Assembly (NCBI GenBank): GCA_001778695.1
Contig: MFHU01000003.1
Span: forward strand, 1,521-65,520
DNA from: Candidatus Giovannonibacteria bacterium RIFCSPHIGHO2_12_FULL_44_22
GTDB taxonomy: Bacteria; Patescibacteriota; Minisyncoccia; UBA11713; 2-01-FULL-45-33
Direction: 5' to 3'
Length of the DNA stretch: 64,000 nucleotides
The notes below the pieces were generated by a model. That model made no database searches. It saw only the letters and a program-made list of their open reading frames with translations, and had not been told where the DNA came from. Position 1 is the first letter of the stretch. The number at the start of each line of letters is the position of its first letter. Shown here piece after piece: positions 1-64,000 of this stretch. A program made the position numbers and the translations under genes.

Positions 1-277
1 GGGATGTTCGCGGGGCGGAGGACGGGGACAGTTTCATCATTTAAAACTTTTTCAAAATCTTTTCCTTCAAGCGAATGGTTGCCTCCGGTAAAAATATTAA
101 CTCCCGCCTCACGCAATTCATTAATTTGTTTTATACCGATTCCTTTTCCGTGCGCGATGTTTTCAATGTTGGCAATGACAACGTCCGGAGAAAATTTTTC
201 TCGCCACTTCGGCAAAATCGTTTTCACACCAGCTCTCCCAAGTTTTCCAAAAACATCGCCAAAAATTAAGAGTTTCA
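1..277 (-). CDS. ymdB: YmdB-like metallophosphoesterase (TIGR00282 family), N-terminal part only; gene continues past the window start
   Basis: Reverse-strand translation from the ATG at 277 reads MKLLIFGDVFGKLGRAGVKTILPKWREKFSPDVVIANIENIAHGKGIGIKQINELREAGVNIFTGGNHSLEGKD, the typical YmdB N-terminus. It lies downstream of rny, matching the conserved rny-ymdB pairing. Confidence 0.75.
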
Positions 278-297
278 TATTGTTTCAATATAGGGTT

Positions 298-576
298 TCA
301 CGATTTCACCTTATAAACTTTATCGTGATGATCGAAATCCAAAAAGCGGATTTCGTTTCCTAAAATTTTATAAACTAAAACGAAAGAACCAATATGAACG
401 CGTCTTAGCTGTTTCATATCATAACGAAGCGGTTTGCCCGTTTCTGGATTATTGAGAATTTTATTTATTTGTTCTTCTATTTGGCGCAGGGCTTGCCTAT
501 CTTTCTTTTCTAGTTTTTTTAAAACCCTTTTTAACTTTTCGGAAAAGAATGGAAAATAGTTAGATTGCTCGATCAT
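298..576 (-). CDS. RelE/ParE-family type II toxin
   Basis: 92 aa. C-terminal ...HIGSFVLVYKILGNEIRFLDFDHHDKVY matches the RelE/ParE fold signature. Overlaps the upstream small ORF by 1 nt. Confidence 0.7.
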   Translation of the reverse strand: MIEQSNYFPFFSEKLKRVLKKLEKKDRQALRQIEEQINKILNNPETGKPLRYDMKQLRRVHIGSFVLVYKILGNEIRFLDFDHHDKVYKVKS

Positions 577-809
577 TATGATCTTAACTTATCGAAGTAT
601 GTTTTCAGTTCTTCTCTACTGCGAAACTTAATTCCTTTCCCTTGATCCATCTCGGCGTCTATTTGAGCAAGTTTTTTTAAATATTCTGGCCTTACTTCTT
701 CAAAGGCGTGTTCATCAATGGCTTTTTTGATTATATTTAACTCAACCTCAAATCTTTTTTGAGTCTCCACAACCTTTTTAAGCTCTTTTTGAATAATCGC
801 CGTAGTCAT
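576..809 (-). CDS. putative antitoxin partner of the RelE-like toxin
   Basis: 77 aa helical acidic protein immediately upstream of, and overlapping (ATGA), the toxin ORF. Assignment is by operon position only. Confidence 0.45.
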   Translation of the reverse strand: MTTAIIQKELKKVVETQKRFEVELNIIKKAIDEHAFEEVRPEYLKKLAQIDAEMDQGKGIKFRSREELKTYFDKLRS

Positions 810-830
810 ATTGATTTTATAATATCACAA

Positions 831-2357
831 TTACCGGGCATACTCTATAGCTCTTAGCTCTCTAATTACATTTACTTTTATTTCTCCGGGATATTTTAAT
901 TCGGATTCAATGCGGTCGGCGATATCTCGCGCCATTTTTTTGGCTTCCAGATCGGTAATTTTGTCCGGCGTTATAAAAATTCTTATTTCGCGGCCGGCCT
1001 GAATAGCGTAAGTTTTTTCAACACCCGGGAAAGTATTGGCGATTCTTTCCAAATCTTCCAGCCGTTTTAAATAATTTTCAACGCTGTCTCTCCTGGCGCC
1101 CGGGCGGGATGCAGAAATCGCGTCCGCCGTCTGCACAATGATTGATTCCAAAGTTTCGTAAGGATATTCTTCGTGGTGCGATTGCATGGCTTGAATGACG
1201 CGCTGGTCCACGTTGAATTTTTGCAAAATTCTCCGGCCGATCTCAACATGCGTTCCTTGAATTTCATGGTCCACGGCTTTTCCGATATCGTGAAGAAGCG
1301 CGCCCTTTTTTGCGATGCCAACATCGGCTTTCAATTCCGAAGCCAGCATTCCGGAAATATGCGCCATTTCAACCGAATGTTGCAGAACATTTTGGCCGTA
1401 GGAAGTTCTAAATTTTAATCTGCCGACAAGCATCAGAAGCCTCGGGTCAACATCCAAAATCCTGACTTCGTAAGCCGCTTTTTCTCCCGCGTCTTTGATT
1501 ATTTTTTCAATTTCAACTTTCGCTTTTTCAACCATTTCTTCAATCCGCGCTGGCTGGATTCTGCCGTCTAAAATCAAGTTTTCCAAAGCGACTCTGGCAA
1601 TTTGGCGCCTGACTGGATCAAAACTTGAAATAATAATTACTCCGGGAGTGTCGTCAACGATCAGCTCAACTCCCGCAGCGCGCTCAAAGGCGCGAATGTT
1701 TCTACCTTCTTTTCCGATTATTTTTCCTTTAATATCGTCCGAAGGGATAGTGAGAGACGTCACCGTAACCTCGGAAGCGGTGGAAGAGGCCACGCGCTGG
1801 ATTACGGAAGCAAGAATATCTCGCGCTTTTCTTTCTAAAGTTTCCAAACCGAACTGTTCGATTTTTTGGATGCGGGCTAAAATATCGTTGGAGTGTTTTT
1901 TTTCAACTTCTTCTATAATTTTCGTTTTGGCTTCTTCTTCAGTGAGCCCGGCAACTTTTGCCAGCTCCTCGCGTTTCTGGATTTCAATCGCTTCCAACTG
2001 TTCCTTCATAGATTTCACTTTTTCAAATTTTTCCTGAAGGTTTTGCGTTTCTTTATCCAGCTCCGCGGACTTTTTTTCCAAAATCTCGTCTTTGTGGGCG
2101 AGCCGCTCCTCAATTTTTCTTAGCTCCTTTTCCTGTTCTTTTTGCTCACGCTTGGCCTCTTCCGAGATTTTTTCGGCGCGCGACTTGGCTTCGTCCAATG
2201 TCTTTTGAGCGGATTCTTTCGCATCCAGTAATATTTGTTTGGCTTTAAGCTCCAGCGTGTCCTTCCGCTGCTGAGCGATGATTTGGCGCAGAAAGTAACC
2301 GGCCGCCGCGCCCGCCACTAGCGCAATAGCCGCTTTTACAAGCGTAAGTATATCCAT
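831..2357 (-). CDS. rny: ribonuclease Y
   Basis: 508 aa. N-terminal TM helix, long coiled coil, KH domain (IIGKEGRNIRAFE), HD domain (LLHDIGKAVDHE). Confidence 0.92.
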   Translation of the reverse strand: MDILTLVKAAIALVAGAAAGYFLRQIIAQQRKDTLELKAKQILLDAKESAQKTLDEAKSRAEKISEEAKREQKEQEKELRKIEERLAHKDEILEKKSAELDKETQNLQEKFEKVKSMKEQLEAIEIQKREELAKVAGLTEEEAKTKIIEEVEKKHSNDILARIQKIEQFGLETLERKARDILASVIQRVASSTASEVTVTSLTIPSDDIKGKIIGKEGRNIRAFERAAGVELIVDDTPGVIIISSFDPVRRQIARVALENLILDGRIQPARIEEMVEKAKVEIEKIIKDAGEKAAYEVRILDVDPRLLMLVGRLKFRTSYGQNVLQHSVEMAHISGMLASELKADVGIAKKGALLHDIGKAVDHEIQGTHVEIGRRILQKFNVDQRVIQAMQSHHEEYPYETLESIIVQTADAISASRPGARRDSVENYLKRLEDLERIANTFPGVEKTYAIQAGREIRIFITPDKITDLEAKKMARDIADRIESELKYPGEIKVNVIRELRAIEYAR

Positions 2358-2455
2358 ATATTTGTTTTTGTTCGGTCTTAAAAATCATTGTTAATAAAAT
2401 TATAATCCAATCTTAGCATCCTCTGTTTCAAAAAGCAAGTATTGACTCAGCGGAT

Positions 2456-2725
2456 GTGCTTGCTAGAATGGAGACAATGAGCAATATTCATTACAACTTG
2501 TTTTTACTGCCAGAACCAGAGGGCGGATTTACCGTTGTTGTTCCTGCTTTACCCGGTTGTGTTACTTATGGTAAAAACCTTGCCGAAGCCAAGAAAATGG
2601 CGGCTGACGCGATAAAGGGTTATGTCGCCAGTCTTCGCAAGCACCGAGAATCTATTCCATTGGACGACAGTTTTATAACTTCCATTAATTTAAACTCGCC
2701 TTCTAAAGTTCCAGCGCATGCCTAG
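2456..2725 (+). CDS. hicB: HicB-family antitoxin
   Basis: N-terminus HYNLFLLPEPEGGFTVVVPALPGCVTYGKNLAEA matches the HicB/UPF0150 fold. Overlaps the downstream hicA. Confidence 0.75.
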   Translation: MLARMETMSNIHYNLFLLPEPEGGFTVVVPALPGCVTYGKNLAEAKKMAADAIKGYVASLRKHRESIPLDDSFITSINLNSPSKVPAHA

Positions 2726-2942
2726 GTTGCCGTCTTTATCGCCCAAAAAGATTATAAAAATTTTAAAACAGCATGGCTTCCAGTTGGATCATACTACGGG
2801 AAGCCATTTTATTTTCTACAACCCAGAAACCAAAAAGAGGACGACTGTTGCCTATCATGCCAAAGAACTTCCTCGCGGCACTTTGATTTCTATACTCAAA
2901 CAAACCGGAATTTCAACAGAAAATTTAGAAAAAGCTAAATAA
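2718..2942 (+). CDS. hicA: HicA-family mRNA interferase toxin
   Basis: 74 aa with KILKQHGF...TGSH...AYHAKELPRGTLISILKQTG, the HicA/YcfA signature. Confidence 0.8.
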   Translation: MPRLPSLSPKKIIKILKQHGFQLDHTTGSHFIFYNPETKKRTTVAYHAKELPRGTLISILKQTGISTENLEKAK

Positions 2943-3005
2943 AAAAAGCCCCGCGCGGTTTTACCAGGTAGGGCTATTGGGGTGACCCTTTGCGCATAAC
3001 AGCTA

Positions 3006-3224
3006 TCAATACTTGGACGTGGGGTGAAGCCTTCTGATGTAGAAATGATGATAATCAATATTTTTATCAGCTCGCTCCCAATAGCCTGCGCCAGGCACAT
3101 ATCCCATTTCTTGAGAAAGATGGGTTGTTGCCTCTTCTTCAGAATTAAAAGGTCCAATACACACTATCCTATCATCGGATACTAAAATATGCATAGGTTT
3201 CTCCTTCTCCCCATATGATAGCAA
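3006..3224 (-). CDS. hypothetical small protein
   Basis: 72-aa ORF in an otherwise empty interval. No recognisable motif or ribosome-binding site. Confidence 0.2.
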   Translation of the reverse strand: MLSYGEKEKPMHILVSDDRIVCIGPFNSEEEATTHLSQEMGYVPGAGYWERADKNIDYHHFYIRRLHPTSKY

Positions 3225-3276
3225 TATCTACGATACGTGTCAAGTGGGGTGTAGTGTGGTATAATTGAGTTAAAAT

Positions 3277-4872
3277 ATGGTCAAAAAATACAAGCCAGTT
3301 ATTTTGGTGGTGCTGGATGGGTTTGGGGTGAATGTTGGAAATCCGGAATCAACTTGGAAGCATGCCAAGATGCCAACTTTTCGCGAATTGGAAAAATTTT
3401 TTCCATTCACGACTCTTCAAGCCTCCGGGATCGCGGTGGGTTTGCCATGGGGCGAAGAAGGAAATTCCGAAGTGGGGCATTTAACCCTAGGCGCGGGCAA
3501 ACCCCTGTATCATCATCTGCCGAGAATCATCACCTCCATTCACAACGGGTCTTTTTTTCAAAACCGGGCTTTTTTGGACGCGGCGGATTTTGTAAAAAAA
3601 GGGAATGGAAAAATGCACTTGATGGGGCTTTTTTCTTCGGGTTCTGTGCACGCTTATATTGACCACCTTTACGCGCTTTTAGATTTTTGCAATGGCCAAA
3701 AAGTAAATCAAGTATATCTGCATCTTTTCACTGACGGTAAAGACGCTCCGACAAAAGAAGCAGGTTTATTTTTAAAGCAATTAGATGAACGGCTCGCGGC
3801 CAAATATCCATTTGCCAAAATTGCGACTGTAGCCGGCAGATATTTTGCTTTGGATAGAGATGAAAATTGGGACAGAATTGAAAAATTTTACAAATGCCTA
3901 ACTTTGGGCGAAGGCGAAATTTTTAAAAACGCCCCCGATTACGTTGAGGCGTCTTATGGAAAAAATATCACAGACGAATTGATTCCGCCGGCGTCTTTGG
4001 GCTCCAAAGAAGGCCGGATTGAAGCAGGGGACGCGGTGATTTTTTATAATTATAGAGAAGACTCGGAGCGGGAGCTGACCTCCGCTTTTGTTTTAAATAA
4101 TTTTTCCGGATTTTCAAGGGAAAAAATAAATAATTTGTTTTTTGTGACTATGACGGAGTACGACAAGCGTTTTCCGGCGGAGGTGGCTTTTCCGCCGATG
4201 GACATAAGCTGGCCACTTGCGCGGATAATTTCCGAGGCCGGGCTGAAACAGCTCCACATTGCCGAGACCGAAAAATACGCGCATGTCACTTATTTTTTTA
4301 ACGGCGGGCGGGAAATTCCCTATCCGGGCGAGGAGCGTATTTTGATACCTTCTCCGAAAACGGCGCGCTTTGACCAAACACCGGAGATGTCGGCCGCCAA
4401 AATTACGGACACGGTTCTGGAAAACTGGGACAAGTATGATTTTATTCTGGTGAATTTTTCCAACGGCGACATGGTAGGGCACACCGGAAATTTTGACGCT
4501 ACCGTGAAAGCCGTTGAGGCGCTAGATTTTTCCATCGGGAAAATTATTTTAAAAATTTTAGAAGCTGGCCCGCCTAGACTCGGCGAGGCTGGCGGAGCGA
4601 CGATTATAACGGCCGACCACGGCAATGCGGAAGATAAAGTTTATTCGGCTTCGGGCGAGAAGCGCACCAAGCATACCGCCAATCCAGTGCCGTTTTTTGT
4701 GGCTAGCGCGGATTTAAAAAGCCAAAAACCTCGGCCGGACAACGAAATTTTCTCGCGCTATATGGAGGTGAAGGGCGTGCTCGCCGACATCGCGCCCACG
4801 GTTTTATCTTTGATGGCGCTCCAGCAACCCGCCGATATGTCCGGCGTGAATTTACTTCCGAAGATTTTATAA
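3277..4872 (+). CDS. gpmI: 2,3-bisphosphoglycerate-independent phosphoglycerate mutase
   Basis: 531 aa. N-terminus PVILVVLDGFG...NSEVGHLTLGAGKP and C-terminus ITADHGNAE are hallmark iPGM motifs. Contains an in-frame GC-rich repeat (see repeat at 4567..4599). Confidence 0.9.
   Translation: MVKKYKPVILVVLDGFGVNVGNPESTWKHAKMPTFRELEKFFPFTTLQASGIAVGLPWGEEGNSEVGHLTLGAGKPLYHHLPRIITSIHNGSFFQNRAFLDAADFVKKGNGKMHLMGLFSSGSVHAYIDHLYALLDFCNGQKVNQVYLHLFTDGKDAPTKEAGLFLKQLDERLAAKYPFAKIATVAGRYFALDRDENWDRIEKFYKCLTLGEGEIFKNAPDYVEASYGKNITDELIPPASLGSKEGRIEAGDAVIFYNYREDSERELTSAFVLNNFSGFSREKINNLFFVTMTEYDKRFPAEVAFPPMDISWPLARIISEAGLKQLHIAETEKYAHVTYFFNGGREIPYPGEERILIPSPKTARFDQTPEMSAAKITDTVLENWDKYDFILVNFSNGDMVGHTGNFDATVKAVEALDFSIGKIILKILEAGPPRLGEAGGATIITADHGNAEDKVYSASGEKRTKHTANPVPFFVASADLKSQKPRPDNEIFSRYMEVKGVLADIAPTVLSLMALQQPADMSGVNLLPKIL
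4567..4599. repeat. GC-rich motif CCCGCCTAGACTC...GGCGAGGCTGGCGG inside gpmI; same motif family as at the clpP 3' end
   Basis: Direct sequence match of a 13-mer plus downstream CGAGGCTGNCGG with 6732..6782. Encodes the extra peptide EAGPPRLGEAGGA just upstream of the ITADHGNAE motif. Confidence 0.6.
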
Positions 4873-4881
4873 AAATTAATT

Positions 4882-5160
4882 TTACGAAATTTTGGAGTCG
4901 ACGTACGAGGGGAGCCAGTCCATCAGTTTTTTGCGATGTTTATCTATTGACCATTCGTCGCCGCGTTTAAAAAGCGTCGGGTGCAGAACCTGAAATTCTT
5001 TCAATATTTTTGCCGATACCTTGGGAAAATCCAAAGGAACGCTCTTGTTGTAAGATTCCATAAAATTCGCGAGGGTTGTCGTGTTTTGATTAAGCTCCAG
5101 TTCGCGGTCTTTTTTGCTTCTCATATTTTTAATCCTAGCGCGAATCAATATAAAAAGCAA
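4882..5160 (-). CDS. hypothetical protein
   Basis: ORF of about 80-92 aa. The likely start is an internal Met (MRSKKDRELE...). No known domain recognised. Confidence 0.3.
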   Translation of the reverse strand: MLFILIRARIKNMRSKKDRELELNQNTTTLANFMESYNKSVPLDFPKVSAKILKEFQVLHPTLFKRGDEWSIDKHRKKLMDWLPSYVDSKIS

Positions 5161-5166
5161 GTTTTA

Positions 5167-5238
5167 TGGGCGTTGTAGGGATTGAACCTACGACCTTCTC
5201 GGTGTAAACGAGACGCTCTGCCACTGAGCTAAACGCCC
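5167..5238 (-). tRNA. tRNA-Val (anticodon TAC)
   Basis: Reverse complement GGGCGTTTAGCTCAGTGGCAGAGCGTCTCGTTTACACCGAGAAGGTCGTAGGTTCAATCCCTACAACGCCCA folds as a cloverleaf. Anticodon loop TTTACAC. Confidence 0.8.
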
Positions 5239-5252
5239 GTATATTTTATTTT

Positions 5253-5324
5253 TGCCGCGGGGCAGAATCGAACTGCCGACGCCATCCTCTTCAGGGATGC
5301 GCTCTGCCACTGAGCTACCGCGGC
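5253..5324 (-). tRNA. tRNA-Phe (anticodon GAA)
   Basis: Reverse complement GCCGCGGTAGCTCAGTGGCAGAGCGCATCCCTGAAGAGGATGGCGTCGGCAGTTCGATTCTGCCCCGCGGCA. Anticodon loop CTGAAGA. Confidence 0.85.
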
Positions 5325-5372
5325 AAGCAGTACCACTCCAGCGTAAAAATATATTAGCAGAATTGACCAATC

Positions 5373-6569
5373 TTGGCAAAAAGGATAAGATATTTTCAGA
5401 GGAGACAAAATATGTTTAAAGAAAAAACTGGGTTGTCTGCAATATCGCTTTTTTTGTGTGAAATTAAACAAATTCCTTTGTTGGGCAAAGAGGGAGAGAT
5501 CGCGGCATTCGTAGAGTTGGAAAAAGCAAAAAACGTTTTGTTTAAAAAAGCTCTTTTTCTAAAGCCCGTTCGCGAACAGATGCTCTTTGATTTAAAAAAT
5601 TTTGTTTTGGGTAAGAGCCATAATTCTCGTCCAAAAACGGATGAGGATAAAGATAATATTCGCACCGATCTTAATGCGGCTAAATCGCTCTTTAAGAAAA
5701 TTAGCGGAACTCGCAAATCTTTATGGTGGAATATTATTCAGAATTCCGGAGTTTATTTTTCTCTCTGTAAACTTGAGCGGTGGATTAGCGGTTTGAAAGA
5801 TCAAAATCTTTTTTCGGACGAGCTTGCTATGGTAACCGAAATCAGAAACCGTATAATGAAAGCTAATTTAAGGTTAGTGGTTGATATTGCCAAATCTTAT
5901 CCAGCAAATTCATCTATAGATTTTTTGGATAAAATTAACGAGGGGAACATCGGGCTCATGAAAGCCGTCAGCATGTTCAATCTCTCTCTTGGCTATAAGT
6001 TTAGCACTTACGCTGTGTGGTGGATAAAGCAGTCAATTATTCGAGCTCTAGTTGAAAAAGGCCATGTAATCAGGATTCCAGTGAATAAGGCGCAAGAGAA
6101 AAGTAAAATTTCCCGAGTTTTTCTTGCTTTGGCTCAAAGTTACGGTCGCGAGCCCACCATGGTGGAACTGGCCAAAAAACTTAAGCGGTCTCAAAAACAG
6201 ATTGCGGAAGTTCTGGCAATAGTAAAAGATCCATTTAGCTTAAATGATCCTATTGAGGATGGCGAAGGCGCGGCCGAATTCATTAATATTATAAAAGACA
6301 AAATAACACCTCCACTAGAAGACTCTACGGAAGAAAAAGAGAGAATGGAACTTGTAAACTTGGCGCTGCGCGAGCTTCCGCCACGAGAAGAAATTATTTT
6401 ACGGATGCGTTTCGGAGTCGGATGCAATTATGATCATACCTTGGAAGAAGTGGGAAAAAGTTTTCATATGTCACGTGAACGGGTCAGGCAAATAGAAAAA
6501 ACAGCAAAGAGAAAACTGAGATACCGATTACTTCGCAGAGGAATCCGTCCCAAAGCATTATTTATGTGA
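5373..6569 (+). CDS. rpoD: sigma-70 family RNA polymerase sigma factor (primary-like)
   Basis: Region 2 (LRLVVDIAKSY...NEGNIGLMKAVSMFNLSLGYKFSTYAVWWIKQSI) and region 4 (TLEEVGKSFHMSRERVRQIE) present. Atypical N-terminal 100 aa. Confidence 0.85.
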   Translation: MAKRIRYFQRRQNMFKEKTGLSAISLFLCEIKQIPLLGKEGEIAAFVELEKAKNVLFKKALFLKPVREQMLFDLKNFVLGKSHNSRPKTDEDKDNIRTDLNAAKSLFKKISGTRKSLWWNIIQNSGVYFSLCKLERWISGLKDQNLFSDELAMVTEIRNRIMKANLRLVVDIAKSYPANSSIDFLDKINEGNIGLMKAVSMFNLSLGYKFSTYAVWWIKQSIIRALVEKGHVIRIPVNKAQEKSKISRVFLALAQSYGREPTMVELAKKLKRSQKQIAEVLAIVKDPFSLNDPIEDGEGAAEFINIIKDKITPPLEDSTEEKERMELVNLALRELPPREEIILRMRFGVGCNYDHTLEEVGKSFHMSRERVRQIEKTAKRKLRYRLLRRGIRPKALFM

Positions 6570-6642
6570 TCTCCGAAAAAATATGAACGCCGGTCCCCCG
6601 GCGTTTTTCTATTTGTGAGTATTTTGTTAGCATACATTTATC

Positions 6643-6714
6643 GCGCCCATAGCTCAGTGGTAGAGCGTTTGCATGACACGCAAAAGGCCTGAGGTTCGAT
6701 CCCTCATGGGCGCA
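6643..6714 (+). tRNA. tRNA-Val (anticodon GAC)
   Basis: GCGCCCATAGCTCAGTGGTAGAGCGTTTGCATGACACGCAAAAGGCCTGAGGTTCGATCCCTCATGGGCGCA. Anticodon loop ATGACAC. Confidence 0.85.
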
Positions 6715-6731
6715 AAAATTATTTTTTAGAA

Positions 6732-6782
6732 CCCGCCTAGACTCCCGTCTAGACTCGACGAGGCTGACGGCGAGGCCGGCCG
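6732..6782. repeat. GC-rich repeat CCCGCCTAGACTC (duplicated) ...CGAGGCTGACGGCGAGGCCGGCC at the clpP 3' end
   Basis: Shares a 13-mer and the downstream CGAGGCTGNCGG with gpmI 4567..4599. Contains the internal tandem CTAGACTC x2 and a GGCCGGCC palindrome. Supplies the clpP C-terminal tail and stop region. Confidence 0.6.
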
Positions 6783-7408
6783 TTTTTGGAATTTTTTCCG
6801 AGAGCGTTTTTGGATTTTACGATTTCGTCAATAACGCCGTATTTTTTGGCTTCGTCTGGATCCATATAAAAATTTCTGTCGGCGTCTCGGTCTATCTGGG
6901 AAAAGGGCTGCTTGGTATGGTGCGCTAAAATTTTATTTATTTTTTCCTTAACATGCACGATGTGCTTGGCGTCAATCGCGATATCCGAAGCCTGCCCTTC
7001 GGAGGCGCCTAAAACCTGATGAATCATAATCTCTGAATTAGGCAGAGCGTATCTTTTCCCCGCGGTGCCTCCGGCCAAAAGTATAGCAGCGCCCGAAGCC
7101 GCGAAGCCGACGCAAAGAGTCGCCACATCCGGCTTGATGTGCTGCATTGTGTCATAAACCGCGAGTGTCGCCGAAACAGAGCCTCCAGGAGAATTAATAT
7201 ATAAATAAATATCCTTTTTAGGGTCCTGCAATTCCAAAAACAAAAGCTGGGCAATAATGGTATTAGCCACGGGGTCTATAATGGGGCCGCCCAAAAAAAC
7301 AATGCGGTCCTTGAGCAATCTGGAATAAATGTCGTAGGCGCGTTCGCCGAACTGTTCTTTTTCAATGACCGTTGGGATTAAATAGGTGTTATACATTTCG
7401 TCTTCCAT
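6749..7408 (-). CDS. clpP: ATP-dependent Clp protease proteolytic subunit
   Basis: Core [17 protein letters not shown]...INSPGGSV...MIHQVLGA motifs. Start chosen at the internal Met ([16 protein letters not shown]); the longer ORF to 7507 is less likely. C-terminus carries a basic extension, [16 protein letters not shown], encoded by a GC-rich repeat. Confidence 0.88.
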
Positions 7409-7503
7409 AAAATTTATACTAACAAAAAGCATTTGTGGTTTCAAGGCGTAATATTTTTTAAATAAAAAAGGGGCGCTGATTTCAGCAACCCCGCGAATCC
7501 GTT

Positions 7504-7788
7504 TCAATCTTCATTATCGCCGATCTCAACAAAGAAGCTTCCATCATGAGTTCGGCTAAGAAAAATCGCCTGTCCACTTTCTGTTTTAAGAATCAAGGTT
7601 CCCGGATTACGCCGAGAGAAGAAACTTTCGACCAACAAGGGCGTATTTTCTCCGTCTGTTTTTCGGCCCTCCGCTAAATGGTTTCTGACCTGGCCCTCAA
7701 CAACTCGTCCAATCATTTTTCTCATTATCTTTCTCCTCCTTCCTTCGCAAAATTTTATAAAAATCTCTAATGAACTCAGCTCGTCCAC
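7504..7788 (-). CDS. hypothetical protein
   Basis: ORF of 94 aa, or about 73 aa from the internal [11 protein letters not shown] start. No domain recognised. Confidence 0.3.
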
Positions 7789-7860
7789 ATCCGCGATACA
7801 TTAAAATTTATACTAGCATGGTTGTTTTAAAAAATAAAGAGCCGCCAGGTGGCTGGCAGC

Positions 7861-8184
7861 TTAAGCGGATCGTTGAACGTTTAAATTCAAATGATCTAGG
7901 AATTTAGGTTTAAAGAGCCGGCACCTACCTTCTTCTTTGTAACACAAAACGCAATGCTCATATGCCCGCTCTTCATCCGCGACAGCAATGCCGTCTTTGT
8001 GCCACGAGCGGACAACGCCGTTTTTATCAGGTTTTCTTATGTAAGGTTTTTTCTTGCAAAGAGGATAATATCTCTCTTTTCCCATAAAACACCTTGTCAC
8101 CATGTGAAAAAATCTGCATAGCTCGTGACTAATAGCGTTTCGCCCCTTCTTTTTTGAAAGATCCAATTGTACTACCTCTCCCAT
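7861..8184 (-). CDS. hypothetical Cys/His-rich small protein
   Basis: 107-aa ORF with spaced Cys/His (CRFFHMVTRCF...YPLCKKK...HCVLCYKEEGRC). Possible zinc-binding protein. Confidence 0.3.
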   Translation of the reverse strand: MGEVVQLDLSKKKGRNAISHELCRFFHMVTRCFMGKERYYPLCKKKPYIRKPDKNGVVRSWHKDGIAVADEERAYEHCVLCYKEEGRCRLFKPKFLDHLNLNVQRSA

Positions 8185-8285
8185 TTTCTTTTTCCTTTCC
8201 GTCCATTCTCCGCCATTGTTTTTGTTTGTTTTATGCTTCCTCCTTTTTCACCCTATCATTTTTGTTTTTAAAAATCAAGTCCGCT

Positions 8286-10316
8286 CTAAATTATAAACGG
8301 AATTATGAGGAGGGCGACGATGTTGACCACTTTTATCATCGGATTAATCGCGGGACCGGCGGTGTCTTTGTATGGGTCGCCGACGGTGTCTCCGGTGACG
8401 GCGGCTTTATGCGCGTCCGAACCTTTGCCTCCGTAATTTCCTTCTTCAATAAATTTTTTGGCGTTATCCCAAGCGGCGCCTCCGGAAGTCATTGAGATCG
8501 CCATGAAAAATCCGGTAAGAATCACGCCGATTAAAAGCCCGCCCAAAGCTTTCGGTCCCAAAATAAATCCGACTAAAATTGTAACTAAAATCGGAAGCAA
8601 CGCCGGCAAAATCATTTCTTTCAAGGCCGCGCCGGTTACAATATCCACTGTTTTGGCGTAATCCGGTTTTTGGGTTCCCGCCATGATGCCCGGCAATTCT
8701 TTAAATTGTCTCCGTACTTCTAAAACCACCGCTCCAGCCGCTCTGCCAACCGCGCGCATGGCCAAAGACCCGAAAATATATGGAAGCATCCCGCCGATAA
8801 ATAAACCGGTGATGACCGAGGGGTCGGAAAGCCCAAAAACGGCGCCGGCGCCTTTTGAAATTAATTCCGAAGCGTAAGCGGAAAAAAGCACCATGGCGGC
8901 GAGCCCCGCCGAAGCGATGGCATAGCCCTTTGTGATGGCTTTGGTTGTGTTGCCCACGGCGTCCAATGGGTCGGTAATTTCGCGGACGCTTTTGGGCATA
9001 CCGGCCATCTCGGCGATTCCTCCTGCGTTGTCGGTAATCGGTCCGAATGAATCAATGGCCACGATTATTCCGGTCATGGAAAGCATTGAAACCGCTGAGA
9101 ATGCCACTCCGTAAAGACCAGCGAAATGATACGCGCCCCAAGCGGAAAAAGCGATAAGCAAAGCAGGCAAAGCGGTTGATTCCAAAGAATAGGCCAAGCC
9201 GATTATAATATTCGTGCCGTGGCCGGACTGCGAGCTTTTGGCGATATCTTTAACCGGGCGAAATTTTTTGGAAGTGTAATATTCGGTAATTAAAACAATT
9301 CCCAAAACCACAACGAGCCCCAAAAGAGACGCCAGGAAATAATCCGACGATTTGCCGGGGATTTTTACTATATTTTTAAATAATTCGTTCCCGGAGGTTC
9401 CAGGAACAATTACAAATTCTTTTATTGCGAAATAAAATCCGGCGGCCGAAAGAATCCCCGCCGCCGCCAAGCCTTTATATAATCCCAACATGATTTTTGT
9501 TTTTTCTGACACTTTTACAAAATAAAATCCGATGATTGAAGCAATAATCGCGACGCTGCCCAAAAACAAAGGAAGTAAAATTGCGGCGTCTGAACCGGAA
9601 AAAACCGAAGCGCCTAAAAGCATCGCGGCGATTAAAGTGACGGCGTAAGTTTCAAAAAGATCCGTCGCCATTCCTGCGCAATCGCCGACGTTGTCGCCGA
9701 CCAAATCGGCAATCACCGCGGGGTTCCTGGGGTCGTCCTCCGGAATTCCGACCTCCGTTTTTCCAACCAAATCCGCGCCGACATCAGCCGCTTTGGTGTA
9801 AATTCCTCCGCCCAATCGCGAAAAAACGGAAATCAAAGATCCGCCGAATCCCACGCCGACTAAGGCGGCTAAATCATTTATCCAATTCCAAAATCCCGCG
9901 ACAACCAAAAGGCCCAACCCCACAACCAAAAATCCAGTAACCGCGCCGCCTTTAAACGCCAAAGAAAAAGCCTTTTTTAAACCTGATTTCGCGCCCTCGG
10001 CAACACGGGAATTGGCCATCACGGCGGTTTTCATCCCCAAATAAGCCGCCAAGGACGATGCCAAAGCGCCGATTATGAAACCGATGGCGATATTTTTTCC
10101 CAAAAAAATCCACAAAAGCAGGGCGATTGCTACGCCTACTATTAATACGGATTTAAACTGCCTTTTTAAAAAGGCACCTGACCCAACGCGGATGGCTTCG
10201 GCGATTTCTTTCATTTTGTCATCTCCCTCCGGCGCTCTTTTTACGCTTCTCCTCAAACCCAGCGCGAAAAGTATTGATAATATTCCTGTCCCTATGGCAA
10301 AATATTCTATGGTCAT
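8286..10316 (-). CDS. hppA: membrane-bound proton/sodium-translocating pyrophosphatase
   Basis: 676 aa polytopic protein with [27 protein letters not shown] and [14 protein letters not shown] pyrophosphatase motifs. Confidence 0.92.
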
Positions 10317-10402
10317 ACCAGGTAGTAGAACTTCGCGTTAATGATAATGGCTGCTCGGTAGCGACGCGAAGTTTCACTACCTGGCATAATGGTTATTAGT
10401 AT
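10317..10402 (-). promoter_or_regulatory. long imperfect hairpin in the hppA 5' leader ending at the start codon
   Basis: CAGGTAGTAGAACTTCGCGT ... ACGCGAAGTTTCACTACCTG is an inverted repeat of about 20 bp with a 30-nt loop. The 3' arm abuts the hppA ATG. Confidence 0.4.
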
Positions 10403-10543
10403 AATAAATTTTTATAAAAAATAAAAGCCCCAGTATTGTTACCTGAAGCTTTCCAGATCCTCAGTTTGTTTATCTCTCAATTTTTCTCAAGAGAATGGCC
10501 AGCTTACAGCCTTTTACATGGGTAATCTCGGTTAACCCCACTG

Positions 10544-10900
10544 CTATAGCCATTTTCCGTACATAGCCCTGGTTTTCCCATCTGGCATCTTTTCTGTTTG
10601 ATCAAGCGTTGGCAGATGGCTAAATTGTTTGTTGGGTTCACCGGCAGGCGTGAAATCAAGAGCACATAATAGCCCCTTACTGAGATTGAGTTCATGAGTA
10701 GCCAGATAAATAGAGACATGCGCAACCAGTTTTTCAAACTCAAATCTGGAAAGTCCGGCTTCGAGTTCCATCAAACTTGCTATCGCATTCTCTGCAACTT
10801 TATTCTGACGCATTTCTGTAAGGGTTATCTTGTTACGATCCAATACTGAAGCAAGAAGTCTGTAAAACTGATTTCTTTCCTGTTCATCATTCAGATTCAT
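10544..10900 (-). CDS. hypothetical protein
   Basis: 118-aa ORF. No motif recognised. Confidence 0.35.
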   Translation of the reverse strand: MNLNDEQERNQFYRLLASVLDRNKITLTEMRQNKVAENAIASLMELEAGLSRFEFEKLVAHVSIYLATHELNLSKGLLCALDFTPAGEPNKQFSHLPTLDQTEKMPDGKTRAMYGKWL

Positions 10901-11095
10901 AATTTATTCTCCTTTTTATTTTGTCTTTCTTAGTTATTGTTTTTAAGGTACTTAGTTTCTTGTTCAATGATAGTATATTATTAAACACTTGTCAAGCGCT
11001 TTTGGTAGTTTTTAGCGAAAAAAGACCCAAAATGTCTAAAAAGCCCTTATTTAGAGCCATTTTTTGGACTGGCCATTTTTGGGTTTTAACGCCCC

Positions 11096-11172
11096 CTAGC
11101 CCCCTCTTACATTAAGAGGGGGAATTTTCTCCCCCTTAGAGTAAGGGGGATTAAGGGGGTTACTCCCCCGCG
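11096..11172. repeat. three consecutive G5/C5-stem hairpins spanning the nusA stop codon
   Basis: CCCCCTCTTA-CAT-TAAGAGGGGG; TCCCCCTTA-GAG-TAAGGGGGA; GGGGG-TTACT-CCCCC. No adjacent T-tract. Candidate REP-like element or unconventional terminator. Confidence 0.5.
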
Positions 11173-12443
11173 ATTCCTTCTCCTGAAACTTCGCCTTCGC
11201 TGGTCGCTTCGGCGACGGTTTCGCCAGTGCGCGAGCGGATGTCAATTTTATATCCGGTGAGTTTAGCGGCCAAGCGGACATTCTGCCCGCCTTTGCCGAT
11301 TGCCAGAGAAAGCTGATCTTCGGCCACGGTAACTTTAGCGTGTTTGATATCTTCGTCAATTTCCACTTCCAGCGCTTTGGCCGGAGAAATCGCGGATGAA
11401 ATAAATCTTTCCTTGTCTTCCGACCATGGGATGATGTCTATTTTTTCTCCGCCCAATTCAGCGATCACGGTTGTCACGCGGACGCCTTTTTGCCCGACGC
11501 ATGAGCCGACCGGGTCAATATTTTCTTCTTTGGATGAAACAGCAATTTTGGTGCGGCTACCGGCTTCCCGGGCAACATTTTTTATCTCAACCGCGCCCGA
11601 AGCGATTTCCGGAACTTCAATTTCAAAAAGTTTTGAAACCAGCTGAGGATGCGATCTGGAAAGATAAACACCGGGACCGCGCGGCATTTTTTCCGCTTTT
11701 AAAAGCAATACTTTGATTCTTTCGCCGATTCTGTATCTTTCGCCGCGCACCTGCTCGTCGGGCGGGAGCACGCCGATGGTTCTTCCTAAATCCAAAAATA
11801 CCAGCCGGCCTTCCACTCTTTGCACTATACCGCTGATTACCTCGCCTTCTTTTTCTTTGAATTCGTCAAACACGGAATCTCTTTCGGCTTCGCGGACTCT
11901 TTGCAAAATAACCTGTTTGGCGGTCTGCGCCGCGATTCTTCCGTAATCTTCTTTGGATTCCAGCGGAAAAGTAAGCTCATCGCCGACTTTTGCGTCCTTC
12001 TTGGTTTTTTTGGCGTCGGCCAACATAATGTGCCGGTCGGAGTTGAAGCGGACTTTTCTAATTTCGCCAGCCTCGCCGATTTCGCTTTCTCCGCCCAAAG
12101 CTTCCCGAGCCGCCTCTTTTACAGTCCATTTTTCTGTTTCCCCGCCCAAACCTGCGGATTGTGGCGGGCTCGCCTGAATGCCTTGGCTTTCGGCGAGTTC
12201 CACGGCGATTTCTTCTTCGGATTTAATCATAGATTCGTCCACAACAAGCTTTACCTGCCAAAATTCTGCTTTGCCTGTCGCGATATCAAATTTGGCGCGG
12301 ATTAACTGCGTTTTTTTGCCGTAATCTCTTTTATAAGCGGCGGCCAAAGCCATATCAATCGTCTCCAGAATTTTTTCCTTGGAGATGCCTTTTTCGGAGG
12401 CCAACTGGTCCAACGCCGCGTTGAAATTTTTTATGTCTAACAT
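11160..12443 (-). CDS. nusA: transcription termination/antitermination factor NusA
   Basis: 427 aa with N-terminal domain, S1 (GEVISGIVQRVEG) and two KH domains (KIDIIPWSED..., AIGKGGQNVRLAAKLTGYKIDI). Confidence 0.92.
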   Translation of the reverse strand: MLDIKNFNAALDQLASEKGISKEKILETIDMALAAAYKRDYGKKTQLIRAKFDIATGKAEFWQVKLVVDESMIKSEEEIAVELAESQGIQASPPQSAGLGGETEKWTVKEAAREALGGESEIGEAGEIRKVRFNSDRHIMLADAKKTKKDAKVGDELTFPLESKEDYGRIAAQTAKQVILQRVREAERDSVFDEFKEKEGEVISGIVQRVEGRLVFLDLGRTIGVLPPDEQVRGERYRIGERIKVLLLKAEKMPRGPGVYLSRSHPQLVSKLFEIEVPEIASGAVEIKNVAREAGSRTKIAVSSKEENIDPVGSCVGQKGVRVTTVIAELGGEKIDIIPWSEDKERFISSAISPAKALEVEIDEDIKHAKVTVAEDQLSLAIGKGGQNVRLAAKLTGYKIDIRSRTGETVAEATSEGEVSGEGIAGE

Positions 12444-12453
12444 ATTATTAATA

Positions 12454-13059
12454 TTATTTTGTAAAACCTATCTGTCCTTTTGGTTTACTTTCTTGTATAA
12501 GAAGCTGTTTTAATACGTCAAAAACTTGCCTTAATTTAGCGTCGTATTTTTTTTCCATATTTTCTATCTTTACCCTTAACCCTTTGTTGGTCGCCAGTAA
12601 TTCTCTTAATTTAGTAAAAGTTCTTATAACTTGGATATTTACTTGTATGGCTCTGTCGCTGTTTAAAACGCTGGAAAGCATAGCTACGCCTTGCTCAGTA
12701 AAAGCGTGCGGCAGATAGCGTCTCCCGCCCCAACTTGAGGTTTCAATTTGTGACCTCAAGTTTTTAAATTCCTTTTCTGATAGCTGAAACATAAAATCTG
12801 GCGGGAAGCGGTCAATGTTTCTTTTGACTGCTAGGTTAAGCACTTTGGTTCCAACCTCATACAGCTCGGCGAGATCTTTGTCTATCATCACCCTTCTGCC
12901 CTTGATTAAAAATATCCTACTGATAATCCGCTCGCTCGGTATTGTTATAACGCCTCTTTTATAAAAACCGCTTTTTGTTTTGCCCATATTTTTTAAAATT
13001 AAAAGCCCATCGTAATGATGGACTCTTTTAAGCTTAGCAAGGATAGGAAGAGATGTCAA
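12454..13059 (-). CDS. ORF6N-domain (KilA-N/antirepressor-related) protein
   Basis: IKGRRVMIDKDLAELYEVGTKVLNLAVKRNIDRFPPDFMFQLS...RYLPHAFTEQGVAMLSSVLNSDRAIQVNI matches the ORF6N domain. Such proteins are usually phage or mobile-element associated. Confidence 0.75.
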   Translation of the reverse strand: MTSLPILAKLKRVHHYDGLLILKNMGKTKSGFYKRGVITIPSERIISRIFLIKGRRVMIDKDLAELYEVGTKVLNLAVKRNIDRFPPDFMFQLSEKEFKNLRSQIETSSWGGRRYLPHAFTEQGVAMLSSVLNSDRAIQVNIQVIRTFTKLRELLATNKGLRVKIENMEKKYDAKLRQVFDVLKQLLIQESKPKGQIGFTK

Positions 13060-13092
13060 ATCTCCCGATTCGCTTCAGTGATAATGAAAGCT

Positions 13093-13590
13093 TTATTTAG
13101 CAGAATTTCGCCACTGATTTCTTTTGTTTTCTTCCATTCTTGACCATTGCTTCGCCATAACTTCGTCAGAAAGTTTTTTATCTTTCGGCAACATTATACT
13201 TGCCTTCTCCGATGTAGGCAGATTATCCATATGACGGATGCCGTTTGATGTCATAACAAAATATTCTCCTTCTATTTCTCTTTCTATTTTTATGTATTTG
13301 CTATCGTTTAGTGTGGAGCAATCTTTAATTTCTAGCTTGGAAAGTATTGTTTTTGTCTTATCTCTCGGTGGCAAGTTTTGAATGCGCAGTAAATCTAAAT
13401 ATTTCAATACCATTTTTTCCTCATTACTCAGAAGATTATCGGAGATACTATTAGCAAGAGTAATTTTATCTCTCCCAACAACGTCGCCATCAACATTGGC
13501 TTTTTTAATAACTTGTTTGGTGGAAGGAGAATTCTTTCTATTAAGAAAGTTTAAATGAAGTGCGCCAAGAATTTTATCAATGATATGCAT
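13093..13590 (-). CDS. hypothetical protein
   Basis: 165-aa ORF, very AT-rich. No recognised domain. Confidence 0.4.
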   Translation of the reverse strand: MHIIDKILGALHLNFLNRKNSPSTKQVIKKANVDGDVVGRDKITLANSISDNLLSNEEKMVLKYLDLLRIQNLPPRDKTKTILSKLEIKDCSTLNDSKYIKIEREIEGEYFVMTSNGIRHMDNLPTSEKASIMLPKDKKLSDEVMAKQWSRMEENKRNQWRNSAK

Positions 13591-13595
13591 ATATT

Positions 13596-14039
13596 TTATT
13601 TTTTAAACATCACATCAAGTTTTTCTTGGTTTTTGACTCTATTTATTATTTGTAAATTAGACTTATTTAGTTCCTCTTTTATATATTTAATTGTTTCTGG
13701 ATCTTTTTCTGTTTTTAACAGATCACTTATTATTTCTTTATAAAGTTTAATTGCTTTAATTCTTCCTTTAATACCACTTGCAAAAAAACAAAAAATTAAA
13801 ATCCCTAATGAAACATACCAAGGAAACACAGTTGTTCTAATGGAAACAATAACAGCGACAATAAGAATTGAATAAGCGATATAAAAATAAGCACGCGGGT
13901 TTTTTATAAAACCTTCGGGCGTTTCTGAAAGAAAACCCAACCTTGAAATAGTGAGCCACTCCTCCAGTTTGAGAGAAAACAAGAAATATATTAAAACCAA
14001 AACTAAAAATAATAAATCATACATATAATACCCCACCAT
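13596..14039 (-). CDS. hypothetical membrane protein
   Basis: 147 aa with three predicted TM helices. Confidence 0.45.
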   Translation of the reverse strand: MVGYYMYDLLFLVLVLIYFLFSLKLEEWLTISRLGFLSETPEGFIKNPRAYFYIAYSILIVAVIVSIRTTVFPWYVSLGILIFCFFASGIKGRIKAIKLYKEIISDLLKTEKDPETIKYIKEELNKSNLQIINRVKNQEKLDVMFKK

Positions 14040-14229
14040 AGCTCAAAATCACCTGATTTTCAAGGCGATGGGTATTTTATTAGGTTGAGCCTTGCGCACT
14101 TACAGTTATCAACCTTAAACTTGAATTGTAAGTTTGAGCGCTATCGCCCTCAGATTTAGAATTGGCTTAACACGGTTTTAATAATTTCAAAACCGCCGGG
14201 TTTTCAGGGCGCATGTTATACTTATTCAT

Positions 14230-15186
14230 ATGGCTGGTGGGTTTGTTGAAAGTTTGAATCTTAAAAAAACTTGCGCCGAGTATCGGGTGGGACTTTGGCA
14301 ATGCCCCCAGTTTTTATTTTTGGTAATGGGCGCGGTTATTATTTCGGCCATAATGGTCACTTATATCGTGGCTAGCCGTTACGAAGAGCCGGAAATCGCG
14401 TCCTTGGTGGTTTTAGTTCTCGCCGCGATTTTATTCGCCATCGGTAATTTAATAGTGCGCGCTTTTGAACAAGTGGCTTTGTCTTCGCGTTCCAAATCCG
14501 AGTTTATAAGTATAATGTCTCATCAATTGCGCTCGCCCTTGTCTGCAGTAAAATGGCAGGTGAATTTTTTACTTTCGGATGCTCAAAGAAAAACACCGGA
14601 TGCGGCCTCGATGCAAAAATATCTCCAAACGGTGTATGATCAAAATGAGCGGATGATTAGGTCGGTAAACGATCTTTTAGAGGTCAACCGCATAGAGGAC
14701 AACGACCTTGTTTTGCGCCCTACGCTTTTTTCCATAGAGGATATCACCAAAAAGATCGCGGGCGAATATAAAAGTTTTGCCGCGGCCAGCAATGTTAATA
14801 TAGAAGTAGCCGTCACGGGTTTGGCGCCTACCATATATGCCGATGAAGAAAGAATCAAGTATGTGATGGAGCATCTCATGGACAATGCCGTAAGATACAG
14901 TTCCATGGGTGGTAAGGTTTCCATAAGTATTGCGGTTGAAGGCGGTAAGCTGGTTTGGAAAATTATTGACCAAGGCGCCGGCATTCCGCCAAAAGATCAG
15001 AAAAGGATTTTTGAAAAATTTTTCCGCTCGGACCAAGCTTTGCGATATCAAACAGAGGGTTCGGGCGTGGGGCTTTTTATCGTAAAATCTATTATAAAAA
15101 AATCCGGCGGAGAAGTAGGTTTCACTTCGTCGCTAGGCCAAGGGTCGATGTTTTGGTTCCAATTACCAATTAAAAATAACGTATGA
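14230..15186 (+). CDS. two-component sensor histidine kinase
   Basis: Two N-terminal TM helices, HisKA H-box (SIMSHQLRSPL), HATPase_c (N, G1 DQGAGIP, G2 GSGVGL). Confidence 0.85.
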   Translation: MAGGFVESLNLKKTCAEYRVGLWQCPQFLFLVMGAVIISAIMVTYIVASRYEEPEIASLVVLVLAAILFAIGNLIVRAFEQVALSSRSKSEFISIMSHQLRSPLSAVKWQVNFLLSDAQRKTPDAASMQKYLQTVYDQNERMIRSVNDLLEVNRIEDNDLVLRPTLFSIEDITKKIAGEYKSFAAASNVNIEVAVTGLAPTIYADEERIKYVMEHLMDNAVRYSSMGGKVSISIAVEGGKLVWKIIDQGAGIPPKDQKRIFEKFFRSDQALRYQTEGSGVGLFIVKSIIKKSGGEVGFTSSLGQGSMFWFQLPIKNNV

Positions 15187-15560
15187 AAAAGATTTTATTT
15201 GTTGAAGACGAGGAAGCTCTGCAGCGCGCCATGGGCGACATGCTGGAGCGGGCTGGCTATACTGTGCTCAAGGCTTTGGACGGAGAGGCGGGGCTCGCCA
15301 TGGCCAAAAAAGAAATTCCCGATTTGATTCTTTTGGATTTGGTTTTGCCGAAAAAGAACGGCTTTGAATTTCTTGAGGAAATAAAAAAAGACGCATCTGC
15401 TAAAAATATTCCGGTGATCGTGCTGACCAATTTGGAGGGCAGCGCCGAAGTGGAGCGGGCTTTATCTTTGGGCGCCACCACTTATTTGGTTAAAGCTAAT
15501 TACAAATTAGACGAACTTCTCGGAAAAATTGAGATAATCTTGGGCCATCACGCAAAATAA
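15183..15560 (+). CDS. single-domain response regulator (receiver only)
   Basis: 125-aa CheY-like receiver (DLILLDLVLP, phospho-Asp context, KNIPVIVLT). Translationally coupled to the kinase, and directly upstream of pilB. Confidence 0.85.
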   Translation: MKKILFVEDEEALQRAMGDMLERAGYTVLKALDGEAGLAMAKKEIPDLILLDLVLPKKNGFEFLEEIKKDASAKNIPVIVLTNLEGSAEVERALSLGATTYLVKANYKLDELLGKIEIILGHHAK

Positions 15561-15563
15561 AAA

Positions 15564-17315
15564 ATGAAAATAGAAGAGCAACAATTGAAGGCCTTCCTCT
15601 TAGATTCGGAGCTGGTAAAAAAAGAAGATATTAAAAAGGCCGAAACGGAAGCCAAGAAAAGCGGCAAAAAAATAGACGATGTTCTTTTAGCTTGGGGAAA
15701 AATAAACGAGGAAGAGCTGGCGCGATTAAAAGCTTATATTTTAGGGATTCCCTTCGTGAACCTGGAAGGGGAAAAAATTGACGCGAAAGTGCTGGCCGTG
15801 ATTCCCGAGCCCATCGCCAAAAAACATAATATTGTTTCATTTAAAAAAAACGGCAGCAATTTGGAGGTGGCTATGCTGGATCCAGAAGATCTTGTGACTA
15901 TTGAATTTATCAAAAAAACCGCGGATTTTAAAATTTTTCCACGCCTGACCAATGTCGCTTCCATGAAATACGTCCTTTCGCAGTACCAGAAAAGCTTGGC
16001 GGCGGAATTTGGAGAAATTATAAAAGTGGATAGCGAGACGCTGGCCACGGTGCTTAAAGAACCTGGTGACGAAGTTGATGTTGAAGATTTAAAAAAAACC
16101 GCGGAGGATTTGCCCATCGTCCGCATCGTGGATACTTTAATAAGGCACGCAATTTTACAGCGCTCTTCCGACATTCATATTGAGCCCACGGAAAAAGAAG
16201 TTTTGGTAAGATATCGCATAGACGGAATTTTGCACAACGCCATGGTTCTGCCCAAGCAGGTGACTTCTGGAATTGTGGCTCGCATCAAAGTTTTGGCAAA
16301 TTTAAAATTGGACGAGCATCGCCTGCCGCAGGACGGCCGTTTTAAAATTGAAACTACAGAGTACAAATATTCTTTGCGCGTTTCCATACTGCCTGTTTTT
16401 GACGGCGAAAAAGTCGTAATGCGGCTCCTTCCGGAAAATGCCAAAGGGTTCACTTTAGAAGATTTGGGTTTTCACGGAGAAGCTTTGGAGGCGCTTTATA
16501 AAAATATTAAAAAGCCATTGGGGATGATTTTGGCCACAGGCCCCACGGGCTCCGGGAAAACCACCACGCTTTACACTATTTTATCTTTGCTCAACCTTCC
16601 CGGAGTAAATATTTCAACAATTGAGGACCCGGTTGAATACAGGATGCCAAGAGTCAATCAAACGCAGGTCAGGCCGGATATCGGACTTTCTTTTGCTACT
16701 GGACTTCGTTCGCTGGTTCGCCAGGACCCGGATATTATTATGGTGGGAGAAATTCGCGATACCGAAACCGCCAACTTGGCCATCAATGCGGCGCTCACCG
16801 GCCATTTGGTGCTTTCATCGCTCCACACCAATTCCGCCGCCGGGTCTTTGCCTAGACTTTTGGATATGAAAGTGGAGCCGTTTTTAATAGTTTCCACCAC
16901 CAATGCCATAATTGCCCAAAGATTAGTGCGAAAGCTCTGTGGGGAGCCGGAAAAACATATTCTTACCGAAGCCGAGATAAAAAAATTAGGCGAGCACGTG
17001 GATTTGGAGCGGGTTTTGGAATTTTTGAAAAAAGAAAAAATAGTTTCGCTCAAAGCAGTTTGGAAAGATATTCCCTTTTTTAGGCCGAAGCTTACGGCGG
17101 AATGCCAAGACGGCTATTCCGACCGCATCGGCATTCATGAGGTTTTGGAAATGACTCCGACAATCAAGGATTTGCTTATGAAGAGCGCCACCTCCGACCA
17201 GATTGAGGAGCAGGCAAAAAAAGAAGGCATGATGACCATGGTGGAGGATGGCATAACGAAATGCGTTCAAGGGCTCACAACCATAGAAGAAGTGTTTAGG
17301 GTGACAATGGAATAA
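15564..17315 (+). CDS. pilB: type IV pilus assembly ATPase PilB/GspE
   Basis: 583 aa. N-terminal GSPII_E_N domain, Walker A GPTGSGKTTT, Asp box, His box. Confidence 0.9.
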   Translation: MKIEEQQLKAFLLDSELVKKEDIKKAETEAKKSGKKIDDVLLAWGKINEEELARLKAYILGIPFVNLEGEKIDAKVLAVIPEPIAKKHNIVSFKKNGSNLEVAMLDPEDLVTIEFIKKTADFKIFPRLTNVASMKYVLSQYQKSLAAEFGEIIKVDSETLATVLKEPGDEVDVEDLKKTAEDLPIVRIVDTLIRHAILQRSSDIHIEPTEKEVLVRYRIDGILHNAMVLPKQVTSGIVARIKVLANLKLDEHRLPQDGRFKIETTEYKYSLRVSILPVFDGEKVVMRLLPENAKGFTLEDLGFHGEALEALYKNIKKPLGMILATGPTGSGKTTTLYTILSLLNLPGVNISTIEDPVEYRMPRVNQTQVRPDIGLSFATGLRSLVRQDPDIIMVGEIRDTETANLAINAALTGHLVLSSLHTNSAAGSLPRLLDMKVEPFLIVSTTNAIIAQRLVRKLCGEPEKHILTEAEIKKLGEHVDLERVLEFLKKEKIVSLKAVWKDIPFFRPKLTAECQDGYSDRIGIHEVLEMTPTIKDLLMKSATSDQIEEQAKKEGMMTMVEDGITKCVQGLTTIEEVFRVTME

Positions 17316-17319
17316 ACCT

Positions 17320-18543
17320 ATGCCTCTCTATCATTATAAAGCGCGGGATAAGGAAGGGCGGGATGTTGAAGGTGAAAGGGAAGGAAAAGACAAATATGAT
17401 TTGGCTCATGCTTTGCGCGCGGAGGGAATGACGCCGCTTTTTGTTTTGGAAGCAGGAGTGTCTGGCAGGAAAAAAACTTTAAACAATTATATTCCGGATT
17501 TTCTTAAAAGGATTTCTTTGGAGGAAAAGCTGAATTTCACCAGAAACATCGCCGTGATGATTGGCGCAGGCGTGAGCTTGGCCAAGGCTTTGGAAGTCAT
17601 GGCGCGGCAGACCGCGAACGAAAAATTTAAAATAGTCATACTCACCATGGCAGAGGCCATCAAAAAAGGCAAAAATTTTTCGGACGCTCTGGGGGAGCAC
17701 CCAGAAGTTTTTCCGAAATTTTATCAGGAGATGGCCAGAGCCGGCGAAAAATCTGGAAAACTGGAGGAATCTTTAAAGCTGGTAGCTTTGCAGTTAAAAA
17801 AAGATTACACGCTTCGGAGAAAAATTAGAAGCGCGATGGTATATCCAGCCATTATAATGATTGCCATGGTCGGCATCGGAATTTTAATGATGATTTATGT
17901 GGTGCCGACATTAGTTTCAACTTTTAAAGAGCTTAATGTGACATTGCCGCTCTCAACTAGATTTATTATTTTTATAAGCGAATCTATTTTGCAAAGCGGC
18001 CTGATTTTTTTATTGGCCACGGCTATCTTGGGATATTTTATTTACCGCTGGGGAAAATCACAAATTGGCAAAGAACAGATTGATTGGATTCTTACCCGCC
18101 TGCCGGTGATCAAGGGCATCAACCAAAAATTCAACGCGGCCAGGACTTGCCGCACCTTGAGCTCTCTGATTTCTTCCGGCGTGAATATTTTGGAAGCTAT
18201 ATCAATCACTAAAGAAGTTTTGCAAAATCATTTTTATCAAAATATTTTGGAAGACGCCCGCCTGAAAATCCAGCGCGGCGAAACCATCTCGCGGGCATTT
18301 TTGAGTTCAGAGAGTCTTTACCCTCCACTGGTGGGAGAAATGACGGCCATTGGAGAGGAAACCGGAGAACTTTCCCAGATGCTTTTGCGGCTCGCGTCAT
18401 TTTATGAAAGCGAGGTCAGCCAGGCCACTAAAGACCTCTCCACAATTATTGAGCCCTTGCTGATGATTGTCATTGGCATTATCGTTGGATTTTTCGCCGT
18501 GTCCATGATTTCTCCGATGTATAATTTAGTGGGAGCGTTTTAA
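17320..18543 (+). CDS. pilC: type IV pilus platform protein PilC/GspF
   Basis: 407 aa with duplicated T2SF domains and three TM segments. Confidence 0.88.
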   Translation: MPLYHYKARDKEGRDVEGEREGKDKYDLAHALRAEGMTPLFVLEAGVSGRKKTLNNYIPDFLKRISLEEKLNFTRNIAVMIGAGVSLAKALEVMARQTANEKFKIVILTMAEAIKKGKNFSDALGEHPEVFPKFYQEMARAGEKSGKLEESLKLVALQLKKDYTLRRKIRSAMVYPAIIMIAMVGIGILMMIYVVPTLVSTFKELNVTLPLSTRFIIFISESILQSGLIFLLATAILGYFIYRWGKSQIGKEQIDWILTRLPVIKGINQKFNAARTCRTLSSLISSGVNILEAISITKEVLQNHFYQNILEDARLKIQRGETISRAFLSSESLYPPLVGEMTAIGEETGELSQMLLRLASFYESEVSQATKDLSTIIEPLLMIVIGIIVGFFAVSMISPMYNLVGAF

Positions 18544-18546
18544 TTT

Positions 18547-18993
18547 ATGAAAGGCATAACACTAATTGAGCTTTTGGTGAGTATTTCAATAATCGCGGTA
18601 ATAGCTACGATTTTTATTTCCGCTTTTTCAACATTTCGCGAAAATAGCCAGCTTTCGGAAGCGCAATCCGCGATTATCGGCTTGTTAAAAGACGCGCGGA
18701 GCCGGACGCTTTCTTCGCAAAATAAAAGCAACTACGGCATTCATTTTGAAACGGCCAAAGCAGTTCTTTTTAAGGGCGATATTTATAATTCGGCAGACGC
18801 TTCTAACGAGCCATATTTTCTGCCAACTGCCGTTCAAATTGGCGCCATAAATCTTACCAATGGGGTGGTGGACACGGTTTTTACCCGCCTTTTGGGCACA
18901 ACAACCGCTTCGGGCACCGTGACTATTTCTTCAAAACGCACTGGCGGCTCCTTCCGCGTCATAACGATTCTGGGCACAGGCAACGCGCAATAA
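18547..18993 (+). CDS. prepilin-type N-terminal cleavage/methylation domain pilin
   Basis: MKGITLIELLVSISIIAVIA class III signal sequence. Confidence 0.75.
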   Translation: MKGITLIELLVSISIIAVIATIFISAFSTFRENSQLSEAQSAIIGLLKDARSRTLSSQNKSNYGIHFETAKAVLFKGDIYNSADASNEPYFLPTAVQIGAINLTNGVVDTVFTRLLGTTTASGTVTISSKRTGGSFRVITILGTGNAQ

Positions 18994-19012
18994 TTTATGG
19001 TAAAATAACATC

Positions 19013-19489
19013 ATGAAAGGTTTTGGCATTTTAGAAATTGTAATTGCGGTTTCAATAATCAGCGCCACGATTTTTTCGCTGTCCTTTGTTTTTATTATTT
19101 CCAGCCGCCTGGAAGAAGCATCTTTAAATAAAATCCGGGCCAATTTTCTTGCCGAAGAAGGTCTGGAAGCTACGCGATTTTTGCGCGACCAAAGCTGGGC
19201 AACTAATCTAGGAGGCCTTTCAATCGGCACAACTTATTATCTATCCTTCAACGCAGTAAACTCCGTTTGGTCTATCAATACATCCAACCCTGGCCTTATT
19301 GATAATTTATTTTTAAGAAAAGTGACGGCGGAAAATGTTTGTAGAAACGACTCTTATGACATTGTAAGCTCCTGCGGGACATTGGATCCGGATACAAAAA
19401 AAATAAATGTATCCGTTGAGTGGCTGGAGCGCGGCTCAACCGCAACTATAAGCGCGAGCACGTATTTATCGGATATTTTTGATAATTAA
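19013..19489 (+). CDS. pilin-like (prepilin-type N-terminal domain) protein
   Basis: MKGFGILEIVIAVSIISATIF N-terminus. Confidence 0.65.
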   Translation: MKGFGILEIVIAVSIISATIFSLSFVFIISSRLEEASLNKIRANFLAEEGLEATRFLRDQSWATNLGGLSIGTTYYLSFNAVNSVWSINTSNPGLIDNLFLRKVTAENVCRNDSYDIVSSCGTLDPDTKKINVSVEWLERGSTATISASTYLSDIFDN

Positions 19490-19492
19490 AAT

Positions 19493-19960
19493 ATGCGCGG
19501 ATATACATTATTGGAAACAGTGATCTATGTGGGTATTTTAGCGGTTATCGCCGTCTTGGCTTTGGGGTCAATACTTTCCGTTTACAAAGCTTTCGGAAAA
19601 ACAAAAATAGAAAGAAAACTGGCTTTGAACGGTGACATCGCTGTTGAGAGAATGGTGCGCAGTGTCCGTTCGGCGACCAGCACTGATACATCGGTGAGCG
19701 TTTTCGGCATCCACCCCGGAATTTTAAAAATCGGCGGGACGAAATTTTCGCTTTTGGGGTCGGTTTTACAAGTTACAGAGAACGGAGAAGCTCCGCAAGA
19801 TTTAACATCTGACGTGAATGTCAGCAGTTTAGTATTTTACCGCACAGTTTCCGCGAATTCCGAAATAATAAAAATAGAGCTGGCGCTTCAGGCTGGGACT
19901 GGAATATTCCAAAAAAGTAAAAATTTTTACGGGTCGGCGGTATTAAGAGGAGCGTATTAA
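19493..19960 (+). CDS. pilin-like (prepilin-type N-terminal domain) protein
   Basis: MRGYTLLETVIYVGILAVIAV N-terminus. Confidence 0.65.
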   Translation: MRGYTLLETVIYVGILAVIAVLALGSILSVYKAFGKTKIERKLALNGDIAVERMVRSVRSATSTDTSVSVFGIHPGILKIGGTKFSLLGSVLQVTENGEAPQDLTSDVNVSSLVFYRTVSANSEIIKIELALQAGTGIFQKSKNFYGSAVLRGAY

Positions 19961-19970
19961 ATCTTGAAAC

Positions 19971-21737
19971 ATGAAACTTAAAACGCAAAATCAGGAACAA
20001 GTCCGGCAAAAAACAGGGCAAGCAGCTTTGATTGCGGTGATGCTAATGCTGATAATTATGCTTTCGGCTATTTTTGGAGCTTCGTCAGTTGCTTTAAAAG
20101 AGGCCAAGGTTGCCGAAGAAAATAAAAAATCAAAGCTCTCATTTTTTGCGGCCGAAGCCGGATTGGAAGACGCCGTTTACAGGCTGAAAAGGGGCAAAAT
20201 CGTCAGTTCTTCTTTTTCCATTTTGCTAAACGGCGCGACTTCCAACACCACCGTCACTTCTGCCGGCGGTCGGCGAGACGTGTATTCCGAAGGTGATCTT
20301 GCTGGAAATGTGCGTGCCTTAAACGCCGCGCTTTTAAATAGCGACGGGGTGAGCTTTTATTACGGAGTGCAAGTGGGAGACGGCGGGCTTGAAATGAGCA
20401 ATAACTCCACAATCAACGGCAATGTTTTTTCAAACGGAAGTATTGTCGGAAGCAACGGGACGATTATTACGGGGGACGCGATTGTGGCAGGAGGCATCAA
20501 CACAAATCCCAGCTTGGAATGGGCAATTCAAAATTCGGACAATTTTTTTGCCACAGCGACCGGAAATAGGGATATAACGCAGTCTTTTATCGCCAACGCC
20601 ACCAATAAGCTTAACAAGGTTGCGGTTTATTTGGGAAAAGTCGGCAATCCCACATCAAATATCACTTTGAGAATAAATACCGACAATGGAAATAAGCCAT
20701 CAACAACAAGCATCGCGAGCGCCACAATACAATACACGTCAGTCGGATTGACGCCAGGATGGATAGGTGTCGCGCTTCCTTCCCCGCCGAATATCACTAA
20801 TGGCACAAAATACTGGATAGTTTTGGATTATGGTTCAAACTCCGCTTCCAATTATTGGAATTGGAGAAAAGATTCTTCCGACAATTATTTAAATAACACC
20901 GGCAAATATACTTCAAACTGCTGTTCCGGAAACCCTGTTTGGACGAACGTGGGCGGTGATTTGGCATTTCAAGCTTGGATAGGTGGAGTAAACACAAAAA
21001 TTGATGGATTAACCATAGGAAACGCGAGTTCAGGAACCGGGCGCGCGAATTTATTTGTTAACACAACAATACACGGCTCCGCGTGCCCGAACCAATATTG
21101 CATAGTGGAAAATCCAGCAAGAGAAGAAATGCCTATATCGGCTGGGCTGATACAGGATTGGAAAGACGCTGCGGCGACGGGAGGCATATGTGTACAACCG
21201 CAATGCGATGCACTTGGCAACCTTTTTCTTTCCAATGGAGCATCAGCCAATCTCGGCCCGATAAAAATAAACGGAAATTTAACACTTTCAAATAATGCCA
21301 CATTGACTGTTACTGGAGTCATTTGGGTAGCGGGAAATATAAACGTTTCAAATAATTGCAATGTGCGCTTAAGCCCGAGTTACGGAAGTTTATCTGGCAT
21401 GATAGTTACTGATGGAACGGTGCGCGTGTCTAATAACTGCGTTTTTTCCGGGTCGGGGACTACAGGGAGTTATATAATGCTCCTTTCAGCTAAAAACGCT
21501 CCGACATCCGATGTTATAGAAGTAAACAACAACGCGACCGGAGTAATTTATTACGCCAGCAACGGACGGATTGAATTTGAAAATAACGCTGCCGCCAAAG
21601 AAGCCGTCGCTTACGGAATAGATATGGAAAACGGGGCTACGATTACTTACGAAACCGGCTTGGCTAACATCAATTTTTCCTCCGGACCGTCGGGAGGATG
21701 GGATATTAATAGCTGGCAAGAAACTTTACCGCAATGA
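19971..21737 (+). CDS. large pilus-associated protein with PilX-like N-terminal hydrophobic segment and Asn/Gly/Ser-rich repetitive body (putative minor pilin/tip adhesin)
   Basis: 588 aa. N-terminus QAALIAVMLMLIIMLSAIFGASSVAL. Long low-complexity N/G/S/T-rich beta-rich region. Sits inside the pilus operon. Confidence 0.5.
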   Translation: MKLKTQNQEQVRQKTGQAALIAVMLMLIIMLSAIFGASSVALKEAKVAEENKKSKLSFFAAEAGLEDAVYRLKRGKIVSSSFSILLNGATSNTTVTSAGGRRDVYSEGDLAGNVRALNAALLNSDGVSFYYGVQVGDGGLEMSNNSTINGNVFSNGSIVGSNGTIITGDAIVAGGINTNPSLEWAIQNSDNFFATATGNRDITQSFIANATNKLNKVAVYLGKVGNPTSNITLRINTDNGNKPSTTSIASATIQYTSVGLTPGWIGVALPSPPNITNGTKYWIVLDYGSNSASNYWNWRKDSSDNYLNNTGKYTSNCCSGNPVWTNVGGDLAFQAWIGGVNTKIDGLTIGNASSGTGRANLFVNTTIHGSACPNQYCIVENPAREEMPISAGLIQDWKDAAATGGICVQPQCDALGNLFLSNGASANLGPIKINGNLTLSNNATLTVTGVIWVAGNINVSNNCNVRLSPSYGSLSGMIVTDGTVRVSNNCVFSGSGTTGSYIMLLSAKNAPTSDVIEVNNNATGVIYYASNGRIEFENNAAAKEAVAYGIDMENGATITYETGLANINFSSGPSGGWDINSWQETLPQ

Positions 21738-22786
21738 TGATGCCAAGTTTTTTACGGCTTCCCATTTACGCTTTTGAGCTTTCCGACAAGTCTTACAAAT
21801 ACCTGCGCTTGAAAGAAGAGCGCGGCGGGATTGTGTTGGACGATTTTGGCGAGGGCGAGATCGCCGCCGGAGTTATAGAGCACGGAGAAATCAAAAAAAA
21901 GGACATACTCAAAGCGCTTTTAAAAGAACTTTTTTCCAAAAAAAATATACATTTTACGGCAATTTCTTTGCCGGAAGAAAAAGGATTTTTGGAAAACATC
22001 CAGCTTACGGGAATTAAAGAGAGTGAACTGCGCCAAGCCTTGGAACTGCAATTGGAAGAGCACGTGCCCTTGCCGCCTTCCGAGGTGATTTTTGATTATA
22101 TTTTGGCGCGTAACGAAAAAAATCATTTAGACGTGGCGCTCAACGCTTTTCCGCGCGCTTTGGTTGAAGATTATCTTGAAGTTTTTTCCTCGGCTGGCGT
22201 TTCGCCGACTTTTATGGAATCAGAGCTCACCGCCGCGACAAGATCAATAGTGCCACAGGACTTCGCTTCGCCCGCCATGGTGCTGGATTGGGGCAAAACC
22301 AGAATTAGTTTTTTTATCGTGGAGAACCGCGTTTTAAGATTCGCCTCCACAGTGCCTATAGGCGGCGAGATGCTGGATCAAGCCATAGCCAAAAATTTAA
22401 ACGTGAGCCTTGAAGAAGCCCAAAAATTAAAAGCCAAAAAAGGATTTTTGCAGGACAAGGATTCTTTACCGGTGTTTCAGGCGATTGTGCCAGTTGTTAC
22501 AGCCATACGCGAAGAAGCGGAAAAATATATTAATTTTTGGCAAACCCATTCGGAAAATAAGGAAGCGCCAAAAAAACTTTTTCTTTCGGGTGGGGACGCT
22601 AATCTGCCTGGCTTGCCGCAATATCTGGAGCAAGAGCTGGGTTTGCCGGTGGTTATGGCCAATCCTTGGGTCAACGTGAAATTTCCAAAATACTATCTGC
22701 CCAATTTGGAATTTAAAGACGCCGTCCGTTTCTCGATTTCCATCGGCATGGCTTTGGCCGCGATGGATAAAGAAAAAACCATATGA
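21734..22786 (+). CDS. pilM: type IV pilus assembly protein PilM (actin-like ATPase fold)
   Basis: 350 aa with PilM/FtsA-like architecture. Overlaps the upstream gene by 4 nt. Confidence 0.8.
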   Translation: MMMPSFLRLPIYAFELSDKSYKYLRLKEERGGIVLDDFGEGEIAAGVIEHGEIKKKDILKALLKELFSKKNIHFTAISLPEEKGFLENIQLTGIKESELRQALELQLEEHVPLPPSEVIFDYILARNEKNHLDVALNAFPRALVEDYLEVFSSAGVSPTFMESELTAATRSIVPQDFASPAMVLDWGKTRISFFIVENRVLRFASTVPIGGEMLDQAIAKNLNVSLEEAQKLKAKKGFLQDKDSLPVFQAIVPVVTAIREEAEKYINFWQTHSENKEAPKKLFLSGGDANLPGLPQYLEQELGLPVVMANPWVNVKFPKYYLPNLEFKDAVRFSISIGMALAAMDKEKTI

Positions 22787-23349
22787 ACTTACTTACTCCA
22801 AATTATGAAAAAGAATTCCGCCACGAGAAAATTATCCGTGTTTGGATAAGCTTCCTTATAATTTTGATAATCGTCGCCGCTACCGGACTGGTTTTTATGC
22901 TGCCGTCTTATTTCGCGCTCGCGCTTTCCAAGGACGATATTTTGCGCAGGCTTCAGGCCGAAGAAAAAGTATTTGAAAAAAAAGAATTTAAAAGCCTGGA
23001 AGAAAAAATAACGTCTTTAAACGAGAAAATTTTCACTTTTGAAAAGAGCGAAAAAAGGCGGCATGATTTCGCGCCACTTTTAAATAAAATCGCGATCAAT
23101 ACCGTTTCCGGCATCAGCTTAACTTTGATTACTTTAAGTAAAAATGAGCAGGGGCTCTTCACTTTTTCCGTGACGGGAGAAACGGACGCCAGAGACAATC
23201 TTTTAAAATACATCGATCGTTTGAGAGCGGTTAAGGAATTTTCTTCGATAAATTCTCCAGTTGCTAATTTGCTTAAGGAAAATAAAGCTTCTTTTTCCTT
23301 GGAAATTAAAATTAATCCCGAGGCCTACAAATATGAATCTGTTAAATAA
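22783..23349 (+). CDS. pilN: PilN-like bitopic membrane protein
   Basis: 188 aa with a single TM helix after a short cytoplasmic N-terminus, then coiled coil. Position is after pilM. Confidence 0.55.
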   Translation: MNLLTPNYEKEFRHEKIIRVWISFLIILIIVAATGLVFMLPSYFALALSKDDILRRLQAEEKVFEKKEFKSLEEKITSLNEKIFTFEKSEKRRHDFAPLLNKIAINTVSGISLTLITLSKNEQGLFTFSVTGETDARDNLLKYIDRLRAVKEFSSINSPVANLLKENKASFSLEIKINPEAYKYESVK

Positions 23350-23869
23350 CAAAAAACCCTTTTGGGCGCTGGCGGCGGGATTTACGATACTGGCCATATT
23401 GGGCGCTTTGATTTGGTTTACTTACGGAAAAATACAGCAGGCCAGCGCCGTTTCCGCGGAAGCCGAAGGCAAAATCGCCCTCTTGGAAAAAAAGGAGCGT
23501 GAATTTTCTTTAGCCGAATCAAACCTCAAAGATTTCGGCCCGGAAATTGATCTTTTGGACGGTGCTTTTCTTTCTGAGGGCACTTTCGTTGATTTTTTAC
23601 GCCTTTTGGAAAGCCTGGCCAAAAAAACGGGAGTTAAATTTTCCGCCCAGAACGCCAAGCTGCCTCAATCGGATAAAGAAATAGCCAGCTTGAATTTTGA
23701 AATAACTGGAAATTTCCGCGGAGTTGCCGATTTTTTCGCGCTGCTTGATAAAATTCCCTACGCTGGCATTGTTGATAGCGCCATTATTTCTCCCAAAGCC
23801 GATGGGCAAAAAAGAACCGGCGTGATTACCGCTAGGATAAATTATATTATATTTAATTTCAAAATATGA
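23333..23869 (+). CDS. PilO-like bitopic membrane protein
   Basis: Start set at the internal Met (MNLLNNKKPFWALAAGFTILAILGALIWF). One TM helix plus coiled coil. Position is after pilN. Confidence 0.45.
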   Translation: MNLLNNKKPFWALAAGFTILAILGALIWFTYGKIQQASAVSAEAEGKIALLEKKEREFSLAESNLKDFGPEIDLLDGAFLSEGTFVDFLRLLESLAKKTGVKFSAQNAKLPQSDKEIASLNFEITGNFRGVADFFALLDKIPYAGIVDSAIISPKADGQKRTGVITARINYIIFNFKI

Positions 23870-24162
23870 AGTTAAAAAATTTATTTTCAAAAATAGGGCG
23901 CAGGCCGCAGGGTCCCGTAACCATAGAATCAATCTGGACAGCGGGTTTGGTAATCGCCCTAGTTTTACTTTTAGCGGCGCTTTGGGCGGATTATTTTCTT
24001 ATCTATAAAAAATTCGTGGTGGAGAAATTATTACCGGCGCAATTTGAGGCTTCCGGGTCTTTTCTTAAAAAAACCAATCTGGAAAATGCCGGGAAAAAAC
24101 TCCGCGAGAGAAAAACATTTTTGGATAATCCAACTTCTCAATTTGTGGAAAGCCCTTTTTGA
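23866..24162 (+). CDS. small membrane protein, last gene of the pilus operon
   Basis: 98 aa with one TM helix. Overlaps the upstream gene. Confidence 0.35.
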   Translation: MKLKNLFSKIGRRPQGPVTIESIWTAGLVIALVLLLAALWADYFLIYKKFVVEKLLPAQFEASGSFLKKTNLENAGKKLRERKTFLDNPTSQFVESPF

Positions 24163-24191
24163 TGTTAGAATTTTTCCGAGTACGAGCTTTT

Positions 24192-24263
24192 CTCCTCGTA
24201 GTTCAATGGATAGAACGGCGCTCTTCTAAGGCGTATATGGGGGTTCGATTCCCTCCGAGGGGA
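24192..24263 (+). tRNA. tRNA-Arg (anticodon TCT)
   Basis: Cloverleaf with anticodon loop CTTCTAA and T-arm GGGGGTTCGATTCCCTC. Acceptor has one G-U pair. Confidence 0.65.
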
Positions 24264-24368
24264 TAAAAAATATTTAAATTTAAAAAATCGTATTAAAAAC
24301 TTGCTGTTTTAGGCACAAACATTTGTCGAGTTTGAATGAGAATGTAAGTTATATTATGATTACGATAC

Positions 24369-24617
24369 ATGAGCTATGAACTTACAAAACACGCGAGAGA
24401 ACGAATGGAGGAACGGACTATATCTAAAGAGCTCATTGAGGAGGCCTTGCGTAACCCTACAAAAGTTTGGTATGATGAAGATGGCAGGATTCTTATCAAA
24501 AAGTTATATAAGAAAAAAGACAAGGAAAGGCTTTTGCTCATCATCGGCGAGAAAGCTAACGGAAAATTAAAAATTATTACTATTATTGAGACATCAAAGA
24601 TTAAAAAATATTTATGA
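24369..24617 (+). CDS. DUF4258-family toxin-like protein
   Basis: LTKHARERMEERTISKELIEEAL N-terminus is typical of DUF4258. Translationally coupled to the downstream DUF2283 gene. Confidence 0.55.
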   Translation: MSYELTKHARERMEERTISKELIEEALRNPTKVWYDEDGRILIKKLYKKKDKERLLLIIGEKANGKLKIITIIETSKIKKYL

Positions 24618-24853
24618 AAAAGAATAAACCCAAAATTTCATATGACAAAGAGAGCAAGGTGCTAATGGTAGAACTGAAACCAGCAAAAAGCGTGGATTCA
24701 GATATTCATGGCAACATTGTTATTGATTATGACAAAAAAGGAGAAGCCATCAGAGTTAATTTCTATCAGTTTAACTTTGAGGAATTTGCGAAAGGGCTTA
24801 GATCCTTAAAAGAATTTGCACGAGATTCCCGCGCCGCCCTCATTACCAGATAA
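24614..24853 (+). CDS. DUF2283-family protein (putative antitoxin partner)
   Basis: ISYDKESKVLMVEL...GNIVIDYDKKGEAIRVNF matches the DUF2283 pattern. Confidence 0.6.
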   Translation: MKKNKPKISYDKESKVLMVELKPAKSVDSDIHGNIVIDYDKKGEAIRVNFYQFNFEEFAKGLRSLKEFARDSRAALITR

Positions 24854-24975
24854 AGAACCCGGAGAAAAACATCGGCGCGAACCATATTTTGATTTTGGGG
24901 GACGGGAAATTTTTTAATCCTAGAATCTATAAAATTTAGGCCTTGAAACAGCAGAGATGCTGATTTTTTGTGGGC

Positions 24976-25004
24976 TTGACTTCCAGTCCATAATATGCTA
25001 TTCT
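24976..25004 (+). promoter_or_regulatory. sigma-70-like promoter for the high-GC cassette gene
   Basis: TTGACT, 17-bp spacer, TATTCT, about 95 nt upstream of the ATG. The leader contains the hairpin CCACGAGGGCATCGTGG and a strong GAAGGAGG Shine-Dalgarno. Confidence 0.4.
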
Positions 25005-25097
25005 CAACGGCATCGGAATCATGGTAGAAACCTTGTAAATCCGGTAACCCCGCCACGAGGGCATCGTGGTAACTCAGTACCTTGAAGGAGGAGTCAA

Positions 25098-25463
25098 ATG
25101 ACTCAAAACAATCAGGTCGTTGCCAGTGTTCTGGAAGTTCTCGAAGGAGTGGGGCTCAATCACTCCTGTACGATGGGCAAGGCGGTCATCCTGGAGGGAG
25201 GTCTCAGTGATCACATGAAAGCCCTTCGCGTCTCCACCTTTCGTGACGCCATCACGGGCGGCACCGGATTCATCAACCGCCCTGTCGTCCAGCAGAACAT
25301 GCTTCCGGCTCGCCGAGCTTTGCTCGCCCATGTCGCGAGTGTCCTGCAGGAGAAGGGAGCCACTCTCAAGAGTAAGGAGGACTTTCACGGCCCTACGGTG
25401 GACGAGGTTTACCACTTCGTCATCGAGGGTCAGGAAGTCGACCTCGTGCTCATGCCGGGCTGA
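25098..25463 (+). CDS. hypothetical protein encoded by a high-GC cassette
   Basis: 121-aa ORF. Local GC is far above the window average. Perfect Shine-Dalgarno GAAGGAGG 7 nt upstream. Followed by a strong intrinsic terminator. Confidence 0.6.
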   Translation: MTQNNQVVASVLEVLEGVGLNHSCTMGKAVILEGGLSDHMKALRVSTFRDAITGGTGFINRPVVQQNMLPARRALLAHVASVLQEKGATLKSKEDFHGPTVDEVYHFVIEGQEVDLVLMPG

Positions 25464-25480
25464 ACCAGGCATGCGACATT

Positions 25481-25527
25481 CCCCGAGCCCTTGCGAAACA
25501 CGTTTTCGCTCGGGGCTCTTCTTTTTT
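25481..25527 (+). terminator. rho-independent terminator
   Basis: CCCCGAGC...GCGAAA-CACG-TTTCGC...GCTCGGGG compound hairpin, followed by CTCTTCTTTTTTC. Confidence 0.6.
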
Positions 25528-25730
25528 CTAAAATCATTGTAATTTTCATAAAAATTGATTATTCTTTAGGTATTCGCTTTGCGAATTCTGAATTAGTTGC
25601 CGCCAAAGAAAAATTGGAAATTGTTATCGGTGCGGCTTCGCCGCAAATTCTAAATTTTTTCGTGGGGGGAATTCCTCGCCGCCTGCGGCGGCGAAAACCG
25701 TTCGAACTATCTCAAGAATACCGCGAAAAC

Positions 25731-26075
25731 ATGAAATTGACAGAAAAAATATCAAAAGTATTTATAGAAACACTGCCAATATTTTTTGGAATACTCTTGT
25801 CATATTTATTTTGGGAAAATAATATGTTGCTTTTTATAATTTATCTTGCGTTAACTTTGGGCTTGATTTATTTTCATAAGGACAAAATCGAATTTATTAT
25901 TTTCGCATATGGTATTTTGGTCGGCGCAATCGTTGAAATTATCGGCACTCAAGTTAGTGGCTATCAATCTTTTACGAAACCTGATTTTGGGGGTATTCCT
26001 ATATGGCTGCCTGTTGTTTGGGGATATGGCTTTGTTGCAATGAAACGAATCAGTTTCGTTCTTAAAAACTTATAA
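25731..26075 (+). CDS. hypothetical membrane protein
   Basis: Start set at the internal Met after the terminator. About 114 aa with three or four TM helices. Confidence 0.4.
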   Translation: MKLTEKISKVFIETLPIFFGILLSYLFWENNMLLFIIYLALTLGLIYFHKDKIEFIIFAYGILVGAIVEIIGTQVSGYQSFTKPDFGGIPIWLPVVWGYGFVAMKRISFVLKNL

Positions 26076-26236
26076 GTTTCTAATTTGCAATCTCCACACT
26101 ATAGCTGGCAAATTGCAAATTCTATTTATCGCTAAAAAATTTAATGTGATGAGTATACTCGTTTTTGCTCGATCGTAGCAAATTGAGTATATATGTTTTT
26201 GTCTTTAGTTTCTTTAGTTTTAAGTATTTTTACTAT

Positions 26237-26677
26237 TTACTCATTCTTCACTTTGAGTTTTGAGATGCGGGCTTTGTCCAGTTTGGGGAGTTTGATAGTT
26301 AAAAGGCCGTTTTTCATTGTCGCTTCCGCTTCGTCGGAATCAACTTCCTGCGGAAGCAAAATGGAACGTGAAAACGCGCCCCAATAAAGTTCTTGATAAA
26401 AATAGTCGTTGCCGGAAATTTCCTTTTGGCGCTCGCGCTTTCCGCGGAGCGTTACCATATCATGCGTTACCTCCACATCCAAATCATCTAATCTTACCCC
26501 ACCCACAATCGCTTGCACCATAATTTCTTCCGGCGTTTGCCAGACGTCAATCGTAAGCTGGCCTTCCTCGTCTTGAGGCAGGTCATGTTTCTGGGTTTTG
26601 TGGAGCATTCCGGATTCCTCAACCGGTTCCACTTTAACGCTCCCGGTAAGCCGTTCAAAAAATGATCTTTTTTCCAT
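26237..26677 (-). CDS. Hsp20/alpha-crystallin family small heat-shock protein
   Basis: 146 aa with alpha-crystallin domain (DVWQTPEEIMVQA..., GLLTIKLPK). Confidence 0.88.
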   Translation of the reverse strand: MEKRSFFERLTGSVKVEPVEESGMLHKTQKHDLPQDEEGQLTIDVWQTPEEIMVQAIVGGVRLDDLDVEVTHDMVTLRGKRERQKEISGNDYFYQELYWGAFSRSILLPQEVDSDEAEATMKNGLLTIKLPKLDKARISKLKVKNE

Positions 26678-26682
26678 ATAAG

Positions 26683-27399
26683 TTATATTTTAGCACGTTT
26701 AGCTCTTTCAAATAAAACCAGGGCAATGGCGGCGCCCAAAATTACGAATGATGTAATCCAAATCTGGTTCAGCACGCCACCTACGCTTTTTATTATAAAA
26801 AAATTATAAAAACCGTGCAACAAGGTGGCGAAAAATAACCCAATAAACAGCTCTCGGAGCCGTCGCTCCTTGTGAAAAAACGAAAAAGCGAACGCGGAGC
26901 CTATGATTGCCGTGGCCGAAACGTGAATCAATAGGGCATTGATAAACCGGAAAGCGCTGACCATGACGGATTGGGTTACGCCGACTTTCAGAGACTCGCC
27001 CAAAAATAAAATATTTTCCAGCGCCGCGAAACCCAAAGCGGCCGCGACCATGTAAATCATGGCGTCCACGGGCTCGTCAAAATATTTGCTGCGGATGGCC
27101 GTAAAAAAAGCCGCGGCGGTTTTGGTGATTTCCTCCAAAAAAGCGAACCCGAAAATATTTAATATTGAGAACCAAAAAGCTCCGTATCCGAAAAATTTTT
27201 GGAAAACATTATTTGCCGAAGAAAAACTATTTTCCAAAATTATCGCCACAACCACTCCTAGCATGCCGGCAAGAAACACTAGTAAAATTTCCCGGCGCGG
27301 CTCTGGATGGTCATCCTCTTTCAGCCAAAACCAAAGCCAAAAAAGTGAAGGCAGAAATGCCAGCGCTCCCGCCAAAAAAATATAAGCTAGGAAATCCAT
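26683..27399 (-). CDS. PrsW/CPBP-like intramembrane metalloprotease
   Basis: 238 aa polytopic protein. Motifs EEITK (EExxK), FAALENILF and HGFYN (HxxxN). Confidence 0.6.
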   Translation of the reverse strand: MDFLAYIFLAGALAFLPSLFWLWFWLKEDDHPEPRREILLVFLAGMLGVVVAIILENSFSSANNVFQKFFGYGAFWFSILNIFGFAFLEEITKTAAAFFTAIRSKYFDEPVDAMIYMVAAALGFAALENILFLGESLKVGVTQSVMVSAFRFINALLIHVSATAIIGSAFAFSFFHKERRLRELFIGLFFATLLHGFYNFFIIKSVGGVLNQIWITSFVILGAAIALVLFERAKRAKI

Positions 27400-29459
27400 G
27401 ATTCTGTCATCAGCATAGTCCTGTTAAATTTTTGCCAGACGGTTTCGGTGATGAATGGCATGAAGGGGTGCAAAAGTTTTAAAGATTCTTTTAAGGCGCG
27501 CGCCAAAACTTCCGGGTTTGGATTTTTTTTGGATTCCTCCAGATAAATATCGCAAAAATCGTGCCAGAAAAATTCGTAAAGAATATGGAGCGCTTTCCCG
27601 AAATCGTATTTTTCTATAAGTTTATTAACTTGTTTTTGCGTTTTTCGGAGCCTTACAATAATTTTTTTGTCAGCTACAGTTTTCCCGCCCAGGAAGAAGT
27701 CCGACTTCTTTTGGGATCCGAAGTCGGACTTCGAGGATGGTGGACATTGCCCTAAAACAAATCTCGCAGCGTTCCAAATTTTGTTGCAAAACTTTTTTCC
27801 GGCCATCACGTGTTCTTCAGACCATTTTATATCTTGCCCGCCCATGGCTTGCCAGATAAGCCCGAAACGCGTCGCGTCGGCGCCGTATTTATTTATCAGA
27901 TCCATCGGGTCAATTCCCGTGCCTAAAGATTTGGACATTCTCTCTCCGGATTTTGCTAAAATTGTGGCATGAATGATCACATCAGAAAAAGGCACATAGC
28001 CCAAAAATTCTTCGGATGAAAAAACCATCCGTGCCACCCAAAGATTGATGATATCGCGCGCGGTGGAAAGAACCTGCGTCGGATAATAATTTTTTAAATC
28101 TGCGGAATTTTCTGGCCATCCCAAAATCGCGAACGGCCAAAGGGCGGAAGAAAACCAGGTGTCCAAAACATCGTCAACTCCTTCAATCGGAATTTTGTGC
28201 CCCCACCAGATTTGGCGGGAAATGCACCAATCTCTGACATTTTTTAACCAATCAAAATAAATTTTTTCCCAGCGCTTGGGATGAAATTTTATTTTGCCCT
28301 TTTTGACATCTTGAATCGCTAGCTTGGCGAGCTCTTCCATTTTTAAAAACCATTGTTTACTTCTTAAGGGCTCAATGGCTGTGCCACATCGATAACATTT
28401 GGCTACATTATGCGAATAATCTTCTATTTTTTCTATCAGGCCGAGCTTTTCTAATTTTTTCACAACCTTTTCCCGGGCTTCCAAAATTTTAAGCCCATCA
28501 AATTCTGCGCCGGCTTCTTTTGTCATTCGCCCCTTTTCATTAATAACTTGGATGACAGGCAGTTTGTGGGTAATTGCGATTTGTTCGTCTAGCATATCGT
28601 GCGCGGGAGTAATTTTCACAGCGCCAGTCCCGAAATCTATCTCTATTCTCCTATCGGATACAATCGGGATCTCTTTATTTTGAATTGGTAGAATAACTTT
28701 TTTGCTAATTAAGCTTTTATATTTTTTATCTTTGGGGTTTACCGCCACGGCGGTATCTCCCAGCATAGTTTCAGGTCTTGTCGTAGCAATAATGATGAAT
28801 TTATTTTTTTCTTCCGCCAACAGATATTTAATAAACCAAAGTTTCCCTTTTTCTTCATAATATTCCAATTCCAAATCGGAAAGTGACGTTTGGCATCTTA
28901 CACACCAGTTGATAACGCGCTCGCCTTGGTAAATCCAACTCTTTTTTTGGTAATGCAAAAAAGCGGTTTTCACAGCTTCTTGGTACTCCGGGTCCATAGT
29001 AAAGCGGGTTCTAGACCAATCGCAGCTTGCCCCCAGTTTTTTTAATTGGTCTAAAATGATGTTTCCGTATTTCTCTTTCCACTCCCAAACTTTTTCCAAA
29101 AATTTTTTCCGTCCCAAGTCGTGCCGGCTCACGCCTTGTTTTTTTAAATCTTTTTCAACAACATTTTGCGTGGCGATTCCGGCGTGGTCCGTCCCCGGAA
29201 TCCAAAGGACGCGGTAGCCCTCCATCCTTTTTTTACGGATTAAAATATCTTGGATGGCAGCGTTCAGTGCGTGCCCCATGTGCAATGACCCCGTAATGTT
29301 CGGTGGCGGCAAAGCGATAGTGAAAGTTTTATTTTTATTTGGATTTTCAGCCTGAGGCTGATGCGCCTCGGACGCAAAAAAACCGCTCTTTTCCCAGAGC
29401 TTATATATTTTATCTTCATGTTCTTTCGGGTTATACGGCTTATCAAAATCGGAAAGCAT
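27387..29459 (-). CDS. valS: valine--tRNA ligase (short form, 690 aa)
   Basis: PPPNITGSLHMGHA (HIGH region), KMSKS (MSKSLGTG), editing and anticodon-binding regions. Lacks the long C-terminal coiled coil. Contains the in-frame repeat at 27696..27732. Confidence 0.9.
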   Translation of the reverse strand: MLSDFDKPYNPKEHEDKIYKLWEKSGFFASEAHQPQAENPNKNKTFTIALPPPNITGSLHMGHALNAAIQDILIRKKRMEGYRVLWIPGTDHAGIATQNVVEKDLKKQGVSRHDLGRKKFLEKVWEWKEKYGNIILDQLKKLGASCDWSRTRFTMDPEYQEAVKTAFLHYQKKSWIYQGERVINWCVRCQTSLSDLELEYYEEKGKLWFIKYLLAEEKNKFIIIATTRPETMLGDTAVAVNPKDKKYKSLISKKVILPIQNKEIPIVSDRRIEIDFGTGAVKITPAHDMLDEQIAITHKLPVIQVINEKGRMTKEAGAEFDGLKILEAREKVVKKLEKLGLIEKIEDYSHNVAKCYRCGTAIEPLRSKQWFLKMEELAKLAIQDVKKGKIKFHPKRWEKIYFDWLKNVRDWCISRQIWWGHKIPIEGVDDVLDTWFSSALWPFAILGWPENSADLKNYYPTQVLSTARDIINLWVARMVFSSEEFLGYVPFSDVIIHATILAKSGERMSKSLGTGIDPMDLINKYGADATRFGLIWQAMGGQDIKWSEEHVMAGKKFCNKIWNAARFVLGQCPPSSKSDFGSQKKSDFFLGGKTVADKKIIVRLRKTQKQVNKLIEKYDFGKALHILYEFFWHDFCDIYLEESKKNPNPEVLARALKESLKLLHPFMPFITETVWQKFNRTMLMTESWIS
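27696..27732. repeat. palindromic repeat GAAGTCCGACTTC-TTTTGGGATCC-GAAGTCGGACTTC inside valS
   Basis: Two 13-mers that are exact reverse complements of each other; each is itself a mini-palindrome. In-frame (peptide SSKSDFGSQKKSDFF). Confidence 0.75.
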
Positions 29460-29471
29460 AATCTAAAATTA

Positions 29472-30509
29472 TCATAATTTTAGATTTCCGTCAGCTCTGA
29501 TAGTTTTGGGATTTTTTGAGAATTTTTTAGCTTTGAAACGATAATATCCCGCCACGGCGATCATCGCGGCATTATCGCCGCAAAGCCAGAGAGGGGAGAT
29601 ATAAAGCGAGATTTTGGGGAATGATTTTTTGATCATATTTTCCAAAGCCGAGCGGAGTTTTTTGTTTGCGGCAACGCCTCCGCCGACAACTAACGATTTT
29701 GATTTATATTTTCGCAAAGCATCGCCGGTTTTTTTAACCAAAACATCAACCACGGCTTGCTGAAATTCGTTGGCTACGGCTGATTTATCGGCGTTGGGGT
29801 TATCCCGAAGATAATAAAGAACGGCGGTTTTGAGTCCTGAAAAACTAAAATCAAAATCACTGGAATTAATCATCGGGCGAGGAAATAATCCCTTACCCGA
29901 GGTTTTCAATCTCTCCGCCAATTTTGAAATCAAAGGCCCGCCCGGGTAGCCAAGCTTCAACATTCTCGCTACTTTATCAAATGCTTCGCCGGTGGCGTCG
30001 TCTCTAGTTTCTCCCAAAATTTTATAATCTAGATGTTTTTTCATTAAAACCAATTCCGTATGCCCGCCGGAGACGATTAGGGCAATAAGCGGAAATTGAG
30101 GAGATATGCGTCGGAGCCAGCTCGCATAAATATGCCCTTCCAAATGATTTACCGGGACCAGCGGAACACGCCATTTTTTTGCCAAGTCCTTCGCAAAATT
30201 GATTCCCTCCCAAAGCGCCGGCTCCAAGCCTGGGCCCGAGGTTACGGCTATCGCGTTGAACTTAGACGTCCGACGTCCAAGTGGACGTCGGACGTCTTTC
30301 ATAACCCGCGCGAGAATTATCGGCAGATTTTTTCTGTGTTCTCTCATCGCCAAATTTGGCACTACTCCTCCGAATGGCTTATGTATTTTTATCTGCGACA
30401 AAACTTGATTGGAAAGCAAATTAAACTTAGGTGAATTTTGTTTTTCGCTTATTTCCAAAACCGCGATTGCCGTCTCATCGCAGGATGTCTCAATAGCTAG
30501 GATTTTCAT
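29472..30509 (-). CDS. tsaD: tRNA N6-adenosine threonylcarbamoyltransferase
   Basis: MKILAIETSCDETAIAVL N-terminus, His pair, AIAVTSGPGL motif. Contains the in-frame repeat at 30258..30296. Confidence 0.9.
   Translation of the reverse strand: MKILAIETSCDETAIAVLEISEKQNSPKFNLLSNQVLSQIKIHKPFGGVVPNLAMREHRKNLPIILARVMKDVRRPLGRRTSKFNAIAVTSGPGLEPALWEGINFAKDLAKKWRVPLVPVNHLEGHIYASWLRRISPQFPLIALIVSGGHTELVLMKKHLDYKILGETRDDATGEAFDKVARMLKLGYPGGPLISKLAERLKTSGKGLFPRPMINSSDFDFSFSGLKTAVLYYLRDNPNADKSAVANEFQQAVVDVLVKKTGDALRKYKSKSLVVGGGVAANKKLRSALENMIKKSFPKISLYISPLWLCGDNAAMIAVAGYYRFKAKKFSKNPKTIRADGNLKL
30258..30296. repeat. palindromic repeat ACTTAGACGTCCGACGTC-CAAGTG-GACGTCGGACGTCT inside tsaD
   Basis: GACGTCCGACGTC and its reverse complement GACGTCGGACGTC separated by 6 nt. 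Encodes the extra peptide around DVRRPLGRRTSK, next to the conserved AIAVTSGPG motif. Confidence 0.75.
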
Positions 30510-30554
30510 AACGTATAATTGATTTTACGGCTATTTGTTGTAAAATCAATGCGA

Positions 30555-30628
30555 GGCCCTATCGTCTAGCCTGGTTAGGACACCACGCTTTCAATGTGGG
30601 AACACGGGTTCGAATCCCGTTGGGGCCA
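30555..30628 (+). tRNA. tRNA-Glu (anticodon TTC)
   Basis: GGCCCTATCGTCTAGCCTGGTTAGGACACCACGCTTTCAATGTGGGAACACGGGTTCGAATCCCGTTGGGGCCA. Anticodon loop CTTTCAA. Confidence 0.85.
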
Positions 30629-30634
30629 AAAATT

Positions 30635-31294
30635 ATGGAAATTATTTACGAAGATAAAAATCTTATCGCCCTAAATAAACCGGCTGGGGCGAATTTTGAT
30701 TGGGCACTGAAGGAAAAGCCAGAACTTTTGCCCATCCATAGATTGGATAAAGACACTTCCGGGATTATTCTTTTCGCGAAGAGCGAAAAGACGCAAGAGT
30801 ATTTGAGAGAACTTTTTAAAAATCATAAAATCAAAAAAACTTACAAGGCGCTGGTTGTTGGAAATATAAAAAATAATACGGGAGTGATCGATTTAGCAAT
30901 CGGACGCTCCAAAAAAACTCCACTAAAGCGTGTGGCGATAGGAGAGCAACGCGGAAAAATTCGCGAAGCAATAACGGAGTACAAAGTGCTGAAAAGATTT
31001 AACGGACGTCCGACGTCCACTTGGACGTCGGACGTCCAAGTGGGATTCACGCTTATTGAAGCTTATCCAAAAACTGGTCGCACCCATCAAATTCGTTCGC
31101 ATTTTTCCGCGATCGGGCATCCGATAGTTTGCGACAAGCTTTATGCTGGAAAAAAGTTTATCTGCCCCGCCGGGCTTACTCGTCAATTCCTGCACGCCTA
31201 TGCCATAGAATTTAATTTACAAAACGGCTCTCGATTAAGGCTCGAGGCCGATTTGCCGGAGGATTTGAAAAAAGTTTTAGATATGTTATCTTAA
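30635..31294 (+). CDS. RluA-family pseudouridine synthase
   Basis: LIALNKPAG, HRLDKDTSGIILFAKS (catalytic Asp), KTGRTHQIRSHF. Start moved to the Met after the tRNA. Contains the in-frame repeat at 31004..31044. Confidence 0.85.
   Translation: MEIIYEDKNLIALNKPAGANFDWALKEKPELLPIHRLDKDTSGIILFAKSEKTQEYLRELFKNHKIKKTYKALVVGNIKNNTGVIDLAIGRSKKTPLKRVAIGEQRGKIREAITEYKVLKRFNGRPTSTWTSDVQVGFTLIEAYPKTGRTHQIRSHFSAIGHPIVCDKLYAGKKFICPAGLTRQFLHAYAIEFNLQNGSRLRLEADLPEDLKKVLDMLS
31004..31044. repeat. palindromic repeat GACGTCCGACGTC-CACTTG-GACGTCGGACGTC-CAAGTG inside the rluA-family gene
   Basis: Same 13-mer pair as in tsaD, plus flanking CACTTG/CAAGTG inverted hexamers. In-frame peptide GRPTSTWTSDVQ. Confidence 0.75.
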
Positions 31295-31300
31295 TTCATT

Positions 31301-31753
31301 ATGCCATCGCTAAATTTAATACATTCGCCAGTGGATATTGAAGCTAGAAAAAAGCTTTCTTTTCGGGCCGGAGACACTATTCGCGTCACCCAAAAAGTGA
31401 AGGAGGGCGACCCGTCTCGCAAAGGCGGAGCCGAGGCGGAAAAGACACGCCTCCAAGCCTTTGAGGGGATAGTGCTCGCCAGAAAACATGGCTATGAGCC
31501 GGGTGCTACTTTTACCATGCGCAAAGTTTTGGACGGAATCGGCGTGGAGCGAGTTTTTCCATTGTATTCCCCGGATATTGATAAAATAGAAATCAAATCC
31601 AAGACGAAATTCAAACGGGCCAAGCTTTATTATGTCCGCGACCGCGCCGCCAGAGAAATCAGAAAAAAAATGAAGCAAACCCGTTTTGACCCTCGGCTGG
31701 ATTCGGCCCGACAGACCACCCAACCTCCGCAGGTTGAAGTATCTTCACAATAA
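31301..31753 (+). CDS. rplS: 50S ribosomal protein L19
   Basis: FRAGDTIRVTQKV...FEGIVLARKHG...TFTMRKVLDGIGVERVFPLYSP...AKLYYVRD is the typical bL19 pattern, with a short insertion and C-terminal tail. Confidence 0.88.
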   Translation: MPSLNLIHSPVDIEARKKLSFRAGDTIRVTQKVKEGDPSRKGGAEAEKTRLQAFEGIVLARKHGYEPGATFTMRKVLDGIGVERVFPLYSPDIDKIEIKSKTKFKRAKLYYVRDRAAREIRKKMKQTRFDPRLDSARQTTQPPQVEVSSQ

Positions 31754-31758
31754 AATAC

Positions 31759-31842
31759 GCCCAGGTGGAGGAACTGGCAGACTCGCAGGCTTGAGGTGCC
31801 TGTGGCCGCAAGGCCGTGGGGGTTCAAATCCCCCCTTGGGCA
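31759..31842 (+). tRNA. tRNA-Leu (anticodon GAG)
   Basis: Long variable arm. Anticodon stem CAGGC/GCCTG, loop TTGAGGT. T-arm GGGGGTTCAAATCCCCC. Confidence 0.85.
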
Positions 31843-31934
31843 AAAACGAAATAATTTGACTTGTCGGCGTTTTTTGCTAAGATTAAAGCGCAAGGCCGAG
31901 TTTTATAATTAACATTGCTAAATATTTCAATTTT

Positions 31935-32183
31935 ATGGAAAAAGAAATCGGCAAAATCACCCATTGGTACGATAAATTGGGTGTGGCCGTGTTGGATCTG
32001 AAGGGCTCGCTGAAAGTGGGGAATATCGTGAAAGTGCGGAAAGGCGCCGAAGAATTTGAAGACACAATCGTTTCCATGCAGATTGACCACAAAAACGTTT
32101 CCTCCGCCAAAAAAGGCGACGAGGTGGCTGTGAAATTTTCCCAAAAAACCAAAGAGGGCGCGGTGATTTATAAGGTGGAGTAA
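31935..32183 (+). CDS. hypothetical small beta-barrel protein
   Basis: 82 aa, KVGNIVKVRKG...GDEVAVKF pattern suggestive of an OB or EF-Tu-domain-2-like barrel. No firm assignment. Confidence 0.45.
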   Translation: MEKEIGKITHWYDKLGVAVLDLKGSLKVGNIVKVRKGAEEFEDTIVSMQIDHKNVSSAKKGDEVAVKFSQKTKEGAVIYKVE

Positions 32184-32188
32184 TAGTT

Positions 32189-32263
32189 GGTGCCTATAGC
32201 TTAGTGGTAAAGCACCGCTCTGTGGCAGCGGTAACGAGGGTTCGATCCCCTCTAGGCACCCCA
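32189..32263 (+). tRNA. tRNA-His (anticodon GTG), with encoded G-1 and CCA
   Basis: G-GTGCCTATAGCTTAGTGGTAAAGCACCGCTCTGTGGCAGCGGTAACGAGGGTTCGATCCCCTCTAGGCAC-C-CCA. Anticodon loop CTGTGGC. The 3' end overlaps the recombinase stop. Confidence 0.88.
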
Positions 32264-33865
32264 TCGTGCACGAATGGATGCGAAAGCGTCCATTTTTGCT
32301 TGTGCTGTAAGGGTTTTCTCCAGTTCTAACCTTTTATATTCTTGCTCCAGTGCCGGATAGCCATTATTGATGGGTTGAAACCATTCATTCGGCTCAATAA
32401 AGAGCTTTTCGCCTTGTATTATCGGGGTTTTTCCAAGCGCTAGTAAAATTTCCTTTTGCAGTTCTAACCTTCCTTTCGCTTTTGCCTTAAGAAACTCCGC
32501 ACGGGCGTAAGTTGCGAAATGAAATGTCTTTTCCGTAAGCTCCAGCCATTTATCTGCTCTGCTCTCGGTTTCCCTTAGTTTGCTTTTCATATCGCTTATT
32601 TTGGCTTTAAGCTCGCTTTTTTCTTTGAGGTAAGCCTCATCATCAATAAGTTTGCGGTATCGCATTTTGGTAAGCTCATCTAAATTCGCCTGTGCTTCGG
32701 TTAAAGCCTTGTGGCGAGCTTCGTAAATTTTAGTTCGGTCTTCAATCTCGGTATCATTCTTGCTGTTTAGTCCTTCCAAAGCCCATTCCAAGAACTTCGG
32801 CAAAATAGTGTATTTGTCTATTTCTTGCTTAATTTGCGATTCTAAATTATCTGCCGGTATGTTTTTTATCTGCGGACACTTAAAATCCTTTTTTCTTTTG
32901 GTGCAATGGTAATACGTAAAGGTTTTTGCTTCGCTGGTCTTCTTTATAATTTTAGTATGGCTTTCTGCTGTGTAGAGGCATCCGCATTTCCCGCACCTAA
33001 TCGCTCCAGTAAATGCGAAATTATGCGTTTTGGGTCTAGGTTTGCCACTTTTGCCGAGTATGACTTGCACTTGGTCAAATTCTTCAAGAGAAATCATCGG
33101 TTCGTGCTTGCCTTGATATTGTGAGCCGTCTTTTCGCGCTATAAGCCCTGCGTAAAAAGAATTATTGAAAATTTTGTATATTCCGCTTTGGGAAAGCACG
33201 TTATCACTACTCTTTTTGATTTTTCGTGTCCTAAAACCCCATTCGCTAGTGGCAATTCCCAAAACTTTCATTGCGGAGTAATGACCAGTTAACATCAAAC
33301 TCCACATTTTCTTTACCAAGTTAAATCGCTCTGGGTCTTTGATAATGGTATGGTTAATTTTGTCGTTTAAGTATCCAAGCGGTGCTAGGCTCGGTAGCCA
33401 CCCTTTTTCTAGCTTGCTTTGTAAGCCTCGCTTAGTGTTCTTACTTAAATCCAAAATAAATTGGTTGGCCACGCCGGTCTCAACGCTGAATATCAAGACA
33501 TTGTCTTCCGGCACATACTCTCGGTCTATGGTGCGGATGGATTTTAATATGCCTTGCTGGAGCATCCAGCTTAAGTTCCCGCTATCAATAGGATTGCGGG
33601 ACAAGCGGTTAATTTGCCAGCACAAAATACCTTCTGCCTCACCGCTTTTAATTTTATTTAACACCTCGTCAAATACAGGGCGGTTGTCAGGTTGCTTGGC
33701 TGACTTTGCTTCCGTATAGATTTTTACAATATGCAAATTTAAGTCCTTGGCTAACTGCTTTAGCCGGTTTACTTGGTCATCAATGGACTGCACCTGCCGG
33801 TCTTCGCTTTCCGACGACTTCCTTGCGTATAAAAAGTATTTAATTTTTGGTTTATCTTGATTCAT
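32252..33865 (-). CDS. large serine recombinase (phage-integrase type)
   Basis: 537 aa. Resolvase catalytic domain (YARKSSESEDRQVQSIDDQ with catalytic Ser), recombinase domain, Cys-rich zinc ribbon (CGKCGC...HC), C-terminal coiled coil. Confidence 0.88.
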   Translation of the reverse strand: MNQDKPKIKYFLYARKSSESEDRQVQSIDDQVNRLKQLAKDLNLHIVKIYTEAKSAKQPDNRPVFDEVLNKIKSGEAEGILCWQINRLSRNPIDSGNLSWMLQQGILKSIRTIDREYVPEDNVLIFSVETGVANQFILDLSKNTKRGLQSKLEKGWLPSLAPLGYLNDKINHTIIKDPERFNLVKKMWSLMLTGHYSAMKVLGIATSEWGFRTRKIKKSSDNVLSQSGIYKIFNNSFYAGLIARKDGSQYQGKHEPMISLEEFDQVQVILGKSGKPRPKTHNFAFTGAIRCGKCGCLYTAESHTKIIKKTSEAKTFTYYHCTKRKKDFKCPQIKNIPADNLESQIKQEIDKYTILPKFLEWALEGLNSKNDTEIEDRTKIYEARHKALTEAQANLDELTKMRYRKLIDDEAYLKEKSELKAKISDMKSKLRETESRADKWLELTEKTFHFATYARAEFLKAKAKGRLELQKEILLALGKTPIIQGEKLFIEPNEWFQPINNGYPALEQEYKRLELEKTLTAQAKMDAFASIRARWGA

Positions 33866-33997
33866 AAAAACTTGAAGGGACGGTCTGGTTCACCCAATCA
33901 CTTGCTCCGAAGAGTAGCCTACTGGCAGACCGCCCCTTAAAGGACAGTAAGCAATAAAAAATCTTCGGACATTTATTGTGATTAAAGGTGAACATTA

Positions 33998-35224
33998 TCA
34001 TTGTATATTGTCTTTTTTGTCCTTGCAAGTGGATAAATACTCTAACGAGATTGGCTCAAATTTTTGCAACTCTTGGCCTATGTATAGTGTTCCATCCGAG
34101 AGCGGCAAATCGTTGGCCAGTTTTTGTGCCGTAGCCAACTTTTCATCCAAGCGGCTATCTGATTTTTTAGACCACACCTTGCCCATTTCTTTGCGGAGTG
34201 TTTTTGCCCCGTGTTTTTTTATAATTGAAGCAAGGGCGTAGCTGATAAGTGCCTTATTATAGCTATGGACGCTTTGCTCTTTCTCTTTTGCTCTTTTCAA
34301 AATGTGAAGTAATAAATCTATATCGCCGTTTGAGTTTAATAATGCAATTTGATTTTCTGGTTTAGCAAGTATTCTTTGCCACGATGCATTCAAAATGTCT
34401 TTCCACAAATTTTCGGTAAATAAATCGGAAAGTTTTACAGGCGTGGCATAGGGTCTTTTAAGAAATCGGTTAACTTCACTCCTAATGGTCTGCGCCTTAT
34501 TTAGACGATATTCGTATCTGAAAACCTCCGTATTTTGTAAATTATAAAGTTCAATGACTTCTTTTTCATATGCCGTTTTTTGTTTTTCCAAACTTTTACC
34601 GCTTGGCCGGAGCATTTCTTGTATTTTATCGTAAAAAGCCCATTCTCTAGTTCCGCAAAAAAGATGGAGCGTTTCGTTTTCGTTTTGGTTTTTGCTTCGT
34701 ATGTCCTTTGTATTTCCATACGCCTTGCCAATATCTACGCGCGACAACTCTGCTAATATGGGGCGCAACGGACGGTCTGCGGGCAGTGGTATATTTTTAC
34801 AAAAATGCACCACGGATACAGAAGCATCGGCAATGGTTTGCGAAGTGATGTATATACCAATCTCTGGCAAGCGTTCCATCAGCGTAGTTAACAATTTGTG
34901 GTAGTCGCTCGGTAGGGCTTCCTGTAGGCTGTTTTCGTTTATCAGCTTTGGCGCAGAGAACTTTAATTTCATATCGTAATATATGCTTCTGCTTCGGTTG
35001 TCTGCGTTTTCGTATATTTCAACCCCCGGGTAAGTTAGACCATTATCTATGTCGGCGTGTAGAACAAAACTCCGCAGGTAGGGGACTTTTTTATTGTCTG
35101 CTCGCTTTCGGTCTTTTGGTGTCAAATCCGCGTAAGGTCTGGTGGAAAATTCGTGATTAAACATAGCCCAGTCTGCTACTCGGAATTTATCTATGCCGCG
35201 AATGCGAATTATGACTGTATCCAT
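33998..35224 (-). CDS. putative rolling-circle replication initiator (Rep_trans-like)
   Basis: 408 aa. HLFCGTREWAFYDKIQE resembles the Rep_trans motif (xYIGSRxSxxFxRVYDK). Assignment tentative. Confidence 0.4.
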   Translation of the reverse strand: MDTVIIRIRGIDKFRVADWAMFNHEFSTRPYADLTPKDRKRADNKKVPYLRSFVLHADIDNGLTYPGVEIYENADNRSRSIYYDMKLKFSAPKLINENSLQEALPSDYHKLLTTLMERLPEIGIYITSQTIADASVSVVHFCKNIPLPADRPLRPILAELSRVDIGKAYGNTKDIRSKNQNENETLHLFCGTREWAFYDKIQEMLRPSGKSLEKQKTAYEKEVIELYNLQNTEVFRYEYRLNKAQTIRSEVNRFLKRPYATPVKLSDLFTENLWKDILNASWQRILAKPENQIALLNSNGDIDLLLHILKRAKEKEQSVHSYNKALISYALASIIKKHGAKTLRKEMGKVWSKKSDSRLDEKLATAQKLANDLPLSDGTLYIGQELQKFEPISLEYLSTCKDKKDNIQ

Positions 35225-35229
35225 ATTTA

Positions 35230-35529
35230 TTAAATTATTTTGTTGTCCTTAAATTTCTTGGAATCCTTCTGCGGTGTTTCTTGGCGGTCTCTTTGCACCG
35301 CTTCGTATTCTTCTTGGGTTATCGGCTTATAAACCAGCTCAACTAGACGCATCAGCTTAATCCCTTTTTCAAGGGCTTCTTTCCGGCTGATTTCTTTTCC
35401 GAATTGCTCTTTATAGAGCGTTTGGAATTTGGTTATCTGTGCGTCTGACAGCATATACAGCCATTCTAAAAAACCCTCTAAGCCAAAAAGAGCCAGAGGG
35501 TTTGAGAGGGTTTTTGGGCATTCAGACAC
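35230..35529 (-). CDS. hypothetical small helical protein
   Basis: 99-aa ORF between the rep-like and large hypothetical genes. Confidence 0.35.
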   Translation of the reverse strand: MSECPKTLSNPLALFGLEGFLEWLYMLSDAQITKFQTLYKEQFGKEISRKEALEKGIKLMRLVELVYKPITQEEYEAVQRDRQETPQKDSKKFKDNKII

Positions 35530-35595
35530 AAAAAATAAAAGGGCTTTTTGTCAGCCCCTCAATACCGAAACAAGCTGTTGTCCAAAATTTACTCT

Positions 35596-37239
35596 CTAAC
35601 CCTCTACTTCAAGCCACATATTTTGCTTCCTGTCGTCAAACTGATATTTTAATTTACCCCGTAGTTTCTCGTATCTTTCCTTTTGCAATTCCTTTTTTGT
35701 ATTTTCTATAATCTGCAACATTCTTTGTGCTCTGGTATTAGAATCGTTTAGCGTTGTGTCGTTTTTGTCTTTAGGCAACCTTATTGATTCAAAAACAGAA
35801 GCAATAGTTCTATGTGCGCCAAATGGACTGCAAAGTATATCTAACAACCTATAATGTCTTGAATTTAGCCCGCCTATTTTTATTGGGGTTGCTTGTTTGT
35901 AAAACTTAAAATAACCCTGCCCATTTCTAGCTTCTGTATAGGGTTTAGGGTTGTCTTGCATTAAGACTTCGTCTGCGGCGGGTTTTGGTGATACCATCTC
36001 ACTCACGCTATGCAAAGGCGTAAATGCGTCAAATTGAAGGCGAAGTATATTTATTTTTAATAGAGCATTGTTTTCAAGCTTGAGCACAAATTTATAAATA
36101 AAATCGTCCAGTTGTAACCCCAATTTTTTGCCTTCCGTTTCAAGCCATTCGTTCAAGATTTCTGCTCTGTATTGTTCTGAATCTCTATTAAATTCCCCTG
36201 CCGCTACACCAAACTCTGCGTTTGATATATTTGGACTTTGTGAGCTTTGCGTCCCCTTACGCCTCAACTTGTCTATTTCATAAATTTCATCTCGCAATAT
36301 TACAATAAGTTTTTCTCCAACAATTCTGTTTACGGCGTTCACCATAATTTTAGCTTCTTCTTTATCAAATTCTGCCCTGTTTAGTGTTGATAATGGTATT
36401 TTAACAATGCATTGCAATTTACCGCAGTCAGCTAACTCTATTTGGTTATAAACCAATTCAACAAATTTTTTGATTTTTCTTAAGTTATCTTCAGAAAACC
36501 CGTCTAAATTTGCTTTATTTTTTACTCCGGCTATCATTCTGGTTTGCATTGCCTCGCCAGATTTTTTGGCGGCTGTATATTTTGCCGCTTCTTTCAACCA
36601 TTCTTGGTAGTCGTCTTTGCTGGCTGAGGCGGTCAATACACTATTTATATATTCAAAAAGTTTATTTGCGGTTTCCTTGCCGTTAATATCGTAATAAATA
36701 GGATTGAGAAATTCGGTGAGAACTACCGACAAGGGTTTTGCCCGCTTTCTCGCATAGGCGTGCCGAAACAACAAATCCGTAAGCGTGTAACTTCCCTCAT
36801 TAAGAAACAACGCAACATTATCAAATTGAGCAAATGCGACAACAGCCCTCAACCATTCGTCTTTGCTAAATAATTTTTCAATTTGTTTGGCAATAGAAAA
36901 AACCGCCTCTCTTGGTATAAACGGTGTTTGCCGCAACACATAGTGCTCCTTTAGGTATGCTACTTGCTTTTTGACCGCTTCTTGGTCAACCAGTAATGCG
37001 TCATAAGACATTTCGTGGGCTAGATTCCCATACTTATCCTCAATTTCTACTGGCTTGTCTTCCCAAACAAGCAGTTTCTCATATTCAAATTGCTCGCAAA
37101 TCTCCTTTGCTTCGTTGGCGGTCATATCAAATTGTTTTGCAAAAGCATCGGTTATGTCGGGGAGTTCATAGTAGCCATCCCGCAAAAGTTTTTCTGCGAA
37201 ATAAAGCATTTTTGTGCACGAGAGATAATCAATTTTCAT
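35596..37239 (-). CDS. hypothetical protein (547 aa) with LVWEDKP motif shared with the Type III Mod N-terminus
   Basis: No NTPase or nuclease motif seen. Segment EKLLVWEDKPVEIEDKY parallels KKYGLVWEDKPEDVVEQ at the start of the adjacent mod gene. Confidence 0.45.
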   Translation of the reverse strand: MKIDYLSCTKMLYFAEKLLRDGYYELPDITDAFAKQFDMTANEAKEICEQFEYEKLLVWEDKPVEIEDKYGNLAHEMSYDALLVDQEAVKKQVAYLKEHYVLRQTPFIPREAVFSIAKQIEKLFSKDEWLRAVVAFAQFDNVALFLNEGSYTLTDLLFRHAYARKRAKPLSVVLTEFLNPIYYDINGKETANKLFEYINSVLTASASKDDYQEWLKEAAKYTAAKKSGEAMQTRMIAGVKNKANLDGFSEDNLRKIKKFVELVYNQIELADCGKLQCIVKIPLSTLNRAEFDKEEAKIMVNAVNRIVGEKLIVILRDEIYEIDKLRRKGTQSSQSPNISNAEFGVAAGEFNRDSEQYRAEILNEWLETEGKKLGLQLDDFIYKFVLKLENNALLKINILRLQFDAFTPLHSVSEMVSPKPAADEVLMQDNPKPYTEARNGQGYFKFYKQATPIKIGGLNSRHYRLLDILCSPFGAHRTIASVFESIRLPKDKNDTTLNDSNTRAQRMLQIIENTKKELQKERYEKLRGKLKYQFDDRKQNMWLEVEG

Positions 37240-37394
37240 AGTGATAGTAATTTAACAAACTAAGCCATTTTTCTCAATGTTGTCCCGAATTTTGAGCTAT
37301 TACTTCAATTTGCGCCCAAATAGTGATATTTTACATTTATACAATTAAATATGGTTATTGCCTAACCCTCGTGAATTAAAAACTCCGAGGTATG

Positions 37395-37537
37395 GCAGAA
37401 AAACTGTTCAGGTATATTAAGCTCTTCGTCCAGAGCACCTGAACAGTCATATTCCGAAAGGAGTATGGGTGGCGAAAGCCATCGCTGGCGGAGAGCTTTG
37501 TGTTTTCCGCCAACAAGGCATAAATAAAACTGTTCAG
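37395..37537. promoter_or_regulatory. three copies of a CTGTTCAGGT 10-mer (two direct, one inverted) upstream of mod
   Basis: AAAACTGTTCAGGTAT at about 37400 and again immediately before the mod ATG. ACCTGAACAGT (inverted) at about 37440. Candidate operator or phase-control sites. Confidence 0.35.
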
Positions 37538-37539
37538 GT

Positions 37540-39147
37540 ATGCCAAAAAAATTACAATTACAAGATTGGACAAAAGAGCAACTCGTTGATGAGGTTGCGC
37601 GACTTCGTAAACGCAAGAAATACGGCCTTGTCTGGGAAGATAAGCCGGAAGATGTTGTTGAGCAATGCAAGACGGAATTGCCGGTGCTCAAGGAAGTGAA
37701 GAATAAGGCGATTGCGAAAGACAAAAACGGCCCCGTGAACATTCTGATTGAGGGCGACAATTACCACGCTCTCTCGGTCCTTAATTACACGCATAAAGGC
37801 AAGATTGATGTCATCTACATTGACCCGCCGTATAACACTGGAAATAAAGATTTTATTTACAATGACAATTTTGTAGATGCGGAAGACCCATACCGACATA
37901 GCAAATGGCTTTCGTTTATAGAAAAGCGATTAAAATTGGCACATTCTCTATTAAAAAATAGTGGTGCGATATTTATTTCTATTGATGATAACGAGGTGAC
38001 GCAATTGAAATTATTATGTGATGAGATTTTTGGCAAGAGAAATTTTGTTGAATGTATATCTTGGGAAAAGAAATCATCTGCAAAAGGAGTGCCTCCAAAG
38101 AATATGATTGTAAATGTCCACGAGTATATTTTGGTCTATCAAAAATCAGATAAATTTTCATTCTTGGGCGAGCCGAGAAGTGAAGAAAGTTTTAGCAATC
38201 CAGACAATGACCCACGAGGGCCGTGGCGAAATACGAATATAAAAAGCACGGTAAAGGACAGGTCTCACGCATTTTTAATCACCGACCCAAAAACTGGCAA
38301 TGTTTTTACTGACACTTGGGCGTTTAGCAAAAATGAGCTTGAAAGATTGATAAAAGAAAGGTATTTAATTTTCCCAAAAAATAAAAACGGCCAAGTAAGA
38401 GCAAAAGAATTTTACAATGAATTTAAAAATGCAAACATTCCGATAAAATCATCTTGGGGTTTGTTTGATAATCAAAAAAATACCGAGATGTTAAAAAAAA
38501 TTCTCGGCGATATAGTTTTCTTAAATCCCAAGCCGTTAGATTTGATAATTTATTTACTGAAAAGCGCGGCCAGCAAGGATGCTGTTGTTTTGGATTTTTT
38601 TGCTGGTTCGGGGACAACTGTTCACGCTTTATTAGTGGTTAATAGGCAGGATAAGGGTAAGCGTAAGTTTATTCTTTGCACTAACAATGAAAATAATATC
38701 GCAACCGATGTTTGCTATCCAAGAATAAAAGCAGTGATTGACGGGCATAAAGATTATCGGGACATTACAGGAATACCAAGCAATCTCAAATACTTCCGCA
38801 CAGCGTTTGTCGGCGCAGAGCCGAATGATAAAAACAAAGAAGCGTTGACCAAGCAAGCAACCGAAATGCTCTGTATGCGCGAAGATACCTTTGAGTCGGT
38901 AAAAGAGACAGGTGCGGTAAAGATTTTCAAAAACCCAAAACAGCATACGGGCATTGTTTTTGACGAGGATGCTATCCCCGCACTCAAAAAAGAAATTTCC
39001 AAGATTGGCGGCGTATGGAGCGTGTATATCTTCTCTCTTGGTGATGACACTTTTGAGGACGAGTTTGAGGATATGAAAGAGAAAATAACTGTTGCGCCGA
39101 TACCCGAAGCGATTTTGCGGGTCTATCGGCGTTTATTCAAACCATAA
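37540..39147 (+). CDS. mod: Type III restriction-modification system methyltransferase (Mod), beta-class N6A/N4C MTase
   Basis: DVIYIDPPYN (motif IV) precedes FFAGSGTT (motif I). 535 aa. Confidence 0.85.
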   Translation: MPKKLQLQDWTKEQLVDEVARLRKRKKYGLVWEDKPEDVVEQCKTELPVLKEVKNKAIAKDKNGPVNILIEGDNYHALSVLNYTHKGKIDVIYIDPPYNTGNKDFIYNDNFVDAEDPYRHSKWLSFIEKRLKLAHSLLKNSGAIFISIDDNEVTQLKLLCDEIFGKRNFVECISWEKKSSAKGVPPKNMIVNVHEYILVYQKSDKFSFLGEPRSEESFSNPDNDPRGPWRNTNIKSTVKDRSHAFLITDPKTGNVFTDTWAFSKNELERLIKERYLIFPKNKNGQVRAKEFYNEFKNANIPIKSSWGLFDNQKNTEMLKKILGDIVFLNPKPLDLIIYLLKSAASKDAVVLDFFAGSGTTVHALLVVNRQDKGKRKFILCTNNENNIATDVCYPRIKAVIDGHKDYRDITGIPSNLKYFRTAFVGAEPNDKNKEALTKQATEMLCMREDTFESVKETGAVKIFKNPKQHTGIVFDEDAIPALKKEISKIGGVWSVYIFSLGDDTFEDEFEDMKEKITVAPIPEAILRVYRRLFKP

Positions 39148-39148
39148 T

Positions 39149-41398
39149 ATGGCTTTTCAACTTACAAAATATCAAGACAAAGCGGCCCGCGAACTTCTGA
39201 TTAAATCAGAAGAACTTTTGAGCACTGGCAATCCCAAGACACTTGTCTTTAAGGCACCAACTGGCTCTGGAAAAACAATAATTATAGCAGAGTTTTTGAC
39301 ACGATTTTCGGATGACCACGACCATTCGCCTTGTGCGTTTATATGGGCCGCTCCTCACAAATTGCACGAGCAGAGCAAGGAGAAACTTGAGCAGTATTTT
39401 GAAAACACGCGAGCAATGGAATGTTCGTTTTTTGAGGATTTGGACGACCGGCAAATCGGCGAAAACGAAATCTTATTTTTTAACTGGGAGAGCATCCGGC
39501 GCGAAGACCTTATTTATATCCGAGAAAACGAACAGGACAATAACCTTTCAAGCGTTCTTGAACGAACACACAAAGCTGGACGAAAAATTATTTTAATTAT
39601 TGATGAAAGCCATCTCCACGCACCTGCCGAAACTTCTCAAAATCTCAAAAACGATATTGCGCCTGACCTGATTATAGAAACATCCGCAACCCCAACCCTT
39701 CCCGGAGACGATAATGTTACGGTGCAAATTGAAGCTGTTAAAGCGGAAGAAATGATAAAGAAAGCAGTGATACTCAATGAGGATTTCAAAAGCGTGGTGC
39801 GCCGTGGCCGCACCGAAACCATAAAGAGCGAGCTTGCCGGTAGTACCGATGATACTGTTTTGCGAGAAGCGTTGAAGAAGCGCGAGGAGCTTGTCCGAGC
39901 ATATAAAGCAGAAGGTGTTGCCGTAAATCCATTACTTCTTATCCAGTTGCCGAACCGTATTGGTCAGGCGGAGGAAGACCGCCAAACAATAATTGTACGG
40001 ACTCTCAATGATAAGCACGGCATCAGTGTTGAAAATGGCAAACTTGCCTTCTATATTTCAGAAAATAAAGAGAACTCTGAAAATATCTCTCGGAATGATA
40101 ACGAAGCCGAGGTTTTGATATTCAAGCAGGCCGTTGCACACGGCTGGGATTGCCCGCGAGCGCATATACTTGTGCTCTTTCGTGAGTGGCATAGCCCTGT
40201 GTTTTCCATTCAAACGCTCGGCCGGATTATGAGAGTGTCGGAGCCGGAGCACGGGTATTACGATAACGACATACTCAATTTTGCTTATGTTTATACGAAC
40301 ATTGACGACATTGTAATTCAAGAGGACATCGGTGGCGGATATGTAGTGATACATACCAGCAAACGAATTGCGAAATACAAGTCGGTTGAATTGCCATCGG
40401 TTCACCGCAAACGGCATCGTGAGCAGACGCGCTTGAGCCCGCTTTTTACACGGCTATTTCTTATGGAAGCGCAAAAATATACAAGCAAGGATAAAAAGAA
40501 AAAGGGCCTTGAAAAGATAATAAAACCCAAAGGCCAGCGTGTTCAGCAGGCGTTTATTTCTGACTGGAAAGCAGAAAACATAGATACTATTGCAGGCGAG
40601 CGCATACAAGCAGATGTGCAGATTGAAAGAGCAAGCGATATGGACCTTCAAAGGTTGTTTGATTATTTTGTGCGCAAAAATCTCTCTCCGTTTCACCCCG
40701 AAGACCGGTCCGTGGGCCGTCTGAAAGAGTCAATCTATAAGTTTTTTGATAAAGAGATGAGAATGACGAGGGCCGAGCATTTCCGGGATATCATAAACAT
40801 TGTCTTGAGCGAAGATAACCGGCCGCATTTTGAGGCAGTGATAGATAGTGCCAAACGCGCCTATATTGCGACAGCAGAGAAACGAGAGAAAGAAATAGTG
40901 GAAGATGTTTGGGAAGTGCCGGAGCGTGTCGCTTTCGGAAAAGGATATGTTGAAGCAAAACCAAAAAAGAAAAAATCCGTAATGAAGCCGTTTTTTTCTG
41001 ACGAACGCTGGCAATCTGAAAAAGCATTTATTGACTTTTTGGATAAGCCGCGAAATGATGTATCGTGGTGGTTCAAAAATGGAGACCGAGATGCGACTTT
41101 CTTCGCCGTGCAGTATAAAGATGGCAATGACTCGGCCCCGTTTTATGTTGATTTCGTGGTTATGATGAAAGACGGGAGTATCGGGCTATTTGACCCACAC
41201 GGGCTTCATCTGGCCGATTTTGGTGCGAAATCAGATGGTCTGCGAGCATACATAGCCCACTTGAAGAAAAAGGGCCGCAAGGTATCCGGTGGTATTATTG
41301 CGAATACCAAACCCGATTATACCGGCCAGTGGATGGTCTATGAAGGCAACGGAAAAAACGCGCGAGAGGGCAACTGGGATAACTGGAAACAACTTTAA
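39149..41398 (+). CDS. res: Type III restriction enzyme Res subunit (SF2 helicase-nuclease)
   Basis: Walker A KAPTGSGKTII, DEAH-like IIDESH, further helicase motifs. Start immediately after the mod stop. Confidence 0.82.
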   Translation: MAFQLTKYQDKAARELLIKSEELLSTGNPKTLVFKAPTGSGKTIIIAEFLTRFSDDHDHSPCAFIWAAPHKLHEQSKEKLEQYFENTRAMECSFFEDLDDRQIGENEILFFNWESIRREDLIYIRENEQDNNLSSVLERTHKAGRKIILIIDESHLHAPAETSQNLKNDIAPDLIIETSATPTLPGDDNVTVQIEAVKAEEMIKKAVILNEDFKSVVRRGRTETIKSELAGSTDDTVLREALKKREELVRAYKAEGVAVNPLLLIQLPNRIGQAEEDRQTIIVRTLNDKHGISVENGKLAFYISENKENSENISRNDNEAEVLIFKQAVAHGWDCPRAHILVLFREWHSPVFSIQTLGRIMRVSEPEHGYYDNDILNFAYVYTNIDDIVIQEDIGGGYVVIHTSKRIAKYKSVELPSVHRKRHREQTRLSPLFTRLFLMEAQKYTSKDKKKKGLEKIIKPKGQRVQQAFISDWKAENIDTIAGERIQADVQIERASDMDLQRLFDYFVRKNLSPFHPEDRSVGRLKESIYKFFDKEMRMTRAEHFRDIINIVLSEDNRPHFEAVIDSAKRAYIATAEKREKEIVEDVWEVPERVAFGKGYVEAKPKKKKSVMKPFFSDERWQSEKAFIDFLDKPRNDVSWWFKNGDRDATFFAVQYKDGNDSAPFYVDFVVMMKDGSIGLFDPHGLHLADFGAKSDGLRAYIAHLKKKGRKVSGGIIANTKPDYTGQWMVYEGNGKNAREGNWDNWKQL

Positions 41399-41400
41399 CT

Positions 41401-41586
41401 TTGAATATGGCAACATTTGGTAGCGGGACGCCGGAGAGCCCGGACAACAAATCTATAAGAGCCCAGCTTGAGGAGCTCAAGAAGCTCAACTCATCTACTG
41501 CTTCTTACAACAAGCTCATCATTGGCATAGCGTTGTCCACGCTTATCGTGAGCATTGTCGGCGTGATAATTGCGCTATGGAAATAA
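41401..41586 (+). CDS. small single-TM protein
   Basis: 61 aa with a C-terminal TM helix. Tightly packed after res. Confidence 0.3.
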   Translation: MNMATFGSGTPESPDNKSIRAQLEELKKLNSSTASYNKLIIGIALSTLIVSIVGVIIALWK

Positions 41587-42098
41587 ACAAAGAAACAATA
41601 AAAGAGTATGCCAATAGATACGATAGGCGTAGTAAGGGAACAGATGATGAGATTGCGGCAAATGAAATAACGAAATGGTTTAAGACGCATAGGTATTTGG
41701 ACAAGGAAAGATTTATGAGAGTTGCGCTTTGGAAGTCAAAAAGACCACAAAGGCATTACGCAAGCAATGACAATGCGATTGTTAAAGAAATCACCCAGTT
41801 TAGTTTGGCAACGAAAAACGAGGAGGTAAGATTAAAAGTCCTTTTTGCCATCAACGGCGTGTCATATCCTATCGCCTCGGTCATTCTTCACTTCGCATTT
41901 CCAGATAAATACCCGATATTGGATTTCAGAGTGATATGGTCTCTCGGTATAAAACAGCCCAAAAGCTATAATTTTGCTTTTTGGCAAAAGTATTGTGATA
42001 ATGTAAGGGATATTTCAAAAGAAATGGGCGAAAGCATAAGAACGGTGGATAAAGCTCTATGGGAGTATTCAAAAGAGCATCAAACTAAAGAGAAATAA
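41577..42098 (+). CDS. hypothetical protein with helix-hairpin-helix-like segment (OGG/EndoIII-like pattern)
   Basis: LKVLFAINGVSYPIASVILHFAFPDKYPILDFRVIWSLGI resembles the LxGVGxxTAxxIL...PVDxHV HhH-GPD pattern. Tentative. Confidence 0.35.
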   Translation: MEINKETIKEYANRYDRRSKGTDDEIAANEITKWFKTHRYLDKERFMRVALWKSKRPQRHYASNDNAIVKEITQFSLATKNEEVRLKVLFAINGVSYPIASVILHFAFPDKYPILDFRVIWSLGIKQPKSYNFAFWQKYCDNVRDISKEMGESIRTVDKALWEYSKEHQTKEK

Positions 42099-42266
42099 TG
42101 ATGTAATCACTTTGCATTTCTTCCCAATAGTAATTGAAGATATATATTTAGATTGGGAATCAAAAATAAAAGAAGATGGGACTATTGAAGTTTTGCTCAC
42201 CAATTTTTATAAGCCATAAATAACACAATTAGTGCGAGATGGTAAATGGTATAGTATGTTAGAAAT

Positions 42267-42710
42267 ATGACCAAATTATTAAAGGAGCAATTTGTTCAGG
42301 ATTGTATTTCTAACTATTTATCAAAACTCGGCTACCACAAACAAGAGCCGAAAGGATTAAGAGAGCACGGAGTTGATATAAAAGTTAAGCATAAAAATTT
42401 CGGCAGGTATTATTTGGTTGAGGTTAAGGGAGACCCCGGTAAAGACGTAAAATCACCGGGCGGTAGCAGGAATAGCTGTATGAACTCGGCAATCGGGCAA
42501 ATTATTACCAGAATGCATACCAACCGCAAAAGGGGCTATAAATATGGTTACAAATACGGCATCGGTTTCCCGATTTCTTTTAAGGAAAGAGTTATTAACA
42601 AAATACCCTACGATGTCTGCGACAAACTAAATCTTAATTTGTTTTTTGTTCACCCGTCTGGGGTAGTTGAAGCATATAATGATAAAAAATTAAAAGCATT
42701 ACAAAAATGA
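42267..42710 (+). CDS. hypothetical PD-(D/E)xK-like nuclease-fold protein
   Basis: HGVDIKVKH...YYLVEVKGD gives a D...E-x-K arrangement typical of restriction-endonuclease-like folds. Tentative. Confidence 0.35.
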   Translation: MTKLLKEQFVQDCISNYLSKLGYHKQEPKGLREHGVDIKVKHKNFGRYYLVEVKGDPGKDVKSPGGSRNSCMNSAIGQIITRMHTNRKRGYKYGYKYGIGFPISFKERVINKIPYDVCDKLNLNLFFVHPSGVVEAYNDKKLKALQK

Positions 42711-42988
42711 TTTCCAATTCAAACGAAGAAAAATCAGCGAAGAAAACCGATGATTTTAAGTTGAGCGATTTGTGTAAGTGCGGACATACATACGGCTCGC
42801 ATCCCTTCCTAAAAATACGCACCGAAGGCTTTCCAATGCCGCCCGCTTATTCTTGCATTAGTTGTAAATGCCAAAAATTTGAACTAAGTAGCAAGTATAT
42901 TACCGAAGACCGGAAACAAGAACTGCAACAGCTATTAGTAAATGCCGTGAAAGAAAAGCTAAGGAACAAGAGTGAAAATAACGAGTAG
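42707..42988 (+). CDS. Cys-rich small protein (putative zinc-binding)
   Basis: CKCGH...CISCKC arrangement. 93 aa. Confidence 0.4.
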   Translation: MISNSNEEKSAKKTDDFKLSDLCKCGHTYGSHPFLKIRTEGFPMPPAYSCISCKCQKFELSSKYITEDRKQELQQLLVNAVKEKLRNKSENNE

Positions 42989-43027
42989 CGGTAGAAAAAC
43001 TTTTTAGAACAAGTTAGATTTGGCTAT

Positions 43028-43225
43028 ATGAAAACAATCAAAGAAATATCGGAAAAGTGGGTTAAAAACTCACTTCGGGCATATCTTGAGGGCGAAAAAG
43101 ACCTCAAGTGGATTCAAGGCATTTTACGAGGAATGAGCAAGAACGAAGTAATGGGGCTTTTAAGCTCTCTACAATATGGCTTACCGGAGAGGCGCAATGA
43201 ATTGAATCAATGGCTCAATACTTAG
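43028..43225 (+). CDS. hypothetical small protein
   Basis: 65-aa ORF in a co-directional tight array. Confidence 0.3.
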   Translation: MKTIKEISEKWVKNSLRAYLEGEKDLKWIQGILRGMSKNEVMGLLSSLQYGLPERRNELNQWLNT

Positions 43226-43237
43226 TTAAGATAATTT

Positions 43238-43510
43238 ATGTTTTTCAAAAGCAGATTAAAGGAAATAGAAGAGGAAATTCTGAGAAAACGGAATGGTATT
43301 TTTGGGGATGGCACTGTCAATTTTGGCAATTCTTTTAATGCACGAAAAACAGAAATTGAGGCACAGGTTGCGATTTTAGAAGCGGAAAGACGTTTCATTA
43401 TAGATAGGAGAAATGGTTGGAAACCGAAAGTTATTTGGGATGTGCTTGTCCCAATTGTCGTAGCTGTGGCAACTGCTTATATCGTGGCCACTTTCGTCTC
43501 CGGGGCTTAA
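43238..43510 (+). CDS. hypothetical protein with C-terminal TM anchor
   Basis: 90 aa. Coiled-coil N-terminus, then TM helix (VIWDVLVPIVVAVATAYIVATFV). Confidence 0.35.
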   Translation: MFFKSRLKEIEEEILRKRNGIFGDGTVNFGNSFNARKTEIEAQVAILEAERRFIIDRRNGWKPKVIWDVLVPIVVAVATAYIVATFVSGA

Positions 43511-43689
43511 TAGTTTATGACCAAACATTACGACAAAGAAACGAGCGAAGAAATAGACGAAAATATCCACGAGCTGATGGAAAGCCACAATTTAGACAAA
43601 GATGAAGCGGAAAAAGTCCAAGAAATTATGGACGATTACGACTTGGACGAAAGCGATGCCGTTGAACTCAAAGATGACTTATAAAATTT

Positions 43690-43965
43690 ATGTTAAATTT
43701 CAGCCCCAAAAAATGCCTTTGTAATGTTGCCGATTGCGGCAAATGTTTAACTCTGGGGTGCACAAATGATAGCTGTAGCACTCATCGCATAGTAACTAAA
43801 TGGCGATACAGAAAACACCTTTTGGAAAGTTTAACAAACAAGATTGAAAAAATGCGTGACAGCAAACCTGAAAAAGAATTGGCGACTTTACGAAAAGATA
43901 TAAAAACTTGCAAAGAAGAAGTTAAAAGGTTGGGCGAGGTTATGGGTATGAAAAATAATGAGTAG
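43690..43965 (+). CDS. zinc-ribbon small protein
   Basis: N-terminal CLCNVADCGKCLTLGCTNDSCSTH (six Cys plus His), then a coiled coil. Confidence 0.4.
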   Translation: MLNFSPKKCLCNVADCGKCLTLGCTNDSCSTHRIVTKWRYRKHLLESLTNKIEKMRDSKPEKELATLRKDIKTCKEEVKRLGEVMGMKNNE

Positions 43966-44015
43966 CGGGATGAGGCTGAGTAGTAAAAATTACAAAAACC
44001 TGATATTTATTAAAT

Positions 44016-44612
44016 ATGCCTTTGGACAATTCTCAAAATCAAGCAACAAACGCAATCTATGTCTTTATTGACGCATCCAATTTGTGGGAGGCATTCAAGG
44101 CGAAGGGTAGATTTTTAGATTTTGAGAAGACGACAAAGTATATTAAAGAAAAGTTTAGCGGAACATCTATAAAAGCTTTTTACTATACGGCTTATCCAGC
44201 AGAGGGCACAAGAAATTACAGTTTGGACGGCAAACATAAATTTTTTACATACCTAAAAAAGGCATTGGGATTCGCAGTTATAAAGAAGGAGCTGAAAAGA
44301 ATCAGTGTAATAAATGAGCACGGCGAAGCAATAGAAGAAAAAGGCAATATGGATGTAGAGATGACCATAGATGCTATGCTTCATTTCAAAAAATATGACA
44401 CGGCGATTTTCTTTACTGGAGATTCCGATTTTCTGGCACTTGTAACATATTTGAAAAATCACGGGAAAAAAGTTTTTATATTTTCTTCAGAAAACAATGT
44501 GTCGCAGGAGTTGAGAACTGGCGCAAATGGCTATACCGATATTCTGGATGTTGATGGTGTCTGGGGCAAAGAGTTGAAACACAGAGCCGAATTAGAAAAG
44601 GAGGGTAGATAA
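44016..44612 (+). CDS. NYN-domain (LabA-like PIN-fold) putative RNase
   Basis: IYVFIDASNL, VEMTIDAM and FTGDSDF acidic residues match the NYN/LabA pattern. Confidence 0.78.
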   Translation: MPLDNSQNQATNAIYVFIDASNLWEAFKAKGRFLDFEKTTKYIKEKFSGTSIKAFYYTAYPAEGTRNYSLDGKHKFFTYLKKALGFAVIKKELKRISVINEHGEAIEEKGNMDVEMTIDAMLHFKKYDTAIFFTGDSDFLALVTYLKNHGKKVFIFSSENNVSQELRTGANGYTDILDVDGVWGKELKHRAELEKEGR

Positions 44613-44615
44613 AAA

Positions 44616-44639
44616 GCAACCCTCCTCGCGGAGGGTTGC
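44616..44639 (+). terminator. stem-loop after the NYN gene (terminator-like, no T-tract)
   Basis: GCAACCCTCC-TCGC-GGAGGGTTGC perfect 10-bp stem. Confidence 0.4.
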
Positions 44640-45060
44640 CCTTGGATGTTATACCCTTTCAGTTATGACTAACCGAAAGACAATATTAGTGTAGCAAATC
44701 AGCATACCCCGTCAATAACAAGTATTGGGTATAAATAGTGAATAGCGGGGGCGGGGTAAGTTTATGCGTTGGAGTAAGTTCTTAAATCCGGCACATAAAT
44801 ATATTCCTTTTGTCTTGCTATAATAGTTCTAACGTCCTCTACAATGCGACCCAAAATTATAAAAACAAAATTTCTAAATAAAAAAGGGCCCCGCGCGTGA
44901 AAGCGAAGGGCCTCAAAAGATGATAAACATAGCAAAGATAATTTTTTAATCGCAAGTCAGGATTATTAGTCCGACTAAAGTCTTTCGACTTCCCGCAAGG
45001 TTTGATCTTATCTCCCCCGGGGCCAATTAATATTTTATATTTGCCAGTTTTGTTTGGAAA

Positions 45061-45876
45061 CTACGCTGCTTCAAGGTCTTCTATATAGACCTGGGCGTAA
45101 TGTATGTCGTCTAAATGCCCACCACAATTTTGGTCCTTAAGATTATTCTCTCCACAAAGGGGGCAACAACGGCGTGGAACTATTTTCCCGGACGCGCTTA
45201 GATCGGACCTGTTAGAAATCGGAAATGTATATTTTTTTCCGAATTTCCAAACAATAATGCTATGATCTACAATCTCTTTGTTTCTGAGATTCCAATGGTT
45301 TATCCCAAGAGCCCCTCCTAGGCCAAGTATGAAAGCAACAATTAACCATACCTGATCCATAAAAGACCATTCGCCAAACCTAGTCACGGTCTGTTCCTTG
45401 GCGAGCAAGGCCTCCTTTAGCTTAACGTTTTCTACGCTCAACCTATCTCTTTCGCGAGCTCTTTCAACCAGTTCTTGACGTATTCTTTGTAATTCGTTTT
45501 CTTTCTTGTCGCGATCCGCGTTGGCCGTTTTTAGGTCATTTTCAAGCGTCGCTATCCGCGCAGATCTAGCTTGGTTTTCACCTCTTTCAGCATCCGCCAT
45601 ATAAATTTGGGCGGACACATTGGCCATTCTCTCTTCCGGAGATTGGCTGCAATTTTTCGGTAGAACAATCTCTTGGCCGATTGGTAATTTTCGCGGGTTG
45701 GCCAACGTCAAATTGCTGTCAATCATTATATCCGCAATCCATCCCGGATGGCAACCGGCTTTTTTCATAACAGAACTTAATGTCTGGCCTCTGGCCAGCT
45801 TCACAACATCTTGCGCTGAAGCCATTCGCGGCTCCAGCGCTCCAAACAAAATAAACAAACCGAGTACTAATTTCAT
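45061..45876 (-). CDS. LysM-domain membrane protein with coiled coil and C-terminal Cys cluster
   Basis: Start at the Met after FtsZ. Signal/TM N-terminus, LysM-like VKLARGQTLSSVMKK...IGQEIVLP, coiled coil, TM helix, C-terminus RRCCPLCGEN...CGGH. Confidence 0.55.
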   Translation of the reverse strand: MKLVLGLFILFGALEPRMASAQDVVKLARGQTLSSVMKKAGCHPGWIADIMIDSNLTLANPRKLPIGQEIVLPKNCSQSPEERMANVSAQIYMADAERGENQARSARIATLENDLKTANADRDKKENELQRIRQELVERARERDRLSVENVKLKEALLAKEQTVTRFGEWSFMDQVWLIVAFILGLGGALGINHWNLRNKEIVDHSIIVWKFGKKYTFPISNRSDLSASGKIVPRRCCPLCGENNLKDQNCGGHLDDIHYAQVYIEDLEAA

Positions 45877-45877
45877 A

Positions 45878-47311
45878 TCACCGTCCTCCTTTGTTGGTAT
45901 TGATTCCAATGAAATGCGGTTGATCGGCCGCTTCCACTTTCCTTTGGTTACTATCATTTCCATCGGCAATTCTTTTGCCGGTGTATGCCTCTACTCTTTT
46001 TCGGACATCTTCTTTTCTATCTATAAATTCTTGGCGGGGTTTTTTCCCACACCACCTAGGAAGAATGCCCCTTTGCATTTCCAACCACTCATTCGCTAAA
46101 GATTGAGGAACTTTAAGCTGGGTCATCTTCGCGGAGCTCCTGCCATTTTCTGCGACTATGACAGGAAAAGATATTGACACCAGAGCATCCTCCGTGTCTT
46201 CAGGAAACGGTACTTTGATCACCGGTTTGAGCCGGACGATTTCCGGCGGCTTTTCTTTTTTAGCCACGCCAACAACTCCAGTTTTTTCAATTGGCTGATC
46301 AGATGGCGGTTCCTTTGCTACAACGATCATGGCAACCCATTTCTTGCGGTCCTCAACTTGTTCGCGAGTGCTTACGTGAAATTCTACATTCGGCCTTCTG
46401 TCAGGATTTATAGCCTCTTTCACTTGGCCCGTAACTTTTTCAACTTCTCCCACAGACCAATTTCCATGAAATAAAATTAGTCCGCTTTCGGCCTTTTTCA
46501 CTATCTCTGTATCCTGATATCTGTTCTGAACGAGCTCTTTTCCTATTATTTTAGGATCGCACGGGGCGTCTTTATCTTCAAAGAAAAAGCTCCCGTACTG
46601 GACGTAATGTCCAAGAGCCAGGCGCGTCGTATAATCTTTAAGATCGGAATTTATGCCGTCTCCGACCTCCAGAATTAATTCGCGGAGAAAAACCATTACC
46701 AGCTGTTCTAAACAGCTTTTATTGATTATATTCCACGCTTCGCTTACCAATACATCCCTGTTCTCGATGTTATTATTGTATATCACAATCGTCGGAACAG
46801 CGTCTCGTATCGTATTTAAAGCGTCGTTGGCCCTGTTCATCCTGCCTTCAAATGGAAAGGGCATTGTGACTATTGTCAGCATGGGGATCTCTTTATCTTT
46901 CGCCATTTGCGCCACCGCTGGAACACCGCCAGTGCCCGTTCCGCCTCCGAGTCCCGCAACAATCAAGAGCGTTTGCAGTTTGTCTAAAAAATGCGATATC
47001 TCTTCTCTATCTTCTTCGATGGCTTTGGCTCCTATTTGCGGATCGCCACCAGCGCCCAGGCCTTTCGTTAGTTCATAGCCCAATTGGCACATGTACAACC
47101 TCTCGCTATTTTCCCATCCCTCGCAGCCTTTATTCTCTTGAAACAGTTTTAAATGTCCGGCATCTGTGTTCGCGGCCAAAATGTGCACGTGAGGATGATT
47201 TTCCGGCGGGAATGAATTAATTATTAGGCCGGCGTTGTTCACGCCGCACCCGCCAATAAACGCTATTCCTAAATTAACCGGACCTGTTTTTAGTTCTTTG
47301 TTTGGCTCCAT
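45878..47311 (-). CDS. ftsZ: FtsZ/tubulin-family GTPase with long charged C-terminal extension
   Basis: IGGCGVNNAG, NTDAGHL, AGLGGGTGTGGVPAVAQMAKD (tubulin signature GGGTGTG), T7-loop region. About 160 extra C-terminal residues rich in K/E/P. Confidence 0.8.
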   Translation of the reverse strand: MEPNKELKTGPVNLGIAFIGGCGVNNAGLIINSFPPENHPHVHILAANTDAGHLKLFQENKGCEGWENSERLYMCQLGYELTKGLGAGGDPQIGAKAIEEDREEISHFLDKLQTLLIVAGLGGGTGTGGVPAVAQMAKDKEIPMLTIVTMPFPFEGRMNRANDALNTIRDAVPTIVIYNNNIENRDVLVSEAWNIINKSCLEQLVMVFLRELILEVGDGINSDLKDYTTRLALGHYVQYGSFFFEDKDAPCDPKIIGKELVQNRYQDTEIVKKAESGLILFHGNWSVGEVEKVTGQVKEAINPDRRPNVEFHVSTREQVEDRKKWVAMIVVAKEPPSDQPIEKTGVVGVAKKEKPPEIVRLKPVIKVPFPEDTEDALVSISFPVIVAENGRSSAKMTQLKVPQSLANEWLEMQRGILPRWCGKKPRQEFIDRKEDVRKRVEAYTGKRIADGNDSNQRKVEAADQPHFIGINTNKGGR

Positions 47312-47706
47312 GTCATACTACCTCCATTTTTTTGGATTTTTGTTATTTTTAACCCTACTAAGAATTTTGGGCCGTTATTGGTCGTATCTCTAATGAAGAT
47401 CGTTGCCGCATTTTTGACCTCTTCTTTTTTGATTTCTTCGGAGAGCAAAGATATTTCAAGAACGATTCGTGAAAAGCGTCTTAAAATCAGACCTTCTCTT
47501 CTCCAAATTTTTTCAACGCGGGAATGGATTTTCATCCCGTCTCTAAGTCGAGGTGAAACAGAGTTTATGAAAAGATTGTGAAGAGTTTTCGCTAAACTCT
47601 TTCCATCTTCTTCAAGCTTATCGGTACGTTCTTTTTTCCCGATATATTTGATGTATGCAATAAACCCCGCAATCAGAACCGCAAAAAACACAAAGAATTT
47701 ATTCAT
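47290..47706 (-). CDS. small membrane-anchored hypothetical protein
   Basis: 138 aa with N-terminal TM helix. Lies upstream of, and overlapping, the ftsZ-like gene. Confidence 0.4.
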   Translation of the reverse strand: MNKFFVFFAVLIAGFIAYIKYIGKKERTDKLEEDGKSLAKTLHNLFINSVSPRLRDGMKIHSRVEKIWRREGLILRRFSRIVLEISLLSEEIKKEEVKNAATIFIRDTTNNGPKFLVGLKITKIQKNGGSMTWSQTKN

Positions 47707-47869
47707 TTTCCCCCCTTTTCTGTTATTCGGTTTTAGTTTGTTTATTTTCCTTTAGTTTTCAAGGTATTTGAACCTGAAACGATGCTAGCAAATAGCCGAT
47801 TTTCTGTCAATATCTGCTTTTTTATTTGAAATAAAAAATATATAATGGATATGTTAGCAGAAAATTATT

Positions 47870-48382
47870 ATGTCAAGGACAAGTTTTTACATCGGCGATC
47901 TGGTTTTAGGCGCGAACGACGGAATTATCACTTCTTTCGCCGTCATCTCTGGCGCGGCTGGAGCGGGGCTGCCAGCTTTTGTGGTTATTGTTTTGGGCTT
48001 GGCGAATTTGGTAGCCGACGGCATCTCCATGGGCCTTTCAAATTATTTATCTTTAGAGTCAATGAAAGAAGCCGAGGAAATGGTAGGTGTCAGTGAAAAA
48101 AGATTGGATCATCCTTCAAAGCATGGCTTGGCTACCGCGTTCGCGTTCAGCTCCGCCGGAATTCTCCCGCTCATTCCTTATTTTTTTAACATTTCTCCGA
48201 GTACGCAATTTTTTGTGGCGATTGCGGCAACGGCAATCTCTCTTTTTGCGGTCGGCGCTTCAAGGACAATCGTAACAGGCGCGCATTGGTTTCGCTCTGG
48301 CATGGAAATGCTTTTAGTGGGCGGGTTCGCTGCTCTGGCGGCTTACAGCGTGGGAGCGGCGGTCAAAGCATATCTCGGATGA
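47870..48382 (+). CDS. VIT1/CCC1-family membrane protein (putative iron/manganese transporter)
   Basis: GANDGIITSFAVISG...LANLVADGISMG motifs and TM topology. Confidence 0.78.
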   Translation: MSRTSFYIGDLVLGANDGIITSFAVISGAAGAGLPAFVVIVLGLANLVADGISMGLSNYLSLESMKEAEEMVGVSEKRLDHPSKHGLATAFAFSSAGILPLIPYFFNISPSTQFFVAIAATAISLFAVGASRTIVTGAHWFRSGMEMLLVGGFAALAAYSVGAAVKAYLG

Positions 48383-48888
48383 ACTTCTGCGACGCCTGTT
48401 TTTTTATTTACATATCTGGCCAAAACGAAAAGCAGGCTGGAAAGGCGGTTTAAATATGCGAGCGACGCCGGACTTATTTTTTCTTTTACGGATGCCACGC
48501 GCCTTTCGGCTTTCCGCGCGAGCGCCCTTGCGTAGTCTAGGCGCGCCGAAAGAGGATTGCCTCCGGGGATTGTAAATTTAGTTATTTGTCCGACGAAGCC
48601 ACCGAATTCATCAATTGTTTTTTCCAAATTTTTAGTTTTATCTTCGGCTAATGCCATATTTTTAGCCCCTCCGAGCTCAGCTTGTATTATAAACAAATTT
48701 TCCTGCGCGTTTTCCAGCGCGCTTTTAATGTTATCTCCGTCGGCCAGCGATTTACATACCCCCAAATACGAATTTAACTCATCTAGCGCGCCCAAAGCTT
48801 CAAACCTCGGGTCGGTTTTTGGTATTCTGTCGCCTGAACCGAAAAGTGCGGTTTGTCCGTTATCTCCTTGCCCTGTATAAAATCTCAT
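48343..48888 (-). CDS. PduO-type ATP:cob(I)alamin adenosyltransferase family protein
   Basis: [18 protein letters not shown]...DELNSYLG...[15 protein letters not shown] matches the Cob_adeno_trans pattern. Confidence 0.78.
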
Positions 48889-48903
48889 ACTATTATATTC
48901 TAT

Positions 48904-50229
48904 ATGAATAAAAAATATTTTATAGCTTTAGCTATCGCCAGTTTCCTTGTGGCTAGCGCGTCTTATGCGCACGATGTGGATTTGGGCGTTGACCCGGGCA
49001 CTTTACCCACAAGCCCATTTTATTTCGTTAAAGAGTGGCGGCGCGCTATCCAGCGGGTGTTTACTTTCAACGCCATCAAAAGGGCGGATTTGGAGCTCAA
49101 TATTTTAAACGAACGGGCGGCCGAGGCGCAAAAAATAAGCGAGGACGACTCGCAAAATATTGAGGCGGTGAAAAGCGCGCTCCAAAACTATATAGAGGCG
49201 CATAACCGCTTGGCTAATAAATTGAAGGCGCTTAAAGAAACCTCTCAAAATCCAAATATGGACAAATTGCTTGATAAGCTGGTTGAAAAAACCGCGAAAC
49301 ACAAAAAACTTTTTGAAGACGTCTCTAAAGAGTTTGATGATAACGACGAAATCAAAAAGCTCACGAAGTTCGCGCAAGACAACTTGGATGAAACAGTTTC
49401 TTTGGCCTCGGAAAAGGACGAAGAAAAAAAATTCTCCGAGCGCCTAAAGAAAGACGCCGAAGAGGAGATTGATGACAAAGAAGACGCTTACGAAAAAGTC
49501 GCGGAGCAGATAAAAGAGGCGGAGGAGAAGATAAATGAGCTTGAAAAGAAAATAATAAAGAAAGCGTCATCAACGCCGGAGCTTGCTACAAACTTGGCGG
49601 CGAAGCATTTAATGTCTGCTAAAGAGCATCTAGGCGCGGCTAAAAAAGCTTTTGAAGAAAAGAAATATGGCGAGGCATTCGGTCAGGCGCGCTCGGCAGA
49701 GGTTTTGGCCAGAAACGGAATGAAAGTTTTGGAACGTGAAGAAGAAGAGGAAGAAGAAAAAGAAGAAATTAAAGACGATAAAGATGATGAAGATTTTAGC
49801 AATGTAGTTTGCACTCAAGAGTTTAAGCCGGTTTGCGGGGCGGATGGAAAAACTTATTCCAATTCTTGCCATGCTAGAGTCGCGGGAATAACTATAAAGC
49901 GCGAAGGAGAATGCGCAGTTGCGCCCAGTCCGGTTTCTAGGGACGAATTGATGAGTGTTTTTGTGGTAATTGATGAAAGCGGAAAATTTTCGCCGAGGGA
50001 AATTAAAATAAAAAAAGGCGGGAAAGTTACCTGGGTCAATAAAAGCCAGAATCGAGTTTGGCCGGCGTCCAACCCGCATCCAATTCACACTGACTACTCC
50101 GGCTTTGACGCTTTGCGCGGCTTAGCTGCCGGAGAATCATATTCATTCACCTTTGAAAAAGTTGGCTCGTGGGGTTATCACGACCATTTCAACCCCGGCA
50201 CGAGAGGCGAGGTAAAAGTTGTTGAGTAA
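48904..50229 (+). CDS. secreted protein with coiled-coil region, Kazal-type inhibitor domain and C-terminal cupredoxin-like domain
   Basis: Signal peptide [22 protein letters not shown]. Kazal signature [22 protein letters not shown]...GEC. C-terminus [17 protein letters not shown]...[15 protein letters not shown] is cupredoxin-like. Confidence 0.6.
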
Positions 50230-50242
50230 ATAGAAATTCTTA

Positions 50243-51148
50243 ATGAATAAAAAACTTTTAGCTTTTCTGATATTTTTGGCTTTGGGGGCTTACTTGATTT
50301 ACGGCAATTTTTTCAAGAACGCTCTGCCGGCAGTACCGGTTTACACTCCTAACAAGGTTGCGGAGCAGGCCAAAGACTTGCCCAAAAAAGAAGTTGCCGC
50401 CCCGCCACCATTAAAAGCCAAGAAAGAAGCGCCGACCGCCGAGATAATTTTGACTGCCGACGGAGTTTTCTTTCGGGCAAATCAAGAAAGAAAAAAAGCC
50501 GATTTGCCAGATCTGGCGCCAAATTCTAAACTTACAGCTTCTGCCTTGGCCAAAATCCGCGATATGTTTAAAAATCAATATTTCGCGCACGAATCGCCTG
50601 CGGGCAAAGGAGTCGGCGATTTGGCGGAAACAGAAGGTTACGATTTTATTTTAATCGGCGAAAATCTCGCCTTGGGAAATTTTGAAGGGGATAATGCGTT
50701 GGTGGATGCTTGGATGGCGAGTCCCGGACACCGCGCCAATATTTTGGGGAGCCGTTATAAAGAAATTGGCATCGCGGTGGGGCGGGGAATGTTTCCCGCC
50801 GAAGGCGGGTCCGCCTTTGGCGGAGAAATTCGGGAGACCTGGCTCGCGGTCCAGCATTTCGGGCTTCCGCTTTCGACTTGCCTCAAACCCGATGAAAATT
50901 TAAAAACCGGCATTGAATCTTTTGAAGCGCAGATTAAAAAATTAGGAGTTACTGCTTCGGCCCTTAAAGCCGAACTTGAATCCGAAAAACCGCAAAACAG
51001 AAACGAATACGAGGCCTATAACACCAAAGTTGAAGAATACAACGCTCTAGCTCAACAAATGAATTCTTTAATTGACCAGGTAAAGAGCATTATTCCTGTT
51101 TATAACCAGCAAATAAAAACATTCAACCAATGCGCGGGAATAAATTAA
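50243..51148 (+). CDS. secreted CAP/SCP/PR1-domain protein
   Basis: Signal/TM N-terminus. GENLALGNF...WMASPGHRANIL...YKEIGIAV is the CAP signature. Confidence 0.75.
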   Translation: MNKKLLAFLIFLALGAYLIYGNFFKNALPAVPVYTPNKVAEQAKDLPKKEVAAPPPLKAKKEAPTAEIILTADGVFFRANQERKKADLPDLAPNSKLTASALAKIRDMFKNQYFAHESPAGKGVGDLAETEGYDFILIGENLALGNFEGDNALVDAWMASPGHRANILGSRYKEIGIAVGRGMFPAEGGSAFGGEIRETWLAVQHFGLPLSTCLKPDENLKTGIESFEAQIKKLGVTASALKAELESEKPQNRNEYEAYNTKVEEYNALAQQMNSLIDQVKSIIPVYNQQIKTFNQCAGIN

Positions 51149-51741
51149 TTTCTACGTATTTTTTTAGCAGCTTTTTTTACTTGTGTTTTCCAGTTTTGGG
51201 AGGTGGTGTCAATTTCGGCAATAAATTTTATCGGCAATTTTTTTAGTAAAAATGTCCCGCCGTTTTTTTCAGACCATCGGTAGTGATGCGGAGTTCTTCG
51301 CCACATCTCGCGCAAAGCTACCACCGCGCCTTTATTTTTCCCCAGCCAATCGGTTGATGCGCCTCCAAATAAATCATTCGGCGTGTATTTTGCGGAAATT
51401 AGGCGACCAATCATGATATCCCGATCGGAGAAAACGCGGATGTAAAAAACTTTTATGCCGTTTGCCCGAGCCGTTTTTTCCAAACTTTTACATTTTTTGG
51501 GGTCAACAAAATCCGAATCCAAAACCACGCTTTGTTCATTTTTTAATGTTGAAGTAGCAGTTTTTTCAACAATATTTCTCACTTGCCCGAAATTTTTGCC
51601 GTGTTTTCTAAGCGCGACCCGAACAACATCTCCCTCTATTACTTTTGCGTTTATTGCTTTGGCCAATGCCTTAGCAACCGAACTTTTGCCTGAACCGACT
51701 AAACCGACTATCGCCACGACTTTAGGTTTTTTAGATTTCAT
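51145..51741 (-). CDS. P-loop NTPase, putative small-molecule or nucleotide kinase (AAA_33-like)
   Basis: VVAIVGLVGSGKSSVAKALA Walker A. About 200 aa. Confidence 0.55.
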   Translation of the reverse strand: MKSKKPKVVAIVGLVGSGKSSVAKALAKAINAKVIEGDVVRVALRKHGKNFGQVRNIVEKTATSTLKNEQSVVLDSDFVDPKKCKSLEKTARANGIKVFYIRVFSDRDIMIGRLISAKYTPNDLFGGASTDWLGKNKGAVVALREMWRRTPHHYRWSEKNGGTFLLKKLPIKFIAEIDTTSQNWKTQVKKAAKKIRRN

Positions 51742-51743
51742 GC

Positions 51744-52319
51744 TTGAATATTATCATGAAACAGGTTCCGCGCGCAATGGTTTTGGGTCAAAAATTTTTT
51801 AATCGGACGGCGATTAAGGTGGCGCGGGAACTTTTGGGAAAATTTTTATGCCGCCGAGCCTCACTTAGACGTCGGACGTCTAAGTGCTATATGGTCACTG
51901 AAACCGAAGCTTATGTCGGGCCGGAAGATAAAGCTTCGCACGCGCACAGAGGAAAAACTTTGCGTAATACTCCTATGTTTGGCCCCGCCGGCCGGTGGTA
52001 TGTTTATTTTACTTACGGAATGCATTGGATGCTCAATATTGTAACCGGATCAGATGGTTATCCGGCGGCGGTTTTAATCCGTGCTCTTGGAAGTCCGACT
52101 TCCCCTGGAAGTATGACTTCCGTAGACGGCCCAGGGCGCGTTACTAAATTTTTAAAAATTGATAGGCGTTTTAACGATAAAAGGGCTGATAAAAAGATTG
52201 GATTATGGATAGAAAACCATGGAATTAAAATAAAAAAGCATAAAATTAAAAGTATGCCGCGCGTGGGCGTAGATTATGCCGGAAAATGGGCAAAAAAACC
52301 GCTTCGCTTTACTTTTTAG
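51744..52319 (+). CDS. mpg: DNA-3-methyladenine glycosylase (Mpg/AAG family)
   Basis: ARELLGKFL...VTETEAY...ASHAHRGKT...MFGP...VYFTYGMHWMLNIV...AVLIRAL. Carries two in-frame repeat insertions. Confidence 0.85.
   Translation: MNIIMKQVPRAMVLGQKFFNRTAIKVARELLGKFLCRRASLRRRTSKCYMVTETEAYVGPEDKASHAHRGKTLRNTPMFGPAGRWYVYFTYGMHWMLNIVTGSDGYPAAVLIRALGSPTSPGSMTSVDGPGRVTKFLKIDRRFNDKRADKKIGLWIENHGIKIKKHKIKSMPRVGVDYAGKWAKKPLRFTF
51862..51886. repeat. 25-nt perfect palindrome CACTTAGACGTC-G-GACGTCTAAGTG inside mpg
   Basis: Related to the tsaD and rluA units (GACGTC core, ACTTAG/CAAGTG flanks). Encodes RRASLRRRTSKC, inserted between the LLGKFL and VTETEAY motifs. Confidence 0.75.
52089..52121. repeat. GGAAGTCCGACTTCC-CCTG-GAAGTATGACTTCC imperfect palindromic repeat inside mpg
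   Basis: Same GAAGTCCGACTTC unit as in valS. Encodes GSPTSPGSMTSVDG, inserted after the AVLIRAL motif. Confidence 0.7.
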
Positions 52320-52343
52320 TTGTTTCTCATCTATAATAAATAT

Positions 52344-52580
52344 ATGAAAAAAGTTTCAATTTACTCAACTCCCTGGTGCGTCTACTGCAAGATGGCCAAA
52401 AAGTTTTTTGAGGCCAATAAAATTGCTTTTGAAGAGCATGATGTTGCAACGGACGTCAAAAGCCGAGATGAGATGATAAAAAAAACCGGCCAGATGGGCG
52501 TTCCTGTGATTGATATCGACGGCGAGCTGACCATCGGCTTCGATCAGCCCAAATTAAAAGAGCTTTTGGGGTTAAAATAA
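52344..52580 (+). CDS. glutaredoxin-like protein (NrdH/YruB-like)
   Basis: VSIYSTPWCVYCKMAKKFF...GVPVIDIDGE has the thioredoxin fold with a CxxC motif. Confidence 0.8.
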   Translation: MKKVSIYSTPWCVYCKMAKKFFEANKIAFEEHDVATDVKSRDEMIKKTGQMGVPVIDIDGELTIGFDQPKLKELLGLK

Positions 52581-52586
52581 AAAAAT

Positions 52587-53648
52587 TTAGCTAAATTTCG
52601 CGCGGTCTTCCAGTTTGACGCTGAAAGACATATTTTTTCCGTGCCGCAGAACTCCGAGTTTCAGCTCGTCTCCGATCGCGCAGGTGTCCAAAACGTCTTC
52701 CAGGGTTTCTTTTTCCGTAATTTCTTTATTATTTGCGGTTAAAATTATGTCGTGCTCTTTTAAGCCCGCTTCATAGGCTGCGCTCCCTGGCAAAACGGCG
52801 TGATCTCCCGGGAGCTCTTCCCGCACAATGAGGGCGCCCCGCTCCACCGGAATTTTAAAATGCCGGCCGATATTTTTATTCAATAAAACATATCTTATTC
52901 CCAAAAATGGCGCCCGGATGTGCCCGTATTTTTTAATTTCATCCAGATCTTTTTTCGCGCGGTCAATCGGTATGGCGAATCCAATATTTTGCGCGCCGTA
53001 GACCACGGCCGCGTTGATGCCGATGGCGTTTCCTTCCAAATTTATCAATGGTCCGCCGGAGTTTCCGGGGTTTATCGCGGCGTCGGTTTGGATGAGTCCC
53101 CGCAACCTTTGCTGGTGACCTTCAATATCAGTAATGGCGGAAAGAAGCCGCGAAAGGCCAGAAACGATGCCGGTGGAAACCGTGTTTTGAAATTCTCCCA
53201 AAGCGTTGCCGATGGCGATGACGGTTCTGCCTAATTTTATATTTTTGGAAGTTCCCAAAGAAATTACGGTGAGATCTTTAGGCGGGTTCACGATTTTTAA
53301 TATGGCGATATCTGCCAAGGGGTCTGCTCCCACAATTTCCACGTCATATTTATCTTCTCCGATGACGGCTTTATAATGAGCTTCTTTATCTTGAATAACA
53401 TGTTTATTGGTAAGAATGATCCCGGATGAGTCCACAATAAACCCCGAACCGCCAGATACCGAAACATTGCCTTTTTTATCGGCTTCGCCGAAAAGTTTTT
53501 CTTCAAACATCTTCAGGTCCATGCCTATTTTCATTAAATCTTTTTCAACCAGTTCAACATTTTTGGAGGCGGCGATGCTTACCACTCCGGGAAGAACGCG
53601 CTCTATTATTTTTATAATTTTTTCTTCGTGTTCGGTCATCTTCTTCAA
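52587..53648 (-). CDS. htrA: HtrA/DegP-family serine protease with PDZ domain
   Basis: GSGFIVDSSGIILTNKHV (His), catalytic Asp region, GNSGGPL (Ser), C-terminal PDZ. Confidence 0.88.
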   Translation of the reverse strand: MKKMTEHEEKIIKIIERVLPGVVSIAASKNVELVEKDLMKIGMDLKMFEEKLFGEADKKGNVSVSGGSGFIVDSSGIILTNKHVIQDKEAHYKAVIGEDKYDVEIVGADPLADIAILKIVNPPKDLTVISLGTSKNIKLGRTVIAIGNALGEFQNTVSTGIVSGLSRLLSAITDIEGHQQRLRGLIQTDAAINPGNSGGPLINLEGNAIGINAAVVYGAQNIGFAIPIDRAKKDLDEIKKYGHIRAPFLGIRYVLLNKNIGRHFKIPVERGALIVREELPGDHAVLPGSAAYEAGLKEHDIILTANNKEITEKETLEDVLDTCAIGDELKLGVLRHGKNMSFSVKLEDRAKFS

Positions 53649-53680
53649 TATAACAAAAATTTATGCTATAAGGAAACTAT

Positions 53681-53752
53681 TGCCCCCATAGTTCAAGGGA
53701 TAGAACGAGGGACTCCTAAGCCCTAGATCTCCGTTCAACTCGGGGTGGGGGC
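53681..53752 (+). tRNA. tRNA-Arg (anticodon CCT)
   Basis: GCCCCCATAGTTCAAGGGATAGAACGAGGGACTCCTAAGCCCTAGATCTCCGTTCAACTCGGGGTGGGGGCA. Anticodon loop CTCCTAA. One mismatch at the base of the anticodon stem. Confidence 0.6.
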
Positions 53753-53796
53753 ACAATTTGACAGCATAGTTTGATAAAGATATGCTTTAAAATATT

Positions 53797-53970
53797 ATGG
53801 TCAAGAAAAAATTTAATGCGGTTTATGAATTAAACAAAGCGATAAAAAACGGTTTCGATGTTGCTAGAAAATCAGATACCGATAAGCTAATTGGACGCCG
53901 CGAATTTAAAAACGCCTTGGCGCGCATTTCTCTTTTGGAGAAAAAGGTTGGCGTAAAAAGCGGGAAATAA
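53797..53970 (+). CDS. hypothetical small protein (57 aa)
   Basis: ATGGTCAAGAAAAAATTT... ORF. Below the ORF-track size cutoff. Codon usage looks native. Low confidence. Confidence 0.25.
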   Translation: MVKKKFNAVYELNKAIKNGFDVARKSDTDKLIGRREFKNALARISLLEKKVGVKSGK

Positions 53971-54156
53971 AACCATATTTTAGGAGAAAAAAGAAAAGAA
54001 AATTTTTTCATAATGATTTTGGAACAGAAACTCGAAAAGGGTTTCTTTATTGTTTTGGTTGATTTTTCTTGGCATCTTTGTTAATGTAGTTTTAGTAATC
54101 AGCTGGATAATCTGACTGTGATCGTACATTCCCAACCGAAAAGGAGGTGAACGGAA

Positions 54157-54558
54157 ATGAAAAATGGTATCAAACTTCTCTTGGAGCCTGGGACTGGGGT
54201 GCGAGACTGGGTCAGGTATCAAACACTAAATGTCGAGATTGGCCGAGAACGGCTCAATGGAAGAAGTGTCAGTTTTGTTAAGATTCGCAATGGGGAAGCA
54301 CAGTTCTTTCCCAGTGGTGGTGTCGAGGTGAAGATGCCCGGCGCTGATGAGTTCCGGGTCGCGTTTCAACCACGGAAGGTTCTGGAGATTCGCGACCTAA
54401 AAGGGAGCCTCATCGAGCGTAACCACTATCTCTGCACCGAGTGCGCTACTCTCACCGGCAAAATGGAAAACTACGAGCCGAGTACCGTCGTCGCTGGTCG
54501 TGTGAATGCAAACTTCAAGTGCACCAAGTGCGGACATCAATGGGAGAAGAGGGTATGA
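54157..54558 (+). CDS. hypothetical protein with C-terminal zinc ribbon, encoded by a high-GC cassette
   Basis: 133 aa. CTEC...CTKCGH zinc ribbon. Elevated GC. Strong AAAGGAGGTG Shine-Dalgarno. Candidate promoter TTGGCA-N17-TTAGTA upstream. Confidence 0.55.
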   Translation: MKNGIKLLLEPGTGVRDWVRYQTLNVEIGRERLNGRSVSFVKIRNGEAQFFPSGGVEVKMPGADEFRVAFQPRKVLEIRDLKGSLIERNHYLCTECATLTGKMENYEPSTVVAGRVNANFKCTKCGHQWEKRV

Positions 54559-54732
54559 CATCTTCCTTCTGTGCTCCCGATCCAAGGGGCCGTGCGCGAA
54601 TTCTTGCGCCGGCTCTTTTTCTTTTCAAAGAATTTGCCGCCAAACCCACCAAAAGTTTCGTATTTAGGCGGGCAGAGAAAAACTTGAAATTGGCAACTGG
54701 AAATTTTGGCCGATAGATGCTAGTATAAAAAC

Positions 54733-54978
54733 ATGAATAATTGGTTTTATGGTTCATATGGCCATTGGGCCAGCCCCTTTTGGGGAGGATTTGGCGTGGG
54801 ATTTTTGGCGCCGATTTTATTGGTTTTGATTCTGTGGAGTTTCTATTGGAAAACCAGAGCCTTGTGGCGCGCCGCCAAAAACGGGGACAAAGCTTGGTTT
54901 GTCGTTTTGATTTTGGTCCAATCCCTCGGTCTTCTGGACATTCTCTACCTCTACGTTTTCGGCAAAAAATCGGAGTAA
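54733..54978 (+). CDS. small two-TM membrane protein
   Basis: 81 aa with two hydrophobic helices (FGVGFLAPILLVLILWSF, WFVVLILVQSLGLLDILYLYVF). Confidence 0.4.
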   Translation: MNNWFYGSYGHWASPFWGGFGVGFLAPILLVLILWSFYWKTRALWRAAKNGDKAWFVVLILVQSLGLLDILYLYVFGKKSE

Positions 54979-55278
54979 GGGGCCTACCCCCACACCAACT
55001 TATGTTTTATGTGTATGTTCTGAAAAGCAAGAAAGATGGCGAGTTTTACATTGGCTCTACCAACGATTTACGTAGAAGGTTTAAAGAACATAATGATGGA
55101 AAGGTTTTTTCAACAAAATCTCACATACCATTTGAAATTATTTATTACGAGGCGTATAAAAAAGAGGAAGATGCTAGACGCAGAGAATCAAATCTGAAGT
55201 TGCGATCGCGAGCCTTTGCACAACTTAAGAAACGAATAGGCGCATCTTCCAAAACATAAGTTGGTGTGGGGGCCTATA
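54979..55278. mobile_element. GIY-YIG mini-element: nuclease gene flanked by about 20-bp inverted repeats, abutting the tRNA-Ala 5' end
   Basis: Left GGGGCCTA-CCCCCACACCAACTTATG; right CATAAGTTGGTGTGGGGG-CCTA. The right repeat merges into the tRNA-Ala acceptor (GGGCCTA). The left end carries a copy of GGGGCCTA, a possible target duplication. Confidence 0.45.
55002..55259 (+). CDS. GIY-YIG nuclease-family protein
   Basis: FYVYVLKSKKDGEFYIGSTNDLRRRFKEHNDG... is the classic GIY-YIG (UPF0213-like) motif. 85 aa. Confidence 0.8.
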   Translation: MFYVYVLKSKKDGEFYIGSTNDLRRRFKEHNDGKVFSTKSHIPFEIIYYEAYKKEEDARRRESNLKLRSRAFAQLKKRIGASSKT

Positions 55279-55340
55279 GTAAAATGGTATTACGCGTCCA
55301 TGGCATGGACGAGGTGCGAGTTCGATTCTCGCTAGGTCCA
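55270..55340 (+). tRNA. tRNA-Ala (anticodon GGC)
   Basis: GGGCCTATAGTAAAATGGTATTACGCGTCCATGGCATGGACGAGGTGCGAGTTCGATTCTCGCTAGGTCCA. G3:U70 identity pair present. Anticodon loop ATGGCAT. Confidence 0.82.
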
Positions 55341-55360
55341 AAACAATAAATTATTATTTT

Positions 55361-55395
55361 ATCAACCTCCACACCAACACATTTTGGTGTGGGGG
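55361..55395. repeat. third copy of the CCACACCAA / TTGGTGTGGGGG hairpin downstream of tRNA-Ala
   Basis: CTCCACACCAACAC-ATTT-TGGTGTGGGGGTC. Same arm sequence as the GIY-YIG element inverted repeats. Confidence 0.45.
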
Positions 55396-55442
55396 TCAAG
55401 ATAGCGGGTAGAGAAAAGTTATGGTATTTTAAATTTATTAAT

Positions 55443-56027
55443 ATGTATTTGGATTTGAAGACAAATTTCGCGGATCTCGCGGACGATGAAATTCTGAAGA
55501 AGTCACAGGACAATCCTTCGCTTTTTTCGGTTTTGATTGATAAATACCAGCTTCCTTTCGTGAGAAAAGCGCAGGGAATAGTCCACTCCAAAGAGGAAGC
55601 CGAAGACATTGTGCAGGAGACTTTCACCAAAATTTATTTAAACGCGGGAAAATTTAAAAAACAGCCGGGCGTGGAATTTAAAAGCTGGGCCTGGCGGATT
55701 TTGGTGAATACTTCACTTACTCATTATAGAAAGCTCAAAAAAAGTTTCGGAGACGTAGGTTATCTGGACGAAATTTTGGCGGACGACGAAAAAACCGAAT
55801 CGCTTTTTTCCATGGAAGATAATCTGGACAGAAACGAGAATATAGGCGAGGTGCGTGAGGCGATTGAGAAAATGCCTTCCGAGGCGGCCGAGCTTTTGCG
55901 GGCGCATTATGTGGAGGACCGGCCTTACGCCGAAATTGCCAGAAAACAGGGGATTTCCATAGGCGCTTTAAAGATGAAACTTTTTCGCGCGCGCAAGGTT
56001 TTAAAGGATATCATGAAGCAGGCTTAA
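55443..56027 (+). CDS. ECF-type (sigma-24 family) RNA polymerase sigma factor
   Basis: Region 2 (EEAEDIVQETFTKIY...WAWRILVNTSLTHYR) and region 4 (PYAEIARKQGISIGALKMKLFRAR). Start at the internal Met. Confidence 0.8.
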   Translation: MYLDLKTNFADLADDEILKKSQDNPSLFSVLIDKYQLPFVRKAQGIVHSKEEAEDIVQETFTKIYLNAGKFKKQPGVEFKSWAWRILVNTSLTHYRKLKKSFGDVGYLDEILADDEKTESLFSMEDNLDRNENIGEVREAIEKMPSEAAELLRAHYVEDRPYAEIARKQGISIGALKMKLFRARKVLKDIMKQA

Positions 56028-56031
56028 ACTG

Positions 56032-56388
56032 ATGGCTAACGATCTAAAAAAGCGAATAATGAGGCGGGTTTACGGGATTTGGTTCGTCAAACGGGTCATT
56101 CCCATGGCTGGCGGTAGCGCTCTTTTTATGGGTATTGCCATGAAAGAGACAGCCGGTAGGTTTTTTGTGGCCAAAATCTTCTCCAATTTTATGGAAGTGG
56201 CCGGAACCAACGCTTGGGCGATTCCAAATTTCATCGCTTCGGCATTAAATAAACTTGAGCCTTCGGCGCTGGTTTTGACGGCTGGAGCCGGATTGGTTGG
56301 TTTTGTCTTGGCGGTAAAGTTATTGCGAAGCATTAGAGTAATGTCGCAAAATCCAGGAATGGTACGCGCCGCGTACGCCAAGAAGTAA
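56032..56388 (+). CDS. small membrane protein, candidate anti-sigma factor
   Basis: 118 aa with two TM helices, immediately downstream of the ECF sigma gene. Positional inference only. Confidence 0.35.
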   Translation: MANDLKKRIMRRVYGIWFVKRVIPMAGGSALFMGIAMKETAGRFFVAKIFSNFMEVAGTNAWAIPNFIASALNKLEPSALVLTAGAGLVGFVLAVKLLRSIRVMSQNPGMVRAAYAKK

Positions 56389-56416
56389 TTTAATTTGAAA
56401 GGTCGTTTTTAATAAA

Positions 56417-56443
56417 TTAAGAAAATCTCCGCAAGAGCGGAGG
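56417..56443 (+). terminator. rho-independent terminator
   Basis: CTCCGC-AAGA-GCGGAG, followed by GTTTTCTTTTT. Confidence 0.7.
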
Positions 56444-56479
56444 TTTTCTTTTTGGTAAAAAGTTGTATAATTTCAAAAT

Positions 56480-56552
56480 CCGCCCATAGCTCAATTGGCA
56501 GAGCAGGTCCCTCTTAAGGACAAGGTTGTAGGTTCAACTCCTACTGGGCGGA
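56480..56552 (+). tRNA. tRNA-Lys (anticodon CTT)
   Basis: CCGCCCATAGCTCAATTGGCAGAGCAGGTCCCTCTTAAGGACAAGGTTGTAGGTTCAACTCCTACTGGGCGGA. Anticodon loop CTCTTAA. C1:G72 and one anticodon-stem mismatch. Confidence 0.7.
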
Positions 56553-56560
56553 AAAATATT

Positions 56561-56648
56561 GGAGGTGTGGCTGAGTGGTTGAAGGCGCCGCTCTCGAAAA
56601 GCGGTGTCGCCGACAAGGCGACCGGAGGTTCGAATCCTCCCACCTCCG
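56561..56648 (+). tRNA. tRNA-Ser (anticodon CGA)
   Basis: Class II tRNA with long variable arm. Anticodon stem CCGCT/AGCGG, loop CTCGAAA. Acceptor GGAGGTG/CACCTCC. Confidence 0.85.
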
Positions 56649-56665
56649 AAAATAAATTAAAATAA

Positions 56666-57202
56666 ATGAAACAAAATTTAAAAAAAGAATTTATGGAATT
56701 TGAAATATTGGCTTGGTCGATAATAGCTGGTTTTTCGAGAGGCATAAATATATATAAAAACAACACAGAGGATTTTAACAAGGCAGAGTTCAAAAAATTT
56801 TTAAAGAAAGAGCTTCGTGATAGATTTGGAAACAATTACCATACTGATTCAAAGACTCATATTAAAAAGCTAAGCAAATTAAAAGAAGATATCGATAGAA
56901 AATTTGGTAAAATATTGGATAACGGAGAGCAAATTTATTTCGGTCGGGTACAAAAAATTGTAAATCTTTATCTTAAATACCGTTGGGTATGTTTTAATGA
57001 ACGCAAACCTGTCCATTGCCCCTTCGATTCCAATATTTTGAATGAGTTGGGTTTGTTTGGTATTAGATTTACTAGAATGACAGAAGATCAGTATAGAGAA
57101 GCTATAAAAAAAGTTGAAGAAAAAGCTAACAGATTTGAGAATATTGCTGAATGGGAAATAAAAGTATTTAATAGTAAAAATCCGTTTTATCAGAACTTAT
57201 AG
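56666..57202 (+). CDS. hypothetical protein (178 aa), very AT-rich
   Basis: ORF directly after the tRNA pair. No domain recognised. Composition is AT-skewed relative to neighbours. Confidence 0.4.
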   Translation: MKQNLKKEFMEFEILAWSIIAGFSRGINIYKNNTEDFNKAEFKKFLKKELRDRFGNNYHTDSKTHIKKLSKLKEDIDRKFGKILDNGEQIYFGRVQKIVNLYLKYRWVCFNERKPVHCPFDSNILNELGLFGIRFTRMTEDQYREAIKKVEEKANRFENIAEWEIKVFNSKNPFYQNL

Positions 57203-57246
57203 TATTTTCTTTTAATCTGTTTTTATGTTAAGCTTTTTATATTCAA

Positions 57247-57723
57247 ATGAACCAGCTGATAAACTTATTCGCTAAATACGGGTTTTATTTTTTTCTGGGG
57301 CTTTTGGCGCTGGAGGCGACCACTTTGATATGGATGTTTGTTTTGCGCAAGAATTTCAGAAAAATTTTCGGCGGCTCTCCGGCAGGCGGAGTGAATCTGG
57401 AAAAAATCCTTTTGGAACTGCGGGAAAACCAGAATATCTCGGCTGTAAATTTTGATGAGCTGAAAAAGAGAATCGAGATTTTAGAAGAAGCTTTGCCAAA
57501 AAATTTAAGAAAAATCGGGCTCGTGAGATACAATCCATTTTCCGACGCCGGCGGCGACCAAAGCTTCGCTTTAGCATTGCTTAATGAAAAAAATGACGGC
57601 TTAATAATTTCATCGCTTTACGGCCGGGAAATGAACCGCGTTTACGCCAAGCCGATTATGAACGGCGTCTCACAATATCAATTAACAGACGAGGAAAAAG
57701 AGGCGATACAAAATGCACAATGA
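57247..57723 (+). CDS. DUF4446-like membrane-anchored protein
   Basis: N-terminal TM helix. VRYNPFSDAGGDQSFALALLNEKNDGLIISSLYGREMNRVYAKP resembles the DUF4446 core. Confidence 0.5.
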   Translation: MNQLINLFAKYGFYFFLGLLALEATTLIWMFVLRKNFRKIFGGSPAGGVNLEKILLELRENQNISAVNFDELKKRIEILEEALPKNLRKIGLVRYNPFSDAGGDQSFALALLNEKNDGLIISSLYGREMNRVYAKPIMNGVSQYQLTDEEKEAIQNAQ

Positions 57724-59261
57724 AAGAAGAAACAAAAAAAATCTCGCGCCCGCCGATCGTGGTAATAATGGGCCATATTGACCATGGCAAGACCACGCTT
57801 TTGGATTACATCAGAAAATCCAGCGTCGCGGCTTCGGAAGCGGGAGGCATCACTCAGCATATTGGCGCTTATGAAGTGAAAATCCCGACGCCAGCTAACG
57901 CTGGGTCGGAACCCCGACCGCAAGCGTCGGGGATCACTTTTCTGGACACGCCGGGGCATGAAGCTTTTTCTAAAATGCGATCCCGCGGCGCGAAAGTTGC
58001 CGACATTGCTATTTTAGTTGTGGCGGCGGACGACGGAGTGAAGCCCCAAACCAAGGAAGCGTTGGAAGCAATAAAAAATGCCGCGATTCCATTTATGGTG
58101 GCGATTAATAAAATAGACAAGCCAGCGGTGGATTTGGAAAAAGTAAAAAACGAACTGGCGGAACAGCAAGTTTTCTTGGAAGGGCGGGGAGGAACGGTTC
58201 CCTGCGCCGAAATTTCGGCAAAACAAGGAATCGGAGTTGACCATCTTTTGGAAATAATTTTACTTTTGGCCGAGATGGAAGATATCACAGCCGATCCGAA
58301 AAGTTTCGCTTCCGGCTTGGTGATAGAATCGCACAGGGACCCCAAAAGAGGCGTCACCTCAACTTTGCTTATCATAAATGGCACGCTGAAAAAAGGGGAA
58401 TACGTGGCGGCCGGGGAAGCCGTGGCCAAGGTCAAGATTTTGGAAAATTTCAAAGGCGAGGCGATGGATTTGGCAGGGCCATCCCAGCCAGCGGTGGTTG
58501 TCGGCTTTGATAAAACTCCACAAGTTGGGGCGGAATTCAAAACTTTTTTTTCGCAAAAAGACGCTTTACTGGCTTCTTCGGTATCGGTAGAAAAAAACGC
58601 GCCCAAAAAACAAAATGAAGCAAAAACCGCGGAGACTCCATCAACAATTCTAGGCGTGGTTATAAAAACCGATGTTTTGGGCTCGGCTGAAGCTATTTTG
58701 CATGAAATTGAAAAACTGAAAAACGAAAAACTTGACCTTAAAATTTTGCGCGCCGGAGCCGGTGATTTGTCCGAAGACGATATTAAAATGGCAGCTTCTT
58801 CCGCCCTGCCCCTAGCTGTCGCTTTTAAAGTTGAGATTTCTGCGGCCACCCGGGAGCTGGCTCGGCGCATGGGAGTGGAGATTGCCGAATTCGAAATTAT
58901 TTATGACGTCGCTGATTTTTTGAAAAAGAAAATTGAAGCAATTTTGCCCAAGGAGGAAAATAAAATTCTTTTGGGGCGCGCCAAGATTTTAAAAATTTTT
59001 CACGCCAAAGCCGCGACTGCGCCGCGGGGGCAGATTATCGGCGGGAAAGTATCAGAGGGAGTTTTGAAAAAGGGAGCTGTTTTTGATGTTTTAAGGCGCA
59101 ATAAAAAAATCGGCGAAGGTAAAATTGAAAATCTGCAGCAGGGGAAAATCAATATCCCTGAGGTTCCGGCGGGCGGGGAATTCGGGGCGCTGGCAAATTC
59201 CAAAATTTCAATAGCCGAAGGAGATGAATTGGAAACCTTTTCCGCCAAAGGCGGAGAATAA
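57720..59261 (+). CDS. infB: translation initiation factor IF-2, minimal form lacking N-terminal domains
   Basis: G domain begins at residue 10 (PPIVVIMGHIDHGKTTLLD). DTPGHEAF, NKID, then beta-barrel and C-terminal domains. Only 513 aa. Carries a GC-rich in-frame insert at 57884..57932. Confidence 0.9.
   Translation: MKEETKKISRPPIVVIMGHIDHGKTTLLDYIRKSSVAASEAGGITQHIGAYEVKIPTPANAGSEPRPQASGITFLDTPGHEAFSKMRSRGAKVADIAILVVAADDGVKPQTKEALEAIKNAAIPFMVAINKIDKPAVDLEKVKNELAEQQVFLEGRGGTVPCAEISAKQGIGVDHLLEIILLLAEMEDITADPKSFASGLVIESHRDPKRGVTSTLLIINGTLKKGEYVAAGEAVAKVKILENFKGEAMDLAGPSQPAVVVGFDKTPQVGAEFKTFFSQKDALLASSVSVEKNAPKKQNEAKTAETPSTILGVVIKTDVLGSAEAILHEIEKLKNEKLDLKILRAGAGDLSEDDIKMAASSALPLAVAFKVEISAATRELARRMGVEIAEFEIIYDVADFLKKKIEAILPKEENKILLGRAKILKIFHAKAATAPRGQIIGGKVSEGVLKKGAVFDVLRRNKKIGEGKIENLQQGKINIPEVPAGGEFGALANSKISIAEGDELETFSAKGGE
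57884..57932. repeat. GC-rich nested palindrome inside the infB G domain
   Basis: CCCGACG-CCAGC-TAA-GCTGG-GTCGG-AACC-CCGACC-GCAAG-CGTCGGGG. Encodes KIPTPANAGSEPRPQASG, an insertion between the switch region and DTPGHEAF. Confidence 0.6.
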
Positions 59262-59262
59262 A

Positions 59263-59598
59263 ATGGCGCACCAACAAGAAAGATTCGCGTCGTTTTTAAG
59301 AAAAGAAATTGCCGGATTTCTCCAGCAAAACACTCCGCATAATGAAGACGCGTTTATATCTGTAACCAGAGTTATTACAAAGGAGCGGTCGGACAAAGCC
59401 GATGTATTAATTTCTATTTTCCCGGATAAAAACGCTGACGCGATTTTTCACAACATAAAACGGATGGAAAAAAGCGCTCGCAAATACATTGCTTCCAGGT
59501 CGCGCCGGCATTTTATACCGCTGATTAAATTTGTTTTATACGGTGGAGACAAATCGGCTAACCTTGAAAATTTGTTGGAAAAAGTCAAGAATGAATAA
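59263..59598 (+). CDS. rbfA: ribosome-binding factor A
   Basis: Position immediately after infB. FISVTRVITKERSDKADVLISIF and RRHFIPLIKFV are consistent with the RbfA KH-like fold. Confidence 0.75.
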   Translation: MAHQQERFASFLRKEIAGFLQQNTPHNEDAFISVTRVITKERSDKADVLISIFPDKNADAIFHNIKRMEKSARKYIASRSRRHFIPLIKFVLYGGDKSANLENLLEKVKNE

Positions 59599-59600
59599 AT

Positions 59601-59672
59601 GGCGCCGTAGCCAAGTGGTAAGGCAAGGGACTGCAAATCCCTTATACGAGGGTTCAATTCCCTCCGGCGCCT
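59601..59672 (+). tRNA. tRNA-Cys (anticodon GCA)
   Basis: GGCGCCGTAGCCAAGTGGTAAGGCAAGGGACTGCAAATCCCTTATACGAGGGTTCAATTCCCTCCGGCGCCT. Anticodon loop CTGCAAA. U73 discriminator. Confidence 0.85.
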
Positions 59673-59683
59673 CAAAATCTTTC

Positions 59684-59765
59684 GCCGGGGTGGTGAAATT
59701 GGCAGACACACTAGCTTTAGGAGCTAGCGCCGAAAGGCATGCGGGTCCAAATCCCGCCCCCGGCA
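59684..59765 (+). tRNA. tRNA-Leu (anticodon TAG)
   Basis: Class II tRNA. Anticodon stem CTAGC/GCTAG, loop TTTAGGA. Long variable arm. Confidence 0.85.
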
Positions 59766-59772
59766 TTAGAAC

Positions 59773-59843
59773 GCGGCCATGGTTTAGTGGCAGAACATAT
59801 CCTTGCCAAGGATAGGATGGGGGTTCGATTCCCCCTGGCCGCA
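59773..59843 (+). tRNA. tRNA-Gly (anticodon GCC)
   Basis: GCGGCCATGGTTTAGTGGCAGAACATATCCTTGCCAAGGATAGGATGGGGGTTCGATTCCCCCTGGCCGCA. Anticodon loop TTGCCAA. Confidence 0.85.
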
Positions 59844-59906
59844 AAAAATTAGAAAAATAAAACTTAAAATCGTGACTATGCCAGCTTTCGGTTGTTATTA
59901 TAAAAT

Positions 59907-60185
59907 ATGGCTCAAAAAAGAATAACCGCCCGCATCGCGGGGCGGGTGCAGATGGTAATGTTTCGGGATTTCGCTTCCAGAAAAGCGCGGGGGTTGGGGC
60001 TCACGGGATTTGTAAAAAATGACGCCGACGGAAGCGTAAAAGTTGTGGCGGAGGGCGATGAGGACGTTCTTAAGCAATTTATTGAGTTATTGCGCGAAGG
60101 GCCTCTCTTTGCTAAAGTAGAAAACATTATGGTTGATTGGGAAGAGCCGACTTTTGAATTTACTTCGTTTGAAATTATCTATTAA
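59907..60185 (+). CDS. acyP: acylphosphatase
   Basis: ARIAGRVQMVMFRDFASRKARGLGLTGFVKNDADGSVKVVAEG is the acylphosphatase signature. Confidence 0.85.
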   Translation: MAQKRITARIAGRVQMVMFRDFASRKARGLGLTGFVKNDADGSVKVVAEGDEDVLKQFIELLREGPLFAKVENIMVDWEEPTFEFTSFEIIY

Positions 60186-60205
60186 ATTAAACAATTTTCA
60201 CGGTT

Positions 60206-60874
60206 ATGAATTGCATCGGCATTATTATGGACGGCAACCGGCGATGGGCAAAAGAAAAAAACCTCCCGCAATTTGCTGGCCACGAAGCAGGTTATCAAAA
60301 ATTACTTGAAGTTCTAGGGTGGGCGCGCGAAGCCGGAGCGCGCAATTTGATTGTCTACGCGTTTTCCACGGAAAACTGGAACCGTCCCGATGAAGAAGTT
60401 TCATATCTAATGAAGCTGATTGAGATGGTTATTGAAGAGCGCGTCCAAAAAATCGCGGAAGAAAAGGTGCGGGTTCGGTTCATTGGGGAACTTGATAAAT
60501 TTCCCGAGCGCGTTAGGAAAAGCATGAGAGTGCTTGAAGAAAAAACTGCAATTTTTAAAGAGTACACTTTGGGAATCGCTGTTTCTTACGGAGGAAAAGC
60601 GGAAATCATCTCCGCTGTAAAGCGCCTCCCGCAGAATATTATGCAAAATTTGACCGAAGAAGAATTTTCAAAATATTTATGGACCGGCGATTTTCCGGAT
60701 CCGGAGCTTATCATACGCACCGGCGGGCAAAAACGCCTTTCTAATTTTCTTTTGTGGCGGGCCGCTTATTCCGAACTTTATTTTACCGATACCTATTGGC
60801 CGGCACTTTCTAAAGAAGAATTTTTATCGGCAATAAAATTTTTCGCCGGAACCCAGCGCAATTTCGGGAAATAA
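60206..60874 (+). CDS. uppS: undecaprenyl-diphosphate synthase (isoprenyl transferase)
   Basis: IIMDGNRRWA...LIVYAFSTENW...LRTGG..RLSNFLLWRAAYSELYF motifs. Confidence 0.9.
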   Translation: MNCIGIIMDGNRRWAKEKNLPQFAGHEAGYQKLLEVLGWAREAGARNLIVYAFSTENWNRPDEEVSYLMKLIEMVIEERVQKIAEEKVRVRFIGELDKFPERVRKSMRVLEEKTAIFKEYTLGIAVSYGGKAEIISAVKRLPQNIMQNLTEEEFSKYLWTGDFPDPELIIRTGGQKRLSNFLLWRAAYSELYFTDTYWPALSKEEFLSAIKFFAGTQRNFGK

Positions 60875-60886
60875 AAATTTACCATA

Positions 60887-60967
60887 TGCCGGAGGAGAGA
60901 TTCGAACTCTCACGCCTTTCGGCACTCGATCTTAAGTCGAGCGTGTCTGCCATTTCACCACTCCGGC
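60887..60967 (-). tRNA. tRNA-Leu (anticodon TAA)
   Basis: Reverse complement GCCGGAGTGGTGAAATGGCAGACACGCTCGACTTAAGATCGAGTGCCGAAAGGCGTGAGAGTTCGAATCTCTCCTCCGGCA. Anticodon loop CTTAAGA. Confidence 0.85.
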
Positions 60968-61043
60968 AAAATTAGTGCGGAGAAAAAATTAACTATTCGC
61001 ATCCCGGTTGGCCTAACATGCCTGGCCCGCAACGGTTGAAGGT

Positions 61044-61286
61044 TCAAGTATTAAATAGCGTATTCCTGACTGCCGTAACAATTCCCCACATTGAGAGCAT
61101 CACAAAAAGCCCGACCAATCCGTAGATTATATATTTTTTCCCTTCCGCCAGTTTCTTTTCATCTCCTGAAGCAAGGATATATTGTATCACTCCCCACAAA
61201 AATGCAAGAGTGGCGACAATAAATAAAAGTCCAATCAGCTGATTGAGCACTAGGGTTATATTGCCGAAGAGTTTGGATATAGTCAT
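61044..61286 (-). CDS. VirB2/TrbC-like T4SS-pilin-family small membrane protein (paralog 1)
   Basis: 80 aa. Two hydrophobic helices flanking W-GVIQYILASGDEKKLAEGKK. The pattern recurs in the adjacent paralogs. Confidence 0.5.
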   Translation of the reverse strand: MTISKLFGNITLVLNQLIGLLFIVATLAFLWGVIQYILASGDEKKLAEGKKYIIYGLVGLFVMLSMWGIVTAVRNTLFNT

Positions 61287-61287
61287 A

Positions 61288-61581
61288 TTAGGTGAAAAAA
61301 TTTTGTAATATGGCGATAATGGCTTTTACGGAAACCATAATCAAAAGGCCAAAAAGCCCCCATACAATATGTTTTTTCCCTCTGGCGCGAGTGGCGTAGC
61401 TTATGCTCCCGGATGAAGAAGTCTGGCCTGCCGAGGCTCCGGCGATAAACTCCACCACGCCGTAAAGAAACACCACCCCGCCCAAGACCAGAAGCAAATT
61501 AGTGATAGGGTCTAAAATGGATTGTTGTATAGTGACGATTAGTTCGTCAATGGTTTTAGCAGATGCTATGGCAATCATCAC
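61288..61581 (-). CDS. T4SS-pilin-like small membrane protein (paralog 2)
   Basis: 97 aa. Similar architecture (LLVLGGVVFLYGVVEFIAGASAG...HIVWGLFGLLIMVSV). Confidence 0.45.
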   Translation of the reverse strand: MMIAIASAKTIDELIVTIQQSILDPITNLLLVLGGVVFLYGVVEFIAGASAGQTSSSGSISYATRARGKKHIVWGLFGLLIMVSVKAIIAILQNFFT

Positions 61582-61593
61582 TTTGTTTGGTGA

Positions 61594-61944
61594 TTATGGC
61601 GAAGGCCTTACGTCTCCAGGACCCGGCGGGATTATTCCTCCTCCTACTCCGAATTGGGAAACCAGCGCTCGGACTACTCCCCAGATCGCCACCATAACGA
61701 AAAGGCCGATCAAGCCAAAAACTATAAATCTGCGCCCTTCGGTTAATTTTTCCTCGTCACCGCTCGCGGTAATATATCTGATAACGCCCCAAAGGAAAAC
61801 AATGGTGGCGATAATCATAAGAATCGGAATAACCCTGTTCAAAATGATTTCCGTTTGTTGAAGAATTGAGGTCACATCTGCGGCGTAGGCGAAAAGCGGC
61901 GCCAGCAATGCTGTTGAAAGCGAAATCTTAGCTAATGTTTTCAT
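61594..61944 (-). CDS. T4SS-pilin-like small membrane protein (paralog 3) with signal peptide and Gly/Pro-rich tail
   Basis: 116 aa. Signal peptide, FLWGVIRYITASGDEEKLTEGRRFIVFGLIGLFVMVAIWGVV, closely similar to paralog 1. Confidence 0.55.
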   Translation of the reverse strand: MKTLAKISLSTALLAPLFAYAADVTSILQQTEIILNRVIPILMIIATIVFLWGVIRYITASGDEEKLTEGRRFIVFGLIGLFVMVAIWGVVRALVSQFGVGGGIIPPGPGDVRPSP

Positions 61945-62011
61945 AATACTAATCTACTAATTTATACTAATGCTACTAATAATTTTTTTACTAACTCGAC
62001 CTTTTTATATT

Positions 62012-62437
62012 TTATAATTTTTCGGCGAAATTTACTATAGCCGAGGCGATGGCATAAGCGCCCACTAAAATAGCCGTGCCCACTACTGTCCAGTAAAATG
62101 TGCCTTTGGCTTTTTTAAGCTGATCGTCGTTGCCTCTCGCGGTCACAAAAAGCAAGCCCGACCAGATAAGAAAAACCGTCGCTATGGGGATGCCTATTTT
62201 GGTAAGAAGCTGGGCGAATTTTTCCACAACCTGCCCGAAAGTCCCGGCGTTTATGGGATTAACCAGCATATATTCTTCCGCGTAAGCCGTGCCTATGTTT
62301 AACATAGCATAAATTATAGAAAAAAGGAAGATTTTTGTTTTGTTTATAAACATGGTTTTATTATAACTCATTTTTATAGTTATTATAATTAAATTTAAGG
62401 CCAAACAACATGTACGTGGCTTGTCCCCCCGTCGCAA
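62012..62437 (-). CDS. T4SS-pilin-like membrane protein (paralog 4)
   Basis: 141 aa. Signal peptide, FLIWSGLLFVTARGNDDQLKKAKGTFYWTVVGTAILV. Same motif arrangement. Confidence 0.45.
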   Translation of the reverse strand: MRRGDKPRTCCLALNLIIITIKMSYNKTMFINKTKIFLFSIIYAMLNIGTAYAEEYMLVNPINAGTFGQVVEKFAQLLTKIGIPIATVFLIWSGLLFVTARGNDDQLKKAKGTFYWTVVGTAILVGAYAIASAIVNFAEKL

Positions 62438-63270
62438 TTAGAATATCGTATAGTGCCACCTGAATTTTCACAATAAGCTTGCCCACCAAGACCGCTAATT
62501 TGATTTCTTAATTGTAGAAAATCTGATGGCGTGTTGTTACGCGGAGTGCCGCCAGTTGGTGTTGCTGGTACTAAATCTACAACCGGCTTGCCTGACCCAT
62601 GCTCTTTATGACCGACTTCAGTTCCTCCTATTATAAAAAAGTTTAATCCTGTAGTTTTTAGATCCGTTAAGTGTTGAGCCGTTGAAATTGGCAATCCCAC
62701 AACACTAGTGCAGCCAGGGTCTGATTGAATATGGCAATTACTTCCGCTCTGATTTATAACTAATATGCCCGCTTTATTTAGAAAAGTCTCACCTTCAGTT
62801 TCGGTGCTGAATACCGCTCCAATTGGCTTTGGAATTGTAGTAATTCCTCCGCTCGGGGTTCCGCCGATTGGGGCGGTTTGTATTGCTACTGGGCATTGTT
62901 CCATTTCATTCCAGCTAATAATACCCTTCCCTTCGGCTAAAGTTTGAATTATGGAATTGACTATTAGCCATCCACCGAAAGCAATGAAAATCCCGACTAT
63001 TGAAGATGTTAAGATTTTTTTGCCTTTTTCAATTTGCGCTGGATTTCCGGAGCTAGTAAGCCATACAATTCCTCCAGCCAAGAGGGCAATCACTAAAATT
63101 GGAGTTGCCAATTGAAATAATAAAAAACTTACAATACGGCTTGACAGCAGCCATAAATGGCAAGGCGTGCACGGGATAAATTGCGTGCCGCAAGGAACAA
63201 GCGGTAGAGCGAAAACTGGCAATGCCAAAATCAATAAAAGACCGCTGATTAATAAAATTTTATTTTTCAT
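62395..63270 (-). CDS. pilin-like N-terminal module fused to a Gly/Thr-rich C-terminal domain (paralog 5, candidate tip or adhesin subunit)
   Basis: 291 aa. N-terminus ILVIALLAGGIVWLTSSGNPAQIEKGKKILTSSIVGIFIAFGGWLIV repeats the pilin-like pattern. C-terminal 180 aa domain with Cys pairs and GGT repeats. Confidence 0.45.
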   Translation of the reverse strand: MKNKILLISGLLLILALPVFALPLVPCGTQFIPCTPCHLWLLSSRIVSFLLFQLATPILVIALLAGGIVWLTSSGNPAQIEKGKKILTSSIVGIFIAFGGWLIVNSIIQTLAEGKGIISWNEMEQCPVAIQTAPIGGTPSGGITTIPKPIGAVFSTETEGETFLNKAGILVINQSGSNCHIQSDPGCTSVVGLPISTAQHLTDLKTTGLNFFIIGGTEVGHKEHGSGKPVVDLVPATPTGGTPRNNTPSDFLQLRNQISGLGGQAYCENSGGTIRYSNCDGGTSHVHVVWP

Positions 63271-64000
63271 TTTAATTCCATAAACCTGGCTTTAGCTTTT
63301 TCCAAAGAATCCCGCAAAGTGAATCGCCCAATAGCCATGTCTTCTATTAAAGTTCTGAAAATTTGGTCGGCGCGCTGGGGGTCGGGATTCGGCCAAAGCT
63401 TAAGCGCCAAAACCGAATTCGCGAAAACCGAGAGTATGGACTCTTTTTGATAAACCGGCAGGACATCGCGCCGCGGAGAAACATTTCCGGTTTTATCCGC
63501 ATAGCTGGCTGAATTTTCCGCGCTAGCCAAAAATTGTATGAATTGCCAGGCTTGCAGTTGCGCTTTTGAAGCCTTTGGCACGGCCAGGGCGAAAATTTCC
63601 CCGCCGGTCACGGGGCGCTGGGCCCCTGCCAATTGCGGCAAGAGCGCCACGGAAAAAGACAGATGCGCGTTTTTATTTTTTATTTCATTATATTCCGAAA
63701 TTTTGCCGAAATACATAGCCAGTTTTCCATTTATGAAAGCATCTCTGGCTTCCGGCAGCGCCCCCGACCAACTTTGAGAATTTTTCTTAGGATTCGCGAA
63801 ATCGATAACGAACTGCAAAGAAGATTCGGCAGGATGAAGCGTAACTTCGCCGATGTTAAGCGGTTCGTTTAGCGTGATTTCTCCGGAATCATTTATAATT
63901 TTTTCTCCGGATTGCAAAAAAAGCGTGGTTAAAATAAGCGGGGCGTTTTGTATGTTTTCCGCTCTGCCCAAAGCCGCTCCGGATATCACGATATTTCCGG
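63267..64000 (-). CDS. ABC-transporter extracellular solute-binding protein (C-terminal part; gene continues beyond the window end)
   Basis: C-terminal region typical of family-1 solute-binding proteins (GKLAMYFG, FALAVPKASK, AWQFIQFL). N-terminus lies outside the window. Confidence 0.55.
   Translation of the reverse strand, partial: GNIVISGAALGRAENIQNAPLILTTLFLQSGEKIINDSGEITLNEPLNIGEVTLHPAESSLQFVIDFANPKKNSQSWSGALPEARDAFINGKLAMYFGKISEYNEIKNKNAHLSFSVALLPQLAGAQRPVTGGEIFALAVPKASKAQLQAWQFIQFLASAENSASYADKTGNVSPRRDVLPVYQKESILSVFANSVLALKLWPNPDPQRADQIFRTLIEDMAIGRFTLRDSLEKAKARFMELK

What the first reader, a model, noticed from the sequence alone, without database searches (positions are those of the whole stretch)
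54979..55400. GIY-YIG nuclease mini-element with terminal inverted repeats fused to the 5' end of tRNA-Ala
An 85-aa GIY-YIG protein gene is bracketed by CCCCCACACCAACTTATG and its reverse complement. The right repeat runs straight into the tRNA-Ala acceptor stem (GGGCCTA). The left end carries an extra copy of GGGGCCTA, consistent with a short target-site duplication. A third copy of the hairpin arm (CCACACCAA...TTGGTGTGGGGG) lies just after the tRNA. This looks like a very small autonomous or homing element targeting the tRNA-Ala 5' flank.
Basis: seen in the sequence. Interest (0 to 1): 0.65.

Follow-up and report, generated by a model that had tools for sequence, protein, structure and literature searches.

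The report
Tiny GIY-YIG mobile element in tRNA-Ala
A 286-bp inverted-repeat element whose only gene is an 85-residue GIY-YIG nuclease sits inside the 5' end of a tRNA-Ala gene and rebuilds that end with its own terminal bases; it belongs to a large family of miniature mobile elements in CPR bacteria that I could not find described in the literature I could search.

Summary
A GIY-YIG ORF (55002-55259) is enclosed by a perfect 22-bp inverted repeat (54987-55008 / 55251-55272). The last three G of that repeat are nucleotides 1-3 of tRNA-Ala(GGC). GGGGCCTA occurs on both sides. A 30-bp ORF-less hairpin with the same arms follows the tRNA.

Comparison shows both are insertions. Related Giovannonibacteria carry the element at this site, carry a decayed copy, carry only a footprint, or have a clean tRNA-Ala. 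None of them has the 30-bp hairpin, which is flanked by a 4-bp duplication (TCAA).

Across about 80 other CPR genomes the same protein lies within roughly 21-bp inverted repeats. The ends are conserved (CCCCCACACC...GGTGTGGGGG) and the inner stems covary. The elements have 4-bp target duplications (preferred target GGG-TTNA-CC) and many ORF-less miniatures. Copies sit at tRNA ends, in 16S rRNA, at RNase P RNA and in prepilin leader codons. At this tRNA-Ala site and in three prepilin genes, the element end plus the duplication recreates the host sequence.

Most likely this is a minimal transposon-like element mobilised by its Slx1/UPF0213-like nuclease. That role and the cutting chemistry are inferred, not shown. 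I found no published description.

The parts
54979..54986 (+). Left copy of GGGGCCTA. Positions 54980-54986 (GGGCCTA) are the inferred original nt 1-7 of tRNA-Ala, now cut off from the gene. Positions 54983-54986 (CCTA) are the left target-site duplication.
   Evidence: Direct repeat D15. A clean tRNA-Ala site in L096/L097 reads aaaacGGGCCTATAG with no duplication. The family-wide duplication is 4 bp.
54987..55008 (+). Left terminal inverted repeat (22 bp), which contains the ATG at 55002.
   Evidence: Inverted repeat I1, 100% complementary. Identical in relative L091 although the ORF between the arms is 10.5% diverged at the nucleotide level.
55002..55259 (+). GIY-YIG nuclease gene, 85 aa, of the UPF0213/Slx1-like branch.
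   Evidence: Pfam PF01541 E=1.8e-17. Closest solved sequence is 1ZG2, E=2.9e-10. AlphaFold2 pLDDT 85.8; best structural matches are 1ZG2 and Slx1. dN/dS is 0.07 against L091.
55251..55272 (+). Right terminal inverted repeat (22 bp), which contains the TAA stop. Its last three G are tRNA nt 1-3.
55273..55276 (+). Right copy of the 4-bp target-site duplication CCTA, equal to tRNA nt 4-7.
55270..55340 (+). tRNA-Ala(GGC). It is intact; its 5' acceptor strand is rebuilt from the element end plus the duplication.
   Evidence: ARAGORN; Rfam RF00005 at 63.7 bits.
55362..55399 (.). ORF-less miniature element: a 30-bp hairpin at 55366-55395 flanked by the 4-bp duplication TCAA (55362-55365 and 55396-55399).
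   Evidence: Inverted repeat I7. Relatives L091, L092 and L093 read TTTTGTCAAGATAGCGGG uninterrupted at this position, and L094/L095 read TTTTGTCAAGGTGGCGAG, also without the hairpin.
54733..54978 (+). Upstream DUF5652 gene. Its stop codon lies 1 nt before the old tRNA start. It is the likely source of read-through transcription of the element and the tRNA.
   Evidence: Pfam PF18893 E=1.3e-20. No promoter-like site lies between this gene and the tRNA.

Best explanation
The segment 54987-55272 is one copy of a family of miniature transposon-like elements of CPR/Patescibacteria. Each element has about 21-bp terminal inverted repeats with conserved ends (CCCC[C/G/T]CAC...GTG[G/C/A]GGGG). The full-length form carries a single gene for a bare GIY-YIG catalytic domain related to UPF0213 and Slx1.

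Shown by comparison: the element entered the tRNA-Ala gene between nt 7 and 8 and duplicated CCTA. Because the element ends in GGGGG, its last GGG plus the duplicated CCTA recreate the 5' acceptor strand, so the tRNA gene stays whole. A second, ORF-less 30-bp copy inserted 22 nt downstream of the tRNA (between 55365 and 55366) and duplicated TCAA.

Inferred: the GIY-YIG protein is the element's own nuclease. It recognises a quasi-palindromic site, GGG-N4-CC, which is present at empty targets and is rebuilt at both element junctions. It makes cuts staggered by 4 nt. The element is then moved or copied, and the ORF-less miniatures are mobilised in trans.

Also inferred: this copy has no promoter of its own and is transcribed from the upstream gene. 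In the RNA the 22-bp stem closes off the insert, and RNase P cuts at the tRNA 5' end. The tRNA therefore matures normally, and the nuclease mRNA is left ending in a protective stem.
For: It is an insertion. The organism is a Candidatus Giovannonibacteria MAG from Rifle groundwater. At this site:
- L091 (about 90% nt identity in the flanking genes) has the same element at the same place.
- L114 has a 166-bp in-frame-deleted remnant in a tRNA-Ala(GGC), with the same GGGGCCTA | CCTA junctions.
- L092/L093 lack the element but keep GGGCCTA-C-GGGCCTATAG.
- L096/L097 have a clean tRNA-Ala.
- The 30-bp hairpin is absent from every relative, and the undisturbed site carries a single TCAA.

Family level:
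- About 55 of 80 homologous loci, nearly all titled as CPR/Patescibacteria MAGs, have the ORF enclosed by 13-26-bp inverted repeats with the same ends.
- Complementarity holds through position 21 and then collapses.
- 15 of 21 stem positions show changes on both sides. 87.7% of cells pair, against 68.7% in shuffles (0 of 500 reach the observed value) and 44-56% when the partner is slid.
- 30 of 81 distinct elements have an exact 4-bp flanking duplication, against 1 and 3 in offset controls (P about 2.5e-22). The target consensus is GGG-TTNA-CC.
- Hairpins in the C...G orientation are found 164 times in 369 kb (a count that includes nested, overlapping hits from C-run offsets), against 1 in the opposite orientation. 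ORF-less forms range from 26 to 150 bp.
- One genome carries two copies that are 97% identical at two different tRNA 3' ends, plus 98-bp miniatures sharing the first 17 nt of the ends.
- Proteins with the same type of end are more alike: 60.5% versus 53.8% identity, P=9e-32.

The gene is kept functional. dN/dS is 0.07 at dS 0.5, and the 44 repeat bases are unchanged (P about 0.008). The conserved positions Y5, Y16, G18, R26, H30 and E62 are invariant and N64 is nearly so.

Host sequence is regenerated in another setting too. In three prepilin genes the element sits in the Gly-Phe-Thr codons with duplication TTTA, and its right repeat encodes (K/Q)-S-G-A-G, which restores the Gly before the cleavage site.

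Element ends overlap tRNA ends in 13 of 74 loci, against about 1% expected by chance (P about 8e-13).
Against: - No activity of the protein has been shown, and no GIY-YIG enzyme is known to carry out strand transfer. With only 85 residues there is no separate DNA-binding domain.
- This particular copy has been inherited vertically since before the split from L091 (dS 0.5), so it is not recently mobile.
- L092/L093 are not clean empty sites. They fit an imprecise loss, but could instead be an older tandem duplication into which the element inserted.
- Only 37% of elements have an exact 4-bp duplication. Four tRNA-5' copies of the CCCCTCAC subtype have 7-bp duplications (one of them with a mismatch), which does not fit a fixed 4-nt stagger.
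- Loci were collected through the protein, so the abundance of miniatures is measured only near GIY-YIG genes.
- A trans-acting transposase encoded elsewhere has not been excluded.
- Mismatches in the stems show no sense-strand G-U bias (35 G-T against 29 C-A), so an RNA role for the stem is not independently supported.
Confidence: 0.65

Rival explanations
1. It is a classical free-standing homing endonuclease gene. The nuclease cuts the empty tRNA-Ala allele, and the gene is copied in by double-strand-break repair using flanking homology. The inverted repeats play no part in mobility.
For: GIY-YIG is a standard homing-endonuclease fold. The same tRNA-Ala 5' site is occupied in WIN, L091 and L114, and similar sites are occupied in L055, L060, L068 and L087. 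All stages of a homing cycle are seen: intact, decayed, lost and naive.
Against: Homing does not create target duplications, yet 30 of 81 elements have exact 4-bp ones. Elements of 26-150 bp with no ORF insert at unrelated sites that share no flanking homology. The protein lacks the linker and DNA-binding domain found in I-TevI and Seg enzymes. No group I intron is present. The predicted recognition-like sequence is duplicated by insertion rather than destroyed.
Confidence: 0.15
2. It is an ordinary MITE-like inverted-repeat element mobilised by an unrelated transposase (for example a DDE enzyme that makes 4-bp duplications) encoded elsewhere. The GIY-YIG gene is cargo or a stabilising passenger.
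For: Inverted-repeat ends plus a fixed short duplication are the hallmark of DDE transposition (general knowledge of IS elements). GIY-YIG enzymes are hydrolytic nucleases with no known strand-transfer activity. ORF-less copies appear at least as numerous as ORF-bearing ones near the loci examined.
Against: The only gene ever found between these ends, across about 55 genomes of many CPR lineages, is this 84-86-aa protein. Type of end and protein similarity co-vary. The gene is under strong purifying selection. The called genes of L001-L010, which span about 3 kb on each side of the element, include no transposase. A cargo gene would not be expected to overlap both repeats with its start and stop codons.
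Confidence: 0.12
3. It is not mobile DNA. The hairpins are host RNA-processing or terminator stems of the tRNA operon, and the GIY-YIG protein is a housekeeping UPF0213-type nuclease that happens to lie between them.
For: The closest solved relatives are the UPF0213 proteins BH0048 and EF2693 of unknown function. The stem is strongly predicted in RNA (MFE -113 kcal/mol, z = -4.8). The gene is conserved between two lineages.
Against: Both the element and the 30-bp hairpin show presence/absence polymorphism among close relatives, with duplicated target bases. Copies inside 16S rRNA and prepilin genes, and abutting the conserved core of RNase P RNA, cannot be operon terminators. No T-run follows the hairpin, and no terminator-like site was called there.
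Confidence: 0.04

Closest known systems
Free-standing and intron-encoded GIY-YIG homing endonuclease genes (T4 Seg proteins, I-TevI, I-BmoI)
   Same: Same catalytic fold. A small selfish nuclease gene that occupies conserved host genes, with patchy presence, decay and loss among relatives.
   Different: The protein here is the 85-aa catalytic core only, with no linker or DNA-binding domain, and it is closer to UPF0213/Slx1 than to I-TevI. The element has its own ~21-bp inverted-repeat ends, makes 4-bp target duplications and has ORF-less miniature derivatives. None of those is a feature of homing. No intron is present.
Insertion sequences and their MITEs (for example IS5- or IS630-type elements; Correia and RUP elements)
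   Same: Terminal inverted repeats, a short fixed target duplication, a preferred short target, ORF-less derivatives that share the ends, and tandem or nested insertions.
   Different: No known IS family encodes a GIY-YIG enzyme as its only protein (my knowledge; none turned up). The full element is under 330 bp. The inner parts of the repeats differ completely between elements yet stay complementary. The ends mimic the target, so host sequences are regenerated.
REP/REPIN elements and their RAYT transposases
   Same: A low-copy nuclease gene flanked by inverted hairpin-forming repeats, with many short palindromic derivatives in the same genome.
   Different: RAYTs are HUH Y1 transposases, and their REPs carry a GTAG or CGTC tag and make no target duplication (PMC3733652, PMC3337134). 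Here the enzyme is GIY-YIG, the ends are CCCC...GGGG, and 4-bp duplications are made.
Intervening sequences (IVS) of rRNA genes, some of which carry an ORF (23S_rRNA_IVP), removed by RNase III
   Same: A long stem encloses an ORF inside a structural RNA gene, so the host RNA can still fold. Family members L057 and L073 sit inside the 16S rRNA gene, at what looks by sequence like the variable helix-17 region. Tsurumaki et al. 2024 (PMC11270868) recorded GIY-YIG ORFs in non-intron insertions of CPR rRNA genes.
   Different: The window copy is in a tRNA gene, not an rRNA gene. The family also inserts into protein-coding and intergenic DNA and makes target duplications. RNase III cleavage has not been tested. 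That paper does not mention inverted repeats, palindromes or hairpins.
UPF0213 (BH0048, EF2693) proteins and the Slx1 structure-specific endonuclease
   Same: Best sequence matches (1ZG2 E=2.9e-10, 1YWL E=4.8e-6) and best structural matches (Slx1 TM 0.62-0.68, rmsd 1.6-2.1 A). Slx1 cuts branched and stem-loop DNA, which suits an element with palindromic ends.
   Different: It has no Slx1 RING/zinc-finger domain and no Slx4 partner. UPF0213 proteins have no known function and, to my knowledge, have not been linked to mobile DNA.

Membership tests
GIY-YIG nuclease superfamily (Pfam PF01541) | Significant match to the family profile over the whole catalytic domain | tested here: met
   E=1.8e-17, 63.8 bits against a cut-off of 22.6; profile positions 1-74 of 78 matched.
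GIY-YIG nuclease superfamily (Pfam PF01541) | Conserved catalytic positions: the two Tyr of the GIY and YIG motifs, plus Arg, His, Glu and Asn | tested here: met
   Y5, Y16, G18, R26, H30 and E62 are invariant and N64 is nearly invariant across 26 homologues. Mapping these onto the catalytic residues of I-TevI or UvrC rests on my knowledge of the fold.
GIY-YIG nuclease superfamily (Pfam PF01541) | Beta-beta-alpha-alpha-beta-alpha fold | tested here: met
   AlphaFold2 pLDDT 85.8, with elements E2-9 E15-20 H23-32 H36-41 E44-52 H55-67 H69-83. Foldseek hits are UPF0213, Slx1, I-TevI and UvrC.
GIY-YIG homing endonucleases (I-TevI / Seg type) | Catalytic domain joined to a C-terminal DNA-binding domain | tested here: not met
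   The protein is 85 aa and the GIY-YIG domain covers residues 1-71. The NCBIfam group I intron endonuclease model matches only residues 4-38, at 26.7 bits against a cut-off of 56.
GIY-YIG homing endonucleases (I-TevI / Seg type) | Carried in a self-splicing intron or intein, or free-standing between phage genes | tested here: not met
   No intron family matches 54700-55700 at E<=1. Only 2 distant relatives were found in 2.9 million viral contigs.
GIY-YIG homing endonucleases (I-TevI / Seg type) | Presence/absence polymorphism at a conserved host site | tested here: met
   Filled in WIN and L091; decayed in L114; footprint in L092/L093; naive in L096/L097.
GIY-YIG homing endonucleases (I-TevI / Seg type) | Cleaves the empty allele and spreads by double-strand-break repair | not testable with these tools
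   This needs enzymology. The target duplications argue against simple homing.
Insertion sequence / MITE | Terminal inverted repeats | tested here: met
   22 bp and perfect here. About 21 bp across the family, with covariation.
Insertion sequence / MITE | Target-site duplication of fixed length | tested here: met
   CCTA and TCAA in the window. 30 of 81 elements have an exact 4-bp duplication, against 1-3 in controls. Exceptions with 5 or 7 bp exist.
Insertion sequence / MITE | Several copies per genome, including non-autonomous ones that share the ends | tested here: met
   One full copy plus one miniature in the window. L067 and L071 are 97% identical copies in one genome, alongside 98-bp miniatures. 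Miniatures are found in many loci. No whole-genome census was possible.
Insertion sequence / MITE | Encodes a transposase of a known class (DDE, DEDD, HUH, serine or tyrosine recombinase) | tested here: not met
   The only ORF is GIY-YIG.
REPIN-RAYT | HUH Y1 (RAYT) transposase and REP hairpins carrying a GTAG or CGTC tag | tested here: not met
   The protein is GIY-YIG. The ends are CCCC...GGGG and have 4-bp duplications.
rRNA/tRNA intervening sequence removed by RNase III | A long stem in a structural RNA gene that is cut out of the transcript | tested here: inconclusive
   The stem is predicted, and family members lie inside 16S rRNA genes. Cleavage cannot be tested, and stem mismatches show no RNA-strand bias.
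Group I intron in a tRNA gene | Match to group I intron covariance models, with insertion in the anticodon loop | tested here: not met
   No intron hit. The insertion is at tRNA position 7/8. The survey of Patescibacteria tRNA introns (PMC13011429) does not mention GIY-YIG or inverted repeats.

The most novel reading that the evidence does not exclude
These are a previously undescribed class of minimal prokaryotic transposable elements. Their sole gene is an Slx1/UPF0213-like GIY-YIG nuclease that acts as the mobility enzyme. Their palindromic ends copy the preferred target (GGG-N4-CC), so each insertion rebuilds the host sequence it interrupts. The host's own maturation enzymes then trim the insert from the product: RNase P at tRNA 5' ends, rRNA processing, and prepilin peptidase for GIY-YIG-pilin fusions. 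This would let the elements live inside essential, highly expressed genes of very small genomes.
Probability: 0.5. Interest if true: 0.9.

Novelty: new variant of a known kind. Interest (0 to 1): 0.8.

Why it matters
If the GIY-YIG protein moves these elements, it adds a new enzyme class to prokaryotic transposition. At under 330 bp, these would be among the smallest possibly autonomous mobile elements known.

It would also explain several loose observations about CPR genomes. These include GIY-YIG ORFs in non-intron rRNA insertions, reported horizontal transfer of GIY-YIG genes out of Patescibacteria, and the many short contigs that carry this gene.

The end-mimics-target design shows how an insertion can be neutral inside a tRNA gene or a prepilin gene. 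It suggests a general strategy of using host RNA and protein processing sites to remove the insert.

In practical terms, a compact nuclease with a defined short target and palindromic substrates could be tested directly at the bench. The elements also mislead annotation: extra acceptor-stem copies, pilins labelled 'GIY-YIG nuclease family protein', and interrupted 16S rRNA genes.

Tried and rejected
- Rfam at E<=1 on 54700-55700 found only the tRNA. There was no intron, riboswitch or known hairpin family.
- No further copy of the ORF exists in the window. The lone CCACACCAA at 16823 has no partner arm and looks like chance.
- The promoter and terminator scan found no promoter-like site upstream of the ORF (the only plus-strand hit lies inside the coding sequence) and no terminator at the 30-bp hairpin. 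The only terminator-like calls near the element are on the minus strand and arise from the small GGGG-CCTA-CCCC palindrome at the left junction.
- Phage origin was tested. Only 2 distant relatives (40-41% identity) turned up in IMG/VR.
- I tested whether stem mismatches favour G-U on the sense strand, which would point to an RNA-level constraint. They do not: 35 against 29.
- I considered that the 8-nt repeat GGGGCCTA is the target duplication. I rejected this in favour of 4 bp plus the element's own G-run, because the family norm is 4 bp and the miniature next door has a clean 4-bp TCAA.
- I considered that the hairpins were pre-existing host stems into whose loops the ORF homed. This is not excluded as the origin of some copies. 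It does not explain the target duplications of the hairpins themselves, or remnants such as L114 that show miniatures arising by internal deletion.
- Eight literature searches found no description of an inverted-repeat-flanked GIY-YIG element or of GIY-YIG-pilin fusions. The library lacks most subscription journals, so prior description cannot be excluded.
- L137, a fourth pilin fusion, gave no 9-mer inverted-repeat seed and was not analysed further.
Full report
**What is in the window**

The window comes from a Candidatus Giovannonibacteria (CPR/Patescibacteria) genome from Rifle groundwater, GCA_001778835.1.

Between a DUF5652 gene (54733-54978) and an ECF sigma-factor gene lies an 85-codon ORF at 55002-55259. 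It matches Pfam GIY-YIG at E=1.8e-17.

The ORF is enclosed by a perfect 22-bp inverted repeat: CCCCCACACCAACTTATGTTTT at 54987-55008 and its complement at 55251-55272. The repeat contains both the ATG and the TAA.

ARAGORN and Rfam place tRNA-Ala(GGC) at 55270-55340. The tRNA's first three G are therefore the last three bases of the right repeat.

GGGGCCTA occurs immediately left of the element (54979-54986) and again across the right junction (55269-55276).

Twenty-five bases after the tRNA lies a 30-bp hairpin at 55366-55395 with the same arms and a 6-nt loop.

The arm motif is far commoner than chance: 5 matches against 0.16 expected, and 3 against 0.04.

**Both pieces are insertions**

Homologues of the flanking sigma factor led to orthologous loci in related Giovannonibacteria. 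Flanking genes are 82-92% identical at the DNA level.

| Locus | State at the tRNA-Ala site |
|---|---|
| L091 | Same element at the same place; identical 22-bp arms; ORF 89.5% identical |
| L114 | 166-bp remnant in a tRNA-Ala(GGC) with a different upstream neighbourhood; codons 3-42 deleted in frame; same junctions GGGGCCTA \| ... \| CCTA |
| L092, L093 | No element; sequence reads cccGGGCCTA-c-GGGCCTATAGTAAAATGG, keeping both copies of GGGCCTA with a single C between them |
| L096/L097 | Clean tRNA-Ala with the same 5' half (aaaacGGGCCTATAG), no duplication |

The series is intact, decayed, footprint and naive, which is what a mobile insertion leaves behind.

The 30-bp hairpin is clearer still. 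L091, L092 and L093 read TTTTGTCAAGATAGCGGG where the window reads TTTTATCAA[30 bp]TCAAGATAGCGGG, and L094/L095 read TTTTGTCAAGGTGGCGAG, also uninterrupted. The hairpin is thus an insertion flanked by a 4-bp duplication, TCAA.

**How the tRNA survived**

Take the family's 4-bp duplication as the rule (see below). The ancestral sequence was then ...TAA-G-GGGCCTATAGTAAAATGG, and the element entered after tRNA nt 7, duplicating nt 4-7 (CCTA).

The old nt 1-7 are now stranded at 54980-54986. The working gene begins with the element's terminal GGG followed by the right-hand CCTA.

This step is inference from the comparison, not a demonstrated event.

An alternative cannot be excluded: the L092-type tandem GGGCCTA-C-GGGCCTA may have come first, with the element inserting between the two copies. 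Even then the duplication most likely records an earlier visit of such an element.

**The family**

The protein has well over 900 close homologues (70-92% identity), many on short contigs. At 50% clustering it has 1,052 representatives with E<=1e-10.

I fetched 80 loci from different species genomes, nearly all titled as CPR/Patescibacteria MAGs. The findings were:

- In about 55 loci the ORF is enclosed by inverted repeats of 13-26 bp. The outer bases are conserved, (A)CCCC[C/G/T]CAC(A)C... The inner bases differ completely between elements but remain complementary.
- Anchored at the ends, complementarity is at least 75% through position 19 and still 56-58% at positions 20-21. It falls to chance level at position 22.
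- On 25 aligned elements, 87.7% of cells pair. Shuffles give 68.7% (0 of 500 reach the observed value) and slid partners give 44-56%. Fifteen of 21 pairs change on both sides.
- Among 81 distinct elements, with or without an ORF, 30 have an exact 4-bp flanking direct repeat. Offset controls give 1 and 3 (P about 2.5e-22). The commonest duplications are TTTA and TTGA. The reconstructed target is G-rich at -3 to -1 and C-rich at +1 and +2, giving GGG-TTNA-CC.
- That target resembles the two element ends placed back to back. As a result, both junctions of an inserted element look like the target again. This also explains the tandem arrays separated by 4 nt in L064, L067 and L071.
- ORF-less elements of 26-38, 50-71, about 98 and 121-150 bp are frequent around these genes and in metagenomes. 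Many have clean 4-bp duplications.
- Hairpins in the C...G orientation are found 164 times in 369 kb (counting nested offsets), against once in the opposite orientation.
- One genome carries two 97%-identical full copies at the 3' ends of tRNA-Leu and tRNA-Pro, plus several 98-bp miniatures sharing the first 17 nt of the ends.
- Proteins of elements with the same type of end are more similar to each other: 60.5% against 53.8%. The gene and the ends therefore evolve as a unit.

**Where the elements sit**

In 18 of 74 loci a tRNA lies within 60 nt. In 13 of those the element end overlaps the tRNA end by 1-4 nt, at 5' ends (tRNA-Ala of three anticodons, tRNA-Val) or at 3' ends (His, Ile, Phe, Leu, Pro, Gly). 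Chance expectation is about 1% per element, giving P about 8e-13.

L057 and L073 are inside 16S rRNA genes, at what looks by sequence like the variable helix-17 region. L063 abuts the conserved GGAAAGTCC core of an RNase P RNA that Rfam detects. L066 abuts the same motif, although Rfam reported no RNase P RNA there at the gathering threshold.

The rRNA cases match the report by Tsurumaki et al. 2024 that GIY-YIG ORFs in CPR rRNA genes lie in insertions that are not introns (PMC11270868).

**A second example of host regeneration, found in passing**

Many relatives of 227-372 aa are fusions of the GIY-YIG domain to a type IV prepilin. All share the linker ...KSGAG|FTL(I/V)E....

The DNA of three such loci (L133, L134, L136) shows the same kind of element. 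It has 16-17-bp repeats of the form ACCC[C/A]GCACCACTTT, and it is inserted in the Gly-Phe-Thr codons of the prepilin cleavage motif with duplication TTTA.

The left flank keeps the old leader, for example MERNKTLAGFT in L133. The nuclease ORF has no stop codon. The right repeat, AAAAGTGGTGC[G/T]GGG (CAAAGTGGTGCTGGG in L136), is read as (K/Q)-S-G-A-G and so supplies the Gly that must precede the cleavage site. The duplicated TTTA restores Phe-Thr.

A homologous pilin locus with nearly identical upstream DNA is uninterrupted: L135, MERNKTLRNNAG|FTLTELLVV.

The nuclease domain has thus become a giant prepilin leader, which prepilin peptidase would be expected to remove. GGG-TTT-ACC is also exactly the family's consensus target.

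**The protein**

It is the bare catalytic core. The AlphaFold2 model (pLDDT 85.8) has the GIY-YIG beta-beta-alpha-alpha-beta-alpha topology plus a basic C-terminal helix.

The nearest solved structures by sequence are the UPF0213 proteins BH0048 (1ZG2, E=2.9e-10) and EF2693, followed by Slx1. By structure they are 1ZG2 and Slx1 (TM 0.62-0.68, rmsd 1.6-2.1 A), ahead of I-TevI and UvrC.

The conserved positions that I take to be the catalytic ones are kept across the family.

Between the window and L091, dN/dS is 0.07 at dS 0.5. The 44 repeat bases are unchanged, with P about 0.008 at the ORF's level of divergence. Both the gene and the ends are under selection.

**How it most likely works**

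Shown:
- Insertion of both elements, with 4-bp duplications.
- Conserved ends and a stem of about 21 bp maintained by compensating changes.
- ORF-less derivatives, and at least one decay series.
- Regeneration of host sequence at this tRNA-Ala 5' end and at three prepilin cleavage sites.

Inferred:
- The GIY-YIG protein, probably as a dimer on the quasi-palindromic GGG-N4-CC site, cuts target and element junctions with a 4-nt stagger. The element is then moved by cut-and-rejoin, or copied during repair of the break.
- Its Slx1-like ancestry fits recognition of the stem-loop or cruciform that the ends can form.
- This copy has no promoter, and only 23 nt separate the ATG from the upstream stop codon. 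It is probably transcribed with the DUF5652 gene and the tRNA.
- The 22-bp RNA stem (MFE -113 kcal/mol, z = -4.8) closes off the insert, and RNase P releases the tRNA.
- Other subfamilies carry a TTGTCG-N17-TATAAT-like box a few bases before the ATG. That suggests leaderless expression.

**Weak points**

- No enzymology exists, and GIY-YIG enzymes are not known to join DNA.
- Only 37% of the duplications are exact.
- Four tRNA-5' copies have 7-bp duplications, one with a mismatch.
- The L092 site is a footprint rather than a clean empty site.
- A transposase acting in trans has not been excluded.

**Comparison with known systems, and novelty**

The element combines features of two known kinds. 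From IS/MITE elements it has inverted-repeat ends, target duplications and miniatures. From homing-endonuclease genes it has a GIY-YIG nuclease, occupation of conserved RNA genes, and a cycle of gain, decay and loss.

It fails a defining test of each. It has no known transposase class. It has no DNA-binding domain, no intron, and it makes target duplications.

It resembles REPIN-RAYT in layout but not in enzyme or in end sequence. It resembles rRNA intervening sequences in being a stem-enclosed ORF within structural RNA.

Eight full-text searches found no description of it or of the pilin fusions. A 2026 survey of tRNA introns in Patescibacteria does not mention it.

I rate it a new variant of a known kind. 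There is about an even chance that it is a new class of transposable element.

**Verdict**

Interest 0.8.

Noticed in passing
L133:1186-1467, L134:1174-1473, L136 (about 980-1270); proteins P0253, P0255, P0258, P0260, P0270, P0286, P0278, P0423: The GIY-YIG domain is fused in frame to type IV prepilins. The element sits in the Gly-Phe-Thr codons of the prepilin cleavage motif with duplication TTTA. Its right repeat is translated as (K/Q)SGAG, restoring the Gly before the cleavage site, so the nuclease becomes a giant leader that prepilin peptidase should remove. A homologous pilin locus, L135, is uninterrupted. More than 100 such fusion proteins appear among the hits. No paper pairs GIY-YIG with pilin.
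   Followed up: partly
L057:2463-2772 and L073:2471-2761 (inside 16S rRNA genes); L063:2466-2775 and L066:2472-2762 (abutting GGAAAGTCC of RNase P RNA): Family members lie inside 16S rRNA genes, by sequence in the variable helix-17 region, and at what may be the P3 position of RNase P RNA (my reading; not verified against a structure). The element stem would extend a host RNA hairpin, much like an intervening sequence. Rfam detected RNase P RNA in L063 but not in L066.
   Followed up: partly
L033, L037-L039, L042, L047, L048, L053 (25-55 nt between the left repeat and the ATG): One subfamily carries a TTGTCG/TTATCG-N17-TATAAT-like box ending a few bases before the ATG. This suggests an internal promoter and leaderless mRNA. 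The window's subfamily has no room for a promoter.
   Followed up: no
L029, L030, L034-L036, L054: In the CCCGCACAC subfamily the GIY-YIG ORF is not enclosed by the repeats. It lies just upstream of a 71-140-bp ORF-less element, and a conserved ATGTTATTATTTATA box precedes the ATG. In L035 a further left-end copy lies 40 nt upstream of the ATG. The architecture is unexplained.
   Followed up: no
L085:2484-2780; L023:2486-2790: At some tRNA 3' ends the left repeat is the tRNA's own acceptor 3' strand plus CCA (for example ACCCGCTCCA). A 10-12-nt copy of the tRNA end follows the right repeat. A simple 4-bp duplication does not explain this.
   Followed up: no
window 55277-55296 compared with L091, L092 and L094: The orthologous tRNA-Ala genes are mosaics. 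WIN and L092 share one D-arm (TAGTAAAATGGTATTACGCG), while L091 and L094 share another (TAGTTCAGTGGCAGAACGCG). T-arms group differently: WIN with L091. This may reflect recombination or co-conversion next to the element.
   Followed up: no
L134:1927-2286: A 23S_rRNA_IVP (PF05635, bAvd-like) gene lies directly after a GIY-YIG-pilin fusion within a pilin gene cluster. It is another ORF type usually found inside rRNA intervening sequences.
   Followed up: no
window 1-64000: The window holds 15 tRNA genes in 64 kb, a high density, several in tight clusters (56479-56649 and 59601-59843). None of the others carries an element.
   Followed up: no
window 54975-55345 (RNA fold): In the predicted RNA fold the stranded upstream GGGCCUA pairs with the tRNA 3' acceptor strand, stacked on the 22-bp stem. 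The precursor could therefore form a tRNA-like shape with the whole element as an insert at position 7/8. Whether RNase P ever uses that alternative is unknown.
   Followed up: no

What the first reader, a model, noticed from the sequence alone, without database searches (positions are those of the whole stretch)
57884..57932. Nested GC-rich palindrome inserted in the IF-2 G domain
About 49 nt of nested inverted repeats (CCCGACG...CGTCGGGG enclosing CCAGC/GCTGG and GGTCGG/CCGACC) encode an 18-aa Pro/Ala/Ser-rich loop (KIPTPANAGSEPRPQASG). The loop lies between the G2/switch region and DTPGHEAF. Other IF-2 proteins have a short loop there. Composition and architecture resemble the in-frame repeat family found in valS, tsaD, rluA and mpg. 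This suggests a second sub-family of the same phenomenon hitting another essential gene.
Basis: partly seen in the sequence, partly recalled or inferred. Interest (0 to 1): 0.6.

Follow-up and report, generated by a model that had tools for sequence, protein, structure and literature searches.

The report
Palindromic repeat element inside IF-2 gene
A 51-base GC-rich double-hairpin repeat sits in frame in a surface loop of translation initiation factor IF-2 in a Patescibacteria (CPR) genome; it belongs to a large repeat family, not described in the literature I could search, that sits the same way inside many essential genes of this group, much like the palindromic elements known in Rickettsia.

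Summary
Window 57883-57933 is a 71% GC palindromic block in a 43% GC genome. It folds far better than shuffles (z about -5). It encodes residues 55-71 of a 513-aa IF-2, between strands b2 and b3 of the G domain. The closest IF-2 relatives (82-87% identical over the full protein) have the six-residue loop DHGGKK instead, or DH-PSTGSGQV-KK in P0005.

The same DNA, identical even at synonymous sites, lies at the same place in infB of at least four other distant Patescibacteria lineages. A 28-nt core pattern found 22 species genomes, all Patescibacteria, and 21 of those hits were not in infB.

Pfam-confirmed hosts include L7/L12, YchF, RuvX, UvrA, GyrA, GyrB, DnaK, DnaE, PilB and class II RNR. All six strand and frame combinations occur, and the frame is almost always kept (55 in-frame, 3 split).

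Covariation supports two tandem hairpins with shared CCGAC/GTCGG arms, not the nested fold.

Best reading: a REP/RPE-like selfish palindromic element that is translated through as a disordered loop. The infB subtype occurs only in infB, which suggests one origin and spread by recombination. How it moves is unknown. It is a new member of a known kind, of moderate interest.

The parts
57720..59261 (+). infB, a short (513 aa) Patescibacteria-type IF-2 and the host gene of the insertion
   Evidence: ORF. Homologues named IF-2 from Candidatus Giovannonibacteria, with Pfam GTP_EFTU and IF-2 domains. Same DUF4446-infB-rbfA gene order as in relatives.
57883..57933 (+). Full copy of the double-hairpin palindromic element (51 nt, 71% GC)
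   Evidence: Family covariance model R1 scores 62.9 bits, E 3e-11, and this is the only strong hit in the window. Aligned with 27 other copies in A1.
57883..57911 (+). Hairpin A: arm TCCCGAC, inner stem CCAGC-TAAC-GCTGG, arm GTCGGAA (one arm position mutated, GGA to GAA, Gly to Glu)
   Evidence: Arm1:arm2 pairs covary across the family (pair 1-35: CG 15, UA 10; pair 2-34: CG 16, UA 11). The inner stem covaries too. Compensatory variants CCAGC/GCTGG and CCAGAT/ATCTGG occur among infB copies.
57912..57932 (+). Hairpin B: CCCCGAC-C[GCAA]G-c-GTCGGGG, a 7-bp stem plus a C-G pair closing a GCAA loop, with one bulged C
   Evidence: RNA fold. All pairs are kept in 28 copies, but these columns were fixed by the search pattern. 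The loop varies widely in the broader family.
57882..57932 (+). The 17 codons encoded by the element (I55-G71: IPTPANAGSEPRPQASG), which replace the native turn DHGGK
   Evidence: Comparison with L003 (P0002) DNA and protein. In the AF2 model residues 56-69 are coil between b2 (49-55) and b3 (70-76), with block pLDDT of 76 and 60.
30264..30301 (.). Related single hairpin GACGTCCGACGTCCAAGTGGACGTCGGACGTC inside tsaD
   Evidence: Repeat family D2. R1 weak hit, 9.6 bits. TsaD by Pfam.
31004..31055 (.). Related hairpin, one full unit plus a partial second unit, inside an RluA-type pseudouridine synthase gene
   Evidence: R1 scores 13.1 bits, E 0.59. PseudoU_synth_2 by Pfam.
27687..27736 (.). Related hairpin GAAGTCCGACTTC...GAAGTCGGACTTC inside a class I aminoacyl-tRNA synthetase gene
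   Evidence: tRNA-synt_1 by Pfam.
51864..51884 (.). Palindrome CTTAGACGTCGGACGTCTAAG inside mpg, absent from the closest relative
   Evidence: Pur_DNA_glyco by Pfam.
52089..52121 (.). Second mpg insertion, GGAAGTCCGACTTCC CCT GGAAGTATGACTTCC (+9 aa), absent from the closest relative
   Evidence: Alignment with L003 mpg. Coordinates.

Best explanation
The palindrome is one copy of a dispersed family of small repeat elements specific to Patescibacteria. Each element is 36-57 nt and GC-rich. It consists of two hairpins in tandem whose four arms share the core CCGAC/GTCGG. It behaves like REP or Rickettsia-palindromic-element selfish DNA.

Copies lie between genes and also inside genes. Inside genes, the copies that persist keep the reading frame and sit in permissive surface loops or linkers. 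The arms cannot encode a stop codon in any frame.

In this IF-2 the element is transcribed and translated through. It yields a 17-residue Pro/Thr/Ala/Gly/Ser/Arg-rich disordered extension of the b2-b3 hairpin tip, between switch I and DTPGH.

The window's lineage gained it after splitting from its closest sampled relatives. All infB copies share a private subtype of hairpin A and the same replacement of the native turn. The infB copies therefore most likely descend from one ancient insertion. That allele probably moved between lineages by short-patch homologous recombination across the highly conserved flanks, rather than by repeated transposition.

What is shown: repeat-family membership, in-frame status, patchy distribution, recent gain, hairpin covariation.
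What is inferred: selfish or neutral nature, translation, spread by recombination.
What is unknown: the mobilising enzyme.
For: 1. Same DNA at the same infB site. Five distant lineages (IF-2 about 48-53% identical to the window; locus GC 0.39-0.61) carry the same element with identical codons at synonymous sites. The variable part of hairpin A changes in a compensatory way.
2. Recent gain. The closest relatives lack it. The window's flanks match relative L003 at 85-100% right up to the boundaries.
3. Dispersal across genes. The 28-nt core found 22 hits in species genomes, all Patescibacteria, and 21 were outside infB. The Pfam-confirmed hosts among these are L7/L12, YchF, RuvX, GT1, an S11 peptidase, class II RNR and a PhnB-like protein. 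Some of the 22 are intergenic, and NusA (L022) was recognised by eye only. Hosts there include UvrA (twice), PilB, GyrA, GyrB, DnaK, DnaE, a PIF1 helicase and an acyl-CoA synthetase.
4. DNA-level element. All six orientation and frame combinations are used.
5. Frame kept. 55 sites lie in one continuous open frame, against 3 with long open frames in different frames on the two sides. 114 of 157 copies are stop-free in at least five frames.
6. Hairpin covariation between arm 1 and arm 2.
7. Several copies per locus occur, including a tandem array.
8. The AF2 model shows the insert as coil between b2 and b3.
9. The infB-type hairpin A occurs only in infB: 8 of 8 matches (7 independent, since L002 duplicates L001), and none of about 150 other copies.
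10. The window genome carries further small CCGAC-type palindromic insertions that its closest relative lacks.
Against: - No transposase or other mobilising gene was found beside the copies. Paired copies in L120 and L049 merely flank rpsO-NYN-pnp.
- No target-site duplication is visible.
- Only one full copy lies in the 64 kb window. Multi-copy status in this particular genome is therefore not shown.
- Translation of the insert is inferred from frame conservation, not observed.
- Conservation of hairpin B in alignment A1 is partly imposed by the search pattern.
- No foreign flanking tract is visible in the window. Recombination would need end points inside about 12 nt of universally conserved sequence, which cannot be told apart from a site-specific insertion.
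- Hairpin covariation and the GNRA-type loop would also fit a selected RNA or ssDNA function.
Confidence: 0.7

Rival explanations
1. A selected RNA-level or ssDNA-level functional module rather than selfish DNA. The hairpins would serve as binding or processing sites, for example for an RNase or an RNA-binding protein, as transcription pause or termination signals, or as mRNA stabilisers. They would be kept inside infB because they regulate it.
For: Strong, conserved structure with compensatory changes. Hairpin B has a GCAA tetraloop closed by C-G. Hairpin B followed by ATCACTTTTC was flagged as terminator-like. Intergenic copies flank the rpsO-NYN-pnp locus in two loci, and REPs elsewhere are thought to act as RNA elements (PMC3733652).
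Against: Copies occur in both orientations relative to the host gene (37 same, 24 opposite) and in unrelated genes and positions. The B loop is highly variable across the family. The terminator-like count equals the chance expectation (1 found, 1.0 expected), and a terminator 200 nt into an essential gene would be harmful. There is no Rfam match. The closest relatives do without it.
Confidence: 0.12
2. The window's infB copy arose by a fresh transposition of the element into this site, independently in each lineage. The b2-b3 turn would then be either a preferred target or the only tolerated site.
For: The family is clearly dispersed across genes. No foreign flanking DNA accompanies the insert in the window. 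The same turn carries other, unrelated inserts in relatives, such as HPSTGSGQV in P0005 and KCDASHEHKTRK in others, so the site is permissive. rplL shows at least three different subtypes and both orientations at its hinge.
Against: All infB copies share the same orientation, the same frame, the same replacement of the native DHGGK turn and a hairpin-A subtype found in no other gene. Independent hits would be expected to differ in subtype, frame and orientation, and to leave the native turn residues flanking the insert.
Confidence: 0.2
3. An adaptive, protein-level IF-2 loop. The peptide IPTPxxxGSGPRPQASG would be selected for a function, such as a ribosome or partner contact, and the palindrome would be a by-product.
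For: The peptide is well conserved among distant IF-2s. Many Patescibacteria IF-2s have extended loops at this position.
Against: Codon choice is conserved at synonymous sites across genomes with 39-61% GC. That is not expected from protein-level selection. The same DNA is read in other frames and on the other strand in other proteins, giving PTLAVGAPTASVG, SPDRKRRG and similar peptides. The residues that vary are those in the hairpin loop. The model gives a low-confidence coil. The closest relatives lack it.
Confidence: 0.05
4. An intervening sequence that is not part of the mature product. It would be removed from the RNA like an intron, or skipped by the ribosome, as in T4 gene 60 or the yeast mitochondrial 'byp' hairpin elements.
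For: The element is a compact GC-rich hairpin in an AT-richer gene, of a size similar to bypass elements (this comparison is from my own knowledge). Three copies sit in the D-loop, anticodon loop and T-loop of a tRNA-like sequence in L016. Removing them restores a tRNA-like fold.
Against: Removal would free the elements from any frame constraint. Yet 55 sites lie in one continuous frame against 3 split, and every Pfam-checked host that has domains on both sides of the insert keeps them in the same frame. The L016 tRNA-like sequence has a degenerate anticodon stem and lies next to an intact tRNA-Val(TAC), so it looks like a decaying duplicate.
Confidence: 0.03

Closest known systems
Rickettsia palindromic elements (RPEs; Ogata et al. 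2000, as summarised in PMC10969869 and PMC3733652)
   Same: Repeated palindromic DNA found in frame inside many unrelated, functional, often essential genes of a reduced-genome bacterium. It is read in different frames, sits at positions compatible with the protein fold, and has no transposase of its own.
   Different: RPEs are about 100-150 bp and restricted to Rickettsia. This element is 36-57 nt, has two tandem hairpins with shared CCGAC arms, and is spread across several Patescibacteria lineages. Sequence relatedness to RPEs was not tested, and the sizes argue against it.
Intragenic REPs of the GTAG- and CGTC-tagged superfamilies (Di Nocera et al. 2013, PMC3733652)
   Same: Small GC-rich stem-loops that are mostly intergenic but also occur in frame in genes, notably replication and repair genes such as uvrA. 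They often occur as dimers encoding 20-30 aa. The CGTC type has no dedicated transposase.
   Different: Tagged REPs have an unpaired GTAG or CGTC head, 8-9 bp stems that begin with A-T pairs, a CCA tail, and mostly head-to-head dimers. Here CGTC lies inside the stem, the stems are G-C from the start, and the two hairpins are head-to-tail. Patescibacteria were not among the phyla surveyed.
Stem-loop TIGR arrays (tigRNAs) embedded in tas genes of CPR bacteria (bioRxiv 10.64898/2026.09.09.750476)
   Same: Palindromic stem-loop units in CPR genomes that can lie inside a coding sequence without breaking the frame, mapping to disordered protein regions.
   Different: tigRNAs carry box C and box D motifs, flank spacer pairs, and lie in or next to tas genes. 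None of 157 copies here has a strict box C, and the hosts are housekeeping genes.
Palindrome-associated elements derived from IS200/IS605, and REP/RAYT systems
   Same: Hairpins with near-identical stems in the same orientation resemble the left-end and right-end hairpins recognised by HUH (Y1) transposases on single-stranded DNA. Insertion leaves no target duplication. This comparison rests on my own knowledge.
   Different: No Y1 transposase or RAYT gene was seen near any copy examined. No conserved cleavage tetranucleotide was identified. This is a mechanistic analogy only.

Membership tests
RPE-like / intragenic REP-like selfish palindromic repeats (the general kind) | The same short palindromic sequence recurs at many unrelated genomic positions | tested here: met
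   22 species genomes and at least 120 metagenome contigs, with up to 3 copies per 8 kb locus. In the window itself there is only one full copy in 64 kb.
RPE-like / intragenic REP-like selfish palindromic repeats (the general kind) | Copies inside genes keep the reading frame and are read in different frames and orientations in unrelated proteins | tested here: met
   55 in-frame against 3 split. All six frame and orientation classes occur. Hosts confirmed by Pfam.
RPE-like / intragenic REP-like selfish palindromic repeats (the general kind) | Presence or absence polymorphism between close relatives, showing insertion rather than ancestral sequence | tested here: met
   IF-2 relatives at 82-87% identity lack it. 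The mpg insertions are also absent from L003.
RPE-like / intragenic REP-like selfish palindromic repeats (the general kind) | Insert lies in a surface loop or linker compatible with the protein fold | tested here: met
   AF2 shows coil at residues 56-69 between b2 and b3. Other hosts carry it in the L7/L12 hinge and in inter-domain positions. Position relative to the ribosome was not examined.
Rickettsia RPE families proper | Sequence similarity to the RPE consensus sequences, length about 100-150 bp, Rickettsia host | tested here: not met
   Length is 36-57 nt and the host is Patescibacteria. Direct sequence comparison with RPE consensus sequences was not done.
CGTC-tagged REPs (PMC3733652) | Unpaired terminal CGTC tag, 8-9 bp stem starting with A-T pairs, 4-5 nt loop, CCA tail, head-to-head dimers | tested here: not met
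   CGTC is base-paired inside the arm. The stems are CCCGAC/GTCGGG. The two hairpins are head-to-tail. Criteria taken.
MITE | Terminal inverted repeats of 15-30 bp, target-site duplication, 70-300 bp | tested here: not met
   36-57 nt, and no flanking direct repeats were seen in 28 aligned copies.
Stem-loop tigRNA (TIGR-Tas) | Box C (RUGAUGA) and box D (CUGA) motifs flanking the spacers | tested here: not met
   0 of 157 copies have a strict box C. Only 1 of 157 has TGATGA together with CTGA on the same strand.
Stem-loop tigRNA (TIGR-Tas) | Location in or next to a tas (Nop-domain) gene | not tested
   Hosts are housekeeping genes. The window was not scanned systematically for Nop-domain proteins.
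REP/RAYT or IS200/IS605-derived element | Association with a Y1 (HUH) transposase gene flanked by the repeats | tested here: inconclusive
   Only a few neighbourhoods were checked. None held a transposase: S15, an NYN protein, PNPase and XerC-like integrase genes were found. No whole-genome co-occurrence analysis was possible.
Programmed translational bypass or intron-like element | The element is not constrained to be open and in frame | tested here: not met
   Strong frame preservation. The infB insert is open and in frame in all 8 independent copies.

The most novel reading that the evidence does not exclude
The CCGAC double hairpins may be substrates of an unrecognised hairpin-specific mobilisation or recombination system peculiar to Patescibacteria. 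That system might act on single-stranded DNA or on structured RNA. It would place elements into the loops of existing stem-loops and into flexible coding regions, and it would actively maintain their palindromic symmetry.

Three observations are compatible with this:
- a tRNA-like sequence carries three elements, one each in its D-loop, anticodon loop and T-loop;
- the arms covary;
- near-identical cores occur in genomes labelled as Paceibacteria, Kaiserbacteria, Nomurabacteria, Zambryskibacteria, Doudnabacteria and Saccharibacteria.
Probability: 0.12. Interest if true: 0.8.

Novelty: new member of a known kind. Interest (0 to 1): 0.55.

Why it matters
Patescibacteria have tiny, streamlined genomes. 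Even so, a GC-rich palindromic repeat has colonised the coding sequences of their most conserved genes: IF-2, L7/L12, DnaK, gyrase, DnaE and UvrA.

This has three consequences:
- It is a second large natural example of what was seen in Rickettsia. In reduced genomes selfish palindromes persist by hiding in frame in permissive protein loops, and they create new peptide segments there.
- It has practical effects on phylogenetic marker alignments, on gene calling and on indel-based taxonomic signatures in CPR genomes.
- The infB copy, shared by distant lineages but absent from close relatives, is a convenient marker of recombination between CPR lineages.

I found no description of this family in the literature library that I searched.

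Tried and rejected
- Rfam scan of the region: only chance-level matches with E above 3.
- Chance palindrome: rejected (z about -5; the family recurs).
- Nested fold as the family structure: the outer helix shows only C-G to U-G changes and no double changes, whereas arm1:arm2 covaries. For this particular copy the nested fold is the DNA-parameter optimum, because one arm-2 base is mutated.
- A foreign gene-conversion tract around the insert: none detected. The flanks match the close relative up to the boundary.
- Target-site duplication or a target motif: none seen in the flanks of 28 copies.
- Transposase association: paired copies 1.5-3.4 kb apart in L120 and L049 enclose rpsO, an NYN-domain gene and pnp, not a transposase. 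The L069 neighbours had no Pfam hit.
- tigRNA identity: no box C motif.
- Phage vector: only one hit in 2.9 million viral contigs.
- Intrinsic terminator: the count equals the chance expectation.
- Length modulo 3 of the element: intragenic copies are 37 of 61 in class 1 against 44 of 96 for the rest. This is suggestive but not decisive.
- tRNA with introns in L016: after the three elements are removed, the anticodon stem is still degenerate, so it reads as a decaying tRNA-Val duplicate.
- Literature searches for an existing description in CPR found none.
Full report
**The observation**

Window 57884-57932 reads CCCGACGCCAGCTAACGCTGGGTCGGAACCCCGACCGCAAGCGTCGGGG. The block is 71% GC in a window that averages about 43%.

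As RNA it folds at -32.2 kcal/mol, against -17.6 +/- 2.9 for dinucleotide shuffles (z -5.07, 0 of 200 as good). As DNA it folds at -19.0 kcal/mol (z -5.0).

It lies in frame in a 513-aa ORF at 57720-59261. That ORF is IF-2 of a Candidatus Giovannonibacteria-like member of the Patescibacteria. The encoded segment K-IPTPANAGSEPRPQASG sits between GITQHIGAYEV and ITFLDTPGH.

**It is an insertion**

The three closest relatives (P0002-P0004, 85-87% identical over the full protein) have DHGGKK or DHAGKK at this place. Of the 120 best IF-2 hits, 64 have a six-residue turn of this type.

The syntenic relative L003 (GCA_041643115.1) reads GAAGTG-GACCACGGCGGTAAAAAA-ATAACT. The window reads GAAGTG-AAA-[51 nt]-ACT at the same place. 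So 17 element-encoded codons replace the native turn DHGGK, a net gain of 12 residues.

An AlphaFold2 model built on 48 homologues (mean pLDDT 84.8) places residues 56-69 as coil between strand b2 (49-55) and strand b3 (70-76). Confidence is reduced there, with block means of 76 and 60.

**The same DNA in distant infB genes**

Ten of the 120 IF-2s carry IPTPxxxGSGPRPQASG(K). Counting the window's own lineage, they fall into at least five lineages. In each lineage the nearest neighbours, at 62-90% core identity, lack the insert.

I fetched five of these genes. Their IF-2s are about 48-53% identical to the window's, and locus GC runs from 0.39 to 0.61. The nucleotide sequence of the insert is almost invariant, synonymous positions included: ATCCCGACGCCAG...GGGTCGGGAYCCCGACCGCAAGCGTCGGGGA. 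The one variable stretch changes in a compensatory way, CCAGC/GCTGG against CCAGAT/ATCTGG.

Protein-level selection does not explain this pattern. It points to a constraint at the nucleic-acid level, to recent transfer, or to both.

**A dispersed family**

I scanned one genome for each of 185,579 species with the 28-nt core GTCGGRNNCCCGAYCGCARGCGTCGGGG. It gave 22 hits, all Patescibacteria, and only one of them lay in infB.

The other 21 include:
- the hinge of L7/L12, at the same site in about eight genomes, in both orientations;
- the C-terminal part of a NusA-like protein (recognised by eye, not confirmed by Pfam);
- YchF, RuvX, a GT1 glycosyltransferase, an S11 carboxypeptidase, class II ribonucleotide reductase and a PhnB-like protein;
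- intergenic positions.

These contigs have 30-57% GC, and the B-hairpin loops are very diverse. Hosts confirmed by Pfam include UvrA (two different sites), PilB/GspE, GyrA, GyrB, DnaK, DnaE, a PIF1-type helicase and an ADP-forming acyl-CoA synthetase.

Only one of 2.9 million viral contigs matched.

**Anatomy**

An alignment of 28 copies (A1) shows four arms that share CCGAC/GTCGG. Arm 1 and arm 2 covary: TCCCGAC/GTCGGGA, CTCCGAC/GTCGGAG and CCCCGAC/GTCGGGG. Pair 1-35 is CG in 15 copies and UA in 10. Pair 2-34 is CG in 16 and UA in 11. The inner stem of hairpin A covaries as well.

The family structure is therefore two tandem hairpins:
- A: arm, variable inner stem-loop, arm.
- B: CCCCGAC-loop-GTCGGGG. 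In the infB subtype the loop is a GCAA tetraloop closed by C-G, with one bulged C.

The window copy has one arm-2 mutation (GGA to GAA, Gly to Glu). That mutation makes the nested fold its DNA-parameter optimum, while the RNA optimum stays tandem.

Conservation of arms 3 and 4 in A1 is partly imposed by the search pattern. Arm 1 and the covarying positions of arm 2 were left free.

**Behaviour inside genes**

Of 151 sites, 55 lie in a single open frame with at least 40 open codons on each side. Only 3 have long open frames on the two sides in different frames. If frame did not matter, the split cases should outnumber the in-frame ones about two to one.

Among 61 intragenic copies, 37 have the orientation of the gene and 24 the opposite. 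All six orientation and frame classes occur. Of 157 copies, 59 are free of stop codons in all six frames and 114 in at least five.

The element is therefore a DNA-level repeat with no fixed coding sense. Where it is retained inside a gene it keeps the frame, and the simplest reading is that it is translated through.

**The window genome**

The family model R1 finds one full copy in the 64 kb window, the infB copy at 62.9 bits. It also gives weak hits of 9-13 bits to single hairpins with GTCCGAC(G)/(C)GTCGGAC arms. These lie in tsaD (30264-30301), an RluA-type gene (31004-31047) and a class I aaRS gene (27687-27736).

CCGAC...GTCGG hairpins occur 6 times in the window, against 0.58 expected.

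The mpg gene carries two small palindromic insertions, at 51864-51884 and 52089-52121. The close relative L003 lacks both. L003 has no R1 hit at all.

Such insertions have therefore accumulated in the window's lineage since it split from L003. The sequence link between the two sub-families rests only on the shared arm core.

**How the infB copy got there**

The window's flanks match L003 at 85-100% right up to the insert, and match element-bearing infB genes much less well (52-90%). No foreign tract is visible.

On the other hand, every infB copy has the same orientation, the same frame and the same replacement of the native turn. Every infB copy also has a hairpin-A subtype, CCGACGCC[AC]G...C[TC]GGGTCGG. 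That subtype appears in 8 of 8 infB matches (7 independent, because L002 duplicates L001) and in none of about 150 other copies.

This favours a single original insertion into infB. The allele would then have moved between lineages by short-patch homologous recombination, with end points in the nearly invariant flanks GCTTATGAAGTG and ACTTT. Repeated independent transposition fits less well.

I hold this sub-claim at about even odds. A site-specific insertion cannot be excluded.

**What moves the family**

This is unknown. No target duplication or target motif is apparent. Paired copies in L120 and L049 enclose rpsO, an NYN-domain gene and pnp, not a transposase.

The head-to-tail pair of hairpins with like stems recalls the end hairpins bound by HUH transposases of IS200/IS605. 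That is an analogy from my own knowledge, not a result. The compensatory changes could come from selection for the hairpin. They could also come from template-switch correction of quasi-palindromes. Both are inference.

**Comparison with known systems**

The closest known kinds are Rickettsia palindromic elements and the intragenic REPs catalogued by Di Nocera et al. (PMC3733652; review PMC10969869).

The behaviour matches: in-frame copies in unrelated, often essential genes, including replication and repair genes, with no transposase of their own.

The defining sequence features of those families are not met:
- RPEs are 100-150 bp.
- CGTC REPs have an unpaired CGTC tag, A-T pairs at the stem base, a CCA tail and head-to-head dimers.

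Stem-loop tigRNAs of TIGR-Tas systems can also sit in frame in CPR genes (bioRxiv 10.64898/2026.09.09.750476). They need box C/D motifs, and 0 of 157 copies here has a strict box C. There is no Rfam match.

Six full-text searches found no description of such elements in Patescibacteria.

**Verdict**

This is a new family, in a new phylum, of a known kind of selfish palindromic repeat. Two features are notable: how broadly it colonises core informational genes, and an infB allele shared across distant lineages. Interest is moderate. The mechanism of mobility and proof of translation remain open.

Noticed in passing
L016:2426-2662 (contig JBAYVE010000009.1): Immediately downstream of an intact tRNA-Val(TAC) lies a tRNA-like sequence carrying three double-hairpin elements, one each in its D-loop, anticodon loop and T-loop. 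Deleting the three elements restores a tRNA-like fold: acceptor stem 6 of 7 pairs, good D and T arms, but a degenerate anticodon stem. It is probably a decaying duplicate colonised by the repeat. All three insertions are in loops.
   Followed up: partly
L030:988-1062 (P0005) and L031:10151-10225 (P0043): A different 18-nt insert, non-palindromic, sits at exactly the same IF-2 b2-b3 turn in other Giovannonibacteria-like genomes. It reads CCTTCGACAGGCTCGGGACAAGTG and encodes PSTGSGQV (HHSASSGQIQ in P0043). Nine of the 120 IF-2s carry it. Other lineages have KCDASHEHKTRK or 5-aa extensions. The turn is a hot spot for insertions.
   Followed up: partly
window 50794-50824: Two tandem hairpins with shared CCGCC/GGCGG arms (CCCGCC-GAAG-GCGGG TCCGCC-TTT-GGCGGA) lie inside a CAP-domain protein ORF (50243-51148). 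The architecture matches the CCGAC element but the arm sequence differs. The surrounding 115 nt fold at -53.7 kcal/mol.
   Followed up: no
window 4565-4595 and 6740-6770: Two copies of another GC-rich motif: CCCGCCTAGACTCGGCGAGGCTGGCGG and CCCGTCTAGACTCGACGAGGCTGACGG. One lies inside the iPGM gene. The other lies just after tRNA-Val(GAC), overlapping the 3' end of the clpP ORF.
   Followed up: no
window 11983-12019: A CCGAC...GTCGG hairpin with a long T-rich loop lies inside nusA (11160-12443, minus strand), in the gap between the best NusA_N match (residues 7-86) and the S1 match (residues 198-252). It may be another in-frame insertion.
   Followed up: no
L120:4027-4081 and 5623-5677; L049:4088-4125 and 7575-7612: In two homologous loci, inverted copies of the element flank the rpsO / NYN-domain ribonuclease-like gene / pnp region. 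The position recalls the processed hairpins of the E. coli rpsO-pnp leader, so these copies might have been co-opted as RNA processing or termination signals.
   Followed up: partly
window 54741-55259; L003:9135-9401; L031:12344-12601: A small GIY-YIG domain gene lies within a few kb of the DUF4446-infB-rbfA cluster in the window and in two relatives. It is upstream of infB in the window and L003 and downstream of rbfA in L031. The window version has a roughly 85-aa N-terminal extension by ORF call. No link to the element was established.
   Followed up: no
window, whole (15 tRNA genes, e.g. 56479-56649 and 59601-59843): tRNA density is high for 64 kb, including clusters directly flanking the infB operon: Lys-Ser upstream, and Cys-Leu-Gly downstream of rbfA.
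   Followed up: no
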